Position numbers and translations under genes: made by a program. From an uncultured Chthonomonadaceae bacterium (GTDB lineage Bacteria > Armatimonadota > Chthonomonadetes > Chthonomonadales > Chthonomonadaceae), in assembly GCA_963835065.1 (NCBI GenBank), contig CAWIEK010000048.1, positions 1 through 64,000 on the forward strand: a DNA stretch of 64,000 nucleotides, written 5' to 3'. The number at the start of each line of letters is the position of its first letter. Position 1 is the first letter of the stretch. This document shows, piece after piece, positions 1 to 64,000 of the stretch. The notes under the pieces are model-generated. The model had not been told where the DNA came from. It was given only the letters and a program-made list of their open reading frames with translations, and searched no databases.

Positions 1-1264
1 GCGCATTTACGGCTAATTTTTTTTCTTTTTCCGCGAGTTTCTGCGCGCTTCTTGTCGTCAGAAAGGAGCTTCCCAGCAGAGCGAAAACAACAGAGAGCAA
101 GGTTCCTGCCAGCGCCATGCCTCTCCAAAAGGCTATTCGTTGCCGCCGCACTTCCGCGTTGGGCATGTTCGTCCGTATCCATTCTCTGTCGAAAACGCGA
201 AAATAGATTTGGTTCCGAACGAACAAGCGCCCATTGACGACGCGCACGATCCCGGACAGGCGCACAACCGCCATGTTCGGGTTGGTCGGGTCGTAACGCA
301 TTGCCCGCAAGCGGTTGCGGGCGCGCGCATAAATATCCAGCATGGCGGCAATGTCCGCATTGCTGCGCAGCAGGCGATTGCGAACAAAGGCCAGGTTGTC
401 ATCCGTTTCGCGCGCCTTGCGGCTGAGAAACAGTTCGTCGCACTGCTTATCTACGTCGTGGGGCGTCAGGGAACCGCGACACTCCGAGAGGGCGCGGCAC
501 AAGCGCTGCGTCATATAGGGCTGCCCGCCTGTCCAGGAAAGGACGCGCTGCAGCAGGCGCGTGCCTGTGACAGCATCTTCATCCAATCCTTCAGCCAGGG
601 GCGCGGCTTCTTCCAAAGTGAAGTCCGCCAGTTCGATACGCCGCCCGATATTGAACGGCGTGGTGCGCGGGTCCTGAATCAGATCGCTCGGCGTGGCGAC
701 ACCGAGCAGGCAAAACGTCAGCCGTTTCAGGTCCGGCTCCTGCGTCCGGCGGTTGTAACACTCGCGGATGCCCGCAAAGAATTCGTCGGTGGAAAATCCC
801 AGACTCAGCACCGCGTCAATTTCGTCTATAAAAATAACAATGCTGCCATCCAGTTTTTTGAGCGCGACCTCACGAATAGCGGCCATCCAGCGCTGCATGG
901 GGCCAATCGCTTTGTTTTCGCGCCAGAAGTCTATAAGATCATCTTCCAGTTCGATTTGTTCGGCAAGCCGGCGCAGCAACCCGTAGTACCATTGCTCCAC
1001 AGTCAAATTCTGGCCGATTTCCGTCAGGTCAATGACCGCGACGTGATATTTCTCCAGGCGCAACTGTGTGGCCGTCCGAACCATCAGGCTGGACTTGCCC
1101 ATTTGCCGACTGGTCAGCATGTAGCAAAGCAGGCCTTCCCGTAACGCGCTGATCAAGTGCTTGTCGGCCTGGCGCGCGACATAGGAACGCGCGCCGAGCT
1201 GCAGTGTGCCTCCCGTAACGTAAAAAGATGGCGCGCGTTCGTTGGTGACGGCTTCAGTAGTCAT
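1..1264 (-). CDS. AAA_35-like (STAND-type) ATPase with a downstream TM segment, 3' end runs off the window
   Basis: Not in the ORF track because it is open at the window edge. My translation from the ATG at 1264 gives MTTEAVTNERAPSFYVTGGTL...SYVARQAD...CYMLTSRQMGKSSL (Walker A variant typical of AAA_35). Near the edge it reads a hydrophobic helix MALAGTLLSVVFALLG. Confidence 0.85.
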   Translation of the reverse strand, partial: MTTEAVTNERAPSFYVTGGTLQLGARSYVARQADKHLISALREGLLCYMLTSRQMGKSSLMVRTATQLRLEKYHVAVIDLTEIGQNLTVEQWYYGLLRRLAEQIELEDDLIDFWRENKAIGPMQRWMAAIREVALKKLDGSIVIFIDEIDAVLSLGFSTDEFFAGIRECYNRRTQEPDLKRLTFCLLGVATPSDLIQDPRTTPFNIGRRIELADFTLEEAAPLAEGLDEDAVTGTRLLQRVLSWTGGQPYMTQRLCRALSECRGSLTPHDVDKQCDELFLSRKARETDDNLAFVRNRLLRSNADIAAMLDIYARARNRLRAMRYDPTNPNMAVVRLSGIVRVVNGRLFVRNQIYFRVFDREWIRTNMPNAEVRRQRIAFWRGMALAGTLLSVVFALLGSSFLTTRSAQKLAEKEKKLAVNA

Positions 1265-1313
1265 AGCGCTTTTTCCTGACGGCGTTGACAGTAACGTGAG
1301 ACTAAAGTGAGAC

Positions 1314-1802
1314 TTACATGCGCTTGAGCGTGGTTTTCGCGCCTACATCCTTGCCACTCTTTGAAGTTGCTTTGGCATCATTTATATCTTTGATGACCTG
1401 CGGCGTCTTCATAACGGGAACGTTGGCTGCCTCCATGTGGTCCATGGCTCCATCCCCCGCCGCCCATCCCCCCTTACATTCCCGGCACACGGGCTTGTTG
1501 TTGGTAAGATTCGTGCGGCACTGGCACATCGCCAGGTGTGAGATGCAGAAGTCGCAGGCCGGGCGGATGCAGCAGGAGACTTTTCCGGCGGCAGTCGCTT
1601 TGGCGCGGGTTCTGTTGAGCCTGTTCTGGATAGACTGCGCCGCCGGGAGAGCCGGAATAGTGTTTGCCGCAGACATTTTTGCCGTTGGGGGCTTCTCCTT
1701 ATGGGAGGAGTCTTTGTCCTGCCAATGCGGGGCGGCCCACACGGAAACGCCGAGCGCCAACGCGGGCAGGCACAGATACAACCCTTTCTTCCGATTTATC
1801 AT
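1314..1802 (-). CDS. Secreted Cys-rich small protein (CCxxPxCxxC...CxC...CxxC), probably metal-binding
   Basis: 162-aa ORF with GGAGG RBS, N-terminal signal peptide and 8 clustered Cys (SCCIRPACDFC, CQC, CRECKGGW). Confidence 0.75.
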   Translation of the reverse strand: MINRKKGLYLCLPALALGVSVWAAPHWQDKDSSHKEKPPTAKMSAANTIPALPAAQSIQNRLNRTRAKATAAGKVSCCIRPACDFCISHLAMCQCRTNLTNNKPVCRECKGGWAAGDGAMDHMEAANVPVMKTPQVIKDINDAKATSKSGKDVGAKTTLKRM

Positions 1803-1980
1803 TGCTATCCTCCCTCCGTCCTGCGCGTCCGGCGCGGGCGGAGTATCCCTACAAATAAGTTCGATAAGCGTGAGCCTTACGCCAGGGTTGACAACGCTTC
1901 AGGTGGTGGCGAGTACAGGAACAGGCTCATGTTGAAACAAACAAACGTATGAGCGCAGAAGTTCCCTTTCCTGTGTACTT

Positions 1981-2020
1981 AAAATAAAAAATTGCCGTGA
2001 TGATACAATCACCCGGCAAT
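1981..2020 (-). terminator. Probable intrinsic terminator (minus strand)
   Basis: Minus-strand ATTGCCG...CGGCAAT hairpin followed by TTTTTTATTTT. Confidence 0.55.
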
Positions 2021-2391
2021 CTGTACATGCAGCGCTGCAAGTGGGTAACAACTACGTGCTAACCGGCATTTCTACCAGACATATTATACTCCCAAATCGG
2101 GGATTTATTGAAGACTAATTCAAAAATTAATAAAAATTTAATTTAATTGCCTATTTAACCAGTAGCATGGTTAGTATCCGTAAATCAATACGTTCCCGAA
2201 CGGGTTGCGAAGCCTACCTTTGCCAACGGGATGTGGGGCAAGCAAAGGATAAAGGATGAAGGATGAAGGATGAAGGTAGGTAGAAAAAAGAGTATGTAGA
2301 GTCATCGTCGAAATCTTGGCAATACAGCGCTTCCAGCCCGATGTCTCATTGTGTCAAGTTGTAGGAGAGAGGCGTCATGGCCTCAGCAGCG

Positions 2392-2418
2392 TCAGGGCGA
2401 ACGGGAGGGGTGGGACAT
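2392..2418 (-). CDS. Putative micro-ORF MSHPSRSP*
   Basis: AAGGAGGT SD, with the ATG 9 nt after GGAGG. The same spacing and the same SRSP-TGA end occur in copy 2 despite divergent intervening bases. Confidence 0.4.
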   Translation of the reverse strand: MSHPSRSP

Positions 2419-2527
2419 GGGCCTGTACCTCCTTTCCTGAGTAGGTAGTTGTAGTTGATAGTTGATAGTTGATAGGAACTCGAGCGTTCAACCTTCCTGT
2501 CTGTATAGTAGACGTTTGTTCTAGTCT

Positions 2528-2555
2528 TTAGACGGCTGCGTGGGGCAAAGGGTTC
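2528..2555 (-). promoter_or_regulatory. ECF-sigma-type promoter (GAAC-N18-GTCTAA)
   Basis: Minus strand GAAC cctttgccccacgcagcc GTCTAA. Identical boxes and spacing occur at 43900-43927, resembling the sigmaE-class consensus. Confidence 0.6.
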
Positions 2556-2797
2556 GTTTATTTTGCGTTATTTTGCTCTTTTTGCTGTCTTTTTTCTGTT
2601 TCTTTTTGGTGAATTGGTTTTGTGGGATTGTTGCTGGATGGTTGCTGTTGGCGTGGTGAGGAACGGGGATGAGGCGCTTGCTTGACGTCTGGAAATCTAT
2701 CACTTCCCGGTGGGCGCAGCAAGCAACGCCCTTACGTTCGGGAAGTTAAAAATTTAGAAACCTTTCCTCTCGCTCATAATCAAAGCAGGCGGAAAGG

Positions 2798-3649
2798 CTA
2801 TTTTGTTGTCAGTATGAGGAAATGCTCAGAGTACGAACGTGTCATAAAATTGTTATTGCTATCATAAGCGGTGACGCCCCATTCAAAAACATCGCCGCGC
2901 TGCAAAGGCGGGTCTGCTTTCCATTGGGTTTCTGCGCGTCGAGGACTCGGTTGGTCTTTGGACTGGCGATTGGACAGGCTGCGAATATGAACCTCATAGC
3001 TTGCTGCACCCTGCACAGGTTTCCACTGGAAAATCGGCGCATCTTCCTGAATAACGGTTTTTGCCGGAGGATAGGTGAGCGTCAGGGGGAGCATATCATT
3101 GTCGGAACTGCCCATCTGCCTTGTATGCGTGGCCTCAGTAAGCAATGCCAGTTGGGGCGCGGAAGGCGCATCATAAGCGGTCGCTGTTTTCGCCTCCCTG
3201 TCCGCCTGGCGCGTGGAAGATGTCTGTTCCGCCCATTGCGTTCGCAGGGCAGCGTTTTGCTTTATTTGCCACGCGCTGATCAGCGGCAATGCCACGAGAA
3301 TTAGACCGACAGCGAGTACAAACGCTTTCCGCTGTAGCGCCGGCCTACTCATAACGCGCCGTGTGTTGTTAAGGGCAGGTACGGAGGCAAAAGCGGGGTC
3401 AGCAAGCGCTTGTTTGCACATTTCAGACGCTAAATGGCGCGCTTCCAATACATCAACATACTGTCGGCGGCAATAAGGACAGAAGGCAACATGACTCATC
3501 ATCTTCGTTGAGACCGAGGCCCTTAACTTTTGCGCGGCGAGTTTGCGCAGCATTTTTAAGTCAGGGCAGTTCGGCGTCGGAGACGTGGGTTGACCATTTT
3601 GGGTATGCAGCTCTTTTTCAAACGGCCATAGATTGTTGGTTTCCGGCAT
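2798..3649 (-). CDS. Anti-sigma factor: N-terminal HxxxCxxC zinc-binding motif, one TM helix, extracytoplasmic beta-sandwich (FnIII/DUF928-like) domain
   Basis: HVAFCPYC, TM segment FVLAVGLILVALPLISAW and C-terminal PIFQWKPVQGAASYEVHI...FEWGVTA. It lies directly downstream of the ECF sigma gene. Confidence 0.8.
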   Translation of the reverse strand: MPETNNLWPFEKELHTQNGQPTSPTPNCPDLKMLRKLAAQKLRASVSTKMMSHVAFCPYCRRQYVDVLEARHLASEMCKQALADPAFASVPALNNTRRVMSRPALQRKAFVLAVGLILVALPLISAWQIKQNAALRTQWAEQTSSTRQADREAKTATAYDAPSAPQLALLTEATHTRQMGSSDNDMLPLTLTYPPAKTVIQEDAPIFQWKPVQGAASYEVHIRSLSNRQSKDQPSPRRAETQWKADPPLQRGDVFEWGVTAYDSNNNFMTRSYSEHFLILTTK

Positions 3650-3676
3650 TATATTTGATTCCCTTACTACTCTATA

Positions 3677-3704
3677 ATAGACGTCGGCGGACTGGAAAAC
3701 GTTG
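3677..3704 (-). promoter_or_regulatory. ECF-type promoter upstream of the anti-sigma gene (AAC-N18-GTCTA)
   Basis: Minus strand CAAC gttttccagtccgccgac GTCTAT, with the same spacing as the promoters in the dispersed unit. Confidence 0.45.
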
Positions 3705-3721
3705 GGGAAAAGAGGTTTGTT

Positions 3722-4807
3722 TCAGCGCAGCTCTTTGATGGTGTCAATGACTATTTTCTTAATACGCTGATGGTAGCGTTCGCGGCACAGTTCCACTGCG
3801 GTTTTTTTGATGGTACGCTGACCGAGTTCCACAACAGGCACGGCGTCCGGCTTCTGGCTCAGTGCCACAATCTCCGCATAATCCACGCCTTCCAGAACAA
3901 ATTTCTGAAAAAGAAAAGTATCGGCGGTGTTCCATCTATCTTCCGGTTTCGCCTGTGCCGCGTTGTTGTTTGCGTGTCTGCCAAGCACAACGTCCGCAAG
4001 CACGGGCGCGATGCGCTCCTGATAGCGTTGCCTTGAATAAGTTGCCGTCCCCTTGAAAAACAAAAAACGGGTTTGCCGCAGTTCTTTGCCCCGCGCCACG
4101 CGCGCTGAAAACATCCTAAGATCAGTTTCATCCCATTTCGTTTCTGCCTTTTCCTGCATCTTCGCTTCAATGTCAACCTCATCCAGGATAGGTTGTACTT
4201 TAGTACTCATACGTTGCCGGAGATTGACCTCTGTCACTTTTGCGTCAGGGACAGCTTCATTAAAGCGTTCCGCTACCTTTTTGTAGGTACAGCCTTCATC
4301 CTCATGAAGCATGTATACTTGAAAGTCCAGCGCATCCCACCGTTGCTTTTTATTTTTAATTTGTTCCACTTTTGATTGGACCGCTTCTTTCCTTTGCTGT
4401 AAGGAAATTCTTTCCACGACTGCATCTGAAAAAGAAGCTGTTCCGGGCGAAGTCTGTACTATCCCTTTCTGACTTCCGTCACTCACCAACTCAATGATCA
4501 AAGCGGCGGTGTCTGCATCTATCTGACGTTTTCTGCGTCTACATTCATCCAGGCAGACATTGACGGCAATCGTGTAAAACCAAGTGCAGAATTCAGCCTC
4601 CTCCCGAAATCCGGGTAAACTATTCTTCGCTTTAAGAAGAGTGTCTGCGATAGCATCTTTGGCAGCTTCCTCCGATTTCAGGATTGACTTGCAGAGGTTA
4701 GGGAGGCGATTGCCACAGGTTTTGACGAGTTCTCCAAAGGCTTCCCAGTCACCTTGCCTAGCTTTTGCGATAAGTTCTGCTTTCCCTTCTTTATTTGCTT
4801 TTTCCAC
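3722..4807 (-). CDS. ECF-type RNA polymerase sigma factor with a C-terminal extension of repeated region-4-like units
   Basis: Region 2 reads LIAKARQGDWEAFGEL...AKDAIADT...FCTWFYTIAVNVCLDECRRR. At 361 aa it is about twice a normal ECF. The start is GTG after AAAGGA. Confidence 0.85.
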   Translation of the reverse strand: MEKANKEGKAELIAKARQGDWEAFGELVKTCGNRLPNLCKSILKSEEAAKDAIADTLLKAKNSLPGFREEAEFCTWFYTIAVNVCLDECRRRKRQIDADTAALIIELVSDGSQKGIVQTSPGTASFSDAVVERISLQQRKEAVQSKVEQIKNKKQRWDALDFQVYMLHEDEGCTYKKVAERFNEAVPDAKVTEVNLRQRMSTKVQPILDEVDIEAKMQEKAETKWDETDLRMFSARVARGKELRQTRFLFFKGTATYSRQRYQERIAPVLADVVLGRHANNNAAQAKPEDRWNTADTFLFQKFVLEGVDYAEIVALSQKPDAVPVVELGQRTIKKTAVELCRERYHQRIKKIVIDTIKELR

Positions 4808-5158
4808 TTTGTCGTCCTTTAAATCAGGGCTGCATCGTATCGTGCAAAGTCATGTTTCTGCTGCTACGAGACATGTACGCCCGCTTATATTCATCGCTTT
4901 ACGGTAAATTCCTGCCGGAAACGGCGCGCGAAAAGAAATTACAAACTTTTCGGAGAAATCCCTCACAGTATAAGAACCACGCGCCGTCAAATTATCAGCA
5001 ACGCACGACAAGCCTTTGTGGCTTGCAGTCTTATTAGTTTCTTGCTCTCGTCAACACTTTGACAACACATTGGACAAGTGTCCAGATTGAGAAACCGACA
5101 GGCTTTTTCAAAGCCTGCATCCCACTCGGGATTTTTTCATAAAGGAAAATGAACCGAA

Positions 5159-6922
5159 ATGAAACAGAAACTACAGATCAAGATGTTAATCATGCTGGTC
5201 CTTGCCATCCTTATGAGGGCTATGACGTCTGCCAGAGCGGACACGACCACGCTTGCCAGCCTGGTCTTTAACGGCGGACTAACTCATGGAACCGGGTCTG
5301 TCACTCTACGCCCCGGGGATACGGTTATCGTGAGCGGGACGTTTTACGTGAGTCATCAAACGACAACCATGCATGTGTGGACCTCGTCAGGGCACTCATT
5401 CGATCCGAGGCCGAACGGCCAAGTATCCTACCTCAACACAGGTACGTCCGATGCTGTCTTCGCAATCCTCAACAACTGGCAGCCCGGTGATTTAGGCGGC
5501 TATATCGCCATCGGAATCCGAAAACGTTCAAATCTGATGGTCATCAAACCCGTCTTAGAGGCGGACGGCAGTGTTAGCTACGGATATCGTGTCGGCGACC
5601 AGCCCTGGGATCCCTGGGGGCATAACGTCGCCGTAGAATTATATTATGCCCAAGGCTCGACGATAATTGGCTCTCCGATTGCGAGTCATTCTCTTCTTAC
5701 TGCAGCCAACTCCTACGGCTGGTTCAACGTTCCGGCCTCGCAAATACCTCCAGTTCCTGCGGGTGCGGACGGGGTGATAGCTGTCGTTGACCGCCAAGAT
5801 GTAATTCCTAAGTCGGATGAAGGCGATAACCGCGCTGTCACGCCCTTGCCTAACCTGCGCGTGGTTGCCCCCTCCTACGAACCGTCCGGCGACATTACAT
5901 ACGGCTACCAGATTCAGCGCGCCTATGCCAGCACGAACCAGCGCGTAACCTTGGCACTTTACTATGCCGATGGCCCCAATGTCTCGGATATTCTCCCGGA
6001 TATGCCGCCTGTTCACGAGACGACGCTGGACCTCAATGCTGGTCCGGAACATCTGTTCACAGTGCAACACGGTACGTACCCGCTTCCCACATCAGAAGCA
6101 ACTCATCTGGTTGCGGTGATTGATCGCAACAATGCTATCCGCGAAGGCGCCCTTGGCGAGGCCGACAATGTGGCCGCTATCGAAGCACAGCCCGCACCAG
6201 GCTACTACATGATCGCGCGGGGCCAGGGCGTCGGCATCTACCGGAAAGACGTGGGAAGGCAGCCCGCCTATTATGCCTTGATCTTAGACCTGAATCGCGC
6301 CGCCATTGGGCACTTCGCGACGAGCGGGTATGCCAATATCTCTAGTTATTCGCCTCTGGCTGTCAAGGGGAACAATGCCTCCCATTATGCAAAGGCCGTC
6401 TTCAACGGCACGTTCTTTGATGGAACATACGTTACCGGCTACACGCCGTCACTTGGCCTGAAAGTGGCGGGCCGTCTAATCGGCTGCGGTACGCGCGCCG
6501 CCGACCCGAAATTTGCCGGACGTATCTCGCTGTTTGAGTATCAGGGAAACTCCACCACCATCGTTCCCTACAGTGCCGATTTCCTGAAGGATACGCGGTT
6601 CAGCGATATAGACGGTGTTTACAACACCAGCCTCAAAATCAACCCGACCGATGCCGTGCGGCGGACGTGGATCGCTCTACGCGACCCCGTCAGCGCGACG
6701 GTAGCTGGCGAGCAACGCTATCGCACCGCTGTGTTTTTCCTAACTGACCGCGCGCTCAGGTGGCAGGAAGCTTATGACGAGATTTCCCTGTTCACGCCAA
6801 ATATCGTCGCGCAACTGGATAGTTCGTCCAGCACTGCGCTCAATGTGGATAGCCACAATCTGGTTACGAATACCATAGGCAGATTTCTGCCCTATGCCTT
6901 CGCTATCTATGCCAGACGTTAA
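5159..6922 (+). CDS. Exported protein with two CARDB-like Ig domains and a C-terminal phosphodiester-glycosidase (NAGPA)-like domain
   Basis: Signal peptide, two repeats ending VVD/VID...E.DN, and C-terminal FNGTFF, RTWIA and QLDSSSST (compare NAGPA motifs NGgfF, RtaiG, LDGGGS). Confidence 0.6.
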   Translation: MKQKLQIKMLIMLVLAILMRAMTSARADTTTLASLVFNGGLTHGTGSVTLRPGDTVIVSGTFYVSHQTTTMHVWTSSGHSFDPRPNGQVSYLNTGTSDAVFAILNNWQPGDLGGYIAIGIRKRSNLMVIKPVLEADGSVSYGYRVGDQPWDPWGHNVAVELYYAQGSTIIGSPIASHSLLTAANSYGWFNVPASQIPPVPAGADGVIAVVDRQDVIPKSDEGDNRAVTPLPNLRVVAPSYEPSGDITYGYQIQRAYASTNQRVTLALYYADGPNVSDILPDMPPVHETTLDLNAGPEHLFTVQHGTYPLPTSEATHLVAVIDRNNAIREGALGEADNVAAIEAQPAPGYYMIARGQGVGIYRKDVGRQPAYYALILDLNRAAIGHFATSGYANISSYSPLAVKGNNASHYAKAVFNGTFFDGTYVTGYTPSLGLKVAGRLIGCGTRAADPKFAGRISLFEYQGNSTTIVPYSADFLKDTRFSDIDGVYNTSLKINPTDAVRRTWIALRDPVSATVAGEQRYRTAVFFLTDRALRWQEAYDEISLFTPNIVAQLDSSSSTALNVDSHNLVTNTIGRFLPYAFAIYARR

Positions 6923-6974
6923 GCAACTGGAAGCAGAGCCAATTCTCTGGTTCCACACATCAAAGGAGAAAATA

Positions 6975-7943
6975 ATGAAAACAATCCGTCGCAGCACCCA
7001 ACTGTTTTTGCTGCTGGTGACACTGATGCTCTTTACTGTCGCATCGCAGGCACAAACCCGAAAGGGCTTCATGCTCTCAACACTAGCCCGCTCCACTGAG
7101 GACGTGTGTCGCGACATCAGCTACCTGTCACAAAAGGGAGGCAATCTCTTCCGATTCCCCGTTTACTTCGGTTATGAACCAAGCGTGAGCTACTGGATTG
7201 ACATGGCAGATAACTGTCGCCAGGTCTGTGTAGATAACAACGTGACGCTTGTCGTAGATTTCCATTGGCCCACACCAGGAAGTCCGGATTCACCTATAAA
7301 GGGATCAGGCATACGTGATATAAACGATTTCAAGGCAAGATGGTATCAGTTCGCCCAACACTTCTATCAGACTGGCAGAGAAAGCAATCTATGGTTTGAA
7401 CTGTGCAATGAGCCATACGTATACTATGAAGATAGTAACAAAAACAAAAAATATTGGCGAGATGTCGCACTTGAAACAGCTAGGATGATCCGTGACATCA
7501 CAGTCGCCATCCCCATCGTGTATTCCGTGCCGAAAGACACTACCCAGCATCTCGAAAATTTCGAACCGTTGCCGATTGAGAACCAGGTGATCACCTTTCA
7601 CTTTTGGGATTGGGCATTCCAAGGGTCAGCCAACTTGAAGTATCCAAACAAGGAACCAGGTATGTATCCGCACCCTCAGGATGGATGGACATATGCCGGG
7701 ATAAATTCCTTGCTCAGCAAAGCGGATAGAATTCGGGACATGGGCTGCGAAGTATATATCGGAGAGGTCGGCATAAACTCCGCCAATCCCAGTGCCGCCA
7801 GATTTTTCCGTGATTTCACTGAGGCGTGCAAGCATCATGGATTTGACCTTACGATCCATGCCTATAAGGAGGATCCCATGTGGGACTACGAAGCAAACAA
7901 CCACACCGCTTGGCAAGTCCTTCTGGACTGGTTGAAGGGATAA
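6975..7943 (+). CDS. Exported glycoside hydrolase family 5 (cellulase superfamily)
   Basis: AAGGAG RBS, signal peptide, and motifs FRFP, VDFH, FELCNEP (acid/base Glu), FHFW and YIGEVG (nucleophile Glu). Confidence 0.85.
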   Translation: MKTIRRSTQLFLLLVTLMLFTVASQAQTRKGFMLSTLARSTEDVCRDISYLSQKGGNLFRFPVYFGYEPSVSYWIDMADNCRQVCVDNNVTLVVDFHWPTPGSPDSPIKGSGIRDINDFKARWYQFAQHFYQTGRESNLWFELCNEPYVYYEDSNKNKKYWRDVALETARMIRDITVAIPIVYSVPKDTTQHLENFEPLPIENQVITFHFWDWAFQGSANLKYPNKEPGMYPHPQDGWTYAGINSLLSKADRIRDMGCEVYIGEVGINSANPSAARFFRDFTEACKHHGFDLTIHAYKEDPMWDYEANNHTAWQVLLDWLKG

Positions 7944-8018
7944 TCCAACACAGCTTGCAGCGCACCTGACTAAAGCTGTGTACTGCATAGTCACCCAATA
8001 GATTGTTCGCTTTTTCTC

Positions 8019-8062
8019 GCTCGGTGAGATAGTATTTCCAATGAAATACTATCTCACCGAGC
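8019..8062. repeat. Perfect 20-bp inverted repeat (hairpin) between the GH5 and CHAT genes
   Basis: GCTCGGTGAGATAGTATTTC-caat-GAAATACTATCTCACCGAGC. Confidence 0.9.
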
Positions 8063-8151
8063 ATCAGAGGGAGGCGTGATGTTAGAGCGGAAATATTCGG
8101 TATACTGGATTGCGTCAGCGTGGCAATCTGATGTGTAAAGGAAGCAGGCGA

Positions 8152-11073
8152 ATGCGACTTCAACGACTATTTACTGTTCTTAGGCTGGTTTGCTGCGTAT
8201 CCATTCTCGGTTCGCTTGAACGTACCGCCGGATCACAAGAAAAGCCTGCTGTGCCTTCTCAGGCGCAGATTGAGATTGATCGCTTGCGCCATCACGGGCA
8301 AGAAGCAGCTAATCGAGAACAGTTTCTTCAAGCAGAACAGTTCTACCTTGCCGCGTTAAGAAAAGCTAAAACCATAGGTAATAAGCGCCTCGAATGGCCC
8401 CTGCTTTATCAACTAGGGTATGTCACCTACAAGCAAGACAAATATAGTACGTCAAGTGGCTACTACTCACAGGCATTAACTTCATACGAAAGCCTTCACA
8501 AGATGGGCAAAGAAGCCGCCATCAGATTTGCTTTTTTGCATGAAGGTATGGGTGGCGCTTGTCATGAGTTGGCACGATCTACCAGGGACCAAAAATACTA
8601 TGCGGCTGCCTTGCATCACTTGACGGCAGCTCTAACATTATTTAGAAATTTGAATAACCCTCCCAATAGCGTTGACCGGAAACATATTCTTGATTTGATT
8701 GACCGCCTGGATGACGTTCACTGGAATACGGACAATTATGAGAGAGCGTTGCGCTATTACCTTGCGGTGCTTGAACTGCGTCGAAAATGGGGGACCAATG
8801 CCGATATAGCCCACAGCCTTGAAAGATTGGGTGATGTTTACCTCGTGCTGACGCGCAATGATGAAGCGCTTAAATATTATGACGAGGCTCTTGAAGTATG
8901 GAAGAAAATCCGCAACGCCAGTAGTATCGCCATTTGTTTGAGCGACATAGGGCAGGCCCATCTCAATCTGTTCCAATTCAATGAATCTCTGGACGTTTGC
9001 ACACAGGCGCTTGCTATCTTCCCGGCCTCCGACAAGATCAATATAGCTCTATGCTGCATGAGACGGAGCGGAGCCTACGTAGGAGTTCATAAATATAATG
9101 ATGCCGCAGAGGATTGTCAGCACGCAATAAAACTCTACCAGCAAGCAAACGACCTTAAAGGTGTTGCGAACGGCCTCCTCATCCTGAGTCTCCTTTCGTC
9201 GTCTACCAACGTTAGCCATATCCCTGGCATAACTTTGTCGGGAACGCTAGGGAAAGGTCAAGCGCCTACCGATACGATGTCTATAGCGTTGAGCCTGCTG
9301 GCTCAGGGAAGCGCAGACCTTTCCCGAGGCAAAGCGCCATCCGCGTCCGTCAAGCTACAGCGCGCGCAGTCTTTGTTTGTCAAACTTCACACTCCACAGT
9401 ATCTTACCGCGTGTTCCAACCTCCTGGCCGAAGCCTACGTGCAACAGGGCCTGCTCGACAAAGCGCAGGCAGAGTACCAGACCGCTATCACTCATTATGA
9501 AGATTTGAGCGAACAGGTTGGCGATCCCGGCCAATTGGGATTGCTACAGGCAAGTGGGCCTAATCTATATGCTCATTACGCCCGACTGCTGGTACAGCAA
9601 AAGCAAGCCGTTCGCGCGCTGCTTATTGCCGAACGAGGACGAGCCCAGGGATTGGCTCGCCAGGCCGCGCAAAACCAGGTAACATATAATCTTTCCGTTC
9701 TTTCAAACGCCGAAACCGTAGAACTCAGACGGCGTAATGAAGCTTTGCGAAGCGCGGCCTGGGATTATTTCGTTCGTCATCTTGCCCACGCTCAGGCGCG
9801 TTTCGAGAAGGCGAAACTACAGCGCGACCTGCTGAATACAGTCCTCTACAAACGCCATCCCGCGTACAAACGACTTCGCGGAGCCGAACCACTGACATTT
9901 GCCCGACTGCAAACATTGGCGCGGCAAAATCCAGATACACTGTATCTGGAATGGGCAATCGTGGATGATAAGACAAGCTTGCTGTTTGCCCTCTCGCATC
10001 GGCATGGCCTTCAAGCGTTTTCTCTGCCGTATGGGAGCAAGACGCTGTTCGATTTGACGCACCGGTGGCGTGTTTCCCTGAATGCCACCGGACAGCTTAA
10101 TGACCGGCACACGCCTTTTGAGCAACATGACATTTTGTGGAAGGCTCAAGAAGCGGAACCGCATATTGCGACGGAACTCTACACCCTGCTGTTTTCACGT
10201 CCCGAACACGCCGGCATGTTTACCAATGTGCGCCGTCTCGTCTTTGTGGCGGATGGACCGCTGCTGAACGCGCCGTTTGCGGCTCTGCGCGATGCGCGCG
10301 GCAAACGCCTGGTAGAACGCTACGCGCTCGCGTCTGCCATTTCCCTGGGAACGCTCTTGTGGCCGCCCAATCCGCGCCAGCCGGAAAAAACACTGCTTTC
10401 TCTGGCCGATCCTACCGGTGACACGGCACAGGGGATTTCTGCGTTCACAGCAGGCGACACATCCGGCGTTTCTCCGACTTACGGCCCGTTGCCTTCTGCG
10501 CGACAATATGGGACACAAATTGCCGCTTCTGTTCCCGGCGCGCTCCTGTACTTGGGTCGGAAAGCGCAAAAGGCGGTCATCTTATCGCAGCTTCCCCATT
10601 ACGCTGTTCTCTTGTTCGCCACGCATGGCGCGTTGAACGCCAACAATGGGCTTCGCTCCGCCCTTATTCTCGCTTCTGCCGGGTCAAGCAAGCAGCCTCA
10701 TGACACTTTGGAAGCGCGCGAGATCATCGGACAGCAACTGTCCGCGCGCCTGGCAATCCTTGCCGCCTGCCAGTCGGGACTTGGGCAGGAGAGTGGCGGG
10801 GAAGGCTTGCTCGGCCTGGCGTGGGCATTCCGCGCCGCCGGGTGTTCCTGCGTCACTGCAAGCCAGTGGAGCGTGGACGATGAAGCGACGGGAATTTTAA
10901 TGCAGCGTTTTTGGGACGGCCTCAAAGCGCACAAACGCAAAGACGATGCTTTGCGAGAGGCGATGTTACAAGTTCAGCATAATCCTGACTATGCCCGCGC
11001 TTACTATTGGGCTGCTTTTCAGATAATTGGCGATACCAACCCGATTTCAACTGGCACGATCTCAGCGCGTTAA
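8152..11073 (+). CDS. TPR-CHAT caspase-like protease with a predicted signal peptide
   Basis: TPR repeats, then CHAT motifs VADGPL..APFAAL, FATHG (catalytic His), LAACQSG (catalytic Cys), SQWSVDD and YYWAAF. Confidence 0.92.
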   Translation: MRLQRLFTVLRLVCCVSILGSLERTAGSQEKPAVPSQAQIEIDRLRHHGQEAANREQFLQAEQFYLAALRKAKTIGNKRLEWPLLYQLGYVTYKQDKYSTSSGYYSQALTSYESLHKMGKEAAIRFAFLHEGMGGACHELARSTRDQKYYAAALHHLTAALTLFRNLNNPPNSVDRKHILDLIDRLDDVHWNTDNYERALRYYLAVLELRRKWGTNADIAHSLERLGDVYLVLTRNDEALKYYDEALEVWKKIRNASSIAICLSDIGQAHLNLFQFNESLDVCTQALAIFPASDKINIALCCMRRSGAYVGVHKYNDAAEDCQHAIKLYQQANDLKGVANGLLILSLLSSSTNVSHIPGITLSGTLGKGQAPTDTMSIALSLLAQGSADLSRGKAPSASVKLQRAQSLFVKLHTPQYLTACSNLLAEAYVQQGLLDKAQAEYQTAITHYEDLSEQVGDPGQLGLLQASGPNLYAHYARLLVQQKQAVRALLIAERGRAQGLARQAAQNQVTYNLSVLSNAETVELRRRNEALRSAAWDYFVRHLAHAQARFEKAKLQRDLLNTVLYKRHPAYKRLRGAEPLTFARLQTLARQNPDTLYLEWAIVDDKTSLLFALSHRHGLQAFSLPYGSKTLFDLTHRWRVSLNATGQLNDRHTPFEQHDILWKAQEAEPHIATELYTLLFSRPEHAGMFTNVRRLVFVADGPLLNAPFAALRDARGKRLVERYALASAISLGTLLWPPNPRQPEKTLLSLADPTGDTAQGISAFTAGDTSGVSPTYGPLPSARQYGTQIAASVPGALLYLGRKAQKAVILSQLPHYAVLLFATHGALNANNGLRSALILASAGSSKQPHDTLEAREIIGQQLSARLAILAACQSGLGQESGGEGLLGLAWAFRAAGCSCVTASQWSVDDEATGILMQRFWDGLKAHKRKDDALREAMLQVQHNPDYARAYYWAAFQIIGDTNPISTGTISAR

Positions 11074-11420
11074 AGCGTTTGCTCAAGACGTCACAAATTT
11101 CGTTTCACTTGTTCTCGCAGCGTTGGAGTAAAGCCGCCGCAAGATGCGGGAAAGGGTGAAGAAAAGGAGGTTACGTCAATGAGGCTCGCGGCGCAAAGAG
11201 ATACAAGCAACAGTGGCAAAAACAACAGCAAAACCCTGTGACAGAACGCGATTTTTGTAACAAAGGAAGCGCCTGCTTGTCACAATGCGTAATGCCGACA
11301 ACAACATCGCGGCCTGCTTTTTATTGTCACATCATTTTCCGGCTATTTTACGCCAACTTCCTGCTGTTTGTTGCCGGGCTTTCCACGCTTCGCCCGCTTT
11401 CCGCTGTTGGGGACTATGCA

Positions 11421-14099
11421 ATGTCGCGCTCCTTACGCTTGCTTTCTGTTGTCATGGGGTCGGGTATCGCTTCCATTTTGCTGGCGGGCGTTTGCCCGTC
11501 TGTCGCCGCGCCGCACCCGCCCGAACTGCTTCCAAACACGCTTCCGGCAAAGCGCCGATGCCAACGAAGCCCGCGCTTGATCTCGCCTCGGTTCCCGTCG
11601 CGCTGGTCGTGGAACCGTCCTGTAATTCAGTTGATTGGGCCGCGTTCGCAGGCGCATGTTCTCGTTTCCGCGCGGTTTGCCGACGGCAGCCTGCGCGATG
11701 TCACCGACAAAGCCACGTTCACGCCCAAAAACGCCGCCCTTCTCGCGCTGGAAGCCGATGGTTCGCTGCATCCGCGCAAGGATGGCGACACGCTTCTGGC
11801 CTGCGCGTATGGCGGCAAAACGGCGAGCGTCAAGGTGAGCGTGAAAGACGCGCAAAAAGCCATTCCTGTCAGCTTTACCAACGAAGTTATTCCCCTGTTC
11901 ACGCGCCTGGGCTGCAATCAGGGCGCGTGTCACGGGGCGCAGTACGGCAAGGGCGGCTACAAATTGTCGCTGGCCGGCTTCGACCCCGATCTGGATTACG
12001 CCAACACCGTCAAGCAGGCCAAAGGGCGGCGAGTTTCCGCTGTTGACGCCGGACGCAGCCTGCTGCTTGCCAAGCCCCTGATGAACGTGCCGCACGGCGG
12101 CGGGCGGCGCCTGGAGCGCGACACGCCCGCGTATGCCACCCTGCTGCAATGGCTGCGCGACGGCGCTCCCGGCCCTAATCCCAACGATCCCGCCGTCACT
12201 AAAATTGACGTGTACCCCGCCGAGCGCGTCCTGCAAAAACAAAACGGTTCCCTGCATCTGGTTGTCCGCGCCACGTATGCCAACGGCGCGACCCGCGATG
12301 TAACCGCTACCACGCGCCTTAACACCCTCAACGACGGCATTGCCGCCTGCACCCCTGACGGCCTGATAACCCCCGTCGGCAAAGGCCAAACCGCCATCAT
12401 GGCCCGCTACAGCGGCCAGGCGGCGGTGGCGACGGTGCTTGTGCCGTTCCAATCAGGGAACAGGGAACAGGGAACAGGGAACAGAAAAGGAGAAAAGGAG
12501 AAGAGGAGAAGAGGAGAAGAGGAGAACATAACTCTCAACCCTCAAACCGGGCGTCCACCCGCAGGGAAGGACACAACCCTCAACCCTTCCGCCACTATTG
12601 ACTCCTTTGTTCTGCGCAAGCAGCGGCAGTTGGGGCTTGTGGCGTCGCCGGTTTGCGATGACCGGACGTTTATTCGGCGCGTGTCGCTGGATTTGATCGG
12701 CACGATGCCGACGCCGGATGAAATCAATGCGTTTGTGGCGGACAAGCGTTCCGATAAACGCGCCCTTTGGATCGAAACCCTGCTTTCGCGCCCGGAATAC
12801 GCCGATTATTGGACGCTGAAATGGGGCGACCTGCTGCGCAGTAACCGGCAGACGCTTGGCGCGAAAGGCATGTGGAGTTTCACCAACTGGATACGGACGC
12901 AATTGCAGCAGAACCGCCCCGTAGACCAGTTTGTCAACGACCTGATTATGGCGCAGGGCAGCACGTTCACGAACGGCCCGGCCAACTATTACCGCGTGGT
13001 CAGCGACCCCAAAGATTTGGCGGAAACCACCAGTCAGGTGTTTTTGGGCGTTCGGATGCAGTGCGCCAAATGCCACAACCATCCGTTTGAAAAGTGGACG
13101 CAGGCGGATTATTACCAGTTTGCCGCGTTTTTTGCCCGCGTCGGCATTAAAGGCAGCCAGGAATTCGGGCTGTTCGGCAACGAGCAGATCGTCCGTATCA
13201 ACGACGGCGGCGAAGTTTACCATCCCAAAACCAGCGCGAAGATGCGCCCGACCCCGCTTGGCGTACAACTGGTTTCTCTGCCGGGTAAGACGGACGCGCC
13301 ACCTGCCGACCCGGACGCGAACGGCGACCGCCGCCGCGCGCTTGCCGATTGGCTCACGGCTCCGACTAATCGCCTGTTTGCCCGCAACATCGCCAACCGC
13401 TACTGGGGCTATATGTTCGGCAAGGGGCTGGTCAATCCCATTGACGATATGCGCGTGACCAACCCGCCGACAAACCCGCAATTGCTCGACTTTCTGGCGG
13501 ATGAACTGACTCGCAGCCACTATGATTTGAAGCATCTGCTGACGATTATCTGCAATTCACAGGCGTATCAGCGCAGCAGCGAAGCGACGGGCGACAGTTT
13601 GAAGGACGAACTGTTCTTCACGCACTACATGCCCAAACGTCTGGGAGCCGAAACCCTGCTGGACGCCATTGATTTCGCCTGCGGCACACAGGAAAAGTTC
13701 AACCAACTGCCGCCCGGAACCCGCGCCATCCAACTGCCCGATCCCAACGTCGGCTCCGACTTTCTGGACACGTTCGGGCGTCCCCTGCGCATCATCTCCT
13801 GCGAATGCGAACGGACGGTGGAGCCGAACTTGTCGCAAACCCTGCGCCTGATGAACGGCGAACTGGTCAACCGCAAAATCGGGCAAAGCGAAGGCCGTAT
13901 CTTCAAAATGGTGACGGCCAAAAAGTCCAATGACGCCATTCTCAACGACATTTATATGGCTGCGCTCGGACGCCCGCCCCGCCGAGAAGAGCGTTTGCAG
14001 GTAATGGGCGCACTGGCCTTCGCGCCCGACCGCAAGCCCGTGTTCGAGGACGTGCTGCTCACCCTGCTCAACAGCAAAGAGTTCCTGTTCAACCATTAA
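11421..14099 (+). CDS. DUF1549/DUF1553 domain protein with Ig-like (Big_2) domains
   Basis: SFTNEVIP..GCNQGACHG, FIRRVSLDLIG, QCAKCHNHPFEKW, NRYWGYMFGKGLV and CECER. A short compensated frameshift is likely near 11550-11620. Confidence 0.9.
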   Translation: MSRSLRLLSVVMGSGIASILLAGVCPSVAAPHPPELLPNTLPAKRRCQRSPRLISPRFPSRWSWNRPVIQLIGPRSQAHVLVSARFADGSLRDVTDKATFTPKNAALLALEADGSLHPRKDGDTLLACAYGGKTASVKVSVKDAQKAIPVSFTNEVIPLFTRLGCNQGACHGAQYGKGGYKLSLAGFDPDLDYANTVKQAKGRRVSAVDAGRSLLLAKPLMNVPHGGGRRLERDTPAYATLLQWLRDGAPGPNPNDPAVTKIDVYPAERVLQKQNGSLHLVVRATYANGATRDVTATTRLNTLNDGIAACTPDGLITPVGKGQTAIMARYSGQAAVATVLVPFQSGNREQGTGNRKGEKEKRRRGEEENITLNPQTGRPPAGKDTTLNPSATIDSFVLRKQRQLGLVASPVCDDRTFIRRVSLDLIGTMPTPDEINAFVADKRSDKRALWIETLLSRPEYADYWTLKWGDLLRSNRQTLGAKGMWSFTNWIRTQLQQNRPVDQFVNDLIMAQGSTFTNGPANYYRVVSDPKDLAETTSQVFLGVRMQCAKCHNHPFEKWTQADYYQFAAFFARVGIKGSQEFGLFGNEQIVRINDGGEVYHPKTSAKMRPTPLGVQLVSLPGKTDAPPADPDANGDRRRALADWLTAPTNRLFARNIANRYWGYMFGKGLVNPIDDMRVTNPPTNPQLLDFLADELTRSHYDLKHLLTIICNSQAYQRSSEATGDSLKDELFFTHYMPKRLGAETLLDAIDFACGTQEKFNQLPPGTRAIQLPDPNVGSDFLDTFGRPLRIISCECERTVEPNLSQTLRLMNGELVNRKIGQSEGRIFKMVTAKKSNDAILNDIYMAALGRPPRREERLQVMGALAFAPDRKPVFEDVLLTLLNSKEFLFNH

Positions 14100-14101
14100 A
14101 C

Positions 14102-14172
14102 AGTTGATAGTTCGTAGTTGATAGTTGATAGGGGTGCAGGCGCTATCAACTATGATCTATCAACTATCAACT
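14102..14172. repeat. Heptamer-repeat palindrome (GTTGATA)n...(TATCAAC)n
   Basis: Directly visible inverted tandem heptamers after the DUF1549 stop codon. Confidence 0.9.
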
Positions 14173-14204
14173 CTTGCAAGCCGTAAACCAGGCGCAGGAT
14201 TTGT

Positions 14205-15056
14205 ATGTCCAAACCCTTTGACGCGACACTGAAAACGCTGGTGCAAAACCATCCCGAAGACTGGCTGGCGCAGGCAGGCTTGCCGTTCGAGGGGCAGATT
14301 GATGTGATTGACGCCGACCTTTCCACGGTAACAACGGCGGCAGACAAGATCATCCGCGTTCATGCGCCCCGGCCGTGCCTGCTGCATGTGGAACTGCAGG
14401 CCGATGAAGACGAACATCTGGATACGCGCGTTTTGAAGTACAATGTACTTCAGTTCGTCCAGCACAATCTGTCCGTTCACAGCCTTGTGGTCTTGTTGCG
14501 CTCCGCTGCGGACGATCCAAAATTAACCGGAACCCTGCGCTGTCCCTCGCCACTCGGCGGCGATACGCTGGTATTCCACTATCAGGTTATTCGCGTGTGG
14601 CTGGAGCCACCCGGAACGTTTCTCAATGGCGGATTGGGATTGTTACCGTTGGCAACTGTCAGCAACGTCACCAAAGAAGAATTGTCGGGCGTTATCCGGC
14701 AGATGAGTGACCGGCTACAGCAGGAAGCCGACCCGGAAGAAGCCAAAACAATCTGGACTTCCGCTTACATCCTTGCCGGACTGCGCTATTCTTCAAAGAC
14801 CGTTCAACAACTGTTCCAAGGAGTGATTAGTATGAGAGAATCATCTACCTATCAAGCCATTTTGAAAGAAGGACGCGACGAAGGGCATGTAGAAGGCATC
14901 AAGCATACATTGATGGTCTTAGGGGAGAAACGATTCGGAAAGCCAACAACAAAAACACGACGCGCGTTTCAGGCTATTGTAGACGCAACACGACTGGATT
15001 ATTTAACAGACCGCGTACTCGACGTGAACACTTGGGATGAACTGTTGGCGTCGTGA
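14205..15056 (+). CDS. Rpn family (PD-(D/E)xK nuclease/putative transposase) protein with DUF4351-like C-terminus, copy 1
   Basis: MSKPFDATLK...AADK...HVELQ...MRESSTYQAILKEG...LGEKRFG. Confidence 0.85.
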   Translation: MSKPFDATLKTLVQNHPEDWLAQAGLPFEGQIDVIDADLSTVTTAADKIIRVHAPRPCLLHVELQADEDEHLDTRVLKYNVLQFVQHNLSVHSLVVLLRSAADDPKLTGTLRCPSPLGGDTLVFHYQVIRVWLEPPGTFLNGGLGLLPLATVSNVTKEELSGVIRQMSDRLQQEADPEEAKTIWTSAYILAGLRYSSKTVQQLFQGVISMRESSTYQAILKEGRDEGHVEGIKHTLMVLGEKRFGKPTTKTRRAFQAIVDATRLDYLTDRVLDVNTWDELLAS

Positions 15057-15151
15057 GAGCAAGAAGTTCCTGTTTAACCCGTAACGCCTGAGTATCGCTT
15101 TTACAGCCATAATGGCTCAATACCAATCTGGTGAAGGCGAGGCAAACCTGT

Positions 15152-16027
15152 ATGTCCAAACCATTCGACGCCACGCTGAAAACGCTTGTGGAAAAGTACC
15201 CGTTGGCTTGGCTGGCGCAGGCCGGTATTCCCATCATGGGCAGCGTGGAAGTGATCGAAACCGATTTATCGACGGTCACGGCGGCAGCGGATAAGGTACT
15301 GCTTATTCGGCATCCGAAACCGCTTTTGATCCACATCGAACTCCAATCCGGTTATGATGCAAACCTGTACCGACGCCTGTTGCTGTATAATGTGTTGCTG
15401 TATTACCGCTATGGTATTCCGGTACATACCATTCTTGTGCTGTTGCGCCCGGAAGCGCAAACGTCCAATTTGACAGGGCGCGTCGAATATGCTTCTCCGT
15501 TTGGAACCAGCGCATTGGCGTTTAGCTACCAACTTATTTCTATATGGGAGCAGCCGGCAGACACGTTTTTGAACGGCGGATTGGGTGTGCTGCCGCTTGC
15601 GTCTGTCAGCAGCGTTTCACAAGAGGAGTTGCCGGACATCCTTCGGCAGATCAGTAACAGGCTGGACCGGGAGGCCGAACCTGCCGAAGCGGAAATTCTG
15701 TGGACAGCGACGTATATTCTGGCGGGCTTACGCTACTCACCGGCGTTGGTTACGGAATTGTTCGAGGGAGTTAGAAACATGAAAGAGTCCTCCACTTATC
15801 AGGCTATTCTGGATGAAGGGCGCGTAGAAGGCCGTATGGAAGGCCGCGCGGAAGGCCGCGCGGAAGAAATCAAGCGCATGTTGCTGTTGTTAGGCGAGAA
15901 ACGATTCGGCAAGCCAACCCTGCGTATGCGCAAAAAAATAGAAACAATGACCAGTGTGGACACGCTGGAGCAACTTAGCCTGCGCTTGCTGGACGCGACA
16001 AATTGGAAAGACTTGCTGGCATCGTGA
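15152..16027 (+). CDS. Rpn family protein with DUF4351-like C-terminus, copy 2
   Basis: Tandem paralog of the previous gene, with HIELQ, MKESSTYQAIL and (EGRx)4 repeats. Confidence 0.85.
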   Translation: MSKPFDATLKTLVEKYPLAWLAQAGIPIMGSVEVIETDLSTVTAAADKVLLIRHPKPLLIHIELQSGYDANLYRRLLLYNVLLYYRYGIPVHTILVLLRPEAQTSNLTGRVEYASPFGTSALAFSYQLISIWEQPADTFLNGGLGVLPLASVSSVSQEELPDILRQISNRLDREAEPAEAEILWTATYILAGLRYSPALVTELFEGVRNMKESSTYQAILDEGRVEGRMEGRAEGRAEEIKRMLLLLGEKRFGKPTLRMRKKIETMTSVDTLEQLSLRLLDATNWKDLLAS

Positions 16028-16063
16028 AAACGCAGTCTAAACGCCTAATGTGAGGAGAAGAAA

Positions 16064-17389
16064 ATGCTGGACATTGAAATCGGGGCGAAACGGGATTGCG
16101 AGGGCTACACGCGCCGGGACGTGCTGCGCATCGGCGGCTTAACGGCTTTCGGCCTGACCCTGCCCAACCTGCTGCAAGCCCAAACCGCCAATCCGCAATC
16201 GAAAATCGGCAATCGAAAATCCGATATGTCGTGCATCCTGCTGTGGATGGGCGGCGGGCCGAGCCATATTGACACGTTCGATCCCAAGCCCGACGCGCCG
16301 CAGGAGATACGCGGCTCGTTCGGCGTGGTGGAAACCAATGTCAAGGGCGTCCGCATCAGCGACCAGTTGCCCAAGCTGGCGAAGCAGATGGACAAGTTCA
16401 GCATTTTGCGCTCCGTCACCTCGCCCGACGGTACGCACGAAACCGCCACGCACTACCTGTTGACCGGCTACCCGTTCGCGCCCGCAACCGAATACCCCGG
16501 CTATGGCGCGGTTGTCGCCCGCGAAAAGGGTTTCCAGAACGGGATGCCGCCGTATGCCATGTTCGGCGGGATGCCCAACAATCACGGCGGCGGCGGTTAC
16601 ATGGGCGCGACCTACAACCCGTTCATCATCGGCGGCGACCCGAACAACCCCGCCTTTCGCGTGGAAGACGTGGCTCCGCCGAATGGCGTGGATGTGGCCC
16701 GCATGGATCGGCGGCGGATGCTGCGCGGCGCGTTGGATGATTTTCAGCGCGACAAGGAAACTGCCAGCAAAAGCGCGCAGACAATGGACGAGTTTTATCA
16801 GCGCGCGTATACCCTCGTCACGTCCCCCGTCGCCAAAAAAGCCTTCAATCTCAAGGAAGAACCCGACAAACTGCGCGACGAGTACGGGCGCACGTATTTC
16901 GGGCAATCGTGCCTGCTTGCGCGGCGCATGGTGGAAGCGGGCGTTCGCGTCGTGTCCATCAATTACAACGGCTGGGACACCCACGAAAACAACTTCAACG
17001 CCCTCAAAAACAATCTGCTGCCGCCGCTGGATAAGGGCTACGCCGCCCTGCTCAACGACCTGCATCAGCGCGGGATGCTCGATACGACATTGGTTGTCTG
17101 GATGGGCGAGTTTGGCCGGACACCTCGCGTCAACTCTTCCGCAGGCCGCGACCACTGGCCCGGCGCGATCAGCGTGTGCATGGGCGGAGGGGGCGTGAAA
17201 ACCGGCGTGGTTGTCGGCAGTTCCAACGAGCGCGGCGAGTATCCGAAAGACCGCCCGCTGCGCGTGGAAGACGTTGCCGCCACCATTTACAAGGCGATGG
17301 GCGTCAACTACGAGAAAGAATATATGTCGCCGCAGGAACGCCCGCTCAAAATCAACTACGACGGTACGCCTATCAGCGAATTGATTTGA
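16064..17389 (+). CDS. DUF1501 domain protein (Tat-exported)
   Basis: TRRDVL Tat motif, LWMGGGPSHIDTFDPKP, LLARRMVEAGV, GWDTH, GEFGRTP and GRDHW. Confidence 0.95.
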   Translation: MLDIEIGAKRDCEGYTRRDVLRIGGLTAFGLTLPNLLQAQTANPQSKIGNRKSDMSCILLWMGGGPSHIDTFDPKPDAPQEIRGSFGVVETNVKGVRISDQLPKLAKQMDKFSILRSVTSPDGTHETATHYLLTGYPFAPATEYPGYGAVVAREKGFQNGMPPYAMFGGMPNNHGGGGYMGATYNPFIIGGDPNNPAFRVEDVAPPNGVDVARMDRRRMLRGALDDFQRDKETASKSAQTMDEFYQRAYTLVTSPVAKKAFNLKEEPDKLRDEYGRTYFGQSCLLARRMVEAGVRVVSINYNGWDTHENNFNALKNNLLPPLDKGYAALLNDLHQRGMLDTTLVVWMGEFGRTPRVNSSAGRDHWPGAISVCMGGGGVKTGVVVGSSNERGEYPKDRPLRVEDVAATIYKAMGVNYEKEYMSPQERPLKINYDGTPISELI

Positions 17390-17406
17390 TAGACTGCGAG
17401 AAAATT

Positions 17407-17667
17407 TTGCACCACAGAGACACAGAGACACAGAGGTTTCACAGAGAAAAATTCAAAGAGAAAAGAAGAGAATGAAGAGAGATATGTTGGAAGCAAGTGA
17501 GCAAATCCGGTTAGGCGCAGGGGAAAACAGCGTTGTTGATGAACAGGTGAATCATGCTGTTACTTCAACGGCAAGATGGTCGCGCATAGTTAGCCCACCT
17601 CTCTCGTTCTCCCGTTTTTCATCATCCCTCTGTGAAACCTCTGTGTCTCTGTGTCTCTGTGGTGCAA
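17407..17667. repeat. MITE-like palindrome with perfect 40-bp arms built from CACAGAGA octamers
   Basis: 17407-17446 is the exact reverse complement of 17628-17667. A related element lies at 60755-60923. Confidence 0.9.
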
Positions 17668-19440
17668 TTCTTCTTTCTGCCGTCATGGGGACAGCATTGG
17701 CGCAGGGCGGCAAACCGACTGTGACTGCAAAGCCGACGGCGACTGTAACGTACAAGGATGTGCAGGCGGTTTTGAAGGCGCGGTGCGTGGTTTGCCATAG
17801 CCAGCAGATGGTTGGTACGCCCGTTGTGTCGGGCGGGCTGGCATTGGATACCTACGCGGCGATCAAAAAGGGCGTGGCGACGGACAAGGGCACGCGTCCG
17901 ATTCTCATCGCGGGCAAAAGCGACGACAGCGAGTTCATTAAGAGGCTGGTGGCGACGAGTCCGACGAAATTGATGCCCAAAGGCGGGCCGGCCTTGCCCC
18001 CCGCGCAGATTGCGCTGCTTAAAAAGTGGGTGGAGGGGGGAGCGCCGGGACCGGCGGGCGAGGAAGCCGTTGCAAATCCCGGCGCGGCGGTTTTGCCCAT
18101 GCCCGCGCTTGTCGGGACGCAGGACGTGAGTTTGAAAACGCGGATTGCGCTGGCCGCGGATGTGTTGGGCAAAGCCACGCCGAAAAATCCGGTTCTGGCG
18201 TTTGCGCTGAAAATCGGGCCGTTGCCGCCCCTTACCGCCCTTGCCTTTTCCCCGGATGGCAAGCATCTCGCGGTGGGCGGGTATCGCGCCGTGACGTTGT
18301 GGGATATGGTGACCGGCAAGCCGTTGGGCGTCTTGACAGGATTATCCGGGCCGGTGCAGGCGCTCGCGTTTCGTCCCGATGGGATGCAGCTTGCGATTGG
18401 GAGCGGCAATCCCGGCATTTCGGGTGACGTAAAGGTTGTGGACGCCAATACCTTGCAGTCGGCAGGGCCGATGCTGACAGGGCATACGGATGTTGTGTTC
18501 GGCGTGGCGTGGAACAGCAAGGGAACGCTGCTGATTACGGGCAGTCAGGACAAAACGGCGCGGATTTGGGAGTGGCCGAGCGGCAAAACGAAACTCACTC
18601 TCAAAGACCATTCCGATGCTGTGACTAAAGTGTGCTTCGCGCCGGATGACAAGTCTGTTTACACGGCGAGTCTGGATCACAACGCCCGCCGCTTCGATGT
18701 CAATGACGGCAAAGTGATGCGCGTGTTTACGGGACACAGCGACGGCATTACCGCGCTGGCTATCAACCCCAAAGGCGACCGGATCGTAACGGCGGGGCCG
18801 GAACCGGAACTTCGCTGGTGGAACGCCGACACGGGCGATGTGGCGAGTCGGCAGGGGGGGCATGGCGGGCCGGTCAACGATATTGCGTTCAGCAAGGACG
18901 GCAAACTTGTCGCGTCGGGTTCCGCCGATCATGCGGTTCGCCTGTGGGACGGCAACAGCACAGGCGGAATGCGAACGCTGGAAGGCGCGAATGACTGGAT
19001 ATACGCCACCGCCATCAGCCCGGATGATAAGTTGGTGGCGGGCGCGAGCGCAGACGGCATTACCCATATTTGGGACGCGCAAACCGGACGGCTGCGTATT
19101 TCGCTGGCCGCCTGGCCCCCGTCAGGAAAGTCTACGCTCATAGAATACGCCGCAATCACGCCGGAAGGCTATTTCGATGCTTCGCCCGCCTGGGCCGCGC
19201 GCCTGCGCCCGCAGCTTGCCGGCACGGACACGCCCTTGCCGAAACTCGCAAGTTGGGTGCAGACCCTGCGGCAGCCGGAAAACGTCGTCAAAGGCTGGCA
19301 GAACGCGAGCGCTGGAACCCGCCAAAATCGAGCCGCCTAAAACGATTGTACCTGCGCCTGCCAATCCTCCGGCAAAAACCGCCCTGCCTGCGTCCGCGCC
19401 TGCGAAAACAGATGTAAAGGCTCCTGTCAAAAACAAATGA
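17472..19440 (+). CDS. Planctomycete-type cytochrome c domain + WD40 repeat protein (start uncertain, one frameshift near 19310)
   Basis: CVVCH heme motif, MPKGG and about 7 WD40 repeats. The Pro-rich C-terminus continues in the 19177..19440 frame, whose stop overlaps the next ATG. Confidence 0.88.
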
Positions 19441-22400
19441 AAGGCTTACGCCCCAACATACCAACTCCTCTTCTGCTCCTCTTCCTGACAATGTTATCGG
19501 CCTTTGTGTCCGGCAGGGTGCAGGCCGAGCCTAATTTGCCGTATGGGTGGGGCGGCGCAGGTGGAGGACAGGGGCAGACGCTGCAGTTGCCGCCGCTCAG
19601 TCGGTGGACGGTTGGCGGCTCCCTCGCGGTCAGTCAGGGCGCGAACGGCGCGGTGCTGCGCGTGACGAATGGCGACTGGGGGCATTGCTGGGTAGAAGGC
19701 TCTATTGATGTGGATGCCTTTCCCTACCTGGCGCTGTGGGTTTCCGAAGCAGGGCAGGATGGATACTGGACACTGACCGTCAACGATCCCGCCGAACACA
19801 AGATTCAGGAAGGCAACACCGGCGTCGGACTGCATGTGTACGATTTGCGCCAGAATCCGGGCTGGCATGGCGTCAAGAAGTTCCGCATTTATCTGACGGC
19901 AACGGGCCGAGGCAAAACCGTTGGGGTACAGGATATAAAGCTGTTCGCCCGTTCGCCACTGGAAAACAGTGGGGATGCATCGCCCGCGCTGGTTTCCTGG
20001 GGCGGCATGAACAATGCGCGAACAACGGCGACCGCAGGCGAAGTGTCTGTCGCGCTGGCAAAAACGTCCGGGGATACCTGGGGCGGGCTGAACAGCAAAG
20101 TCAGCGTGGATGTGGATCGCTATCCGTTTCTGGAAATGGATGTGGCGCGGCTTGCTCCCGGTACGCGCTGGCGCATCGAGGCCGGAACTGCCATCACGGG
20201 GCCGGAAAGCCGGAATACGGGAACCATAGCCATCAACTACCGAGACGCCAATCGCTGGCACGGCAGGCATGATCTTGAATTTCGTTTGATTGTCCTGGGT
20301 TCTCGGAGCGAAGCGCAGTTTACGAACCTGCGCCTGGTTCCCTATCCGTCCGCTTCCGCCGCGCTTGTCCGGCTTGCCGAAAAGCCCGTTTCCGAGGCCG
20401 CGCCCGCCGCTTCCGACTTGCAGACCGGCGATTACAGCCTGCGCTACAATTCCGAGCAAAGCGTTTTCACTATTCAGAAAAAGGGCGGAAAGTCGCTGCT
20501 GCTGACGCGATTTTGGGAAACGCCGGGGCTGAACCTGACGCCTGCCACGTCCGGCGACATACACAAAACGCAAAATGCGGAGGGGGCGCAAATCACGTTT
20601 CATCGGAAGGTCGGCCCGCTGGATTACGAGGTGAAGGCGGACACGACTGCGGCTGCGCCGGGACTGCTGCATTGGAAAGTTTCCGCGACGGCAACGGAAA
20701 TTACCACGCTGGAAGCCTGCGGGCATGAGCTGGCCTACGCGCCGCCTGCCAAAGATACCCACGCGCATCTGCGCCGCGTGTTCACAAATTTTCTGTGCGC
20801 CAACGGGCTTGCGTCTGCGATTGCGCCGGATGTGGGAACCGTGCTGTATTTGCAGAACTACACGGCGCTGAATCCACTTTTCGAGCGTACGCGCATGGCT
20901 CCGCGCCTGCTTGTCGGCATGAGCGACCGTACACTCGGCTGCGCGCTTCCTCTGAGCGGCGATGTTAAAATCACGCCCGGAACGACGCTGGTTCTGGCCG
21001 ATACGTATGTGTATCTGTCGCCGAGTGAGGCCGAAGACAGCGTGACGCAGGCAGCCACTTTCGTCGCAGGACTGTCCGCTATCTACGACCATCTGCCTGA
21101 CAAGCCTGCCACCGCCTATCATGACTGGCGCGGCCTGGCGCAGACGTCCTTGAAAGATATAAGTCGGCCTGAGTGCTGGGGCGTTGTGAACGGCAGCGGC
21201 TATCTTCAGCCCTATCTGGAATTGAAGGGCAAAGTCGCGCAATTGACTTCGCTGGCCGATACGCTGTACCCCTTGTTGCGGTATCAGCAGCTTACGGGCG
21301 AAGACACGATTGCGGGACGGCTGCACGGCGGGCTGGCAAACTTTTGGCGCGACAATCCGGGCCGTATCAGCGAGTTCGCGCAGCCCGGCGAGCATACGTG
21401 GTGGCATCTGGAGTACCATGTCAACCTGTGCCGCGCCGCGCTGTTGGGAGACAGCGCGGCAAAAGACCTGTGCCTGAAGGCCGCGCCCAATATCATCAAG
21501 CTGGCGCATGACACGCATTACACCTTTGAGCGTGCCGACATCATGCCGTTTGAAAACGAAATGGCCTCCGTCTATGCGCTGTACATGATGCTTGCCCACG
21601 AACTGTCGCCTGAACCACAATTTTTGGAAGAAGCGAAAAGCGCGGCGGCGCATTTCAGGCAGTGGAGCGTGGATGCAACGCGCGAAATCTTCTGGCCCGC
21701 CGAAGGCTGCGAGGCGCTGGCGCGATTATACGAAGCGACCCGGGACAAGCAGTACATTGATCTGAGCCTGATTCCGCTGGCGTCCATCCTGCGCAATACA
21801 TGGCTCTGGCAGTGTGAGTACGGCCATGCCCGACCCTATCAGACTTTCTGGGGGCTTAACGCGGACGGCAGCGGCATTGATTACATCGCGGCTATGGAAC
21901 AGCATCAGGCGTGGTACTGCCTGCGGCAATACTACCTGCGCTTGAAAGACCTTTTGCCTGCAAGCGCGAAAAACCTTGTCACGGAAGCGATTCGCTATAT
22001 TCCCGGCACAGTCTGGTACAGCTATCCGATGAACCTGCCCACGAATTCACTGTATCAGGGCGAAACGTTCTGGAAAAGCATCAACCACTTCGACATGGCG
22101 ATTCCGGTTGAAGATGTCAACGATGGCTGGCGCAAAAACGCTTCTGTCGGGCAGGAATTATACGGCGCGGGAGCCGTTTTCAACATTGTTAATGAGATGT
22201 ATACGCGCGTTCCACAGGCCGGTTTGACGATTTACTGCGAGTATCCCCTGCTGCAAGTGGAGTGGGATGCGCCCCATAAAGTGCTGCTGCTGCATATTGG
22301 GGGCGTGGCGCAGCATAAGGCGCTGTGCGAGTTGAGCCTGGACGAGAAAATATGGCAGGGCAAAACACCGGACCAATTTAAGGTCGAGGTGGCGCCCGCC

Positions 22401-22502
22401 AACAAGCCGCAAACGTTTCAAACCCTGCCTGCTTCCTCCATCAAATCAACTTTGCGGGCGGAAATTCCGGGCGAATCCCTGCTGAGAATTGTTCTGCCAT
22501 GA
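19437..22502 (+). CDS. Large exported protein with two N-terminal carbohydrate-binding-like repeats and a probable (alpha/alpha)6 glycoside-hydrolase-like domain
   Basis: Signal peptide, repeated IDVDAFPYL/VDVDRYPFL...W.G units and a helical aromatic-rich C-terminal half. It has ATGA overlaps at both ends. Confidence 0.55.
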   Translation: MKGLRPNIPTPLLLLFLTMLSAFVSGRVQAEPNLPYGWGGAGGGQGQTLQLPPLSRWTVGGSLAVSQGANGAVLRVTNGDWGHCWVEGSIDVDAFPYLALWVSEAGQDGYWTLTVNDPAEHKIQEGNTGVGLHVYDLRQNPGWHGVKKFRIYLTATGRGKTVGVQDIKLFARSPLENSGDASPALVSWGGMNNARTTATAGEVSVALAKTSGDTWGGLNSKVSVDVDRYPFLEMDVARLAPGTRWRIEAGTAITGPESRNTGTIAINYRDANRWHGRHDLEFRLIVLGSRSEAQFTNLRLVPYPSASAALVRLAEKPVSEAAPAASDLQTGDYSLRYNSEQSVFTIQKKGGKSLLLTRFWETPGLNLTPATSGDIHKTQNAEGAQITFHRKVGPLDYEVKADTTAAAPGLLHWKVSATATEITTLEACGHELAYAPPAKDTHAHLRRVFTNFLCANGLASAIAPDVGTVLYLQNYTALNPLFERTRMAPRLLVGMSDRTLGCALPLSGDVKITPGTTLVLADTYVYLSPSEAEDSVTQAATFVAGLSAIYDHLPDKPATAYHDWRGLAQTSLKDISRPECWGVVNGSGYLQPYLELKGKVAQLTSLADTLYPLLRYQQLTGEDTIAGRLHGGLANFWRDNPGRISEFAQPGEHTWWHLEYHVNLCRAALLGDSAAKDLCLKAAPNIIKLAHDTHYTFERADIMPFENEMASVYALYMMLAHELSPEPQFLEEAKSAAAHFRQWSVDATREIFWPAEGCEALARLYEATRDKQYIDLSLIPLASILRNTWLWQCEYGHARPYQTFWGLNADGSGIDYIAAMEQHQAWYCLRQYYLRLKDLLPASAKNLVTEAIRYIPGTVWYSYPMNLPTNSLYQGETFWKSINHFDMAIPVEDVNDGWRKNASVGQELYGAGAVFNIVNEMYTRVPQAGLTIYCEYPLLQVEWDAPHKVLLLHIGGVAQHKALCELSLDEKIWQGKTPDQFKVEVAPANKPQTFQTLPASSIKSTLRAEIPGESLLRIVLP

Positions 22503-24706
22503 AAAATGTAACCTTCAAACTTTTCGCAGTCTTTTTGCTGGTCTTATGCGCCGGCACTCAGGCGCAAACGTCGTTTCCGATGCTGGGCGGTGTGTATCCG
22601 ATGGGAGTGCAGCGGGGCAAGACGGCGGACATAACGGTCACTGCGGGCGGCAATGGCGGCGCGAATTTGTATGGCGCGTACAAGGTATCCGTAGAAGGCG
22701 CGGGCGTGAAGGCGGACGTGATTGCGCCCGAAAAAGGCTGGCCGGAAAAGCCCAAACCCGACCCGAAAGACCCGGCAAAAGTATGGGCGCTGCCGGGCGT
22801 GGGAGAAGTCAAACTGCGCATTACGGTTGCGCCGGACGCGCCGCTCGGCCCGCGCGAACTGCGAATCGCTACGCCGCGCATGGGATTGTCTACGATTGGC
22901 ATGATCGTGGTCAGCGACGATCCTCAGATTTTGGAAGTGGAGCCGAACAACGATGTGGCGCATGCGCAGGCGGTAACGCTGCCCTGCGACGTGAACGGAC
23001 GCATCGGGCAGGCCGAGGATGTGGACAGCTACAAGTTTACTGTCAGCGCGGGGCAGGAAGCCACTTTTGTCGTACAGTGCGCCCGGATGCAGGACAAAAT
23101 TCACGACTTGCAGGAACACGCCGATCCCGTTTTGATCCTGCGCGATGACAAGGGCGTGGAAATCGCTCGCAACGACGATTATTACCGGGCCGACCCCCTG
23201 CTGCATTACAAATTCGACAAAGCCGGCGCGTACATCCTGCAAATTCGGGATGTGAATTATCAGGGCAACGGCTTCTGGATGTACCGCCTGAACATGGCTT
23301 CGCGGCCCTATGTGGTGGCTGCGGTTCCCTGCGCCGTAAAGCCCGGACAAAGCGCCGATCTACATATTTCCGGCTTCGCGCTCAATGGCGCGACAACCGC
23401 GCATGTGGACGTTCCCGCCAACACGCCCCCCGGCATCTGGACAACCCCGCTCAAAGTCGGCGGCCAACTGTCCAATCCCGTTCCTCTGCTTGTCACCGAC
23501 ACGCCGCAGGTCGTCGTGGAAAGCAAACCGGAAACCCAAGCCGCAACTACGCCTGCGTCGGCTGCAAAAACTGTCGCTCTCAACTCTCAACCCTCAACGA
23601 ACAACCCTTCATCCCTCATCCTTCATCCTTCATCCTTGCGTTTGCCCAGCGGCGTCAACGCAACGCTGCTGGCAACCGGGCAGATTGACCGTTATACCTT
23701 TACGGTGAAAAAAGGAACGGCGTGGGGCTTTGAGGTCACATCACGACGGCTGGATTCTGAAATGGATTCGGAATTGAAACTGCGGGATGCGAAGGGCAAT
23801 GTGCTGATCGCCAACGACGATGCGTTCGGCAAAGACTCGCGCATTGATTGGAGTTGTCCCGCGGACGGCGAGTATTCCATCGAAGTGCGCGACCTGACCG
23901 GGCACGGCGGGCCAACCTACTTTTACAATCTGAGCGCTACGCCCCTGCGCCCCGACTTCAGCCTGAAATGCGATGATGACCGCGCCATGATTTCACCCGG
24001 CAACCGAACCGCCTGGTTTGTGATTGTGGAGCGGAAGTACGGCTTTGGAGGCGATGTTGCCGTAGAGGTAAAAGGGTTGCCCGCAGGGGTCACGGCTTCG
24101 TCCCTTACGCTTCCCGCCACCATGACGCAGGGCGTTGTGATACTATCTGCCGCGCCGGACGCCAAAATAGACATGGCAATGGCGCAAGTCGTAGGCACGG
24201 CGCAATTGCCGGGCGCGGACGGCAAACCCGCAGCCGTCACGCGCATTGCGCATCCGCTTTCCGAAATCTACCTGCCCGGCGGCGGCCGGGGCTTGCTGGA
24301 AGTGAACACGCAGGGCGTTGCCGTTACGGAGCAAAACGATTTGGAAGTGTCGGTCGCCAATCCCAATGTGACTATCAAGCCCGGTGAAACCGTGAAGGTT
24401 GACGTAACAATCAAGCGCCGCGCCGATTACACCAAGCCCGTCACGCTCGATCTGCGCGTCAATCATCTTGGCGGCATTTTCACCAATCCCCTGCCGCCGG
24501 GTATCACGGTGGAAGACGGCGCGACCATTCCCGAAGGCAAGACAACGGGTACGCTGACCATCAAAGCCGCCCCGGACGCCAAACCTATTGCCAACTGGCC
24601 TCTGGCGGTTATGGCGAATTCCAGCGTGAATTTCGTCATGAAGGTGTGGTACGCCGCGCCCCTGACGCTGACCGTTCCCGTCCCGCCCCCTCCCGTGAAG
24701 AAGTGA
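22499..24706 (+). CDS. PPC (pre-peptidase C-terminal) domain protein of DUF1549/DUF1501 clusters
   Basis: YPMGVQRG, EVEPNND, DVDSYKF, two ARNDD/IANDD PPC repeats and IVERKYGFGGDV. Confidence 0.9.
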   Translation: MKNVTFKLFAVFLLVLCAGTQAQTSFPMLGGVYPMGVQRGKTADITVTAGGNGGANLYGAYKVSVEGAGVKADVIAPEKGWPEKPKPDPKDPAKVWALPGVGEVKLRITVAPDAPLGPRELRIATPRMGLSTIGMIVVSDDPQILEVEPNNDVAHAQAVTLPCDVNGRIGQAEDVDSYKFTVSAGQEATFVVQCARMQDKIHDLQEHADPVLILRDDKGVEIARNDDYYRADPLLHYKFDKAGAYILQIRDVNYQGNGFWMYRLNMASRPYVVAAVPCAVKPGQSADLHISGFALNGATTAHVDVPANTPPGIWTTPLKVGGQLSNPVPLLVTDTPQVVVESKPETQAATTPASAAKTVALNSQPSTNNPSSLILHPSSLRLPSGVNATLLATGQIDRYTFTVKKGTAWGFEVTSRRLDSEMDSELKLRDAKGNVLIANDDAFGKDSRIDWSCPADGEYSIEVRDLTGHGGPTYFYNLSATPLRPDFSLKCDDDRAMISPGNRTAWFVIVERKYGFGGDVAVEVKGLPAGVTASSLTLPATMTQGVVILSAAPDAKIDMAMAQVVGTAQLPGADGKPAAVTRIAHPLSEIYLPGGGRGLLEVNTQGVAVTEQNDLEVSVANPNVTIKPGETVKVDVTIKRRADYTKPVTLDLRVNHLGGIFTNPLPPGITVEDGATIPEGKTTGTLTIKAAPDAKPIANWPLAVMANSSVNFVMKVWYAAPLTLTVPVPPPPVKK

Positions 24707-24717
24707 CAGGGAGGGAG

Positions 24718-24829
24718 TAGCCGCAAATACACGCAAATAGACGCAAATGAGAAAATCCCTGTACCGATGAACATCTATCGGCGACTGCAATTCTACTCAT
24801 TTGCGTGTATTTGCGTGTATTTGCGGCTA
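24718..24829. repeat. Decamer-repeat palindrome (GCAAATACAC)n between convergent genes, probably acting as a terminator
   Basis: TAGCCGCAAATACACGCAAATAGACGCAAATGAG...CTCATTTGCGTGTATTTGCGTGTATTTGCGGCTA. Confidence 0.9.
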
Positions 24830-24877
24830 AAACTGCCTTTACGAAGCGGCAGACTTGGAGACAGGATCCTTCAGGCT

Positions 24878-27031
24878 TCAGGTGGCGTTCGGATTCTCCG
24901 GCAGGGCTATGTCACAGGCGAAAGCGCTCCCCTCCATAAGTATTTCGGTTGGCGCGTGGGCGGCTGTGAGCGGCGCAGGCTGGCCGTTGCCGACGGAAAC
25001 AATCGTTTCGTCCGCGTGGCTTCCCTGGCCGTTGGTGGCTCCCAGAGAGTAGGCTTCGGCATGGCCCGTCTGCCCATTTTTGGGGGGCATGGGCACGGCA
25101 GGCGCGTTCACCGCTTCCGCAAGCGTTCCCTGCCCATCGCGCGCAACGGTAGATGTTCCCTGTCCATCCCGCACAACCGTAGGATTTCCCTGTCCATCGC
25201 GCTCTTCCACGCGAACGGATTGTCCATCCATCGGCGCTGACGCCACGATGGGACTGACAGCCTGCGCGATTGCCGCCTGTTGGGGCGGCGCTTCCGCTAT
25301 CGCGGCCTGATTGCTCGGAGGAATAGCCGGCAATGGGTTTGAAGTTGAAGTCGAGGGCGACGACTGGCTCTCGTTTTCCTGTTGCCGCACGGTAACGATG
25401 TGCTGGAAACTTTCACGCAGGGCCGGCAGATACTCAATTAGCGCGCTCAGGTCTTTCTTGGGAACGCTCAACACGTCCAGCGGATCCACGGCGCGAATCG
25501 TGGCCGTGCGCGTAGTCTGGTTCAGCAGCGCCATTTCGCCGAAGAATTGCCCGTCTTTCAAAGTGACGATCTTGCGCGCTGCGCCGTCGTCCATCCGAAT
25601 CACATCGCAGGTTCCCTTTTTGATGATGTACAAGCGGTCGCCAATGTCACCCTGATTGAACACCACCTGGCCGGGTTCGTAATGCTCCTCTACCACGCCC
25701 CGCGTTTCTTCCAGGCGCAATTCTACAATGTCCTGCGGCAAAACCTGCGCCATCAGCCAGGCACATGCCGTGCGAACCTGGCGGTCCCAGCCCGGCATCT
25801 TCATCAGATACACGGCTCGCCACATCAGCCAGGCCACAACGCCGTGCAGCTTGAAGCCGAATATCTGCGCCACAGCGGAATGGTGGCCGAGCGCGCCCAT
25901 GTTCCCCAATCCCTTGAAGCCGAACGTTTTTTTGCGCGCCTTGCGTATCGTCGCCACAATGTTGTAAGCGCACACATCCCCCTGGCGCACGGCATGCTGC
26001 GCGGTCGGCGGGCAATGCGTGGCCCCCGTCGGATCGTTGGGATCGGGAATAGCCGCGCAGTCGCCAATGGCCCAGATATGATCGCTGTCCTTCACTTGCA
26101 GGGAACTGTCGGTGAAAACGCGGTGGCGCTTGTCTTTGGGCAGGTTCAGTTTTTCGATGATCGGGTTCGGGCTGCTCGGCACGGTGGAAACAAGCGTTCG
26201 CGTGGGGATACCTTTAATCTCTTCGGTATCTTTCGTTTTAACAATGGCTTCCGTTCCCGTTGCCGCCGTCAGCAGGGTTTTAAAGCGTATATCCACGCCG
26301 CTATGTTCCAAAACCTGCCGCGCCAAATCCCGCAGGCTGGGAACCAGTTGCTCCAAAATGGTTTCGCCGGAATGGAGCAAAATAATGCGTACATCATTGG
26401 GCTTGATGTTGCGGTAGGTGTGCAGTGTGCCGCGCACCAGGCTGTTGATTTCCGCCACGCACTCCACGCCGCTCCAGCCGCCGCCCGCCACGACAAACGT
26501 GAGCAACGCCTGCTTCACAAACGGGTCTTCTTCAATGGACGCTTCTTCCAGCGCGTGAATCACGCGATGGCGCAGGCGCAGCGCGTCCTCCATTGTTTTG
26601 AACGGGAGAGCGTGCTGCGTCAGCCCGGTCATGCCCCGGAAGTCGGTGACATTGCCCAATGCCAGCACAAGGTAATCGTAATCTATCAGGTGCGGCACGG
26701 GCACAATGCCGGGACTGGCCGTAATCACCTTGTTTTCCAGATCAATGTGTTCGATGTCGCGCACCAGAACGCTGGTTTTGCGCAGCAGTTGCCGCAGTGG
26801 GCTGACGGTATCGAACACGCCGACGTTGCCGGAAATGATTTCGGCCAGCATCGGCTGGTAGACGAAATAGTTTTCGCGGTTGATGAGAATAATTTCGTAG
26901 TCATCGTGCCAGGAAAGCAACTTTTCCAGCCGCATGGCCGCGTACAGGCCACCGAAGCCGGCTCCCAAAATCACGATGCGCTTTTTGTGAGTAATAACCG
27001 TTGGGTCATGGGCAGGAATTTGTGTGTGCAT
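24878..27031 (-). CDS. Type II NADH dehydrogenase-like FAD oxidoreductase fused to a cyclic-nucleotide-binding domain and a low-complexity tail
   Basis: GAGFGG, YQPML, GGGWSGVE, WAIGDCA and PPTAQHA, followed by VFNQGDIGDRLYII...FFGEMALL...RTATIRA. Confidence 0.9.
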   Translation of the reverse strand: MHTQIPAHDPTVITHKKRIVILGAGFGGLYAAMRLEKLLSWHDDYEIILINRENYFVYQPMLAEIISGNVGVFDTVSPLRQLLRKTSVLVRDIEHIDLENKVITASPGIVPVPHLIDYDYLVLALGNVTDFRGMTGLTQHALPFKTMEDALRLRHRVIHALEEASIEEDPFVKQALLTFVVAGGGWSGVECVAEINSLVRGTLHTYRNIKPNDVRIILLHSGETILEQLVPSLRDLARQVLEHSGVDIRFKTLLTAATGTEAIVKTKDTEEIKGIPTRTLVSTVPSSPNPIIEKLNLPKDKRHRVFTDSSLQVKDSDHIWAIGDCAAIPDPNDPTGATHCPPTAQHAVRQGDVCAYNIVATIRKARKKTFGFKGLGNMGALGHHSAVAQIFGFKLHGVVAWLMWRAVYLMKMPGWDRQVRTACAWLMAQVLPQDIVELRLEETRGVVEEHYEPGQVVFNQGDIGDRLYIIKKGTCDVIRMDDGAARKIVTLKDGQFFGEMALLNQTTRTATIRAVDPLDVLSVPKKDLSALIEYLPALRESFQHIVTVRQQENESQSSPSTSTSNPLPAIPPSNQAAIAEAPPQQAAIAQAVSPIVASAPMDGQSVRVEERDGQGNPTVVRDGQGTSTVARDGQGTLAEAVNAPAVPMPPKNGQTGHAEAYSLGATNGQGSHADETIVSVGNGQPAPLTAAHAPTEILMEGSAFACDIALPENPNAT

Positions 27032-27266
27032 AATCTCTGAACTTCCTTACCGGGAATGGGCAGGCGTTGCCTGTTCTATGAACATACCAGTCGCGCGAAA
27101 AATTCCATTCCATTAAAACAAGATTGTGTTTCCATTGAAAATATCGAAAACAAAGGCGTTTGCGGATAGTTCCAATGGAAACAGAGTTGTTTGCAGAGTT
27201 GTTTTTCAGTTCGAAACCTGCAGGGAACGCCTGCCGATACAGGAAGTGATGCGACGCGCGGCAAGT

Positions 27267-28538
27267 CTACTGAAACGTGGGATGGGGCACTTTGGTCAGA
27301 AGGTACAAAATGGGCAGTACCGCCAAAATCGCCACCACGATTGCTGTGACAAACGCCCGCGTCACGGCCACATCCGTTTGTTTCGCCTGCACCGATTGCG
27401 AAACTTTGGTCTGCATCTTTCCAAACTCGCTGGACAGGTTATTGGAGAACAGCACCACCAGGAAAGCGGCTATCGGATACAGGTGCGGAATTTCCGCCCA
27501 TCCAAAGTCCATCACCATCAGCTTGGTGAACACGTACACCATCATCAGGCACCAGACGCGGCAGAACACGCCCACCATCAGCAGGAAGCCGGTAAGCACT
27601 TCCGCAATCGCAAAGCCCAGTATCCAACATTCGCGCTGGTGGGATTGTACGTAAGCCAGCGTGGCGGCGGGGTGTTTGGGGTCTACCCACGCGCCATGCC
27701 CCGTGCCGTACCAGAACATTTGAATCATCGGGTCGTGCATAACGGCGGGGAAATTGTCCGCCACGCCCACGGTCAGGTAATAGTTGTAGATTTTCATCCA
27801 GCCCAGGGCGAAGAAGCCGAATCCCAGCACGATGCGAACCCAGCGCATTTGTTCGGGCGTGACGCTGGTAATCGCCTGCTTCCACGAATCCCAACTTGCG
27901 GAAACGTAGACGACGGCGACGGTCAGAACGGGCAGCACATCAACGGCGATTTTCCAGTCAAAGGCGAACAGCAGGTAGATAAAGGTGCCGAAGATAGTCG
28001 CGCCGCCGAGAGGCAGGAAGCTTTGCGTCAGAATGCCGATTGCCATCACGACCTGCACGATCTGAAACAGAAAGCGCGTTTTGGGTTCCAGCGGGTAACT
28101 GGGCATGACCAAGGCATTGTTGGCGGCGGAAAACATCAGCACGAGGGCGGGGCAACGCAGGAAAAACACCACGACCCACTTGCTCAGGGCGGTGAACTTG
28201 GGAGCGCGAACGGGCTTATCGAACACGAAAGCGGCCGCATACTCCACGTAGTCCTGCAATTGCAGGCCCACGCGGGGGAAAATGCGGTCAATGATAAAGT
28301 TGTAAATCGGTTCCCGCAAGAACCAGATAAACAGCATGGCAGCCATCATAATGATGACGCGGGTGGCGATGTTGAGCATGTCGCCATTCAGCGTTGCGAA
28401 GAACTTTTCGTCCACCGGCCATTTGGCGGCATGGGGAATGAACCGCTCATGGGCCAGGGCCGCGCCGGGCAGCAGCAGCAGCATGGCGGCAATCCAGGCG
28501 GTTCGTTTTCCAGAGCGCAGGCGCATAACAATATCCAT
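27267..28538 (-). CDS. DoxX-like multi-pass membrane protein with signal peptide (mature N-terminus HERF)
   Basis: AAGGAG RBS, ALA|HERF, about 10 TM helices and RIVLGFGFFALGWMK...AEVLTG...EIPHLYP, resembling duplicated DoxX halves. Confidence 0.65.
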   Translation of the reverse strand: MDIVMRLRSGKRTAWIAAMLLLLPGAALAHERFIPHAAKWPVDEKFFATLNGDMLNIATRVIIMMAAMLFIWFLREPIYNFIIDRIFPRVGLQLQDYVEYAAAFVFDKPVRAPKFTALSKWVVVFFLRCPALVLMFSAANNALVMPSYPLEPKTRFLFQIVQVVMAIGILTQSFLPLGGATIFGTFIYLLFAFDWKIAVDVLPVLTVAVVYVSASWDSWKQAITSVTPEQMRWVRIVLGFGFFALGWMKIYNYYLTVGVADNFPAVMHDPMIQMFWYGTGHGAWVDPKHPAATLAYVQSHQRECWILGFAIAEVLTGFLLMVGVFCRVWCLMMVYVFTKLMVMDFGWAEIPHLYPIAAFLVVLFSNNLSSEFGKMQTKVSQSVQAKQTDVAVTRAFVTAIVVAILAVLPILYLLTKVPHPTFQ

Positions 28539-28610
28539 CAGGTCACTCCTTGACAGGGTTGCCGAAGGGGCAAAACAGAAATCAAGTGAAAACAAGCGCA
28601 GGCGGGCAGA

Positions 28611-29498
28611 TTACTGCAGCACCGCGATGTGCATTTCTTTGGGCACGTAGCCGATGCGGCGCAGCACTTTGAGAACCATCGCCAAATCGGTAGGTTGCTT
28701 GTCGATGGGATTATTGGCTTTGGCTTCGTGTCCAAATTCCAGCGTCAGGCCATCGAGTTCGACGTTGGCATTTGTCAGCGTCGGCATTTCCTTCAGGTCA
28801 TTATTCAGTGGGTTCGCATCGCTCCGGTCGCAAATCTTGCCGACGGCGCTTGTACACGTCGGGCAGCACAGGTGCGGCAGAACGATATGAAGATTGAAAT
28901 GGGGAACGTTGACGACCTTGAATGTTTCCACCGCCAACCCTTCCATTTCCATTTCCCGGGTGATTTTCATCAGGTCCGTGATATTGACCTGAGTGGGATC
29001 CATGTCGGCGATCACTTCACCGTAGTAGGTGGGCGCGGAATGGGGCTTAACGGTTTGCGCGTCCTGCTGCGATTGCAGGGGCTGCGCATCCTGCTGCGCG
29101 GGCAAGGATTGTGTCGGCGTGGGATCCATCGGCGCAGACTTCGCCGACGTGGACGGTGCTGTCATGGGCGACGTGGTCCCTATAGACGGCGAGGACATAG
29201 ATGCCATAGACGACATACCCGGCATGGAGGCCATGGGCGTATCCGAGGCCATGGGATCGTGTTTATACAGCATCGGGCTGGTGAGCCAGGGTTGATGCTT
29301 GATGGCCGTGAACACCGTTTCCGCGCAGCCCGTGCAGCATAAGTGGTTGAAGCCAAAGATAATCTGAGGCTTTGTGGCGGACCCGCTTCCGCTACTGCGT
29401 TCGGGATGGGTGTTGAATTTTTTGTCAATGACAATCAGCAGCAACGCCCATAGGAACGTCATAATCAGCACTTGCTGAGTGCGACCGAGACCAGGCAT
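28611..29498 (-). CDS. Membrane-anchored protein with two HLCCxxC heavy-metal-associated-like domains and a Met-rich linker
   Basis: HLCCTGC and HLCCPTC, each followed by an HMA-like LxxxGy end, with an N-terminal TM helix and GGAGG RBS. Confidence 0.65.
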   Translation of the reverse strand: MPGLGRTQQVLIMTFLWALLLIVIDKKFNTHPERSSGSGSATKPQIIFGFNHLCCTGCAETVFTAIKHQPWLTSPMLYKHDPMASDTPMASMPGMSSMASMSSPSIGTTSPMTAPSTSAKSAPMDPTPTQSLPAQQDAQPLQSQQDAQTVKPHSAPTYYGEVIADMDPTQVNITDLMKITREMEMEGLAVETFKVVNVPHFNLHIVLPHLCCPTCTSAVGKICDRSDANPLNNDLKEMPTLTNANVELDGLTLEFGHEAKANNPIDKQPTDLAMVLKVLRRIGYVPKEMHIAVLQ

Positions 29499-29660
29499 AG
29501 GTTTTCCTCCTGTGTGACAATGAGAGGGTTCTCATTTTGGACTGCAAATATGATTCCATAAATCCTACGCTTTTTCCTGTGACATATTCCATATTCTCAA
29601 AATAAAATCCTCCACACCCCGCTAGAGATAAAAATTACAGGCTCTGGCGGGGCAGGAGGA

Positions 29661-29778
29661 GGTTAGGGTTTTAGGGTTTTAGGGTCTAGGGTTTTAAGGT
29701 TTTAGGAAGCAGGATCAGAATACAAGATCACTGCACACAATTCCCATAACCTAACACCCTAAAACCCTAAAACCTACC
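29661..29778. repeat. (TTTTAGGG)n...(CCCTAAAA)n tandem-repeat palindrome
   Basis: Directly visible downstream of the DUF4397 gene stop. Confidence 0.85.
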
Positions 29779-30569
29779 TACGGGGAGTCCAGCACAAACT
29801 TGGCCGTCAGGGGCTGCGTGGAACCGGCTTCATTGGAACCGTAGACGAACAGCGTGTAGGGCAGGCTGCCCGCCAGATTGACGTTATTTAATTGCAGCAG
29901 CAGATTGTGGTTGTTGTCGCGGATGAAGATGGTATACACGCCTGCTGTCTGGACGACGTAGTTGTTGGTGTTGATGTTGGGCTGAATCTGTGTGCCGTTG
30001 TAGCCATAGGGATCACTGGCAATGAAAATCACTTCAGCGCCGTTCTGTACATCCGGGGAACTGCCGGTGACAAAAATGCTCGGAATGGATTGGGATGGCG
30101 ACAGGTTCAGGGTGCGGACGGCCACTTTGTCCGGGGGAAGGTTGCCCGGAATCTTGTCGTCAATGGCAATGATCTGCGGCACGTACGGACCACTGGTTTG
30201 GCCGATTTGCCCGATAGCGGCCAGGGTGTAGTTGGTTCCCGCCATCAGGGACAGCGTGTTCTGCGCAACGCTTTGCCCGCCCGCGCTGACATTGGTTCCC
30301 GTAACTTGCTTACTGGTCGTGACGGAATAGCTGGTGGCTGTTCCCAGCGCCACCGCTTGTTTGGTAAAGCCCGTGCTGTTGATGTCTACAGGCGTGTTAC
30401 CGGGGATGCCGAGTATGCCGTTGAAAGAGCGAACGCGGCTGGTGGTTGACGCAGGGAGATTTAACAGAGGATTGGTGCCATTGTCGTCGCCCCCACACCC
30501 GGTCAGGCCCAGTGCGAGCGCGGCGACACCGGCGCAAGCCGTATGAAGTACATAGCGGCGGGTATACAT
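29778..30569 (-). CDS. DUF4397-like lipoprotein (Tat-like TRR, lipobox LTGC)
   Basis: SRVRSFNG...LMAGTNYTLAAIG and VAVRTLNLSP...YTLFVYG form a duplicated beta-sandwich pattern. Confidence 0.7.
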   Translation of the reverse strand: MYTRRYVLHTACAGVAALALGLTGCGGDDNGTNPLLNLPASTTSRVRSFNGILGIPGNTPVDINSTGFTKQAVALGTATSYSVTTSKQVTGTNVSAGGQSVAQNTLSLMAGTNYTLAAIGQIGQTSGPYVPQIIAIDDKIPGNLPPDKVAVRTLNLSPSQSIPSIFVTGSSPDVQNGAEVIFIASDPYGYNGTQIQPNINTNNYVVQTAGVYTIFIRDNNHNLLLQLNNVNLAGSLPYTLFVYGSNEAGSTQPLTAKFVLDSP

Positions 30570-30681
30570 AGCGCGGTCTCCTGAGAGTCTATAGTTACGA
30601 GTTGATCGTTGATAGTTGCCGTTGTGCCAGGCAGAGCGCTGAAAATCGGCTATGCCTGGCACATCGTATTGCGAACGCCGA

Positions 30682-32136
30682 TTACAGCGTGAGCAGGAAG
30701 TTGATCAAATCCTGCTTGCTGGCTTCAGGCAGGTTGCTGAAGGCGAGGGCGGCGGGATGCGCTTCGCTGTCCGTGTCCGCGCCATAGTTATCGTGCCGGA
30801 GAATGGCTTCGCGCAAGGCGCTGGCCTGCGACTGGTTGGCCGTGACGCGCCCGTCGTGCAGGTGGGGCGGACCGACCAGGCCGATGCCCATGAGCGGCGC
30901 GGTGCGGAACTGGCGTCCATCCGCGCGTCCCTGCCCCGGCAGGGTGTTGTCGGCCAGGGCTGCGCCCATATCGTGCAGCAGGAAGTCGCCGAACGGATAA
31001 AAGCGCTTGTTGCTCAAGTGTTCGCCGCCCAGGCGAGCCGGCGACGCGCCCGTAATCATCATGGGCGTGTGGCAGCCCGCGCAGTTCAATTGCCGATCCT
31101 GCGCGATACCATGCGGCTGCGTGTAGTCCACGCCGAACAGGATGCGGCCGCGATCTTCGGAAGAGCCGGGCGCAAACGTGCCGCGCGCCGGGGGCGCGAT
31201 CAGGCGAATCAAGGTGCGCAGGTCGCGCAGATTGTTAGCCGTGAGTCCGGGCGAGGGAACCGGGGCGGGATTAGGCGTATTGTTGTTAGCGCTGGGCGTA
31301 AACGGACTGGTCAGGCCGATTTCGCCGTTTGTGCCGCCCGTATCGAACTGTTCCAGGGAGGGGCCTGCCGCGCGCAGACCAAAGCGGCCCAGGCGAACGA
31401 CGGGGCTGCCACCGATAAGCGCGGCGGCCTCGCTGGAGCGGTTTTCAAAGCCTTCGTGTCCCAGGCCATTAACGGACGGGTCTTTGAGCGCCAGGATCGC
31501 GGAATCCGGGATGCCTTCAATCAGGCCGCGCCCGATATAGGGCGGCGCGGCGCGCATACCCGTCACGCGCATATAGGGAGCGCCGGGCAGGGGGGGCATC
31601 TGCTGTGGCGGGAAGCCATCTACCTGATGGCGGTGGAAGACGGGACCGCCCGCGTCGGTGCGCGGATTGAAGTCGCCGGTAGCCGGGTTGAAGTCGCCGA
31701 AGATCGTAAAGGCGTCTTCCGTGCGGGCGCGCGAAACCGGCGTGGCCGGGTTGCCCGAACGCTGCGACATGTGGCAGCCCAGGCAGTTGCGCTGGTTGAA
31801 ATACGGGCCTTCGCCGTCGAACGCATCGGTTCGCTCGGCGGTGAACAGGTTCAGGCCACGCTGCACCGCGGCGCGCTCTTCAGCGGTAGCGCTGGGAAAG
31901 ACAAGGCCGTCTACGGAAAGCGTCCTGCCGAATTTTTCGCGCGGCATAAATTCCGCGTCAACCACTTTGGTGGGGTCGGTAGGCCCGGCCAGGCTGCTGA
32001 TGTCGGTATCGCCAATCGTGGACTGATTGTTGACGGCGCTGCCGCCGCCCTGACAGCCCACGACCGCCATTCCCATCACAACCGAAGTCAAGCCCAGCAG
32101 ACCGCCCCACAGCAGCTTCAAACGTGGGTGTTGCAT
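30682..32136 (-). CDS. Di-heme oxidoreductase family (DUF1111) lipoprotein
   Basis: GPYFNQRNCLGCH, PPYIGRGLIE, GRFGLRA, CAGCH, DFLLHDMG, RTAPLMG and LHDGR. Confidence 0.9.
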   Translation of the reverse strand: MQHPRLKLLWGGLLGLTSVVMGMAVVGCQGGGSAVNNQSTIGDTDISSLAGPTDPTKVVDAEFMPREKFGRTLSVDGLVFPSATAEERAAVQRGLNLFTAERTDAFDGEGPYFNQRNCLGCHMSQRSGNPATPVSRARTEDAFTIFGDFNPATGDFNPRTDAGGPVFHRHQVDGFPPQQMPPLPGAPYMRVTGMRAAPPYIGRGLIEGIPDSAILALKDPSVNGLGHEGFENRSSEAAALIGGSPVVRLGRFGLRAAGPSLEQFDTGGTNGEIGLTSPFTPSANNNTPNPAPVPSPGLTANNLRDLRTLIRLIAPPARGTFAPGSSEDRGRILFGVDYTQPHGIAQDRQLNCAGCHTPMMITGASPARLGGEHLSNKRFYPFGDFLLHDMGAALADNTLPGQGRADGRQFRTAPLMGIGLVGPPHLHDGRVTANQSQASALREAILRHDNYGADTDSEAHPAALAFSNLPEASKQDLINFLLTL

Positions 32137-32218
32137 TGTATTACTCCTCTTTCTTGCTTCTTAAACCTTGTGTTTAACGGCGAGTTTTCACTTCGCGTCT
32201 TAACTTTGGGGGAATGTG

Positions 32219-33691
32219 TTAGAACGAGCGCGATACGTCCACAAAGAGGCGATCCGTGCCGGTGGTTTTGGTCGGAGCGCCGTCAAAACTGTGGTACGCG
32301 ATGCGCAGCAGGGTATTGGACAGGAACCGGTAGGCAAATCCCAATTGATAGCCCCGGTAGTCCGTGCCCGCGCCCAGGTCGGAATCGGCAAAGGTTCCCA
32401 GGGTCGCGTCGGCAGATACTTCGCGGTACGTGAACCACGCGGTATACGCGCCCCGCGCCGCGCCGCCATTGGTTGCGCCGATTGTCAGGCCATAGCCTTC
32501 ATTGCCGACCCTCGCGGAAAAGTTGCGCAGGTAGTCCGCCGTGATGAACGGCTGCAATTTTGTTCCCTTGATGTGCGGCAGCAACTGTCCTGTCAGGTGC
32601 AGAATGTCGAACGTGTTGCCGGCGAAGCCAAAGGCGTTGCCATAAGTGTAGTGGTTGTTGGTGGCCTGTACGCCGTTGTTGCGCAGCAGAAAAGCGTTCT
32701 GCGCGGTGGACGTGTCAATGCCGAAGCCGGGAATATAGGTTGGAACCAGCAGGCCGGAGTTCAGGTTGTCGTACACCGTGTAGTTGATGGCGCCGCGAAA
32801 CACGCCCGCATCCACTTTTAACTGGTTGACAAAGGCATAGGTGTCCGTCGTCAGGCCGGCAAAGCGCTGGCGCTGCGGAATGTTGATGGTAAAGAAGGCA
32901 GGCGTAAACACCAGTCCGATAGTGGAATTGTTTTTGGTGAGCGGAAGCCGCAGGGCGATGCCTTCGGGAGCCACGTCATGGTCCCATTCGATTTCATCGT
33001 CCCAGTTGCCGATTTCCGCGCGCCAGATCGGGTTGTCCATCTTGCCGATAGTAAGGGAGGGCGTATTGAACTTGGCCTTGTCGCCGAAGTAGTAGTTCAG
33101 GAAGGCGCGTCCCAAATTGAAGCTTTTGCTGCGGAAGGCATCGCCAAGCGTTACAAAAGGCACTCCGGGGCTTGGGTTCAGTCCCGTTGTGATCTGGAAG
33201 CCACCTTCGGAGCGGTCACTCAGGGGAGCGCCAAAGTTCAGGCGCACCCGTTCGCGGAACGACCCCTGATCCCCAACGGGAATCAAGCCGGTTTGCAGGC
33301 TTCGGGTGGTGGTGTTATCGTAGCGGAACGTAATGTCGCCGCCGATAATAACGGGAGGCTTGTTGCCTGGCGGCGGCGCGGTCTGTCGATCCGGGCGCAC
33401 CACCTGCGGCCCGGTCGCGTTCGGGTTCGGACCATTCGGCCCGGCATTGGGCTGGGTTGTGCCTGCGCCACCGGGTTGTTTGGCATTGAGCGCGTTTTGC
33501 AGGTCAGAAATGGTTTTCTTGTCGGCAGCCTGCGCGTCTTTAAGGCGCTGCTGTTCCTTGAGCAGGGCCTGCACCTGCTCTTCCAGTTTCTTGAGGCGGT
33601 CTCCGTCGGTGTCCTGGGCGCGGGCGGCGCCGCCGACAAAAAGCAGTCCGGCGAGTCCCAAAAGGGCGATCCGGCTCTGTTTCATGCGCAT
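32219..33691 (-). CDS. Putative outer-membrane porin (Porin_5-like) with N-terminal coiled coil
   Basis: Signal peptide, coiled coil, GDITFRY, RERVRL, IGKMDNP, WDHDVAPEG, DATLGTFADSD and a terminal Phe. Confidence 0.8.
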   Translation of the reverse strand: MRMKQSRIALLGLAGLLFVGGAARAQDTDGDRLKKLEEQVQALLKEQQRLKDAQAADKKTISDLQNALNAKQPGGAGTTQPNAGPNGPNPNATGPQVVRPDRQTAPPPGNKPPVIIGGDITFRYDNTTTRSLQTGLIPVGDQGSFRERVRLNFGAPLSDRSEGGFQITTGLNPSPGVPFVTLGDAFRSKSFNLGRAFLNYYFGDKAKFNTPSLTIGKMDNPIWRAEIGNWDDEIEWDHDVAPEGIALRLPLTKNNSTIGLVFTPAFFTINIPQRQRFAGLTTDTYAFVNQLKVDAGVFRGAINYTVYDNLNSGLLVPTYIPGFGIDTSTAQNAFLLRNNGVQATNNHYTYGNAFGFAGNTFDILHLTGQLLPHIKGTKLQPFITADYLRNFSARVGNEGYGLTIGATNGGAARGAYTAWFTYREVSADATLGTFADSDLGAGTDYRGYQLGFAYRFLSNTLLRIAYHSFDGAPTKTTGTDRLFVDVSRSF

Positions 33692-33947
33692 TCTCCTTAA
33701 AATGGGGTGTCCGTCTGAGTGGCGTCATAATGCGCCGCGCGGACTTTGGGTTTGCGTGCGGAAAAGGAAATGGGGTGTTACCAAACTGCGCTGCGAGGCG
33801 CATGAAGTATCGAACTCTATTATGACAAACATTTTTGCGTTTGTCACGCGCTAAACGAGGATATAAAGAATTATTTACGAAAAATTTGTTCCCGACGCTA
33901 AATTTCTTTTGATTGGCAGGTGCGGATATATCGAACGGACTACCATT

Positions 33948-35405
33948 TCACGCGCTTTTAGTCAGCGGAAGCCGCGACTGAGTTTGCGTCAGGTAGGTGT
34001 CTACATTGTGAGCGGCTTCGCGGCCTTCGGCAATGGCCCACACAATCAGGGATTGACCGCGCCGCATGTCGCCGCAGGCATACACGCCCGGTATGCTGGA
34101 AGCGTACTCCCGATTTGTTTTCACATTGCCGCGTCCATCGAATTCCACGCCCACATCGGCAAGCAGCCCTTCCTGCTGCGGATGCACGAAGCCCAGGGCA
34201 AGTAATACCATGTCGGCATCAATGGCAAACTCGGAGCCGGATACGGGTTCCATTTTACGCCGCCCGGTTGTATCGGGCTGTCCCCATTCGACCCGCACAC
34301 CATGAAGCTGCGCGACTTTGCCGTTTTCGCCGCTGAAATGCGTGGTGTGGATGCTCCAATCGCGCTGCCCGCCTTCTTCATGCGCGGCGGATGTACGCAA
34401 AATCATCGGGTAATGCGGCCAGGGCATGGTTTCATCGCGCTCATTGGGCGGCTTGGGCATGATTTCAAACTGGTACACTTCCGAAGCCCCCTGCCGAATT
34501 ACGGTTCCCAGGCAGTCCGCGCCCGTATCGCCGCCGCCCAGGATAACCACTTTTTTGCCTTCGGCTGTCAGCTGCGGCTTGTCCGGCAGCCAGTCGCCCG
34601 CCACTTTTTTATTTTGCTGCGGCAAAAAGTCCATCGCAAAGTGGATACCGTCAAGTTCGCGGCCTGCGACGGCCAGGTCGCGGGGCTTGGTGGAACCGCC
34701 CGCAAGGACAATGGCATCGAACTGCGCCTGCAATTGCGCCGCTGTGATGTCTACGCCCACATTGGTATTGGCCCGAAATTGGACACCTTCCGCTTCCATC
34801 TGCTTCAAGCGACGGTCCAGCACCCATTTTTCCATTTTGAAGTCGGGAATGCCGTAGCGCAACAGCCCGCCGATCTTGTCATCGCGCTCAAAAACGGTGA
34901 CGGTATGCCCGGCGCGGTTCAATTGCTGCGCGGCGGCCAGTCCCGCCGGCCCGGAGCCAACGACGGCAACGGTTTTGCCGGTGCGCTGCGCGGGCGCTTC
35001 GGGTTCGATCCAGCCTTCCGCCCACCCGCGCATTGCCAATGATTCTTCAATACGCCGAATGGTTACCGGTTCCTGATTGATGCCCAACACGCAGGCGGAC
35101 TCGCACGGCGCGGGGCACAGCTTCCCGGTAAATTCGGGAAAATTGTTGGTGGCGTGGAGTTCGTCCAGGGCTTCGCGCCATTTACCCCGGTAAGTTAAAT
35201 CGTTCCAATCGGGAATGATGTTGCCGAGCGGGCAGCCCTGATGACAGAAAGGAATTCCGCAGTCCATGCAGCGCGCGGCCTGTTTACGAAGTTTTTCGTC
35301 GGGAAACTCCTGATACAGTTCGATCCAATCGTGGGTTCGCTCCGCAACCGCCCGGCGGGTCGGCAACTCGCGCCCATATTTCAAAAAGCCTTTCGGGTCT
35401 GCCAT
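33948..35405 (-). CDS. gltD: Glutamate synthase small subunit
   Basis: RCMDCGIPFC, NNFPEFTG, GSGPAG, GGGDTGADC and GDMRRGQSL. Confidence 0.97.
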   Translation of the reverse strand: MADPKGFLKYGRELPTRRAVAERTHDWIELYQEFPDEKLRKQAARCMDCGIPFCHQGCPLGNIIPDWNDLTYRGKWREALDELHATNNFPEFTGKLCPAPCESACVLGINQEPVTIRRIEESLAMRGWAEGWIEPEAPAQRTGKTVAVVGSGPAGLAAAQQLNRAGHTVTVFERDDKIGGLLRYGIPDFKMEKWVLDRRLKQMEAEGVQFRANTNVGVDITAAQLQAQFDAIVLAGGSTKPRDLAVAGRELDGIHFAMDFLPQQNKKVAGDWLPDKPQLTAEGKKVVILGGGDTGADCLGTVIRQGASEVYQFEIMPKPPNERDETMPWPHYPMILRTSAAHEEGGQRDWSIHTTHFSGENGKVAQLHGVRVEWGQPDTTGRRKMEPVSGSEFAIDADMVLLALGFVHPQQEGLLADVGVEFDGRGNVKTNREYASSIPGVYACGDMRRGQSLIVWAIAEGREAAHNVDTYLTQTQSRLPLTKSA

Positions 35406-35462
35406 GCGTTTTTCAGGGTTCCTCTATCGCGTGTCTCTGTTGTCGAATAGTATTGCAGGCGT

Positions 35463-35490
35463 AAAATGGGCGCAACGAATTGCGCCCATG
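35463..35490 (-). terminator. Probable intrinsic terminator
   Basis: ATGGGCGCAA/TTGCGCCCAT hairpin with a T-run on the minus strand, downstream of the 35544..36191 gene. Confidence 0.5.
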
Positions 35491-35543
35491 CGAAGTTACA
35501 GCAACGTGTAGTGTTAATGATACCTCAAGCGGAGGAAAGTTGG

Positions 35544-36191
35544 TCATTTAAGGTTGGCAATCAGGTCTTCCAGCGCCTTTTTATTGCGCTCCGAGGCGAA
35601 GGGTTTGTTGGGGTCCGGCTGTGCCCCGCCGCCCATGCCGCCCCCGCTTCCACCCATGCCGCCGGGACTGCCCCCACTCATGGGAGCGCCGCCACTGCCG
35701 CCCATGCCTCCACCTCCGCCACCGCCACCGCGCCCGCCGCGCTGCGGGGTCAGGTCGGCAAGCGCCTGTTGCTGGTCAGCGGTCAGCACTTTCTTCACCG
35801 CGTCCAGTTTGGCGGTCGCTTCGGCTTCGGGCAGCGTATCCGCTTTCTGAATGTCTTCCATCAGGGGCAGCAGTTGTTTTTTCTGCTCCGGCGTCAGTCC
35901 CTTGTTCTGGACTTTTTCGACCGTGTTCAGGCTGGACACCAGACGGGTCAGGTCACGTCCCGGATTGGGCGCTCCGCCGCCACCGGGTCCGCCGGCTCCG
36001 CGCCCGCCACCGCCTGGCGCTCCACCGCCGCCCGGACCTCCCGGTGCCGCTGCGCTTGCTCCCGCAGCCGCCGAACCGTGCTGCATCTGCGCATCGCGCG
36101 TCAGGAAGCCCATTGCGCCGCCCAGGGCCAGGCAGATCAGGCCGGACGCGACGGCTGTAGGAACGTTGGGACCTTTCTTAATCATGGTCAT
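35544..36191 (-). CDS. Gly-rich membrane-anchored protein with LTxxQ motifs (Spy/CpxP-like)
   Basis: N-terminal TM helix, LTPEQ and LTADQ motifs, Gly/Met tracts and AAGGAG RBS. Confidence 0.7.
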   Translation of the reverse strand: MTMIKKGPNVPTAVASGLICLALGGAMGFLTRDAQMQHGSAAAGASAAAPGGPGGGGAPGGGGRGAGGPGGGGAPNPGRDLTRLVSSLNTVEKVQNKGLTPEQKKQLLPLMEDIQKADTLPEAEATAKLDAVKKVLTADQQQALADLTPQRGGRGGGGGGGGMGGSGGAPMSGGSPGGMGGSGGGMGGGAQPDPNKPFASERNKKALEDLIANLK

Positions 36192-36287
36192 TCTCCTTTG
36201 AAACAGAACAAGAGCAGGGATAAACGTGTTACGGCAAGGAAGTTCGGCATCGTATTGGGATTTCCCTTCCTAACACCGCCCACATAT

Positions 36288-36459
36288 TTGTCTTGAACCA
36301 TGATTTTCAGGATTTTGATGATTACCATGACTGCGGAGGCGCGTTCCTGATGGTTTTCCTGCCAATCCCAGAATTTCTGCCATGATTTTATCGCGCGGTT
36401 AAAATTGCGCGCTGAAATCATGTTAATCCTAAAATCCTGAACATCATGGTTCAAGACAA
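36288..36459. repeat. Nonamer-repeat palindrome (TTGTCTTGAACCATGAT...ATCATGGTTCAAGACAA)
   Basis: The outer 17 bp are perfectly inverted, with degenerate GATT/AATC units inside. It overlaps the stop codon of the UDG-like gene. Confidence 0.85.
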
Positions 36460-37211
36460 GTCCGCCACTCGGCAACGGCCTGTTTATGTTCGGACAGGCG
36501 TTCGGCAAACATTTGCTTGCGCTGCGCGTTGCCCGGCCCGGCGGAAGGGTGTGGCAGGCTGAGAACGAGACGGTCATGGACGCGCAGTTTGTCCAGCAAC
36601 AGTGTTTGCAGGGCGTCCGAAACGCTGCGCCCCAACAGGACAATCAGCGCTTTGCCGATGTGCTGTAGTTCTTCCGGCAGGATGTGTTCAATATGATAGC
36701 GCAAAATGGGCGTTTTCAGCATGTCCGGCGCATACCCGGAATAGTTGCCGCCATTGACGAAAACGGGGTAGCGGATCGCGGCAGACGAGTGCAGCAAATG
36801 CGCGTGGGTGTCGAACAGGGCGGCGGCGGAAGGAGCGCCAATCACATCCGGCACGTTCAGAGCAGCCAGCATGGCAATCAAATTGACGCGGGTTTGCCCC
36901 ACCCACTGCGCCCGCCGTTTCGCCCGTTCCTGTGTTTCCGCGTGTTCTGCTCCCGCCAACAGACAATCGCGGGCTTCCTGATACGCAAGCTGCATGGGCG
37001 CGAAGCCGGGGCAGATACCGATGAGAACCACTTTCGCGCCCGTGTTCACCACGTCAATGGGCGAGTAGTAGATTTCCAGCAGCCCCGCCCGCGTTGTTTC
37101 CTGATGCAGGCGGAATTGCGGCAGCAGCAAGTCGGCTTTGGTCAGTGGCCTGTGGGCGGGCAGAGCGGCGATAGCGGACGCGTAGTGTTCAAAACGGTTG
37201 CCGAGTATCAT
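36444..37211 (-). CDS. Uracil-DNA glycosylase superfamily-like protein
   Basis: AKVVLIGICPG, RYPVF..NY.G, IVLLG and LPHPS motifs. Confidence 0.7.
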   Translation of the reverse strand: MILGNRFEHYASAIAALPAHRPLTKADLLLPQFRLHQETTRAGLLEIYYSPIDVVNTGAKVVLIGICPGFAPMQLAYQEARDCLLAGAEHAETQERAKRRAQWVGQTRVNLIAMLAALNVPDVIGAPSAAALFDTHAHLLHSSAAIRYPVFVNGGNYSGYAPDMLKTPILRYHIEHILPEELQHIGKALIVLLGRSVSDALQTLLLDKLRVHDRLVLSLPHPSAGPGNAQRKQMFAERLSEHKQAVAEWRTCLEP

Positions 37212-37240
37212 AAACCTGCTTTAGCGACTGCTTACCGAGT

Positions 37241-37290
37241 CCGCGAGATAAATCTCGCGGCTGTGATAACAAAGTCCGCCTGCGCGGACT
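37241..37290. repeat. REP-like element (AGTCCGC-CT-GCGCGGACT), copy 1
   Basis: 37256-37290 matches 38111-38145 at 34/35 nt and is preceded by the CCGCGAGATAAATCTCGCGG palindrome. Confidence 0.8.
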
Positions 37291-37318
37291 ACAGCCGTTA
37301 ATTGTGTATCTTGCAGAA

Positions 37319-38038
37319 CTAACTTGCAGACGCATCAACGGCTTTTTCCGCCAGCATCGCTAATGTTCGCAAGTCCGGCACTTCCAGATCGGGCTGCGCG
37401 TCGGCAAGTGGGGTTGCACCCGCGCCCGCTTTGCCTTGCCGCCGGTTGACCCACACAGTAGCGATGCCGAGCGAACGGGCGGGCGCAATATCGTGGTACA
37501 AACTTTGCGCCACGTGCAAGACCTGCTCTTTCGGAACGCCGACATGCGAAAGCATAAATTCAAAGTTGCGCAGGGACGGCTTGTAACTGCCGATTTGCTC
37601 CGCCGTCATCACCTTATCAAAGGAAACCTGCAAATGCGCGGCGGAAACCGCGAACAGATCATCATCCACATTGGTCAGGGGCATGAGTTTGTAGTGTTGA
37701 TGCAGCGAACGCAGCGCGGCAACCGTGTCCGGGAACGGCTTCCAGCCGTCAAACGTGTCAATCAGAACGTCGCGCTCCAACTGCGCATCAAACCCGAACG
37801 CCACCCCAAACTGCTCTGCAACCTCGCGTAAAATATCTTTGTACTTCCGAAACGCTCCCGCTTCGGCCTGCGCTTCATAGCGTCCATAATGCTCCAGAAC
37901 AGCCTCGTCCGTAAGCGTCACGCCCTGCCGCGCCAGAAGGGGCCGCAGTCCCGCCAAAATCCCCGCTTCCCAATCCACCAGCGTTCCATAGCAGTCAAAC
38001 GTCAACACCTTAAATTGTCGCAGGTTCAGAGCTGTCAT
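37319..38038 (-). CDS. Haloacid dehalogenase type II (HAD superfamily)
   Basis: TFDCYGTLVDWE, LTNVDDD, SYKPS and HVAQSLYHD. Confidence 0.93.
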   Translation of the reverse strand: MTALNLRQFKVLTFDCYGTLVDWEAGILAGLRPLLARQGVTLTDEAVLEHYGRYEAQAEAGAFRKYKDILREVAEQFGVAFGFDAQLERDVLIDTFDGWKPFPDTVAALRSLHQHYKLMPLTNVDDDLFAVSAAHLQVSFDKVMTAEQIGSYKPSLRNFEFMLSHVGVPKEQVLHVAQSLYHDIAPARSLGIATVWVNRRQGKAGAGATPLADAQPDLEVPDLRTLAMLAEKAVDASAS

Positions 38039-38110
38039 GCTTTTGTGGTTTCCATGCGATTGGCGTCCATGCAAAGCAAGCGTCCGTGCAATAATATTTT
38101 AATCTTTTTG

Positions 38111-38145
38111 CGCGGCTGTGATAACGAAGTCCGCCTGCGCGGACT
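38111..38145. repeat. REP-like element, copy 2
   Basis: Direct repeat of 37256-37290. Confidence 0.8.
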
Positions 38146-38669
38146 GACGTTGCAACGCTTTTGTTGACTTATATTGCCACTATATTCAACTGCGCTAACC
38201 CGCCTGATTTTGCCGCCAAGAGGTCTGAGTAGGCTGCTCGTCCTCAACCCACCATGCTTCTCCTGTCAGGTCATCCACCCATACGTGAATAGGTTCAGGG
38301 AAAACTTCCATGCCTGAAGGAAGCCAGCTAAAGTCCGGCCAGAAATCAACCCGCCATGCTGCCCGGTTTTCCTGCGTTCTGCGCGCCAAAATAAATTTTC
38401 ATCTTGCCCGTAGCCTCCACCCAAGTTTACTTCCGACATTGGCACAGGGCAGAGTTTTGCCAGGTTTTCCCAAGTCTGCTTCAGGCTCCTGACTCATGAT
38501 CCATGTTCCTTTGCTCTGGCAAGCAATTGAGAGTTGCGAGTCTTGTTTATCAGTGTGTCTTAATGGTGTAGTGCATCTTTTTCCTCCCGCAAACTGTTCT
38601 CGCTTCGGCCTGAAGCGGAACATTCTTGATCAGAATACTCGCTTCCATGCGCTGACGACAGAAAGCTGG

Positions 38670-41600
38670 TTACTTGACGCCCGCAGGCATCTGGTCGGCT
38701 ACGTCTTCCTTGCCGCCGGCTTTGGCGGCCGCGAGTTCCTGCTGTATCTGGCGGTATTCCAGCGATACCACTTTGACGAACTGCGCCTGCGTTTCGGGCC
38801 AGTTCTGGAGGAGGGACGCGCCCCGGTCACTGCGGGTGTACAGGACGTGCCGCTCGATCAGGGTTTTCAATTCGGCTACATCGGCTTCATCCGTGACGGC
38901 TTCCAGCGCGGTCTTGCCGCCGTTGCGGTTGCAGCGGGCGGGGAAGCGGCCTTTGGGGTCCCACACATACGCCACGCCGCCGCTCATGCCCGCCGCGAAG
39001 TTGCGCCCGACTTCGCCCAAAACCACCACCGTGCCGCCCGTCATGTACTCGCAGCCGTGATCGCCCGTGCCTTCCACAACGGCAGTCGCGCCGCTGTTGC
39101 GCACCGCGAACCGCTCGCCCACCACGCCGCGCAAAAACACTTCGCCACTGGTCGCGCCATAAAGCAGCGTGTTGCCCGCGATGATGTTCTCGGCGGGGTC
39201 AAAGGGCGATTGGCGCGGCGGATAGACAATGATGCGCCCGCCCGAAATGCCCTTGCCCAAGATAGTCGTTGGCGTCGCCTTCCAGCGTCATGGTAATGCC
39301 GCGCGCCAGAAACGCGCCGAACGACTGCCCCGCGCTGCCCGTGAATTTCAGGCGAATGGTGTCTTCCGGCAAGCCCTGTTCGCCGTATTTCAGCGCGATA
39401 CGCCCCGACAGCATGGTTCCCACCGTGCGGTTGCGGTTGTAAATCGGCAGTTCGGCGGCAACGGGAATGCCCCGATCCACCGCGCCCTGCGACAAGGCGA
39501 TGAGATGGTAGTCCAGAGCGTCGTCAAGGCCATGCTCCTGCTGCCTGACATGCGACTGCGCGTGTTTGTCCGCGCCTTCCGGCTGCGTGAGAATGGGCGT
39601 CAAATCCAGTCCCCGCGCTTTCCAGTGTTCGATGGCGCAGGTTGCGTCCAGCATGTCAATGCGCCCTACCATTTCGGCAACCGTCCTGAAGCCCAGTTCG
39701 GCCATGATTTCGCGCAGTTCTTCGGCCACGAAGAAGAAGTAATTGATGACGTGTTCCGGCTGGCCCGTAAAGCGCTGCCGCAGAGTTGGGTCCTGCGTGG
39801 CAATGCCGACGGGACACGTTCCCAGATGACACACGCGCATCATAATGCAGCCCATTGCGACAAGCGGCGCGCTGGAAAAGCCGAACTCTTCCGCGCCGAG
39901 CAGGGCGGCAATAGCCACATCGCGCCCCGTTTTCAACTGCCCGTCCGTCTGCACGACGAACGCGCCCGCGCAGGTCGTTTTTGACGAGAGTTTGCTGCGT
40001 TTCCGCCAGTCCCATTTCCCACGGGATGCCCGCGTGCTTGATGCTCGAAACGGGAGACGCGCCCGTTCCGCCGTCATAGCCGCTAATCAAAATGTGGTCG
40101 GCATGGGCTTTGGACACGCCCGCCGCGACCGTGCCGACGCCCACTTCCGCCACCAGTTTGACCGAAATACGCGCGGCGGGATTGACGTTTTTCAGGTCGA
40201 AAATCAACTGCGCGAGGTCTTCGATGGAATAAATGTCGTGGTGCGGCGGCGGCGAAATCAGCGTGACGCCCGGCGTCGTGTGCCGAACGCCCGCGATATA
40301 AGCGTCCACTTTGGTTCCGGGCAGTTCGCCGCCCTCGCCGGGTTTGGCTCCCTGCGCCATCTTAATCTGCAGTTCGTCCGCGTTGACCAGATAATGCGCC
40401 GTGACGCCGAACCGCGCGGACGCGATCTGCTTGATCGCGCTGCGCCGGCTGTCGCCATTGGCTTCGGGCGTGTAGCGGACGGGGTCTTCGCCGCCCTCGC
40501 CCGTGTTGCTTTTGCCGCCCATGCGGTTCATGGCAATCGCCAGCGTCTCATGCGCTTCCCGGCTGATGCTTCCGAGCGACATCGCCCCCGTCACAAACCG
40601 CTTCACAATCTCCCGCGCCGGCTCCACGTCGTCAATTGGAATTGGGCTGCCGACTTTGAATTGCAGCAGACTCCGCAGGGTCGCCAGCGCCTCGCTCGTA
40701 TCATTGACGTGCCTGCTGAACTCCTTAAAGTCGGCAAAGCCCTTTTGAAATGATGAGTGATGAGTGATGAGTGATGAATTGGATTCTGATTCATCATTCA
40801 TCATTCCGCGTTCATCATTTCCCCCCTGCCTTACCGCCTGCTGCAACTGCGCCACCGTATCCGGGTTGTAGGCGTGGTGTTCGCCGAAACGCCGCCACTG
40901 GTACTGCCCGCCCGGATCGAGGTCAATGCTGCCTTTGATGTCCATTTTGGGGTACGCGGACTCGTGGCGGGACAGGCTTTCCTGCTGAATGATGTCCAGG
41001 CCGACGCCGCCCAGACGCGACGGCGTACCGGTGAAATAACGCGCCACCATGTCTTTGTCCAGGCCGATCGCCTCGAAAATCTGCGCGCCCCGGTAGCTTT
41101 GCAGCGTGGAAATGCCCATTTTGGCGAACGTTTTCAGCAGTCCCTTGTTGACGGCTTTGATGAAGTTGATACTGGCTTTGTCCACATTGACTTCGGGCGG
41201 AAACATTTTGTCGCGCCCCATGCTGTCCAGCGTTTCCAGCGCCAGATAGGGGTTGATGGCGGACGCGCCGTAGCCGATGAGAAGGGCAAAGTGCATGACT
41301 TCCCGCGCTTCGCCCGATTCGACGATAAGACCCACGCATGTGCGCGTCCCTTCCCGCACCAGATGGTGATGCACGGCGCTTGTCGCCAGCAGGCTGGGAA
41401 TCGGAGCCGTGTGCGCGTCAATGTCCCGGTCGGACAGAATCAGGAAGCTGTAGCCATCCGCAACGGCGCGGGACGCGGACTTCGCACAGGTTTTGAACGG
41501 CTTTTTCCAGCGCGTCCGGCCCGTCCTCCACGTCGAACCACATCGGCAGGGTTTTGGCGTTGAACTCGCCCGTGCGGACATTGCGCAGTTTTTCCAGCTC

Positions 41601-43336
41601 GAAATTGCGCAGAATGGGCGACTCCAGCTTGAGCATGTGGGCGTGTTGCGGCGTGGCGTCCAGCAGGTTGCCGTCGCTGCCGATGAAGTCCACGAGCGAC
41701 ATGACCAGTTCTTCGCGGATGGGGTCAATGGGCGGGTTCGTCACCTGCGCGAACAACTGCTTGAAGTAGTTGTACAGCAATTGCGGGCGCCTGGACAAAA
41801 CGGCAATCGGCGTGTCCGTGCCCATGCTGCCCAGTGGCTGCTCGCCATTCGTCGCCATCGGGTACAAAATCAGGCGAATGTCTTCCAGCGTATAGCCGAA
41901 CACCTTCTGGCGCGTGAGCAGGGTTTTCTCGTTAGGCAGATGGATGAATGGCGGTTCGGGCAGGTTGTCCAGCGTGATGCGGTTGGCGTCCAGCCACTCT
42001 TTATAAGGATGCTGCGTACAGAGTTCGCGCTTGATCTCGTCGTCGCTGACGATGCCGCCGCTGACTCAGGTCAATCAGGAACATGCGCCCCGGCTGCAAG
42101 CGGCCTTTTTGCACGACGTGGGCCGGGTCGATATCCACAACGCCCGTTTCCGACGCCAGAACCACAAGATCATCGTCCGTGACGCAGTAGCGGGCGGGGC
42201 GCAGGCCGTTGCGGTCCAGCAACGCGCCGATCATGCGCCCGTCCGTGAAGCAAACCGCGGCGGGGCCGTCCCAGGGTTCCATCAGGCAGGCGTGGTACTC
42301 GTAAAACGCGCGGCGCTCGTCGTCCATGCCCGGATCGCCGGTCCACGCTTCCGGCATCAGCATCATCATGGCGTGCGGCAGGCTGCGCCCGCCCAACGTC
42401 AGCAGTTCGACGGCGTTATCCAGAGCGGCGCTGTCGCTGCCGGACTTGTTGATGAGCGGCAGCAGTTTCTTGATGTCGTCGCCGAACAGTTCGGAGGACA
42501 GGGATTTTTCCCGCGCGCTCATCCAGTTGCGGTTGCCGCGCAGGGTATTGATTTCGCCGTTGTGGGCGATGTAGCGGAAGGGATGCGCCAGATCCCAGGT
42601 CGGGAAAGGTGTTGGTGGAAAACCGCTGATGCACCAGCGCGAGGGCGGTGGTCGTGCGCAGGTCGCTCAGGTCGAGATAATAGGCCGCCATCTGATGCGT
42701 CATCAGCAGGCCCTTGTAAACAATGGTGCGGCACGACAGGCTGTTGACGTAAAAATAGCCTTCCTGCTCCAGGCACAATTCCACAATGGCGTTCTGAACG
42801 CGGCGGCGGATGAGGTACAGTTTGCGCTCGAAAGCGTCTTCATCGGCAATGTCCGCGCTGCGCCCGATAAAAATCTGCCGGATGACCGGTTCGACCGTTC
42901 GGGCCAGAGCGCCGATTTTGGCGTGATTGATCGGCACGTCGCGCCAGGCGAGAACGGTCTGCCCTTCTTCCCGTACAATCTGCTCGAAAATCTGCTCATA
43001 CGTGGCGCGTTCGTCGTCTTTGGTGGGCAAAAACAACATGCCCACGCCGTACTCGCCGGGGGCAGGCAAAGCGATGCCCTGTCCCTGCAATTCATCGGCA
43101 AAAAACTCATGCGGAATTTGAAACAGGATGCCCGCGCCGTCGCCCGTATCCGGGTCGCTGCCGGTCGCGCCCCGATGTTCCAGTTTGCGCAGCACGTCCA
43201 AGCCCTGCTTGATGATGGCGTGGGATTTATGGCCTTTGATATGCGCGACGAAGCCGACGCCGCAGGCGTCGTGTTCAAACTGCGGGTCGTACAATCCATG
43301 CGCGGGGGGCAGTTGGCCGGGTTTGGCTTGTTCCAT
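38670..43336 (-). CDS. gltB: Glutamate synthase large subunit, split by about 5 frameshifts (probable sequencing indels)
   Basis: [10 protein letters not shown]-terminus, [36 protein letters not shown] and GCEYMTGG occur in successive frames. Confidence 0.95.
40748..40820. repeat. Heptamer palindrome inserted in frame in gltB (encodes [24 protein letters not shown])
   Basis: AAATGATGAGTGATGAGTGATGAG...TTCATCATTCATCATT..TTCATCATTT. Confidence 0.85.
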
Positions 43337-43747
43337 TGGCGTCGCTTCCGTTCTCGTCCAGCAGGGTGCAGAGTGATGGACACGGCTTGCCGAAAGCAGA
43401 AACAACGGGAACGCGCAGGATGGAAAAGCGGGAGGGCGCGCGGTCTGCAAGCCGTATCAGGCGTATGTGGCCGCGCTTGAATAAGGTGAAAAGCGCGTTT
43501 GCCACAGATTGCTTCCCGTCACGTCATTGTGAAAAGGGAGACAATCATAGCACAAAACGCGCCCCTTTGTCAATGTTTATACAAACGCAAATTTAGATCA
43601 TCCCTTCCTCATGCAGGGCCGACGCATCTAAACGGGAAAGAAAAAGGATATGTAGAGTCATCGTCGAAATCTTGGCAATGCAGCGCTTCCAGCCCGATGT
43701 CTCGTTGTGTCAAATTGTAGGAGAGAGGCGTCGTGGCCTCAGCAGCG

Positions 43748-43777
43748 TCAGGGCGAACGGGAGGAAAATACAGGCAT
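43748..43777 (-). CDS. Putative micro-ORF MPVFSSRSP*
   Basis: GGGAGGTG SD with the ATG 9 nt after GGAGG, as in copy 1. Confidence 0.4.
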   Translation of the reverse strand: MPVFSSRSP

Positions 43778-43899
43778 CTTCCAGCACCTCCCTTCCGGGT
43801 TAGTTGATAGTTGATAGTTGATAGTTGATAGGAACTATGATCTTCAACGTCCCGCCACCTGGCTAGTTAGCAGCCTCTATTATATAGACTTATGTATAC

Positions 43900-43927
43900 T
43901 TAGACGAGTTAGATGCGAGGAAGGTTC
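43900..43927 (-). promoter_or_regulatory. ECF-sigma-type promoter (GAAC-N18-GTCTAA)
   Basis: Minus strand GAAC cttcctcgcatctaactc GTCTAA. Confidence 0.6.
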
Positions 43928-44097
43928 GTTTGTTTCTGCTATTTATGCAGAAATGTTTCTACTTTTTTGCACATTCTTTTTAGATTGATCAACCCGGAGG
44001 AGGGAGCAGGCGCAGCACAGGGGCGAATGACCTACGATGGGATACGTGTTGAGCATTTGAGATGCGCCGACCCTGCTTCCTCATGCACTGCCCTTGA

Positions 44098-44187
44098 CAG
44101 AAGGAAATCGAACGGGTACACAGCAGGTATCAGCGGGCAAAGGAACACTACGCAGCCACCTACGAGGATAAGGACACGCACAAATGA
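44098..44187 (+). pseudogene. C-terminal remnant of a RelE/ParE (Gp49-like) toxin
   Basis: Reads QKEIERVHSRYQRAKEHYAATYEDKDTHK*. Its stop overlaps the antitoxin ATG (ATGA) and the 5' part is missing. Confidence 0.6.
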
Positions 44188-44549
44188 CAGCTATCGTGGA
44201 GAAAGCAAACGCGCAGAAGAGCAGGAATGAGGAGGAAATTACGACTTCTTCCGGCAATGTCTACGAGGATTTAGGGCTGGCACACCCGGACGAGCGCATG
44301 GCAAAATCCGTAATAGCGCTGGCAATTACGGACGCTATCAAGGCGCGTAATCTTACGCAGGCAACAGCAGCAGAACTGATGAACGCGGACGCTTCCCAAC
44401 TTTCGGATTTGCAGCGCGGACGCCTGACCCATATCCCCTTCGACTGCCTGCTCCGGTTCGCCAATGCGCTCGGTCTCGGTGTGCAAATCACTATTCAACC
44501 CACTAATGACGAGCAGGGCAAAACATCAGCGCACACAATGGCAGGGTAA
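44184..44549 (+). CDS. XRE-family HTH antitoxin (HigA-like)
   Basis: SSGNVYEDLG...LTQATAAELM...SQLSDLQRGR...FANALG. Confidence 0.88.
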   Translation: MTAIVEKANAQKSRNEEEITTSSGNVYEDLGLAHPDERMAKSVIALAITDAIKARNLTQATAAELMNADASQLSDLQRGRLTHIPFDCLLRFANALGLGVQITIQPTNDEQGKTSAHTMAG

Positions 44550-44670
44550 CTTTCCGAAACGGGAACATTATGAAAAACTCAACTGGCAATGGATCGCGGT
44601 GTGTGACAGCGATTTCGGAAACATTATGGGCTGTTTGCATTAATCTGTTTTCGTCGTCGCTGTTGTGAAC

Positions 44671-44700
44671 AAAGGCGGCTCCAATATTGGAGCCGCCTTT
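44671..44700. terminator. Bidirectional terminator / perfect 30-bp palindrome
   Basis: AAAGGCGGCTCCAATATTGGAGCCGCCTTT between convergent genes. Confidence 0.75.
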
Positions 44701-44831
44701 TGTGGTTTCTCTAATTGGCGAAAACTAGCGGCGGCGCAAGTCCCACTATTGGAACCGCAACATCTTGGGCGCGGTCAGAGCGATACGGCGCGAAAGGTCA
44801 AGGGCAGCCAGTCGGTTTCAAAGATTTGTGA

Positions 44832-45077
44832 TTAAGCGAGCGTGGGAGTGGGCAAATCTTCGTACTCGCGGAGTATTTGCTCCGGGGTCTTGGTTTCCCA
44901 TTCCCTGTAGATGTCCTTGATGGAACGTCCACTCGCAACAAGGCGCTCTTCAATGACTGCAACGCGCTTGGATTGCTCGATTTGGAGGGCGGACATTCCT
45001 GCTTCCCGGCAAGCCGTGTCAAGAATCGTTTCCAGCAGGGTTGCAGCGTCTTTTTTCGTGGGTTCAGAAATCATCAC
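44832..45077 (-). CDS. Hypothetical protein (81 aa)
   Basis: Helical-looking ORF with no family recognised. Confidence 0.45.
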   Translation of the reverse strand: MMISEPTKKDAATLLETILDTACREAGMSALQIEQSKRVAVIEERLVASGRSIKDIYREWETKTPEQILREYEDLPTPTLA

Positions 45078-45231
45078 ACGGCCTTATCTTTCAGGATAGC
45101 CTCATTATACAGATACGGACTTACGCCGCCAAGTTCCGCAAAAGATGTTGACATTCCAGCAGGCAGTTGCTATAATGGTGTTATTCTTCCAATGGATGGA
45201 TAAATCCATTGTTGTGGTAAGGCTGTGAAAT

Positions 45232-45507
45232 ATGGCAATCATACAGACATCGAATAGAGCAGAACAGGCATTGGCTTTGATTGCCAACCTGAATGACGAG
45301 CAATTCGCCAGCCTTGAAGCGGTGCTTAAGGAAGCTGCGTCTGATGAAAATGCGCGTGTTCAAGTATCCTCATCCGGTGAAGCGCAGTTGACACGGGAAG
45401 AAGGACTTATTTTGCTGAAAGCATTTAATGGCCCAACGAGTGAACCATCAACGCGCATGTTGGAAGCTGTAGCCAACTACAAACGAATCATGTCAGAGAC
45501 ACTTTAG
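45232..45507 (+). CDS. Putative antitoxin (DUF1778/TacA-like C-terminus)
   Basis: Ends LTREE...LKAFNGPTSEPSTRMLEAVANY and lies immediately upstream of a GNAT toxin. Confidence 0.6.
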   Translation: MAIIQTSNRAEQALALIANLNDEQFASLEAVLKEAASDENARVQVSSSGEAQLTREEGLILLKAFNGPTSEPSTRMLEAVANYKRIMSETL

Positions 45508-45521
45508 TTGATGTTGGGAAT

Positions 45522-46106
45522 ATGCAGCCGCTAAATCGCTATCGCTTTGAAGTGCTAGCAGAGCAACATGACCTTACATCTTTCGATTGTGGGAATGTTG
45601 CTCTGAATGATTATCTGACCATAGACGCCAAACGAGATGTCAGGATAAATCTACGGCAAACCTACCTCCTGCTTGACTACTCACAATCCCCGGCGTTTGT
45701 TGCAGGCTACTTCACGCTCTGTGCGGATACCGCTGAAATTTGGCACCCCCTTGTTTACGGAACGATCAATTACCCGCTGATCCTCCTTGATTATCTTGCC
45801 CGCCACGTCAATTACAAGCGCATAGGGATTGGGGATGCCCTGTTGATACAGGCTTTTCGCGTCACAGCCGATGTTGCCGCCAGAGTCGGCGTTGCGGGAA
45901 TGCACATCCGAGAAGCCACCAAAGCGGGCAAAAGATTGTATATGCGAGACGTGTATGGTTTTACAATGCACCCTTGCGCTGAAATTGACAGGGATAAGGG
46001 TTTGTACCTTCCCATCCATGACATCCATGCTATTTTAGCCAAACTGGAGACGACCCCTGACCAACCAACCGAAGGTGATCAAGGGCCGAAGTCTGCCGAT
46101 ATCTGA
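45522..46106 (+). CDS. GNAT-family acetyltransferase toxin (TacT/AtaT-like)
   Basis: HDLTSFDCGNVALNDYL, AGYFTL, LARHVNYKRIGIGDALL and YGF. Confidence 0.85.
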   Translation: MQPLNRYRFEVLAEQHDLTSFDCGNVALNDYLTIDAKRDVRINLRQTYLLLDYSQSPAFVAGYFTLCADTAEIWHPLVYGTINYPLILLDYLARHVNYKRIGIGDALLIQAFRVTADVAARVGVAGMHIREATKAGKRLYMRDVYGFTMHPCAEIDRDKGLYLPIHDIHAILAKLETTPDQPTEGDQGPKSADI

Positions 46107-46121
46107 CAAGTTTTACACATT

Positions 46122-46314
46122 TCAGAGAAGATCACGGAGTTGCTGCTGCGCTTCGTGGCAAATCCCAATTACCTTTTCGACAGGCATCTCCATTACTTCC
46201 GCAATTTCATCATACGACAGTTCGTACTCCAAACGCAACGCCGCGATAGATTGGTAGGGTTCTTTCAATTTAAAAGAGGGCTTCTACAAATCTATCTGCC
46301 TCTTCTTCATTCAT
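46122..46314 (-). CDS. Stand-alone sigma-70 region-4 HTH small protein (63 aa), with one extra T in a homopolymer
   Basis: Removing one T near 46272 gives MNEEEADRFVEALFKLKEPYQSIAALRLEYELSYDEIAEVMEMPVEKVIGICHEAQQQLRDLL*. Confidence 0.65.
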
Positions 46315-46365
46315 AGTTGGCTCTCATGTTTGTTCAAAATGTAAAGATTGCTTCAAAAGCAAACA

Positions 46366-46599
46366 TTACTCGCGGGAACGGAGGCGTTGAAGTTTGCCTT
46401 CTAATTGCAATGTAAGCGCCTGCCCTTCGGGCGATTGGCACAATCGCGCTTTGATGGCAGTCTGCAACGAGTCGAACTTCGAGTCGGCAGGATTGTCCGT
46501 GGACACGAATTCGCACAGGGCGTCACAGTTTTCTTGAATGGTTGGCTCATTTACCATGACTCTATTTTCGCTTGGATTGTTGATGATGCTTGTATCCAT
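46366..46599 (-). CDS. Hypothetical protein (77 aa)
   Basis: AGGGGA RBS and co-oriented with the region-4 ORF. Confidence 0.5.
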   Translation of the reverse strand: MDTSIINNPSENRVMVNEPTIQENCDALCEFVSTDNPADSKFDSLQTAIKARLCQSPEGQALTLQLEGKLQRLRSRE

Positions 46600-46764
46600 G
46601 ATAGTCCCCTTGCATCAAACGGTTTTATGCGGCAACGTTCGTACCGGCGATACGAGTTTGCTTCGCAGTCGAGCAAAACTTGTTGAAAATAGTGTAACAG
46701 ACAAACGTGGGGCTGTCAAGTACGGGCGCTACGGCATTATGGCAAAAATACACCACCAGCCGCG

Positions 46765-46866
46765 TAACAAAGGTGTCGTGGCTGGGGATGCCGTTGGGCA
46801 AGGCCAGCCACTGCGAACCAACCACAAGCCTGATAGTTATTCACAACTTTAGATGCGTTTGCCCTG
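46765..46866 (-). mobile_element. ISAs1-family remnant: terminal IR plus a short transposase fragment
   Basis: The minus strand begins CAGGGCAAACGCATCTAAA (same family as the MITE ends) and then encodes WLALPNGIPSHDTF, the ISAs1 transposase signature. Confidence 0.8.
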
Positions 46867-47136
46867 ATTGCCTAGTACCCAACACCCAACACCCTCCTAA
46901 ATATGTGGTATACTAATAACAAGGCCGGTTGTCGGCACATTTAACTTTTGGTTGTTAATAACACGCTTGAAGATAACGCCTCTATCTCTTGCGCCTTTGC
47001 AATGGCGCGATTGCGATAGGGGTTTTGTATTTTTGGTTTCCCGCCTGCCCTTGTACGCAGGAACATCCGGCGTGGACAAGCAGAAAAACACCGTTGTTGC
47101 AGGCAGGCGCAGGCAGCAGCATAGGAGCAGCAGAAA

Positions 47137-47535
47137 ATGACAGACACGATGACAACGGGCGACACAGGCCACGAAACCACCGACATGACACCCGATGCAA
47201 ATCCCCTGATTTCCTCGAACGAAGTGGACGCCACGCCACAGGGCGACAAAAAGGGCAAGCCGGTTCATTCCCCGCGCAAAGAATCGGCGCGGATTCCGGT
47301 TACGGTCAAGGGCCAGAAGTACGTTTCTCCGGCAGGACGGCACAGCCAGCAAACGCATCGCCGCGCTGAAGAACGCGCCGCAGCGCAGGGAAACACCACG
47401 GAAAAGGAACAGCACGCGCAGGATCGGGAAGCCTTTGTGACGGAACTGAACCGCCGCGCGGACCAGAAAACGCGGCAGCAGAGCGAACAGAAATCGCGCA
47501 GCGCGCAGCCCAAAGCGCCGACTGAGACGAGCTGA
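47137..47535 (+). CDS. Hypothetical hydrophilic, disordered-looking protein (132 aa)
   Basis: AGGAG RBS and host-like codon usage. Confidence 0.6.
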   Translation: MTDTMTTGDTGHETTDMTPDANPLISSNEVDATPQGDKKGKPVHSPRKESARIPVTVKGQKYVSPAGRHSQQTHRRAEERAAAQGNTTEKEQHAQDREAFVTELNRRADQKTRQQSEQKSRSAQPKAPTETS

Positions 47536-47684
47536 CTTCCCAGGCAGACCGCATACGTTACGCGCGTCTGTGAGCCTGAAAAGACTTGCGCTCTTCTCCC
47601 ACTATGTGGAGAAGGGCGGGGGATGAGGGCTGGTTCCAAAACAAAATCGGCTGCAAACAACACAATGGGCACAGGAGCGACATC

Positions 47685-47852
47685 ATGGACAAGCACAACA
47701 AACACAGCAAGAACAAGAACAAAGGCGTCAACAAGCCGACGCCGATTGCGGTGAGCGGCAGTGGCCTCTTGCCGGACGCCTTGACTGTGGCGAATGAGGC
47801 CGCGAACGCCGCGAAAATCCAGCCCAAGGCCGCCGCAAGCAAGCGGAAATAA
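47685..47852 (+). CDS. Small basic hypothetical protein (55 aa)
   Basis: CAGGAG RBS, reading MDKHNKHSKNKNK...KRK. Confidence 0.55.
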   Translation: MDKHNKHSKNKNKGVNKPTPIAVSGSGLLPDALTVANEAANAAKIQPKAAASKRK

Positions 47853-47978
47853 ACGGCGGCGATGCGAACAGGCTGCGCGGCGGCAATTTGAGCAGACAGC
47901 GCCTCTGTAACGGGCAGGGCGCGTTGATTTGGCAGGAAAAGAACGAACGCTCAACGGCGAGAAACAAGGCAAGGAACT

Positions 47979-48227
47979 GTGAAAACGATGAAAAGACCAT
48001 TCAAAGAGGCAATTTGCACCTGCACGTCCGCGCGCTCTCTGCTGTACCAGAGTCTTGTTATTCACAAGCCCAAATGCCTGCTGTACGCTTCCCTTGTGGC
48101 GCATGAACAGGCCAATGTGAAGCTGCACGACACTCTGGGCTTCGTCGCGCCGACGCCGACGATTCTGGAAAACAAGGCGGCAGACCGCAGCCGCTTCACC
48201 CCCTCGGAGTCGCCCCTGCTGGTATGA
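47979..48227 (+). CDS. Small hypothetical protein with CxC...HxxxC
   Basis: AAGGA upstream, and third in a co-oriented run of small ORFs. Confidence 0.45.
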   Translation: MKTMKRPFKEAICTCTSARSLLYQSLVIHKPKCLLYASLVAHEQANVKLHDTLGFVAPTPTILENKAADRSRFTPSESPLLV

Positions 48228-48352
48228 GTTCGTCAATAGCCGATAAAGCAAGGCCGCGTCGCCAATCATCGAGAAGATTTACAAAAATGAGATTGGGTAT
48301 TCGAGAATGTTTGCGCGTCGTGGTACAATAACCACATCATAACAGGAGGCGC

Positions 48353-48649
48353 ATGATGGCTATACCCTTGTGCAAACTGGAAGGAACATGGCAGGAGATT
48401 ACGGCGCGCGTTCCCGACTTCGCCACACGCAAATTAGAAGTTATCGTTTATGATGCTGAAGAAACACGACAAGCAGCATCCAGTACATTGTCCACAGGGG
48501 AGAGGATAGAAGGCCGGCAAAAAACATTGACTGAAGCGCTGCGCGAAATTGAAGAACGCAGCCGTTTCATGAACCCCAAACCGGATTCCCATGACTACTT
48601 GCGCGAAGCGCGCTCCGGCGCAATGTTTGGACTCAACGCCGATGAGTAA
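48353..48649 (+). CDS. Putative antitoxin of a PIN toxin
   Basis: AGGAGG RBS, LEGTWQEI N-terminus and DYLREARSG C-terminus. It overlaps the PIN gene start. Confidence 0.7.
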   Translation: MMAIPLCKLEGTWQEITARVPDFATRKLEVIVYDAEETRQAASSTLSTGERIEGRQKTLTEALREIEERSRFMNPKPDSHDYLREARSGAMFGLNADE

Positions 48650-48978
48650 CTTGCTTTTTCTGGTCATTGATGCCAGTGTAATCATCGGTCTTTGCGCACA
48701 GGAACCCGGCAAACTCGCGCAGATCGTTGCTGCCTTGCAGGATTACGACGCAAAAGGTTACATCCGCTACGCGCCGCATTTGGTTGTCATGACAAATACG
48801 ACAGGGATATGGATGCAGCCGATCTGCTGACAGCATGTATATTGCGTTGGCGGAGCAGTTAGCGGCGCTTGGTCACACGGAACTGCTTACTTTTGACGCC
48901 GGACAAAAGTTGCAAACGGCGGCAACGGTTCCAACAGTTACCGTAAATCTGCTTGTAGCTATACCACCGGTACCATAA
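48642..48978 (+). pseudogene. PIN (VapC-like) toxin with an internal deletion and frameshift
   Basis: VIDASV...YAPHLVVM is joined out of frame to QIRQGYGCSRSADSMYIALAE...LLTFD. The central part of the PIN fold is absent. Confidence 0.75.
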
Positions 48979-48991
48979 TGCTCATTTTCCG

Positions 48992-49037
48992 AAACCAACC
49001 CGCGCTTTCTCAACAGTGAGGAAGCGCGGGTTGGTTT
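48992..49037. terminator. Hairpin between convergent genes
   Basis: AAACCAACCCGCGCTT...AAGCGCGGGTTGGTTT. Confidence 0.65.
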
Positions 49038-49068
49038 GCGGCGAATTGAGGGCAAAGCAGGCATGTTC

Positions 49069-50274
49069 TTAGCGTTGAAGGCGGCGCTTGCGGCGCGCGA
49101 ACCCAACGCCCAACACCCAACATCCAAGCCCCATCGCCGCCATGCTGCCGGGTTCGGGTACGGCCAGCACGAAATAGCTGCCTTGCCCGGAAGCGTTCGT
49201 GCCGTAGCCCAGTATCCGCCCGTCGCTGCTGATACCGAAAACGGCTGAAACCGTCAGGCCCGCGCTTGCCGGCAACAGGTCGTTGATATTGTACAGCGTG
49301 TGGTTCTGGTAGAGAAACGGGAGGGACGCGCCGCTTGCATCTTCAGCCGCGCCGATGACCTGCCCCATATCATTGATGTAAAAGGCGTAGCTGTTGGCCC
49401 CGCCGAACGTGCCGATGTCGTCACCGGGAGTCAGCAGGCCGGTTCCCGAATGGACAAAGGCGTGCATGTCGAAGTTGCCAGGCTGGTACGTGGACGCGCC
49501 GATGATCAGACCCTCGTTGTTGATGCCTGTCGCATAACTGCTGATGGTGTCGTTAAGCGTGCCGAGTGAGCTAAATTGGCCGTTGTGGTACAGAAAAGCC
49601 AGGCTTTCCGTCGCCAGGTTCGCCACTTGCGTATCGCCATATCCCACAACGTCGCCCGCGTCGTTAATGCCGTAAGCCGTTGTCGTGTTGGCGGCATTGG
49701 CAACGCCGTTCAAGTCGGGAATGGTTCCCAAATCCGTCAGAACGCCGTTGTCATAAACAAACGCATGGCTGGTGGTGTAGAAATTGCCCGTGCCGTCGTC
49801 GTACAGCGTATCGCTTGTCCCGGCGATCTGCCCGCGATTGTTGATAGCGTAGGCGTTATTGTTGTAGGTAAGCCCTTGCGAATTCGTCGGGTCTGCCTGT
49901 TCGCCAAGCGTGGGAATCAAGGTAAGGCTGTTACCGACGCTGACAAACGCGCGGGTGTCGAAGTTCGGGTCCAGGCCGTAGCCCGTCAGGACGCCACTGT
50001 TGTTGATGGCATACGGCGTGTTCATCGGAAAGATCGGGTTCAATGTACCGAGCGTAACAAAGTTCTGTCCGTTCGGGCCGCTGCGCACCACATTGCCCTG
50101 CGTGTCCACGCCGTAAATTTGCAGCGCGTCGTTGAAGCCGTACACACTGATATTGGGATCAACGTTAATAAGGGAAAAGCCAAGCTGCTGGGCGCGAACA
50201 GTGGAAGCAGTCAGGCACAGCAGGGCGCTGCCCGCCATAAGCAGAGCGGCGAAGCGCGAGGAAGCAAAAAGCAT
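49069..50274 (-). CDS. PEP-CTERM sorted protein with HAF extracellular repeats
   Basis: Signal peptide, repeated AYAINN.GQ.G / HAF..DLGT units, and C-terminal VPEPGS + TM + RRKRR. Confidence 0.92.
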   Translation of the reverse strand: MLFASSRFAALLMAGSALLCLTASTVRAQQLGFSLINVDPNISVYGFNDALQIYGVDTQGNVVRSGPNGQNFVTLGTLNPIFPMNTPYAINNSGVLTGYGLDPNFDTRAFVSVGNSLTLIPTLGEQADPTNSQGLTYNNNAYAINNRGQIAGTSDTLYDDGTGNFYTTSHAFVYDNGVLTDLGTIPDLNGVANAANTTTAYGINDAGDVVGYGDTQVANLATESLAFLYHNGQFSSLGTLNDTISSYATGINNEGLIIGASTYQPGNFDMHAFVHSGTGLLTPGDDIGTFGGANSYAFYINDMGQVIGAAEDASGASLPFLYQNHTLYNINDLLPASAGLTVSAVFGISSDGRILGYGTNASGQGSYFVLAVPEPGSMAAMGLGCWVLGVGFARRKRRLQR

Positions 50275-50383
50275 TTTGTAGAACTCCTGAAAACGAATAA
50301 AGAAAATTTCCTTGTGTCGCGTCGCAAACATGATAGCACATAACGGAGCGGACGCCTGCTCCTCTATGCCAGAAGTTGACTTT

Positions 50384-51294
50384 TCAGGGATTTTTAACAG
50401 ATTTGGCGGCAACGCGCAGCCAGACAAAGCGGGTATCGCCGTCCGGCAGGTTTTGAATCTGGAACACTTCTTTTGCTTTTGCAGGCGCGGAGGCAAACGC
50501 CTGCCGCACGGCTGCCGCTTGTTCGGGTACGCATCCGGCTTTGACGATCCAGTCGTTGAGCGTGATGGCAACGTCGCCAACAGGACCTTCCAATTCGGCA
50601 ACTATAAGCCCGGCGGCTTCCAATGCCTGCCGCCATTCGCGCGGGGAAAGGTTGCGGACGTGGGAAGGGTCGCGCAGGGCTTCCACACGGTTTTGCCACT
50701 TGGCCGCTTCCATCATGGCGTTTGCAGAGTAATGGGTCGGGTGGCAAGGACGTTTGTAAATTCGAAGTTTCCGCCGTTTTCGCTGTTGGCTTCGGCATTG
50801 CCGTTCGTACCCGCCTCCGTGTCGTTGTCCGGGACACAGGTATCCGCCAGCACAAAGCGCCCGCCCGGTTGCAGTACGCGCCGGACTTCGGATAAAAACT
50901 GCGGAATGGAAAGAAAATGGTGTGGCGCGACCCGGCACGTGACGAGTGAAAACGCCGTGTCCGCGAAGGGCAAGGCTTCCGCCGCGCCTTCCTGCCAACT
51001 GACATTGCCGATACCCTGCGCTTGCTGATACGCCTGCGCCTGCCGCAACATTCCTTCAGAAACGTCCAGTCCGACAACGGAAGCCACATGCGGCGCAAAG
51101 GCCAGCGCGGTAAACCCGGTTCCCGTCGCCACATCCAAAACCGTATCGTCCGGGCGACAGGCGGCGTGATCGAGCATCCAGCGCAGCGTATTTTCCGTCC
51201 AGGTATTCCACTGCGCGTTGTAGTGCGCGGCCTGCCGGTCAAACTGATCCTTTGCGGAGCGCGCGGGCATTTCTGTTGTGTTTGTTTCCATCAT
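50384..51294 (-). CDS. Class I SAM-dependent methyltransferase (one frameshift near 50715)
   Basis: VLDVATGTG, AEALPF, CRVAPHHF and VLQPGG. The C-terminus EALRDPSHVR is in another frame. Confidence 0.88.
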
Positions 51295-51418
51295 GCGTGT
51301 TTGAATCTTTCGTCTTTGAAATTTAGCCCAAGTTCTTTCCTGTAGTATACCTACGTAAGGAAAAGCGTTCTCCTTTAGCGGATAATTCATGCGCCAACCG
51401 CAGCACACTACAGAGACT

Positions 51419-52306
51419 CTATTCGCCCTGCAGGGTTTTACGCGCCATGCGTCGGTAGCCTTCCGCCAGCAAATCGGACATGTTGCGCACATCCTCGGCG
51501 TTGTAGGCCAGCAGAGTTTGCAGGGATTGCTGCCGCCCGGTTCGGTACTCGCGCCACAGGCGTACCGCGTCCCAGCCCGTCAGTCCCGTCGTGGCATTGG
51601 AGCGGGCAATGCCCATCTGCCCTTCGATGTGCTTCAAGCCGCCCCGGTAGCCTAACCGCTTCAGCAGAAAACACAAATCTACGTGCATCTGGCTGAACGG
51701 CAATTGGGGGAACGCGCGGCGCAAAAACGGAATGTCGAAGCCCGTGCCGAAGAACGTCACCAGAATGGCCGCATCCGATACGCTTTCGGGAAAGTCCTGC
51801 AAGTTCTGCCCCTTCACGTACTGCCGCATTTTCCAGCCGTCGTATACTCCCACAACGGTTAAATCGTCCGCCCGCATCCCGCCATTAGTCTCGATGTCCA
51901 CAAACGCCAGTCTGTGCCCGAAGGCCGTCACCGCCCGCCAGTGTTCGCTTTGCGGCAACAGTTCGGCGAACCACGCGAAATCTTCCGCTTCCAGACGGGC
52001 TTTCGACTCTTCGATTGTCGGCGTCAGCAGGGCGCGCTGCGCGCGGGTGAGCGGCCAATGCGTGTCGGGCTGCGCTAAATAACAATCCCAATCGCGCGCC
52101 CCGGCGTCCCACAACTTGCGCTCCGTTGTACGCCCAATAGCCTGCGCATGCAAAAACGTGGACTCCAGCAGGCTCGGCGGCGGAACGGGCGTAGATACCG
52201 TCGGCGCGGACGTAGGAGAAACAGACGGCTGCGAAGTGGAAGCGTTCGGCGTGGAAGAATTCAAGAAGGTTCCTTTATCAAGCGTTGCGCGTTGAGCATT
52301 AAGCAT
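51419..52306 (-). CDS. RNase H-like (YprB/RNase_H_2) exonuclease
   Basis: FVDIETNG, VTFFGTGFDIPFL, GYRGGLKHIE and YNAEDV. The start is uncertain. Confidence 0.88.
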   Translation of the reverse strand: MLNAQRATLDKGTFLNSSTPNASTSQPSVSPTSAPTVSTPVPPPSLLESTFLHAQAIGRTTERKLWDAGARDWDCYLAQPDTHWPLTRAQRALLTPTIEESKARLEAEDFAWFAELLPQSEHWRAVTAFGHRLAFVDIETNGGMRADDLTVVGVYDGWKMRQYVKGQNLQDFPESVSDAAILVTFFGTGFDIPFLRRAFPQLPFSQMHVDLCFLLKRLGYRGGLKHIEGQMGIARSNATTGLTGWDAVRLWREYRTGRQQSLQTLLAYNAEDVRNMSDLLAEGYRRMARKTLQGE

Positions 52307-52539
52307 TGAGGGGCATAATTCTGTTTCCGCGTGAAATGTTGCCCGCGAAGGTGTTATAATGAAGTTATATACGCGGTACGCTCGGCAAATTCCTTGCAGA
52401 TTTTTGGAGTGTGCTGCTTTCGGTCTGGTGTAACAATAACGCTCCGCCTGCGTCCTTATGAAAAGGACATCGGGAAAGTTTTTTTGTTTGCCGCAAGGCT
52501 GATTTTCGTAATAATAATTTCCAAAGGAGAAGTTTGATA

Positions 52540-53340
52540 ATGCTATTTACGCAACGCGCGTTTCACGGGATGCTTCTGCCGTTCGCGCTGATGAGTTTCG
52601 GCGGTATGCTGCTGACGCCCGCCGCGCAGCCGCGCGCCCTCGCCGCGCCGCCCGCAAAACTCAGTTCCAGTCTCAATGATTATATTGTACCCAAGCTGGA
52701 TGATTTCGATACCACGATGGTCGCCACTTATCACGACGATAACGCCGCCCGCAAGATCAATCGAGACATTGGCATGATGTATCAGCTCAAAGGCAATGTG
52801 CGCGTCCGCTACAAGGAAGAGAATAAATTTCGCGCGGACGGGCAACTCGGAGCCGGCAAAGGCAGTCTGATTATCAACGACACCAAACAAGTATTCAGTT
52901 TGGGCGGGCTGGGCAAAGTAAAAAGCGAACTGGGCAAAACGCCGGGCAAGCGCAAATCCCTGCTGGACATGGGCTTGATTTCCGAAGCGTATCTGACTTA
53001 CGCGCAGGGCGAATTTATTGGTGAGCGTCCGTTTGAAGGTACGCAATGCGCCGTCTTCAAGATCACCTACAAAGACCGCAGCCAGGACTCGTCGCATCGC
53101 ATCGTCTGGATTGACCCTAAAACCAAAATCACGCTGAAGCGCGAGGAGTACGCCCAGGACATCAGCGGCGGCAAGCTGCGCTCCATCTGGCTGTACCGCG
53201 ATCCCAAAGAGGTTTCGCCCGGCATCTGGTTCCCGTCGCGCATCGAACTCTTCAACAACGAAAACGAAAAAGCCGGCGTGACCACCTACACCAACACGCA
53301 TGTCAATGTCGGACTGAGTGACGACGTTTTCCGGCTGTAA
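52540..53340 (+). CDS. Outer-membrane lipoprotein-sorting (LolA-like) protein
   Basis: AAGGAG RBS, signal peptide, VWIDPKT, GIWFPSRIE and NVGLSDDVF. Confidence 0.75.
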   Translation: MLFTQRAFHGMLLPFALMSFGGMLLTPAAQPRALAAPPAKLSSSLNDYIVPKLDDFDTTMVATYHDDNAARKINRDIGMMYQLKGNVRVRYKEENKFRADGQLGAGKGSLIINDTKQVFSLGGLGKVKSELGKTPGKRKSLLDMGLISEAYLTYAQGEFIGERPFEGTQCAVFKITYKDRSQDSSHRIVWIDPKTKITLKREEYAQDISGGKLRSIWLYRDPKEVSPGIWFPSRIELFNNENEKAGVTTYTNTHVNVGLSDDVFRL

Positions 53341-53345
53341 CAGTA

Positions 53346-53471
53346 TTAGGTTTCAGGTTTCAGGTGTCAGGTGTCAGGTAAGGACGGCCTGATTGTTTTA
53401 ATTACTGCCGGGCACAAGATGTTAAAATCAGGCTCCTCCTGACACCTGACACCTGAAACCTGAAACCTGAA
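53346..53471. repeat. Heptamer palindrome (GGTTTCA/GGTGTCA)n...(TGACACC/TGAAACC)n
   Basis: Directly visible in the intergenic region. Confidence 0.9.
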
Positions 53472-53486
53472 TTGGGGGGTTATCGT

Positions 53487-54557
53487 ATGGGCAAGCCAGG
53501 CCCTAAGGGCGCATGGGACATCATCAAGAGCATGTCGGTGACGGAAATCGCGCGGGAGGCGAACCGTCCTCTCAGCGTTGCCGTGATTGGCGCGGCGGAG
53601 CGGCGCGAGGAAGTGATTCGCGCCCTGTTTCAGCCGGACACGCAGGCCGTCAGCGGAGATATGCAGGCGGTTCCGGCTATTGCGCCGCCAACCGCTATGC
53701 CGGAGCCGCCGTTTGTGCAGGGCTATGACGCGCTTACGGAAGACGCCAAATTCCCGCGTCAGGCCGGGGTGTACGATTTTGTCATTGATGTGGGCAATGT
53801 CAATCGGCAGGACGCGCCTGCCGGGTTGGTCGTGTATTCCGTTGCCGAGTTGGGCGGGTGGGAAGCCACGCTGGACCGGATTTTGGACGACAAGCCCGCG
53901 CTCGTGATGGCGCTGGCGCGGAATTTTCCCGTATTTCGCCGCCGCGCCGCCCAAAAAATCATTCACGATACGGCCACCGCGAACGCCCAATTTTCCCTTG
54001 TGACCGGCGTTGCCGAAGCGTTTCCCATCCTGCGCGAAATCGGCTTCCCCGGTGTTGTTCTCAGCGATGTGTTTGTCCTGACCAAAAACCAGGCGCTGAT
54101 GACCCTGCGCCTTGCCGCCGCGTATGGCCTGCCGCTGGATTACAAGAGCCGCCTGAAAGAAATCGCGCCCATTCTTGCCAATGCGTTTGGTTGGCGCGCG
54201 GTTGCCCGCGAATTGATCGGCCTGATTCCGGTTGTCGGCTTCCTTGCCAAGCCCGCTATTGCGTATGCGGGCACGGCAACAGTGGGTAAAGCCGCGCAAT
54301 TGTACTACGAGACGGGCGAGCAAGTCACGTCCGCGCAGGCCAAGAAAATCTACAAGGAAGCCTACGAAGTGGGACGAACGCGCGTCCGCGAACTGGCGTC
54401 CGCCATGCGGGGCGGCAAAGGCGGCGGGGGCGGCGGCAGCAAGCGCATCCGCGCGCAGACAGCCTTAACGGCAGAAGACGAACGGTTGCCGATTGCAGCC
54501 GAACGCGAACTTGTCCCCATTGAGGAAGCAGAGCCAACCCCTGCCGTCAGTGAGTAG
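53487..54557 (+). CDS. Conserved hypothetical protein (DUF697-like C-terminal helices)
   Basis: SDVFVLTKNQ.LM..RLAAAYG...GFGWRAVARELIGLIP...AIAYAGT. Confidence 0.75.
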   Translation: MGKPGPKGAWDIIKSMSVTEIAREANRPLSVAVIGAAERREEVIRALFQPDTQAVSGDMQAVPAIAPPTAMPEPPFVQGYDALTEDAKFPRQAGVYDFVIDVGNVNRQDAPAGLVVYSVAELGGWEATLDRILDDKPALVMALARNFPVFRRRAAQKIIHDTATANAQFSLVTGVAEAFPILREIGFPGVVLSDVFVLTKNQALMTLRLAAAYGLPLDYKSRLKEIAPILANAFGWRAVARELIGLIPVVGFLAKPAIAYAGTATVGKAAQLYYETGEQVTSAQAKKIYKEAYEVGRTRVRELASAMRGGKGGGGGGSKRIRAQTALTAEDERLPIAAERELVPIEEAEPTPAVSE

Positions 54558-54617
54558 CACACAATTTTATCACGTTTAGTAGGTTTGGGGAACAGCAATA
54601 ACTGTTGGCCTCCTTGT

Positions 54618-54815
54618 TCAGTAACCCATGTTCAATTCTTGCGCCTGCGCCGTGAGTTCATCCAACACTTCATGACGCAAGGTGTCTATATGCTTTTTGT
54701 ACGCGATTACATCCTCAAGCAAGATACAGCATTGCCCACCCGTCTTGCAGCAGGCGATCTGTCCTTGCTCCAGCAGTCCATTCAGGAAAGGCTGTGACAC
54801 ATTTAGAATTCTCGA
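54618..54815 (-). pseudogene. Excisionase-type HTH (antitoxin-like) remnant
   Basis: LNVSQPFLNGLLEQGQI...LEDVIAYK...LDELTAQAQELNMGY. No convincing N-terminus is present and no PIN partner follows. Confidence 0.6.
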
Positions 54816-54903
54816 CGACTTGTTGAAGCGTGAATTTATCCTTATGAAGGATCGTTGTTTGCTCTGCTGACATAAGTTTTCCTGTGTGCCTATGTTTGCG
54901 CCA

Positions 54904-55186
54904 TCAAGCGTGAAGGGGTACAGCAACGGGCGTGAAATCTTTCAGGATGGTTGAAATATCAGGATGCGTCCAGTCAGTTTCAATTTCTACATCTACCTCT
55001 TCACCCATACACACCTCACGGCGCAGACGCGCCAGCAACGCCGTGTCTGTTACCTGCACCATCTGAGAATGTAATTTCTGTTTGCCATCCGGGCGCGTCA
55101 ACAGTTTGGAAAACGCCAGCAACGGCGGCTCCCCGTCCACAATTCCACGAAACTGAACACGTTCTATCAATGTCTCCGGTTTCATT
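54904..55186 (-). CDS. Hypothetical protein (possible OB-fold)
   Basis: Its start overlaps the upstream stop, and the sequence is beta-strand-rich. Confidence 0.55.
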
Positions 55187-55691
55187 CTGACTTTCTCCCC
55201 CACCTCAACGTCGGCAATCTTTCCGCTAATGGCGGCAGGTCTTCTATCATTTCACCTGTGCCGCCAGTCTCCGTATATCTTTCCCGAAATAAATCGTAAA
55301 CACCTTCTTGATTATAACGCCGCGCCAGCGACAAAGCCAGGCGTTTACTGGTTACAGTCACCAATATATCCAAATACGTTCGCCCTGTTTCCACGTTGAA
55401 CCATGTTCCAATACAGCAACGGGGATCAGAAAGCAATGCCTGATTAGCATTGATAAAGGCGGCAAGCAGTTCCGATGAAATACGTCGGCCTGTAACGATG
55501 CGGCTGCGATCCGGGAAGGCGCTGACAGAGTACAGCCTCTGCTTGAGTTGATTTCCAAAATAAAGGCTGAATGTTGCGCCACCCGCCTGCTCATGGAGTG
55601 CAAGCACTTCTTGAATTACTATGTCTATGCTTATTGGTTCCGGCAAGGAAGTATTGGGAGGTGTCAGATGAGTTTTAAGAGTGGTCGCCAT
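55182..55691 (-). CDS. Hypothetical protein with GTW...YLD...ARRYNQEGVYDL...TGGTG motif
   Basis: GAGGAGG RBS before MATTLK, located immediately downstream of rpoC. Confidence 0.7.
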   Translation of the reverse strand: MATTLKTHLTPPNTSLPEPISIDIVIQEVLALHEQAGGATFSLYFGNQLKQRLYSVSAFPDRSRIVTGRRISSELLAAFINANQALLSDPRCCIGTWFNVETGRTYLDILVTVTSKRLALSLARRYNQEGVYDLFRERYTETGGTGEMIEDLPPLAERLPTLRWGRKSE

Positions 55692-55810
55692 CGCCTCCTC
55701 TTTCACCATACAGCCCTTAATTTCCTGCGAAATGCAGATAGCTACAACCTCACCCAAAAAGAGGAGGGATGAAAAATTCATCCCTCCTCGTTCATCCCTC
55801 ATTCCTGCTC

Positions 55811-58800
55811 TTAAACGTCGTCGCCGTCTTCCATCGTGTCGGCGTCCATTGCGTCAGCGTCCTGGGAGCCGAACTTCAGCGCGGTGTCCAGATCGCTGAG
55901 TTTGCCCATCACTTCCGACATGGTGAGTTCCATGCCGTTTTCCTCACCCGGCCCCGTCAGCGAGCCGAGTTCGATGTCTACCTCCTGGAACCCGTCCATC
56001 GGAAGCGGGATCAGGGCGCGAAGCCGTCCGTCCAAGCAGGGGAACGTCCTCGTCCTCGTCAATGAGCGGCAGGTTCTGCTCGTTTTCGCGCTTGAGCGGT
56101 TCGACGATCAGCGGCGTACCGTCCGGCGTTGCCAGTTCCAGGCTGCGGTACGAAGGCAATCCGGTTCCCGCCGGGATCAGGCGTCCGATGATAACGTTTT
56201 CCTTCAAGCCGACCAGTTCGTCCTTCTTGCCGCGTACAGCGGCTTCGGTCAGGACGCGGGTTGTCTTCTGGAACGACGCTGCCGACAGGAACGACTCGGT
56301 TGCCAGCGACGCCTCGGTAATACCCAGCAGCACCCAGTCGGCTGTGGCTTCCTGGCCCGGCGTTGCCATGTTGCGAACGCGCGTGTTCTCGTCCTCGAAC
56401 ACGAACTTGTCCACGATCTGCCCCGGCAGGAAGCGGCTGTCGCCCGGATGGCGCACTTTGCGCTTGCGCAGCATCTGCCGCACGATCACTTCCACGTGCT
56501 TGTCGTTGATGTCTACGCCCTGTCCCTTGTACACGGATTGAATTTCGCGCACCAGGTATTCCTGAACGCCCCTTGTGCCTTGCAGTTCCAGCACCTTCTG
56601 CGGATCCAGCGGGCCTTCCGTCAGCCGGTCGCCCGGATGCACTTCCTGGCCCTTTTCCACTTCCAGGTCGCCGCGATAAGGAACCATGTACACGCGCCGC
56701 ACCGTGACCGCTTTCATGCCCATTGCCACGATTTTGCGCAGGTGCTTGTCCGTGATCTGCTCGCCCGCGTTGACAAGCGGTTCGCCGCTTTCATCCAGAA
56801 TGTTTTCCGCCGCAATCGCGTCGGTTCCCAATCCCTGATGCGCCAGATGCTCGTTGAGTTCAACGGGCGTATGCAGCACGACGTTGCGCAGCCCCTTGCT
56901 TTCAATGTCGGCCACGACGCCCGAAAGCTCGGTGACAATCGCCTGTCCTTTGGGCTTACGCGCCTCGAACAGTTCCACGACGCGCAGCAGCCCGCCTACC
57001 TGATCTTCCAGCACCTTCAGCACGGCCTGAATCGAGCGGACTTTTTCGCGCTCCGAGCCTTCCGCTTCTTCCAGGCGCACGATACCGGTTTGTATGTCGT
57101 TGTGCAGTTCGCGCAGGTTGTTTTGCCGCTTCTGCTTGACGTTGGCAACGCCCGTTAGCACCGCGCTGGACGCGACGCCGCCCGTATGGAAGGTTCGCAT
57201 CGTCAACTGCGTTCCCGGTTCGCCGATGGACTGCGCGGCAATAATGCCCGTCGCCACGCCAATGTCCACAAGCCGCCCCGTCGCCAGGTCGCGCCCGTAG
57301 CACTTGGCGCACACGCCCTGCCGCAGTTCGCACGTCAGCACGGAGCGTACAACCACGCTCATCGTTGTCGTGATCTGGTAAATGGTTTCGGCGCGGCGAT
57401 ACGTGCCGTCCGCCCGTTTCAGCGCGCCCACCTTGCGTACGCCTTCGGGATTGTCCAGAATGGCCTGCGCTTCGCGGCGGGTCATGGCCGTGCCCCGCGT
57501 GACCGGAATAGTCTGCCCGTCTCGCTCAAACGTGACTTCCTGCCCGCTCAAGGTCACGATATCATCCGTCGCAATGCGAACATCGTCCACGCTGCGCGCC
57601 TCGACATCCATGATGTCTTCATTGGCCGGAACGATCACTTCGCCCGTGATCGGGTTGACCAGGTCTTCGGTCGGGTAGCGGCCTTTCAGACGCTCACTGA
57701 GCGGTTCCAGAACCTCGCCGCCCTCCAGAATCTCCCGAACCGTGACGCCCTGATTGGTTCCGCAGTCAGTGTCGCGCACGATCACGTCCTGCGCCACGTC
57801 CACCAGGCGGCGGGTCAGATACCCGGCGTCTGCGGTGCGCAGGGCGGTGTCGGCCATACCTTTGCGCGCGCCGTGCGTGGACACGAAGAACTCCAGAACG
57901 CTCAAGCCTTCGTGGAAGTTGGACTTGATGGGCAGTTCTTCGATCAGGTTGCCGAACGGGTCGGTCATCAGGCCGCGCATCCCGGACAACTGCGTCACCT
58001 GCTTTTTGGAGCCGCGCGCGCCGGATGTGGTGATGATGTTGATCGGGTTGTACTGCGCGAAGCCTTCCATGATAGCGCCGGCAACGTCTTCCGAAGCGTT
58101 CAGCCACGTCGTCAGCACTTTGGACTTGCGCTCCTGAGCGGACAGCGTACCCCGCGCGTACTGCTGGTTGGTGCGCCGCACGTCGTCTTCCGCCTTGCGG
58201 ATGATCTCGTCGCGCTTGCCGGGAACGTCCATGTCGGTCATGGCAATGGTAATGCCGCCCTTCATGGCGTACTTGAAGCCGATGGCTTTCAGTTCGTCCA
58301 GGAAGTTGATGGTGGCTTCCTTGCCGTGCGTTTCATACACGTCCGATACCACGCCCGATACGCCGGTTTTATTCAGCGTGGCGGTCTTGCCGACAAGATA
58401 CTTGTCCGTATACTTCAGGCGCGAGGGCAAAATCTGGTTGAAGATCAGCCGTCCCGCAGTGGTCAGGTGCGTGGTGTCCAGAATGTTTTCTTTGCTGGAA
58501 TTGCGCACCAGTTTCCAATCGTCGTCCGCTTCGTCCCGTTTGTGGCCGATCACCTCGTTGACCACTTGGGCGTCGGCCTCAAAGCCCAGGCGGTGCGGCA
58601 GGCGGACACTGATGGGTTCATGCAGGTCGAGTTCGCCCAGGCTGTGGGCGAGCATCGCCTCTTCCGGGCTGCTGAACACATAGGCGCGGGGCTTGTTGCC
58701 GGGTTTCAATTCGCGCATCATGGTCAGGTAGAAGCACCCAAGAATGATGTCCTGCACGGGCGCGACAATCGGGCCGCCGTTTGCCGGGCTGAACAGGTTG

Positions 58801-60683
58801 TGCGAACTGAGCATCAGAATACGCGCTTCGGCCTGCGCATACGCCGACAAAGGAACGTGAACCGCCATCTGGTCGCCGTCGAAGTCGGCGTTAAAAGCGT
58901 GGCAGACGAGCGGGTGTACCTGAATCGCCTTGCCATCCACCAATACCGGCTCGAACGCCTGAATACCCAATCGGTGCAGGGTCGGGGCGCGGTTAAGCAG
59001 CACGGGATGCTCGCGGATAACGTCTTCCAGCGCGTCCCACACTTCCGGCTTCATCTTGTCAATCATGCGCTTGGCCGTCTTGATGTTGCCCGTGTACTGG
59101 CGCTCCACGAGCGTTTTCATTACGAACGGCTTGAACAGTTCCAGCGCCATTTCTTTGGGCAGGCCGCACTGGTGCAGTTTCAAGTGGGGGCCGACCACGA
59201 TGACGGAACGCCCGGAATAGTCCACGCGCTTGCCCAACAGGTTCTTGCGGAAACGGCCTTCCTTGCCCTTGAGCATGTCGGAAAGCGATTTCAGGGCGCG
59301 GTTGTTGGAGCCGACGACCGGGCGGGTACGCCGTCCGTTGTCAATCAGCGCGTCAACGGCTTCCTGAAGCAGCCGCTTTTCGTGGTTGACAATGGACTCG
59401 GGCGCCCGAATCTCGGTAATCTTCTTCAAGCGGTTGTTGCGGTTGATGATGCGCCGGTACAGGTCGTTCAGGTCGGACGTGGCGAAGCGCCCGCCGTCTA
59501 ACTGCACCATAGGCCGCAGTTCGGGCGAAATCACGGGAACCGCATCCAGAATCATCCATTCGGGGCGGGCTTTGGACGCGATAAACGCTTCGCTGATTTC
59601 CAGTCGCTTGATGGCGCGAATCTTCTTGGGACCCTGCGTGTTCTGCACTTCCTGCTTGAGTTCGCGGCTCAGTTTGTCCATGTCAATCTCAAGCAGCAGT
59701 TCTTTGATGGCCGCGCCGCCCAAACCGGCCTTGACGACTTCGCTGTAATCCACGTCCAGGCGGCGGCTGATAACGTCGCTCAGGCGCTCGATAGCCCGGA
59801 ACTGGTCTTCCGAAATCAACTGCCGCTTTTCGATTTTTTCCAGCAGGGTCAGGCTTGCGGCCAGTTCGTCAATCCGCTCCTGCGCGTCTTTTTCTTCCTG
59901 CTTGATGCGCTCGATGAGATAGGCATGCTTTTGGGCAACCGTTTCATCGTCCCAGTATTCCAGTTCGCCGTAGCCTTCCTCATCCAGAAACGCTTCCGGG
60001 TCCAGATCGTCGGCTTCCAGGTCGTCTTCTTCTTCCCCAACCAGTTCCAGCGGAGCCTTGCCGTTGGACGCTGCCGCAGGCGCGACAACGGGCGCTTCCT
60101 CGCCTTCCGGCGGGGGCGGCGGCACGGACTGGTGTTCCTTGACTTCCTTGTTGAACTCGCGGGTGAGGCGTTCCTCAATGCCCGCCTTCTCCTCCATGAT
60201 TTCTTCGGTTTCTTCCTGCACGGCGGAGCGGATGTCGGTCAGGTCAGCGTTGATACGCGCCCGATCCACCTGCGTCACGATGTAGGACGCGAAGTACAGC
60301 ACTTTTTCCAGCGGGCGCGGCGAAATATCCAGAATCAGGGCGAGCGGACTCGGTACGCCCTTGAGATACCAGATATGGCACACGGGCGCGGCCAGTTCGA
60401 TATGTCCCATGCGTTCGCGGCGCACCTTGCTGCGCGTCACCTCGACGCCGCAGCGGTCACACACGATGCCCTTGAATTTCACTTTTTTGTAGCGTCCGCA
60501 ATGACACTCCCAGTCCTTCACGGGGCCGAAGATGCGCTCGCAAAACAGGCCGTCGCGTTCGGGCTTGAAAGTGCGGTAGTTGATGGTTTCAGGCTTCTTC
60601 ACTTCGCCATACGACCACGAGCGTATCTCGTCGGGGGAGGCAATACCGATGCGAATTTTACTAAACATGCTGGCGTCAGCCAT
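55811..60683 (-). CDS. rpoC: DNA-directed RNA polymerase subunit beta' (frameshift near the C-terminus, probably an error)
   Basis: [34 protein letters not shown] and SAASFQ. The acidic tail continues in the 55811..56062 frame. Confidence 0.97.
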
Positions 60684-60754
60684 AATCGCTTATCCTCCAC
60701 AAAATTCCCGGCAGCCAGTTTCGCGCCTGCCGGGCAGCTAACAGACAAACTGAT

Positions 60755-60923
60755 CACACAGAGACACTGAGACCAGAGCTTTCACAAGGAGAGAATAGAG
60801 AAGATCAAGAAGTTTTACAGGATACGTTCTGACTCCAACGCAGTGCGTTAAGCCGGAAGTTCCGCTCTGAACCCTCTCTTCTTTTCTCTGTGAATCCTCT
60901 GTGTCTCTGTGCCTCTGTAGTGC
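60755..60923. repeat. CACAGAGA-type palindromic element in the rpoB-rpoC spacer
   Basis: CACACAGAGACACTGAG...CTCTGTGTCTCTGTGCCTCTGTAGTG, same family as 17407-17667. Confidence 0.8.
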
Positions 60924-60932
60924 GATGAATTC

Positions 60933-64000
<3,068 letters not shown>

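Follow-up and report, generated by a model that had tools for sequence, protein, structure and literature searches.

The first 11 kb of the window, a 64,000-nucleotide stretch from an uncultured Chthonomonadaceae bacterium, raise the question of whether a caspase-like CHAT protease outside the cytoplasm could cut an anti-sigma factor and so release an ECF sigma factor without any CRISPR system. An earlier note had proposed such a circuit and had linked it to glycan sensing. Gene calls and domain matches agree with the layout described there: the genes for the sigma factor (3722..4807) and the anti-sigma-like protein (2798..3649) lie on the minus strand, divergent from plus-strand genes for a CARDB-like/NAGPA-like protein (5159..6922), a GH5 glycoside hydrolase (6975..7943) and a TPR-CHAT protease (8152..11073). 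The claimed AT-richness was also borne out, with 51.1% GC at 1936-11073 compared with 57.0%, which is within the lowest 0.6% of 3,719 genome segments of the same size. Scans of the locus for sigma70 promoters and terminators gave matches at chance level only.

Architecture of the sigma factor, anti-sigma factor and protease

The sigma factor (361 aa) matched Pfam Sigma70_r2 (E 3e-11) and, above cut-off, TIGR02937. Its sigma2 region (residues 27-94) is followed by three sigma4-like repeats at residues 153-215, 220-273 and 289 to about 355. A profile built only from the sigma4 regions of three relatives matched them at E values of 3e-9, 4e-9 and 0.005, and the repeat pairs outscored all but 1, 16 and 1 of 2000 shuffles. 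The homologue P0002 (65% identity) carries the same three-repeat extension. The AlphaFold model of the sigma factor has low confidence past residue 212 and is too poor there for a fold search; Atlas matches beyond this residue were no more than sigma4-like leads, at 0.87-0.88. Three sigma4-like domains in one sigma factor are unusual by themselves, and the repeats had been overlooked in the earlier reading. Such tandem domains may recognize a -35 element that is extended or repeated, or the extra copies may act as decoys for the trimmed anti-sigma factor.

The anti-sigma-like membrane protein (283 aa) was delineated by alignments A1 and A5, hydropathy, a structural model (pLDDT 80.6) and fold matches. 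It comprises a putative zinc motif, HxxxCxxC (residues 53-60), one transmembrane helix (about 103-130), a helical or linker region and an FN3 domain (186-283), the last matched at Z about 11 with an rmsd of about 2 A over 87-92 residues. H53, C57 and C60 are invariant or nearly so among 38 homologues. The protein lacks the C-terminal TPR hairpin that 10 of the 11 relatives in alignment A1 possess, no remnant of this hairpin was seen downstream of the gene, and the homologue P0008 (63-64% identity) likewise stops after the FN3 domain. The anti-sigma tree placed the window protein without support, and the sequence used alone as query returned one unrelated 39-residue match among the genome contigs and none among plasmids. 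In one homologue (L030), the FN3 region gave a sub-threshold match to DUF928, an FN3-like domain (PF06051, E 2e-4). In cyanobacteria, DUF928 genes are presumably found next to those for CHAT and CHASE2; the window protein, in contrast, has no DUF928 match and carries a putative zinc anti-sigma domain and a transmembrane helix.

The protease combines TPR_12 with a CHAT domain (PF12770, E 2e-57, 195.5 bits, above cut-off). As claimed earlier, its dyad is intact, with H839 in a THG motif (codon 10624-10626) and C887 in an AAC motif (codon 10768-10770); both residues are nearly invariant in alignment A4 and the dyad is retained in nearly all CHAT proteases from the sigma/anti-sigma/protease loci described below (module CHATs). 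The reading frame is open from a TTG at 8110, while the ATG at 8152 is the likelier start. The signal peptide stands as a prediction from hydropathy: the N-terminal hydrophobic segment scored 2.56 on a heuristic that gave at least 2.0 in 24 of 26 long module CHATs; among controls from this genome, this value was reached by 221 of the 488 long ORFs and by 2 of the 47 ORFs for sigma factors. By sequence, the CHAT domain matched no solved structure, and a predicted complex between CHAT (residues 75-943 as aligned) and the ectodomain of the anti-sigma factor (residues 160-283) scored 0.00, which was not taken as evidence either way.

Recurrence of the set and a candidate cut site

To what extent do these three genes belong together? 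Among 39 anti-sigma loci that were found by profile and not used in building it, a CHAT or C14 caspase gene was located at most 2.9 kb away in 23; 10 loci were short-flanked, and the six remaining, well-flanked loci had no protease nearby. A sigma gene lay within 400 bp in 29 of the 39, and a first set of anti-sigma loci had a CHAT or C14 gene nearby in 11 of 16 cases. As background, a CHAT or C14 gene lies within 8 kb of 3.1% of randomly chosen genes and of 3 of the 51 sigma ORFs in this genome. In five loci (L032, L038, L043, L045 and L067), CHAT is replaced by a C14 caspase-domain protein, and L075 has both, so that the conserved element is a caspase-clan protease. The divergent layout of the window is repeated without an insert in L029 and with two unrelated exported genes inserted in L023, where the contig end cuts the CHAT domain. 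Two further copies of the triad occur in this genome (C49 and C63), both frameshifted as assembled. Of the gene set that the earlier note had expected to co-occur, sigma factor, anti-sigma factor and protease recur together in other genomes; the GH5, CARDB and AAA_35 genes do not accompany them in the 57 related loci.

A short motif precedes the FN3 domain. The dipeptide [R/M][G/S] was found 5-22 residues ahead of the FN3 start in 28 of 38 homologues compared with 21 of 152 upstream windows (5000 shuffles: mean 12.2, maximum 22), with a pattern chosen after inspection of the data and in relatives that are not independent. The common form is hydrophobic-[R/M]-[G/S]. The window protein reads Q-M-G, within R-Q-M-G-S-S (residues 177-182; 3104..3121, minus strand) in the linker. 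P0008 retains Q-M-G, and P0007 (97% identical) has Q-I-G, which puts Ile at the proposed P1 position. Fourteen of 23 held-out FN3 matches contained the strict pattern, and most misses showed hydrophobic-Arg at the same place; one held-out match (L024) is out of register. The motif also occurs in CHAT partners with a different N-terminus (L-L-R-G in C63, A-T-R-G in C44). We consider it a candidate cut site for the protease.

Together, the linkage, the exchange of CHAT for C14 and the motif lend partial, comparative support to the idea that an exported CHAT acts on the ectodomain of the anti-sigma factor without CRISPR. The sigma factor, the anti-sigma-like protein and TPR-CHAT belong to a set that recurs across the phylum; that they work as a split switch of the DdvA/DdvS type (see below) is the reading we favour, at close to even odds. 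In such a switch, the cytoplasmic zinc domain would hold the sigma factor, and the TPR part of the protease would read an envelope signal, most likely a protein or peptide. The protease would then cut after Met of Q-M-G (Arg in most relatives), the FN3 domain would be shed, and a site-2 protease would complete the degradation step; an RseP-like gene was recognized by motif in the genome (C7:2112-3452). The freed sigma factor would transcribe the anti-sigma gene as feedback, and possibly the divergent exported cargo too.

A candidate ECF-type promoter (AAC, 17 nt, CGTCTA) was found by pattern match between the sigma and anti-sigma genes (3674..3707, minus strand). The element GTCT[AT] was found close to the start in 19 of 38 anti-sigma genes compared with 25 of 114 coding windows, and GGCAA-N17-CGTCT is common to eight loci (seven contexts close to the anti-sigma start). 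The pattern search revealed no convincing sigma promoter upstream of the CARDB-GH5-CHAT genes. A further match, GAAC-N17-CGTCTA at 2555 (minus strand), was dropped as a target promoter because it falls within a dispersed repeat; the genome contains 60 matches of this kind.

It is unlikely, though well worth weighing, that CHAT and the sigma/anti-sigma pair are not partners here: the low-GC block would be a mosaic, the hairpin-less pair would answer something else, and CHAT would be cargo or belong to another transducer. In the CHAT tree, whose rows are mostly module CHATs, the window protease groups (100/100) with three CHATs that adjoin the same anti-sigma family. Where a sigma factor is seen beside them (L026 and L031), it is of a different, long type, and the window sigma factor resembles the short type of L023 and L029, for which reason the locus may be mosaic. 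Among the 18 closest CHAT-domain relatives, five are beside this anti-sigma family and 13 are not: three adjoin cyclase- or BTAD-STAND-TPR genes, two adjoin CHASE2 or signal-peptide/FN3 partners, and eight have no recognised partner (three of these cut by contig ends). CHAT is also separated from the anti-sigma gene by 4.5 kb, two genes and a strong hairpin, and its insertion loop lacks the R-G found in several close relatives. Against this, a CHAT or C14 gene would be expected near so few genes by chance, the divergent layout is shared with L023 and L029, and Q-M-G is retained in both the window protein and P0008.

Distinctly unlikely is a reading of the motif as a pseudo-substrate or securin-like docking peptide, by which the anti-sigma factor restrains or senses the protease while sigma is freed by conformational change or by another site-1 protease. 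Many module CHATs (L025, L026, L029, L030, L033, L044 and L115) do carry hydrophobic-R-G in their own insertion loop, which indicates that such peptides can sit in cis, and in 23 pairs compared by eye the anti-sigma motif was not seen to vary together with residues of the CHAT loop or active site. However, nearly all module CHATs retain the dyad, the domain is swapped for another catalytic caspase domain, and a small residue following R/M in a linker of low structure suits a cut site.

Returning to cleavage by the protease, a broader version is put forward tentatively. The locus could be a derived form, with three tandem sigma4 domains, of undescribed and widespread envelope modules in which a portable tag (hydrophobic-R/M-G plus FN3, in some cases with TPR) is cut by an exported CHAT or C14 protease, with ECF sigma release or CHASE2 cyclase signalling as output. 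If true, the locus would provide a soluble two-protein test of the site-1 role proposed for CHAT in DdvA.

Relation to known sigma-protease systems

The closer precedent for the window locus is DdvA/DdvS of Myxococcus xanthus and not Craspase. In the parts of the reports that describe it, DdvS is an ECF sigma factor and DdvA a single-TM anti-sigma factor with a zinc motif and an extracytoplasmic TPR-CHAT with a His/Cys dyad (PMC11506125; PMC6061681). DdvA without its TPR-CHAT is cut by RseP, self-cleavage by CHAT as the site-1 step is proposed there as a hypothesis, and for related CHAT-type proteases the residue before the cut is Arg, Met or Leu (PMC11506125). The window likewise has, at the level of genes, an ECF sigma factor adjoining a single-pass anti-sigma factor with an N-terminal putative zinc motif. 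In contrast to DdvA, the TPR-CHAT is a separate gene on the other strand with its own signal-like N-terminus and is not fused to the anti-sigma factor, whose ectodomain is a small FN3 domain and whose putative zinc motif reads HxxxCxxC instead of CHCC; the three sigma4-like repeats and the lack of CBASS or CRISPR neighbours are further differences. As far as the homologue search for DdvA is described, only fused proteins were kept, and split forms therefore fell outside it (PMC11506125). We found no description of a split sigma/anti-sigma/CHAT module in the literature searched.

Type III-E Craspase (Csx29/Csx30/CASP-sigma) offers a stand-alone TPR-CHAT that cuts a separate sigma-inhibiting protein (PMC10028731), after Met in one species (PMC11506125). 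Unlike the window system, however, it is described as cytoplasmic and activated by Cas7-11 with target RNA, and Csx30 is soluble (PMC10028731). No Cas7-11, Csx30, Csx31 or CRISPR array was present among the locus genes, and no cas genes were found among 118 flanking proteins, in line with the CRISPR-independence suggested before. Sigma genes of group ECF54 have been catalogued beside TPR-CHAT genes without CRISPR; this actinobacterial group comes with a carboxypeptidase-regulatory-like protein and a subtilase, and the section of the catalogue devoted to it assigns no anti-sigma factor (PMC7826278). In the window, the +1 gene of sigma encodes the ZAS/TM/FN3 protein, and positions 1-22500 contain no subtilase. 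The ECF54 layout instead matches C11, another locus of this genome.

An antiviral alarm like DdvA/DdvS or Craspase, with the protease sensing a phage protein in the envelope and sigma switching on distant defence genes, seems improbable to us. The CHAT/sigma pairs studied at the bench are all defence-linked in the parts of the reports that cover them (PMC11506125; PMC10028731; bioRxiv 2023.06.23.546230), and the block is low in GC. Yet neither the seven locus proteins (the contig ends at position 1) nor the 118 flanking proteins of 35 module loci contained cas or CBASS matches; eight of the 118 matched PADLOC models, partially and to generic domains, and most neighbours were exported or envelope proteins (HAF-repeat, S8 peptidase, CsgG, PagL).

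The split switch that we favour bears on the site-1 role of CHAT. For DdvA, this role is a proposal whose testing is held up by the need for an activating signal and by the fused membrane dimer. Here the question becomes testable in the tube because the protease is separate, the ectodomain is small and a cut site is predicted. If true, caspase-like signalling would extend beyond CRISPR and CBASS into the cell envelope.

Neighbouring and cargo genes

The label "exported glycanases" fits GH5 only. This protein has a signal-like N-terminus, matched PF00150 (E 3e-18, 66.9 bits) and carries both catalytic Glu motifs, NEP at 145 and IGE at 262; its GC3 is 0.56, and one distant match (30%) was found in 200 other genomes of the phylum. 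The CARDB-like/NAGPA-like protein (587 aa, predicted exported) has no Pfam match of its own. Its four homologues share 40-44% identity, and two of them (P0004 and P0005) match PF09992 (NAGPA). The DGGGS motif, which we take to be the NAGPA active site, reads DSSSS in the window protein. The one homologue with context (L080) has CARDB and, on its 6.6-kb contig, no sigma or CHAT gene.

The AAA_35 STAND ATPase with a transmembrane helix at 377-404 (2..1264, minus strand; PF14516, E 1.5e-29) is co-oriented as stated earlier, but it is cut by the contig end and, with a core-like GC3 of 0.69, falls outside the AT-rich block. It lies 1.5 kb past the anti-sigma gene, behind a non-coding dispersed repeat (2235..2750; 2250-2550 gave well over 100 blastn matches in the genome) and a gene for a Cys-rich, exported-type protein (1314..1802, minus strand; 162 aa, GC3 0.71). 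In eight of its many paralogues checked, a CHAT gene was no nearer than 35.9 kb or was absent from the contig.

The full earlier version, in which the signal consists of GH5/NAGPA products and the circuit includes the AAA_35 ATPase, is very improbable. In its favour, these genes adjoin here, an unrelated GH5-domain gene lies upstream of sigma in L038, one of the 18 close CHATs (L111) has a TIR-AAA_35 gene at a distance of 5.4 kb, and other STAND types adjoin exported CHATs. Against it, none of the 57 related loci (L023-L079) contains a homologue of the window GH5, CARDB or AAA_35 genes, which leaves both glycan sensing and a STAND role unsupported, the domain search detected no carbohydrate-binding domain in CHAT or the anti-sigma factor, the NAGPA motif is altered, and AAA_35 has core GC3 beyond the repeat. 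By these comparisons, the GH5 and CARDB-NAGPA genes are locus-specific, variable cargo in the low-GC block and the AAA_35 and Cys-rich genes are bystanders.

The Cys-rich gene had not been listed before. It has matches in 22 of 200 other genomes, and was rejected as the source of a peptide signal: no CHAT gene was near in eight homologue regions, and the gene is absent from the module loci. Between GH5 and CHAT, self-match and folding revealed a perfect 20-bp hairpin (8019..8062) with no U-run after it, which may process or uncouple the transcript.

Composition of the locus and its sigma/anti-sigma pair

The window begins a contig of an 8.0 Mb genome (71 contigs, 57.0% GC), and ORF calling with family scans placed seven genes in 1-11073. 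The minus strand carries an AAA_35 gene (2-1264, open at the contig end), a gene for a Cys-rich protein of 162 aa (1314-1802) that the earlier note had not listed, the anti-sigma-like gene (2798-3649) and the sigma gene (3722-4807). On the plus strand lie the genes for a 587-aa CARDB-NAGPA-like protein without Pfam match (5159-6922), a GH5 (6975-7943) and the TPR-CHAT protease (8152-11073). The sigma, anti-sigma, GH5 and TPR-CHAT genes of the earlier note were thereby borne out, as was its AT-rich block: 1936-11073 has 51.1% GC, which ranks within the bottom 0.6% among 3,719 windows of the genome. GC3 in the block genes is 0.48-0.63. The AAA_35 gene exists as described, but its GC3 (0.69) is unlike theirs and resembles that of the median long ORF (0.69); the Cys-rich gene is similar in this respect at 0.71.

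A copy of a dispersed, non-coding repeat of 300-450 bp, with more than 100 matches in the genome, lies at about 2235-2750. Within it lie an ECF-promoter-like GAAC-N17-CGTCTA and a micro-ORF of 8 codons preceded by a strong ribosome-binding site. Elsewhere in the window, two tandem Rpn-like/DUF4351 genes (14205-16027) are inserted in a DUF1549/DUF1553 - DUF1501 - WD40 cluster (11238-19340).

The sigma factor consists of sigma2 followed by three copies of a W-D-x-x-D...R-x-R-x-x-x-K-I-x-P-V-L unit, which forms the single sigma4 in three related loci (L023, L029, L042). A profile built from these sigma4 regions only recovered the three copies at E 3e-9, 4e-9 and 0.005. Among 1,258 candidates, one further protein, P0002 (65% identity), has the extension. 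P0002 and the anti-sigma homologue P0008 each trace to one Logan contig of 7,044 bases, a hint, though not proof, that the two are neighbours.

In the anti-sigma-like protein, H53, C57 and C60 show little or no variation across 38 homologues, and a single TM segment follows this zinc motif. The predicted structure (mean pLDDT 80.6) starts with a helical N-domain, followed by a long helix and a loose linker; in modelled fold its beta domain (186-283) aligns with FN3 domains at Z about 11 and rmsd about 2 A. In the first alignment, 10 of 11 relatives continue beyond FN3 with a TPR-like hairpin; the window protein ends after FN3. Judged from sequence, this short form is no local assembly error, because no hairpin remnant lies 3' of the gene and P0008 (63-64% identity) stops at the same place.

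Recurrence of the module and its relation to known systems

An anti-sigma query against 60 relatives gave 17 regions, 16 of them with an FN3 domain. CHAT or a C14 caspase lay within 4.2 kb in 11 of these 16; two loci were short-flanked and three had none. When 400 genomes of the phylum were searched with a profile, many weak zinc-motif matches came up; of those outside the profile input we took the 40 best, excluding all N-terminal-only matches but one, and 39 had FN3. Here CHAT or C14 lay within 2.9 kb in 23 of 39 loci, 10 loci had a flank shorter than 3.5 kb on one side and six lacked such a protease; a sigma gene lay within 400 bp in 29. For comparison, a CHAT or C14 occurs within 8 kb of 3.1% of random gene positions and of 3/51 sigma ORFs in the window's genome. 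The genomes are kin, so these counts overstate independence, but positives occur in families f1, f3, f6, f8, f9, f13, f23 and f32. CHAT is replaced by a C14 caspase-domain protein in five loci, and L075 has both.

Of the neighbourhood described earlier, sigma, anti-sigma and CHAT/C14 thus recur, whereas AAA_35, GH5, CARDB and also the Cys-rich protein gave no homologue in the loci around anti-sigma homologues (L023-L079). The window's divergent layout is found again in L029, with an empty sigma-CHAT interval, and in L023, where two unrelated exported genes occupy that interval. Flanking genes are variable and often exported; PADLOC models matched 8 of 118 flanking proteins, with no cas or CBASS among the matches. 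Scoring of 7,994 candidates yielded four homologues of the CARDB-NAGPA protein; on the one related contig found, a peptidase and a sigma54 activator lie next to it. GH5 gave one distant match in 200 genomes. Nothing points to glycan products as the signal. The proposed place of the AAA_35 ATPase in the circuit is likewise unsupported: eight AAA_35 paralogues, of which most share a comparable hydrophobic segment, lie far from any CHAT.

The module would work like the Myxococcus xanthus pair DdvA/DdvS, in which TPR-CHAT is fused to the anti-sigma DdvA. It falls outside that system because its protease is not fused, and it belongs neither to Craspase nor to ECF54. The DdvA authors describe this protein as the one characterised anti-sigma that carries a TPR-CHAT, and they searched for homologues in fused form only (PMC11506125). 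We found no account of a split form in the openly accessible literature, as far as the available texts go; later ECF classification groups might mention it. The window module would appear to be a split variant of a DdvA/DdvS-like arrangement, with the protease as a separate gene.

The same genome holds two paralogous triads (C49:479232-484736 and C63:265093-269295), frameshifted as assembled; assembly error is possible, as several other CHAT genes of the assembly are also in pieces. An ECF54-like cassette (C11:107389-113218) comprises an ECF sigma, a soluble zinc-motif protein, a TPR-CHAT that lacks a hydrophobic N-terminus and is split over two frames in the assembly, and an S8-like exported peptidase. 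The CHAT-sigma-anti-sigma operons of five f23-family loci (L048, L056, L064, L066 and L069) are flanked by a gene for a PagL-like lipid A deacylase, possibly a conserved envelope target. Exported HAF-repeat-like (DUF3466-scoring) proteins recur beside the L023, L025, L028 and L107 modules.

The TPR-CHAT protease and a candidate cut site

The window CHAT has His839 and Cys887 within family motifs. The signal peptide earlier ascribed to it stands in part, as a prediction from hydropathy: its N-terminus is basic, then hydrophobic, and on an 11-residue hydropathy heuristic 24 of 26 long module CHATs (three fragments excluded) score at least 2.0, vs 221/488 long ORFs and 2/47 sigma ORFs.

Among the 18 closest relatives of the window CHAT domain in 400 genomes, five lie beside the window-type anti-sigma family, three beside cyclase- or BTAD-STAND-TPR genes and two beside CHASE2 or signal-peptide/FN3 partners; eight have no recognised partner, three of these being cut by contig ends. 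This test is weaker than the anti-sigma-centred linkage. The varied partners suggest that TPR-CHATs of predicted exported type serve several transducers, and make the pairing with sigma/anti-sigma in the window probable, not certain.

Directly before FN3, 28 of 38 anti-sigmas carry hydrophobic-[R/M]-[G/S], mostly followed by small residues, vs 21 of 152 control windows; out of 5,000 shuffles within windows none reached 28 (maximum 22), for a pattern chosen after the alignment was viewed. Held-out FN3 matches have it in 14 of 23 (the 23 including two unrelated proteins and one fragment, with one match out of register), and most misses retain hydrophobic-Arg. The candidate site reads R-Q-M-G-S-S in the window, S-Q-M-G-G-S in P0008 and R-Q-I-G-S-S in P0007 (97% identical). 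According to PMC11506125, Arg precedes the cut made by separase, and Met or Leu that made by craspases; the Arg/Met would fit such a preference. Many module CHATs, though not that of the window, carry a similar peptide in their own insertion loop.

Exported TPR-CHATs also adjoin proteins with signal peptide, beta domain, R-G motif, FN3 and TPR (C63:156929-163917, C44:7832-12201, L117, L118). In the C63 and C44 neighbours, where the signal peptide replaces the zinc domain, the site motif is present too. A CHASE2-type gene occurs in L117 (Pfam) and probably in C63; the module's ectodomain unit appears here to be wired to another output. Others recur beside cyclase- or BTAD-NB-ARC-TPR STAND genes (C41:75142-81038, C44:263050-269073, C26:23170-29020, L105, L107, L111; Pfam-confirmed for the three L loci only), an association separate from AAA_35.

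Proposed mechanism, promoters and the Cys-rich family

Gene content, motifs and linkage were observed directly, and the fold class was taken from a model. By analogy with ZAS anti-sigmas and DdvA, the anti-sigma would sequester sigma and undergo follow-up cleavage by RseP; linkage and motif point to CHAT as the putative site-1 protease. We give this overall explanation, site-1 cleavage included, slightly less than an even chance. An ECF-type promoter motif before anti-sigma genes suggests that sigma may feed back on the anti-sigma gene; ECF promoter cores are given as AAC and CGT in PMC6061681. A promoter-like GGCAA-N17-CGTCT is kept near the anti-sigma start in L047, L057, L058, L069, L070, L072, L076 and L079, four of which belong to family f7 and have an anti-sigma without nearby sigma or protease.

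The Cys-rich family (window 1314-1802, minus strand; L093-L100) is of exported type, lacks a Pfam match and has matches in 22/200 other genomes, some as parts of 500-680 aa frames. By eye, homologues lie beside an ECF sigma in four of eight fetched regions, three with a zinc anti-sigma, and near Crp-like or MerR-like genes in others. The protein is possibly a metal-binding envelope protein.

Follow-up and report, generated by a model that had tools for sequence, protein, structure and literature searches.

The element at positions 43614-44075 of the window, by which we mean the whole stretch of 64,000 nucleotides analysed here, is on the evidence of its sequence a non-autonomous MITE of the ISAs1 family, and it carries an undescribed, selected mini-gene RNA. 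Its position near the glutamate synthase gene gltB is likely a by-product of homing to promoters. The reading that we place in front, and to which we give an even chance, is that an ISAs1 MITE homing to sites upstream of sigma70 promoters carries a unit that is likely transcribed by an ECF sigma factor, likely traps a ribosome at a proline-stop junction, and would thereby slow translation.

Below, G000 denotes the source genome, and G001 and G002 its congeners, likewise uncultured Chthonomonadaceae (Armatimonadota). The features that define the element and its surroundings are the following:

43604..43613: target-site duplication, left copy, 10 bp
43614..44075, minus strand: ISAs1-type MITE, 462 bp, without a transposase
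43614..43632, plus strand: terminal inverted repeat on the RNA 3' side, 18/19 identical to an IS end of G002
44057..44075, minus strand: terminal inverted repeat on the promoter side, 19/21 identical to the left end of the G002 IS
44076..44085: target-site duplication, right copy, 10 bp
43544..43573, minus strand: sigma70-type promoter motif of gltB itself, TTGACA-18-TATGAT with TG, between gltB and the element and conserved in G002
44094..44122, plus strand: TTGACA at 18 nt from the end of the element, followed by a weak -10 (TACACA); likely the promoter of the helix-turn-helix gene and likely the insertion target
44184..44549, plus strand: helix-turn-helix gene, 121 aa, divergent from gltB (HTH_37, E 2e-19)
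46769..46866, minus strand: ISAs1 remnant, with one end and a 13-residue transposase fragment

The 462-bp element, its terminal inverted repeats and its perfect 10-bp duplication had been proposed in an earlier, sequence-only reading of this DNA, and all of them are real. The duplicated 10-mer, CTTCCTCATG, has exactly two occurrences in the 64-kb window (43604-43613 and 44076-44085). The two 19-bp terminal repeats agree with one another at 16/19 positions, and the end of the nearby remnant (46848-46866), whose resemblance to them had also been pointed out, agrees with them at 17/19 and 14/19. The 13-residue stretch of the remnant is identical at 12/13 residues to the transposase of an intact ISAs1 in G002. 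This intact copy, of 1271 bp, encodes a 388-aa transposase (PF13808 + PF01609) and has ends that match those of the MITE; only the terminal ~20 bp are common to the two, and the interior of the MITE is unrelated. Like ISAs1 insertion sequences and MITEs, then, the element has CAGGG-type ends and a 10-bp duplication, but it differs from the insertion sequences in that it lacks a transposase and contains an unrelated cargo.

The classification as a non-autonomous ISAs1-like MITE is borne out by the many further copies as well as by the cognate transposon of G002. A search of G000 recovered 19 MITEs with both ISAs1-type ends, 351-653 bp long and with a mutual identity of 68-94%, of which 10 have target duplications matching at 9/10 positions or better, 6 of them exactly. 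Five further MITEs could be delimited in G002, where some loci are too short to contain both ends. The intact cognate transposase that the sequence-only reading had called for is thus present in G002, but neither it nor any PF13808 match was found in the G000 assembly (92% complete); the mobiliser in G000 is lost, unassembled or a thing of the past. Among public DNA contigs, those of relatives from runs X1 and X4 cease matching at 43575 and one record of run X3 spans the left junction of the MITE; the insertion site may be polymorphic. G001 has no unit at gltB, and its locus is too diverged to display the target. The 28 bp between the gltB -35 box and the duplication (43576-43603) include what looks like a degraded ISAs1 end, which an earlier insertion at the gltB promoter may have left.

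The sequence-only reading went further, and proposed that a transposon had captured and was spreading an ECF-responsive cassette that could rewire the expression of glutamate synthase. In the form considered here, the MITE would bring an ECF-type promoter that reads into gltB and other neighbouring genes and places them under stress control. The placement on which it was based is correct: the conserved cargo is on the minus strand, directed at gltB, and lies 277 bp (about 280 bp had been stated) from the start codon at 43336 of this gene, whose product has a GATase_2 domain. Some observations favor read-through. No canonical terminator was found on the minus strand; 12/18 MITE copies face a co-oriented gene; and in G002, too, an ISAs1 MITE with a unit precedes gltB and is oriented the same way, its unit core being the second closest of the 41 G002 copies to the cargo studied here. 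IS1548 is itself a member of the ISAs1 family. One study describes modulation of murB by IS1548 (PMC8744998).

Nevertheless, we consider read-through as the explanation of the cassette quite improbable, and a rewiring of glutamate synthase unlikely. A near-consensus promoter motif of gltB's own lies 40 bp outside the MITE and is kept in both species, and the cargo is a self-contained mini-gene. Copies outside MITEs face an opposite gene in 92/143 cases (a count, like that for MITE copies, made with a home-made gene caller), and no shared function emerged among the 72 neighbours scanned out of 108. In G001 the unit is missing from gltB altogether. The G002 insertion lies 18 nt from the gltB -35 box, its outer arm differs, and no duplication can be recognised around it; homing explains it, and it is probably an independent homing event, shared ancestry with the G000 element being also possible. 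Since no canonical terminator was found on the minus strand, some leakage of the unit transcript into gltB is possible, but this is not what the unit is conserved for. The gltB frame in the window is split into several frames at 42000-42650 and ~41700, most likely through long-read indel errors, and single-base oddities of this assembly call for caution.

What the insertion site fits, as opposed to a cis-acting gltB cassette, is homing to the promoter of the gene on the opposite side. In 15/24 MITEs, a hexamer resembling a -10 box is found 40-42 nt beyond one of the ends, against an average of 2.3 and at most 7 for other 3-nt windows of these flanks. The same spacing is seen at 7/8 further ISAs1-type ends in G000, and a hexamer also lies 42 nt beyond the end of the remnant at 46769..46866. 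Among full-length ISAs1 loci of other Armatimonadota, it recurs in 10/21 distinct loci (background mean 1.7, maximum 4); this set derives from 49 ISAs1 loci, of which 34 yielded both ends and 22 a duplication matching at 9/10 positions or better, with one locus represented twice. As copies are related to each other, counts overstate the number of independent events. A hexamer at 40-42 nt places the -35 box ~18 nt from the ISAs1 end. The MITE at 43614-44075 itself fails the hexamer test on its target side, where the -10 is TACACA, and the case for homing here rests on the exact TTGACA 18 nt from its right end. Because this box stands at precisely that distance and the gltB -35 box stands 40 nt from the left end, the sequence indicates that the target was likely the promoter of the divergent HTH_37 gene.

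TnGBS, ISLre2 and ISKra4 behave in a similar way, inserting ahead of the -35 box of housekeeping promoters at a constant spacing (PMC3942029). According to the same study, the distance for TnGBS and ISLre2 is 15-17 bp, compared with ~18 for ISAs1 here; their insertions are oriented, whereas the homed promoter is at the RNA 3' side in 10 of our cases and at the promoter side in 8; and the transposases of TnGBS, ISLre2 and ISKra4 are Mutator-like and unrelated to ISAs1. Our literature searches, whose coverage stopped short of the IS1548 target study (PMID 23305302), found no report of fixed-distance promoter targeting by ISAs1. ISAs1 would join the few transposase groups that home to promoters. 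Many upstream insertions that look "regulatory" would then be explained without invoking selection on the genes concerned, and the question arises of contact between transposase and RNA polymerase.

The cargo has an elaborate architecture, which follows on the minus strand the order promoter motif, GTCTA, variable leader, Shine-Dalgarno sequence (SD), mini-ORF, RNA domain and U-rich tail:

43900..43927, minus strand: predicted ECF-type promoter motif GAAC-N17-CGTC (-35 at 43922-43927, -10 at 43900-43906)
43883..43890, minus strand: second conserved motif GTCTA, 15-21 nt past the -10 box
43801..43828: leader, a variable array of a 7-bp repeat
43787..43792, minus strand: Shine-Dalgarno GGGAGG
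43748..43777, minus strand: mini-ORF of 9 codons (MPVFSSRSP) plus TGA, with an R-x-P-stop end
43725..43740, minus strand: hairpin P1, beginning 7 nt after the stop; pairing holds in 98.5% of cells, and two-sided change is seen at one pair
43649..43703, minus strand: 3' RNA domain, stem P2 around a near-invariant core (43673-43693), GNRA-type loop
43637..43645, minus strand: U-rich tract with no canonical terminator hairpin before it
2285..2560, minus strand: copy 1 of the cargo unit, mini-ORF of the MSHPSRSP type, without ISAs1 ends; upstream boundary approximate

Over 124 nt the cargo is 95% identical to copy 1 (2285-2408). As had been stated, copy 1 shows no ISAs1 inverted repeats; a decayed ISAzo13-type end lies ~100 nt beyond its 3' end. 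The promoter boxes are conserved, with a variable spacer between them, in 144-158 of the 162 G000 copies, depending on which of two patterns is used. With an AAC-type -35, a CGTC-type -10 and a spacer of ~17 nt, the motif agrees with the ECF consensus, and we take it to be of the ECF type. The earlier description of an ECF-responsive cassette therefore holds at the level of the motif, but no cognate ECF sigma was found among 57 sigma genes: the best motif score among these lies 731 nt before a group 2/3-type sigma gene, which is not an ECF. This gene, at the locus G000:C9:66894-68518 (L141), encodes 297 aa, and a sigma cascade would be one possibility.

Six copies, namely 5/13 in G001 (L006, L009, L012, L015, L018) and one in G002 (L045), have a different upstream motif, an apparent promoter swap; the five from G001 also show an extended leader and, in most cases, an ORF of 15 codons with a non-AUG start, and retain an RPP-stop end. 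One G000 locus (G000:C54:109076; L140:1500-1690) has the promoter and leader but no mini-ORF or core, another repeat interrupting it.

We compared 216 copies, leaving out one false G001 match and 5 G002 copies that failed the filter. An in-frame start with an SD is present in 207/216, and the stop codon lies 6-9 nt ahead of P1 in 214/216, with exactly 7 nt in 209. The mini-ORFs are 8-9 codons long and their last codon encodes proline in 212/214 copies, with all four proline codons and all three stops in use. The two preceding codons are mostly Arg (194 of 214) and then Ser (146) or Pro (59), so that 146/214 end in Ser-Pro-stop and 59/214 in Pro-Pro-stop. Conservation is of the coding type, in that codon positions 1 and 2 and the stop function are kept and position 3 and the spacer vary; the core is still more invariant than the mini-ORF.

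As judged from the alignment, the two helices covary. In 53 aligned copies, 94.5% of the cells of 14 proposed pairs are paired and 23 cells show two-sided change; 0/500 shuffles reach either value, and slid controls are 35-56% paired. Two-sided change affects 5 of the pairs, a number that lacks significance (48/500 shuffles). The fold given here consists of P1 and of P2 around the core (43673-43693), and RNAalifold alone recovers only P1. In addition, the predicted fold of the MITE copy pairs the SD with the mini-ORF, which could damp translation; such an SD-sequestering hairpin is unproven, being more stable than synonymous recodings for 87% of the 150 G000 copies compared, against 53% of the 38 from G002.

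These patterns bear on the alternative that the unit is a functionless repeat whose copies are alike through recent copying and gene conversion. Homogenisation within genomes does point this way, the median identity of units being 0.91 within G000 as against 0.81 between G000 and G002. However, the fixed first and second codon positions and stop function beside varying third positions and spacer, the existence of compensatory pairs, and the persistence of this pattern at 68% identity to the G001 copies have already largely refuted this reading, which we regard as very improbable indeed.

The 124-nt core is present in 162 copies in G000, and pattern matches number 46 in G002 and 14 in G001 (13 without the false match). 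The ISAs1 family accounts for a minority of these: 19 of the G000 copies are two-ended and ~30 have an ISAs1-type inner arm, whereas ~40 have ISAzo13-type ends and 86 have no recognisable ends, the ISAs1 and ISAzo13 labels being loose and including false positives. The claim that a transposon is spreading the cargo consequently stands for this minority, while most of the 162 copies lie outside ISAs1 shells; in G001, 0/13 units have ISAs1 ends. The second carrier family has 1361-bp parents encoding ISAzo13 transposases. Two such elements, with a split ORF, lie at G000:C41:162053-163413 and C53:451924-453284, and at least 14 mini-elements of 78-91 bp have the same ends and TAA/TTA flanks.

A tree of the 216 copies is weak (8/212 branches starred) and does not fix the direction of capture, although one 68-row branch that spans G000 and G002 (support 83) gathers 55 of the 63 rows in which ISAs1 ends or the inner arm are present. 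A G000 unit lies within 2 kb of the flank match for 12/38 G002 and 4/12 G001 copies that have such a match. Among the listed syntenic groups, we inspected 11; copies persist at such positions across species. For 10 pairs of units that share a position in G000 and G002, identity of the G000 member is higher to the remaining G000 units (0.89-0.93) than to its counterpart in G002 (0.76-0.88). This closeness within genomes suggests either old loci that have been made uniform within each species or sites that were occupied more than once.

Another possibility is that the unit behaves selfishly, for example as an RNA toxin of the addiction type or an aid to mobility, and favors its carriers and not the host. 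Two unrelated IS families have picked it up, only one of the genera searched contains it, and its numbers follow IS content, from 13 copies in G001, which has neither transposase, through 46 in G002, which has both, to 162 in G000, with its ISAzo13 and ISAs1 remnants. Yet most copies have lost their IS ends and still retain an intact promoter, SD, reading frame and fold; searches for an antitoxin and for a CRISPR spacer that matches the unit gave nothing, and Cas1 is absent from both G001 and G002. We think this reading improbable, if slightly less so than read-through into gltB.

The units also avoid each other, with 4/105 neighbour gaps below 10 kb where 24% are expected, and none of 2000 random draws of intergenic gaps was as low. 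For six other repeat motifs the gaps are as expected at random. Loss through deletion between neighbouring direct repeats was rejected as the cause, both relative orientations, and hence inverted pairs too, being depleted among close pairs. Units near contig ends are in excess (11 against 3.9 expected), which may hide a few close pairs.

Among the genomes searched, the unit was found only in this genus. BLAST gave no match in 38 non-congeneric relatives, and a covariance model gave none in 150 genomes of the phylum; in 37 non-congeneric genomes of the family there was none at E<=0.001, the one match at E 0.044 lacking the motif. Rfam gave no match at the gathering score in the window and none at E<=10 for the element, and the unit was not found in viral contigs or JGI metagenomes, these wider scans using exact patterns that miss diverged forms. 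Literature searches returned nothing like the unit for this phylum. A single promoterless copy in a Solirubrobacteraceae genome (L110:1440-1610; G237:C7:46183-46313), fused to unrelated DNA and to a truncated ORF that resembles a penicillin-binding protein, is probably an assembly chimera and possibly an insertion.

In considering what the unit might do, we infer from sequence its transcription, its ECF dependence, ribosome loading, slow release at the proline-stop junction and the physiological effect. The proposed course of events is as follows: 1) a stress (ECF) sigma factor would transcribe the unit into an RNA of ~250 nt; 2) this RNA would load a ribosome through the SD onto the mini-ORF; 3) the ribosome would be held at the proline-stop junction by slow release; 4) P1, which starts at +14 from the P-site codon, would then, given the geometry of the ribosome, sit where the mRNA enters the stalled particle; and 5) joint induction of 162 copies would plausibly throttle translation, giving a reversible, dormancy-like slowdown. 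Such a module would extend mini-ORF RNA toxins from single genes that guard CRISPR systems to a host stress response of more than 100 dispersed copies amplified by transposons, and, if trapping is true, would supply a natural 100-nt module for the study of proline termination and inducible dormancy. More ambitiously, and only tentatively, the units may be a new class of bacterial RNA gene, comprising up to 160 evenly spaced mini-mRNAs driven by a stress sigma, in which a ribosome catch at Pro-stop and an RNA domain at the entry channel achieve hibernation by RNA only, with ISAs1 and ISAzo13 MITEs amplifying the units and gene conversion homogenising them.

By analogy, the unit would work most like the CreT mini-ORF RNA toxins. 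CreT of P. aeruginosa, the proline-codon toxin, is likewise a stand-alone RNA gene with an SD, a mini-ORF ending in proline-stop and a hairpin (bioRxiv 10.64898/2026.06.02.729485 and PMC8501985), and the SD, the Pro-Pro-stop mini-ORF and the hairpin are each needed for bacteriostasis (same preprint). CreT has an ORF of 15 nt, and according to the preprint it requires two prolines and tolerates a 15-nt insertion ahead of the hairpin. The unit, by contrast, has 8-9 codons, mostly a Ser-Pro-stop end with two consecutive proline codons in only 59/214 copies, a fixed 7-nt spacing and an extra conserved 3' domain, an ECF-type promoter, and 13-162 copies per genome. We therefore do not class it as CreT proper, the two prolines being a minority, the spacing fixed, and a link to CreA or CRISPR not found. 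Unit copies are dispersed, and the search for such a link covered 86 CRISPR spacer segments, which gave only short chance-word matches to the unit. CRISPR arrays of G000 were noted at C42, C49:683931, C63:58921-63200, C69 and C2:91453, with four Cas1 matches elsewhere; the repeat end of some of these arrays matches an abundant dispersed palindromic repeat.

A second parallel lies in C-terminal stall sequences. RAPP-type and TnaC arrest peptides have comparable C-termini of the R-x-P/P-P type. An R-x-P or P-P C-terminus before the stop also marks the YbeL-PP stall, and a C-terminal Pro-Pro blocks or impairs termination there (PMC3834316). The unit ORF differs from arrest peptides in being far shorter and in not being the leader of any consistent downstream gene; a leader or attenuator was accordingly rejected, non-MITE copies being in the same orientation as their neighbour in 51 cases against 92 opposite, and the neighbours being unrelated. 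As intergenic non-autonomous elements with promoters or sRNAs, Correia, QMITE1/2 and MITEAba12 are also similar, but their promoters are sigma70-like (PMC10969869), and the cargo here is distinct in being a mini-gene under selection, which persists after its shell is lost and is carried by two families of IS.

Several points count against the trap. Only the minority just given end in Pro-Pro-stop, whereas the P. aeruginosa toxin, according to the preprint cited, needs two prolines; a peptide of 8-9 residues barely reaches the exit tunnel, and strong arrest is not assured; neither a cognate ECF sigma nor an antitoxin was found; the six variant copies depart from the upstream motif; and the near-invariant 3' core is not accounted for by trapping alone. 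In the principal rival reading, the ribosome that pauses does no more than shield or chaperone the RNA, function resides in the 3' RNA domain, which binds a protein or the surface of the ribosome, and the evenly placed copies serve dosage or chromosome organisation. The greater invariance of the core than of the ORF, the fixed 7-nt spacing, which is unlike that of CreT, and the mutual avoidance of copies all speak for it. Conversely, no partner protein or gene accompanies the unit among the neighbours scanned, a CsrA sponge is unlikely, and the strict conservation of Pro-stop suggests selection on the pause itself. We accordingly rate this rival as having a real but minor chance, somewhat below that of the new RNA class.

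Further candidates were tried and set aside. Frameshifting or readthrough at CCC-UGA-C was rejected, no frame after the stop staying open across species: the +1 frame is open in 129/157 copies in G000, 10/39 in G002 and 5/13 in G001, and frame 0 in 60/157, 6/39 and 11/13, respectively. A CsrA sponge would be hard to reconcile with a core loop that is GAAA, and not GGAA, in 15/209 copies; CsrA itself is present. Bridge or omega RNAs were rejected for the lack of a variable guide segment and of any nuclease or recombinase among the 72 neighbours.

Two other features of the window were noted. Near the HTH gene, ORFs of 91 aa and 194 aa (45232-46106 and 44832-45077) form a toxin-antitoxin-like pair, of which the 194-aa ORF is GNAT-like by eye, with no Pfam match at 0.001. 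The window also contains many inverted pairs of short tandem-repeat arrays, mostly with 7-bp units and some within coding regions, at sites that include the following:

14099-14175: tandem-repeat array
17407-17667: tandem-repeat array
24718-24829: tandem-repeat array
40747-40821: tandem-repeat array
53348-53468: tandem-repeat array
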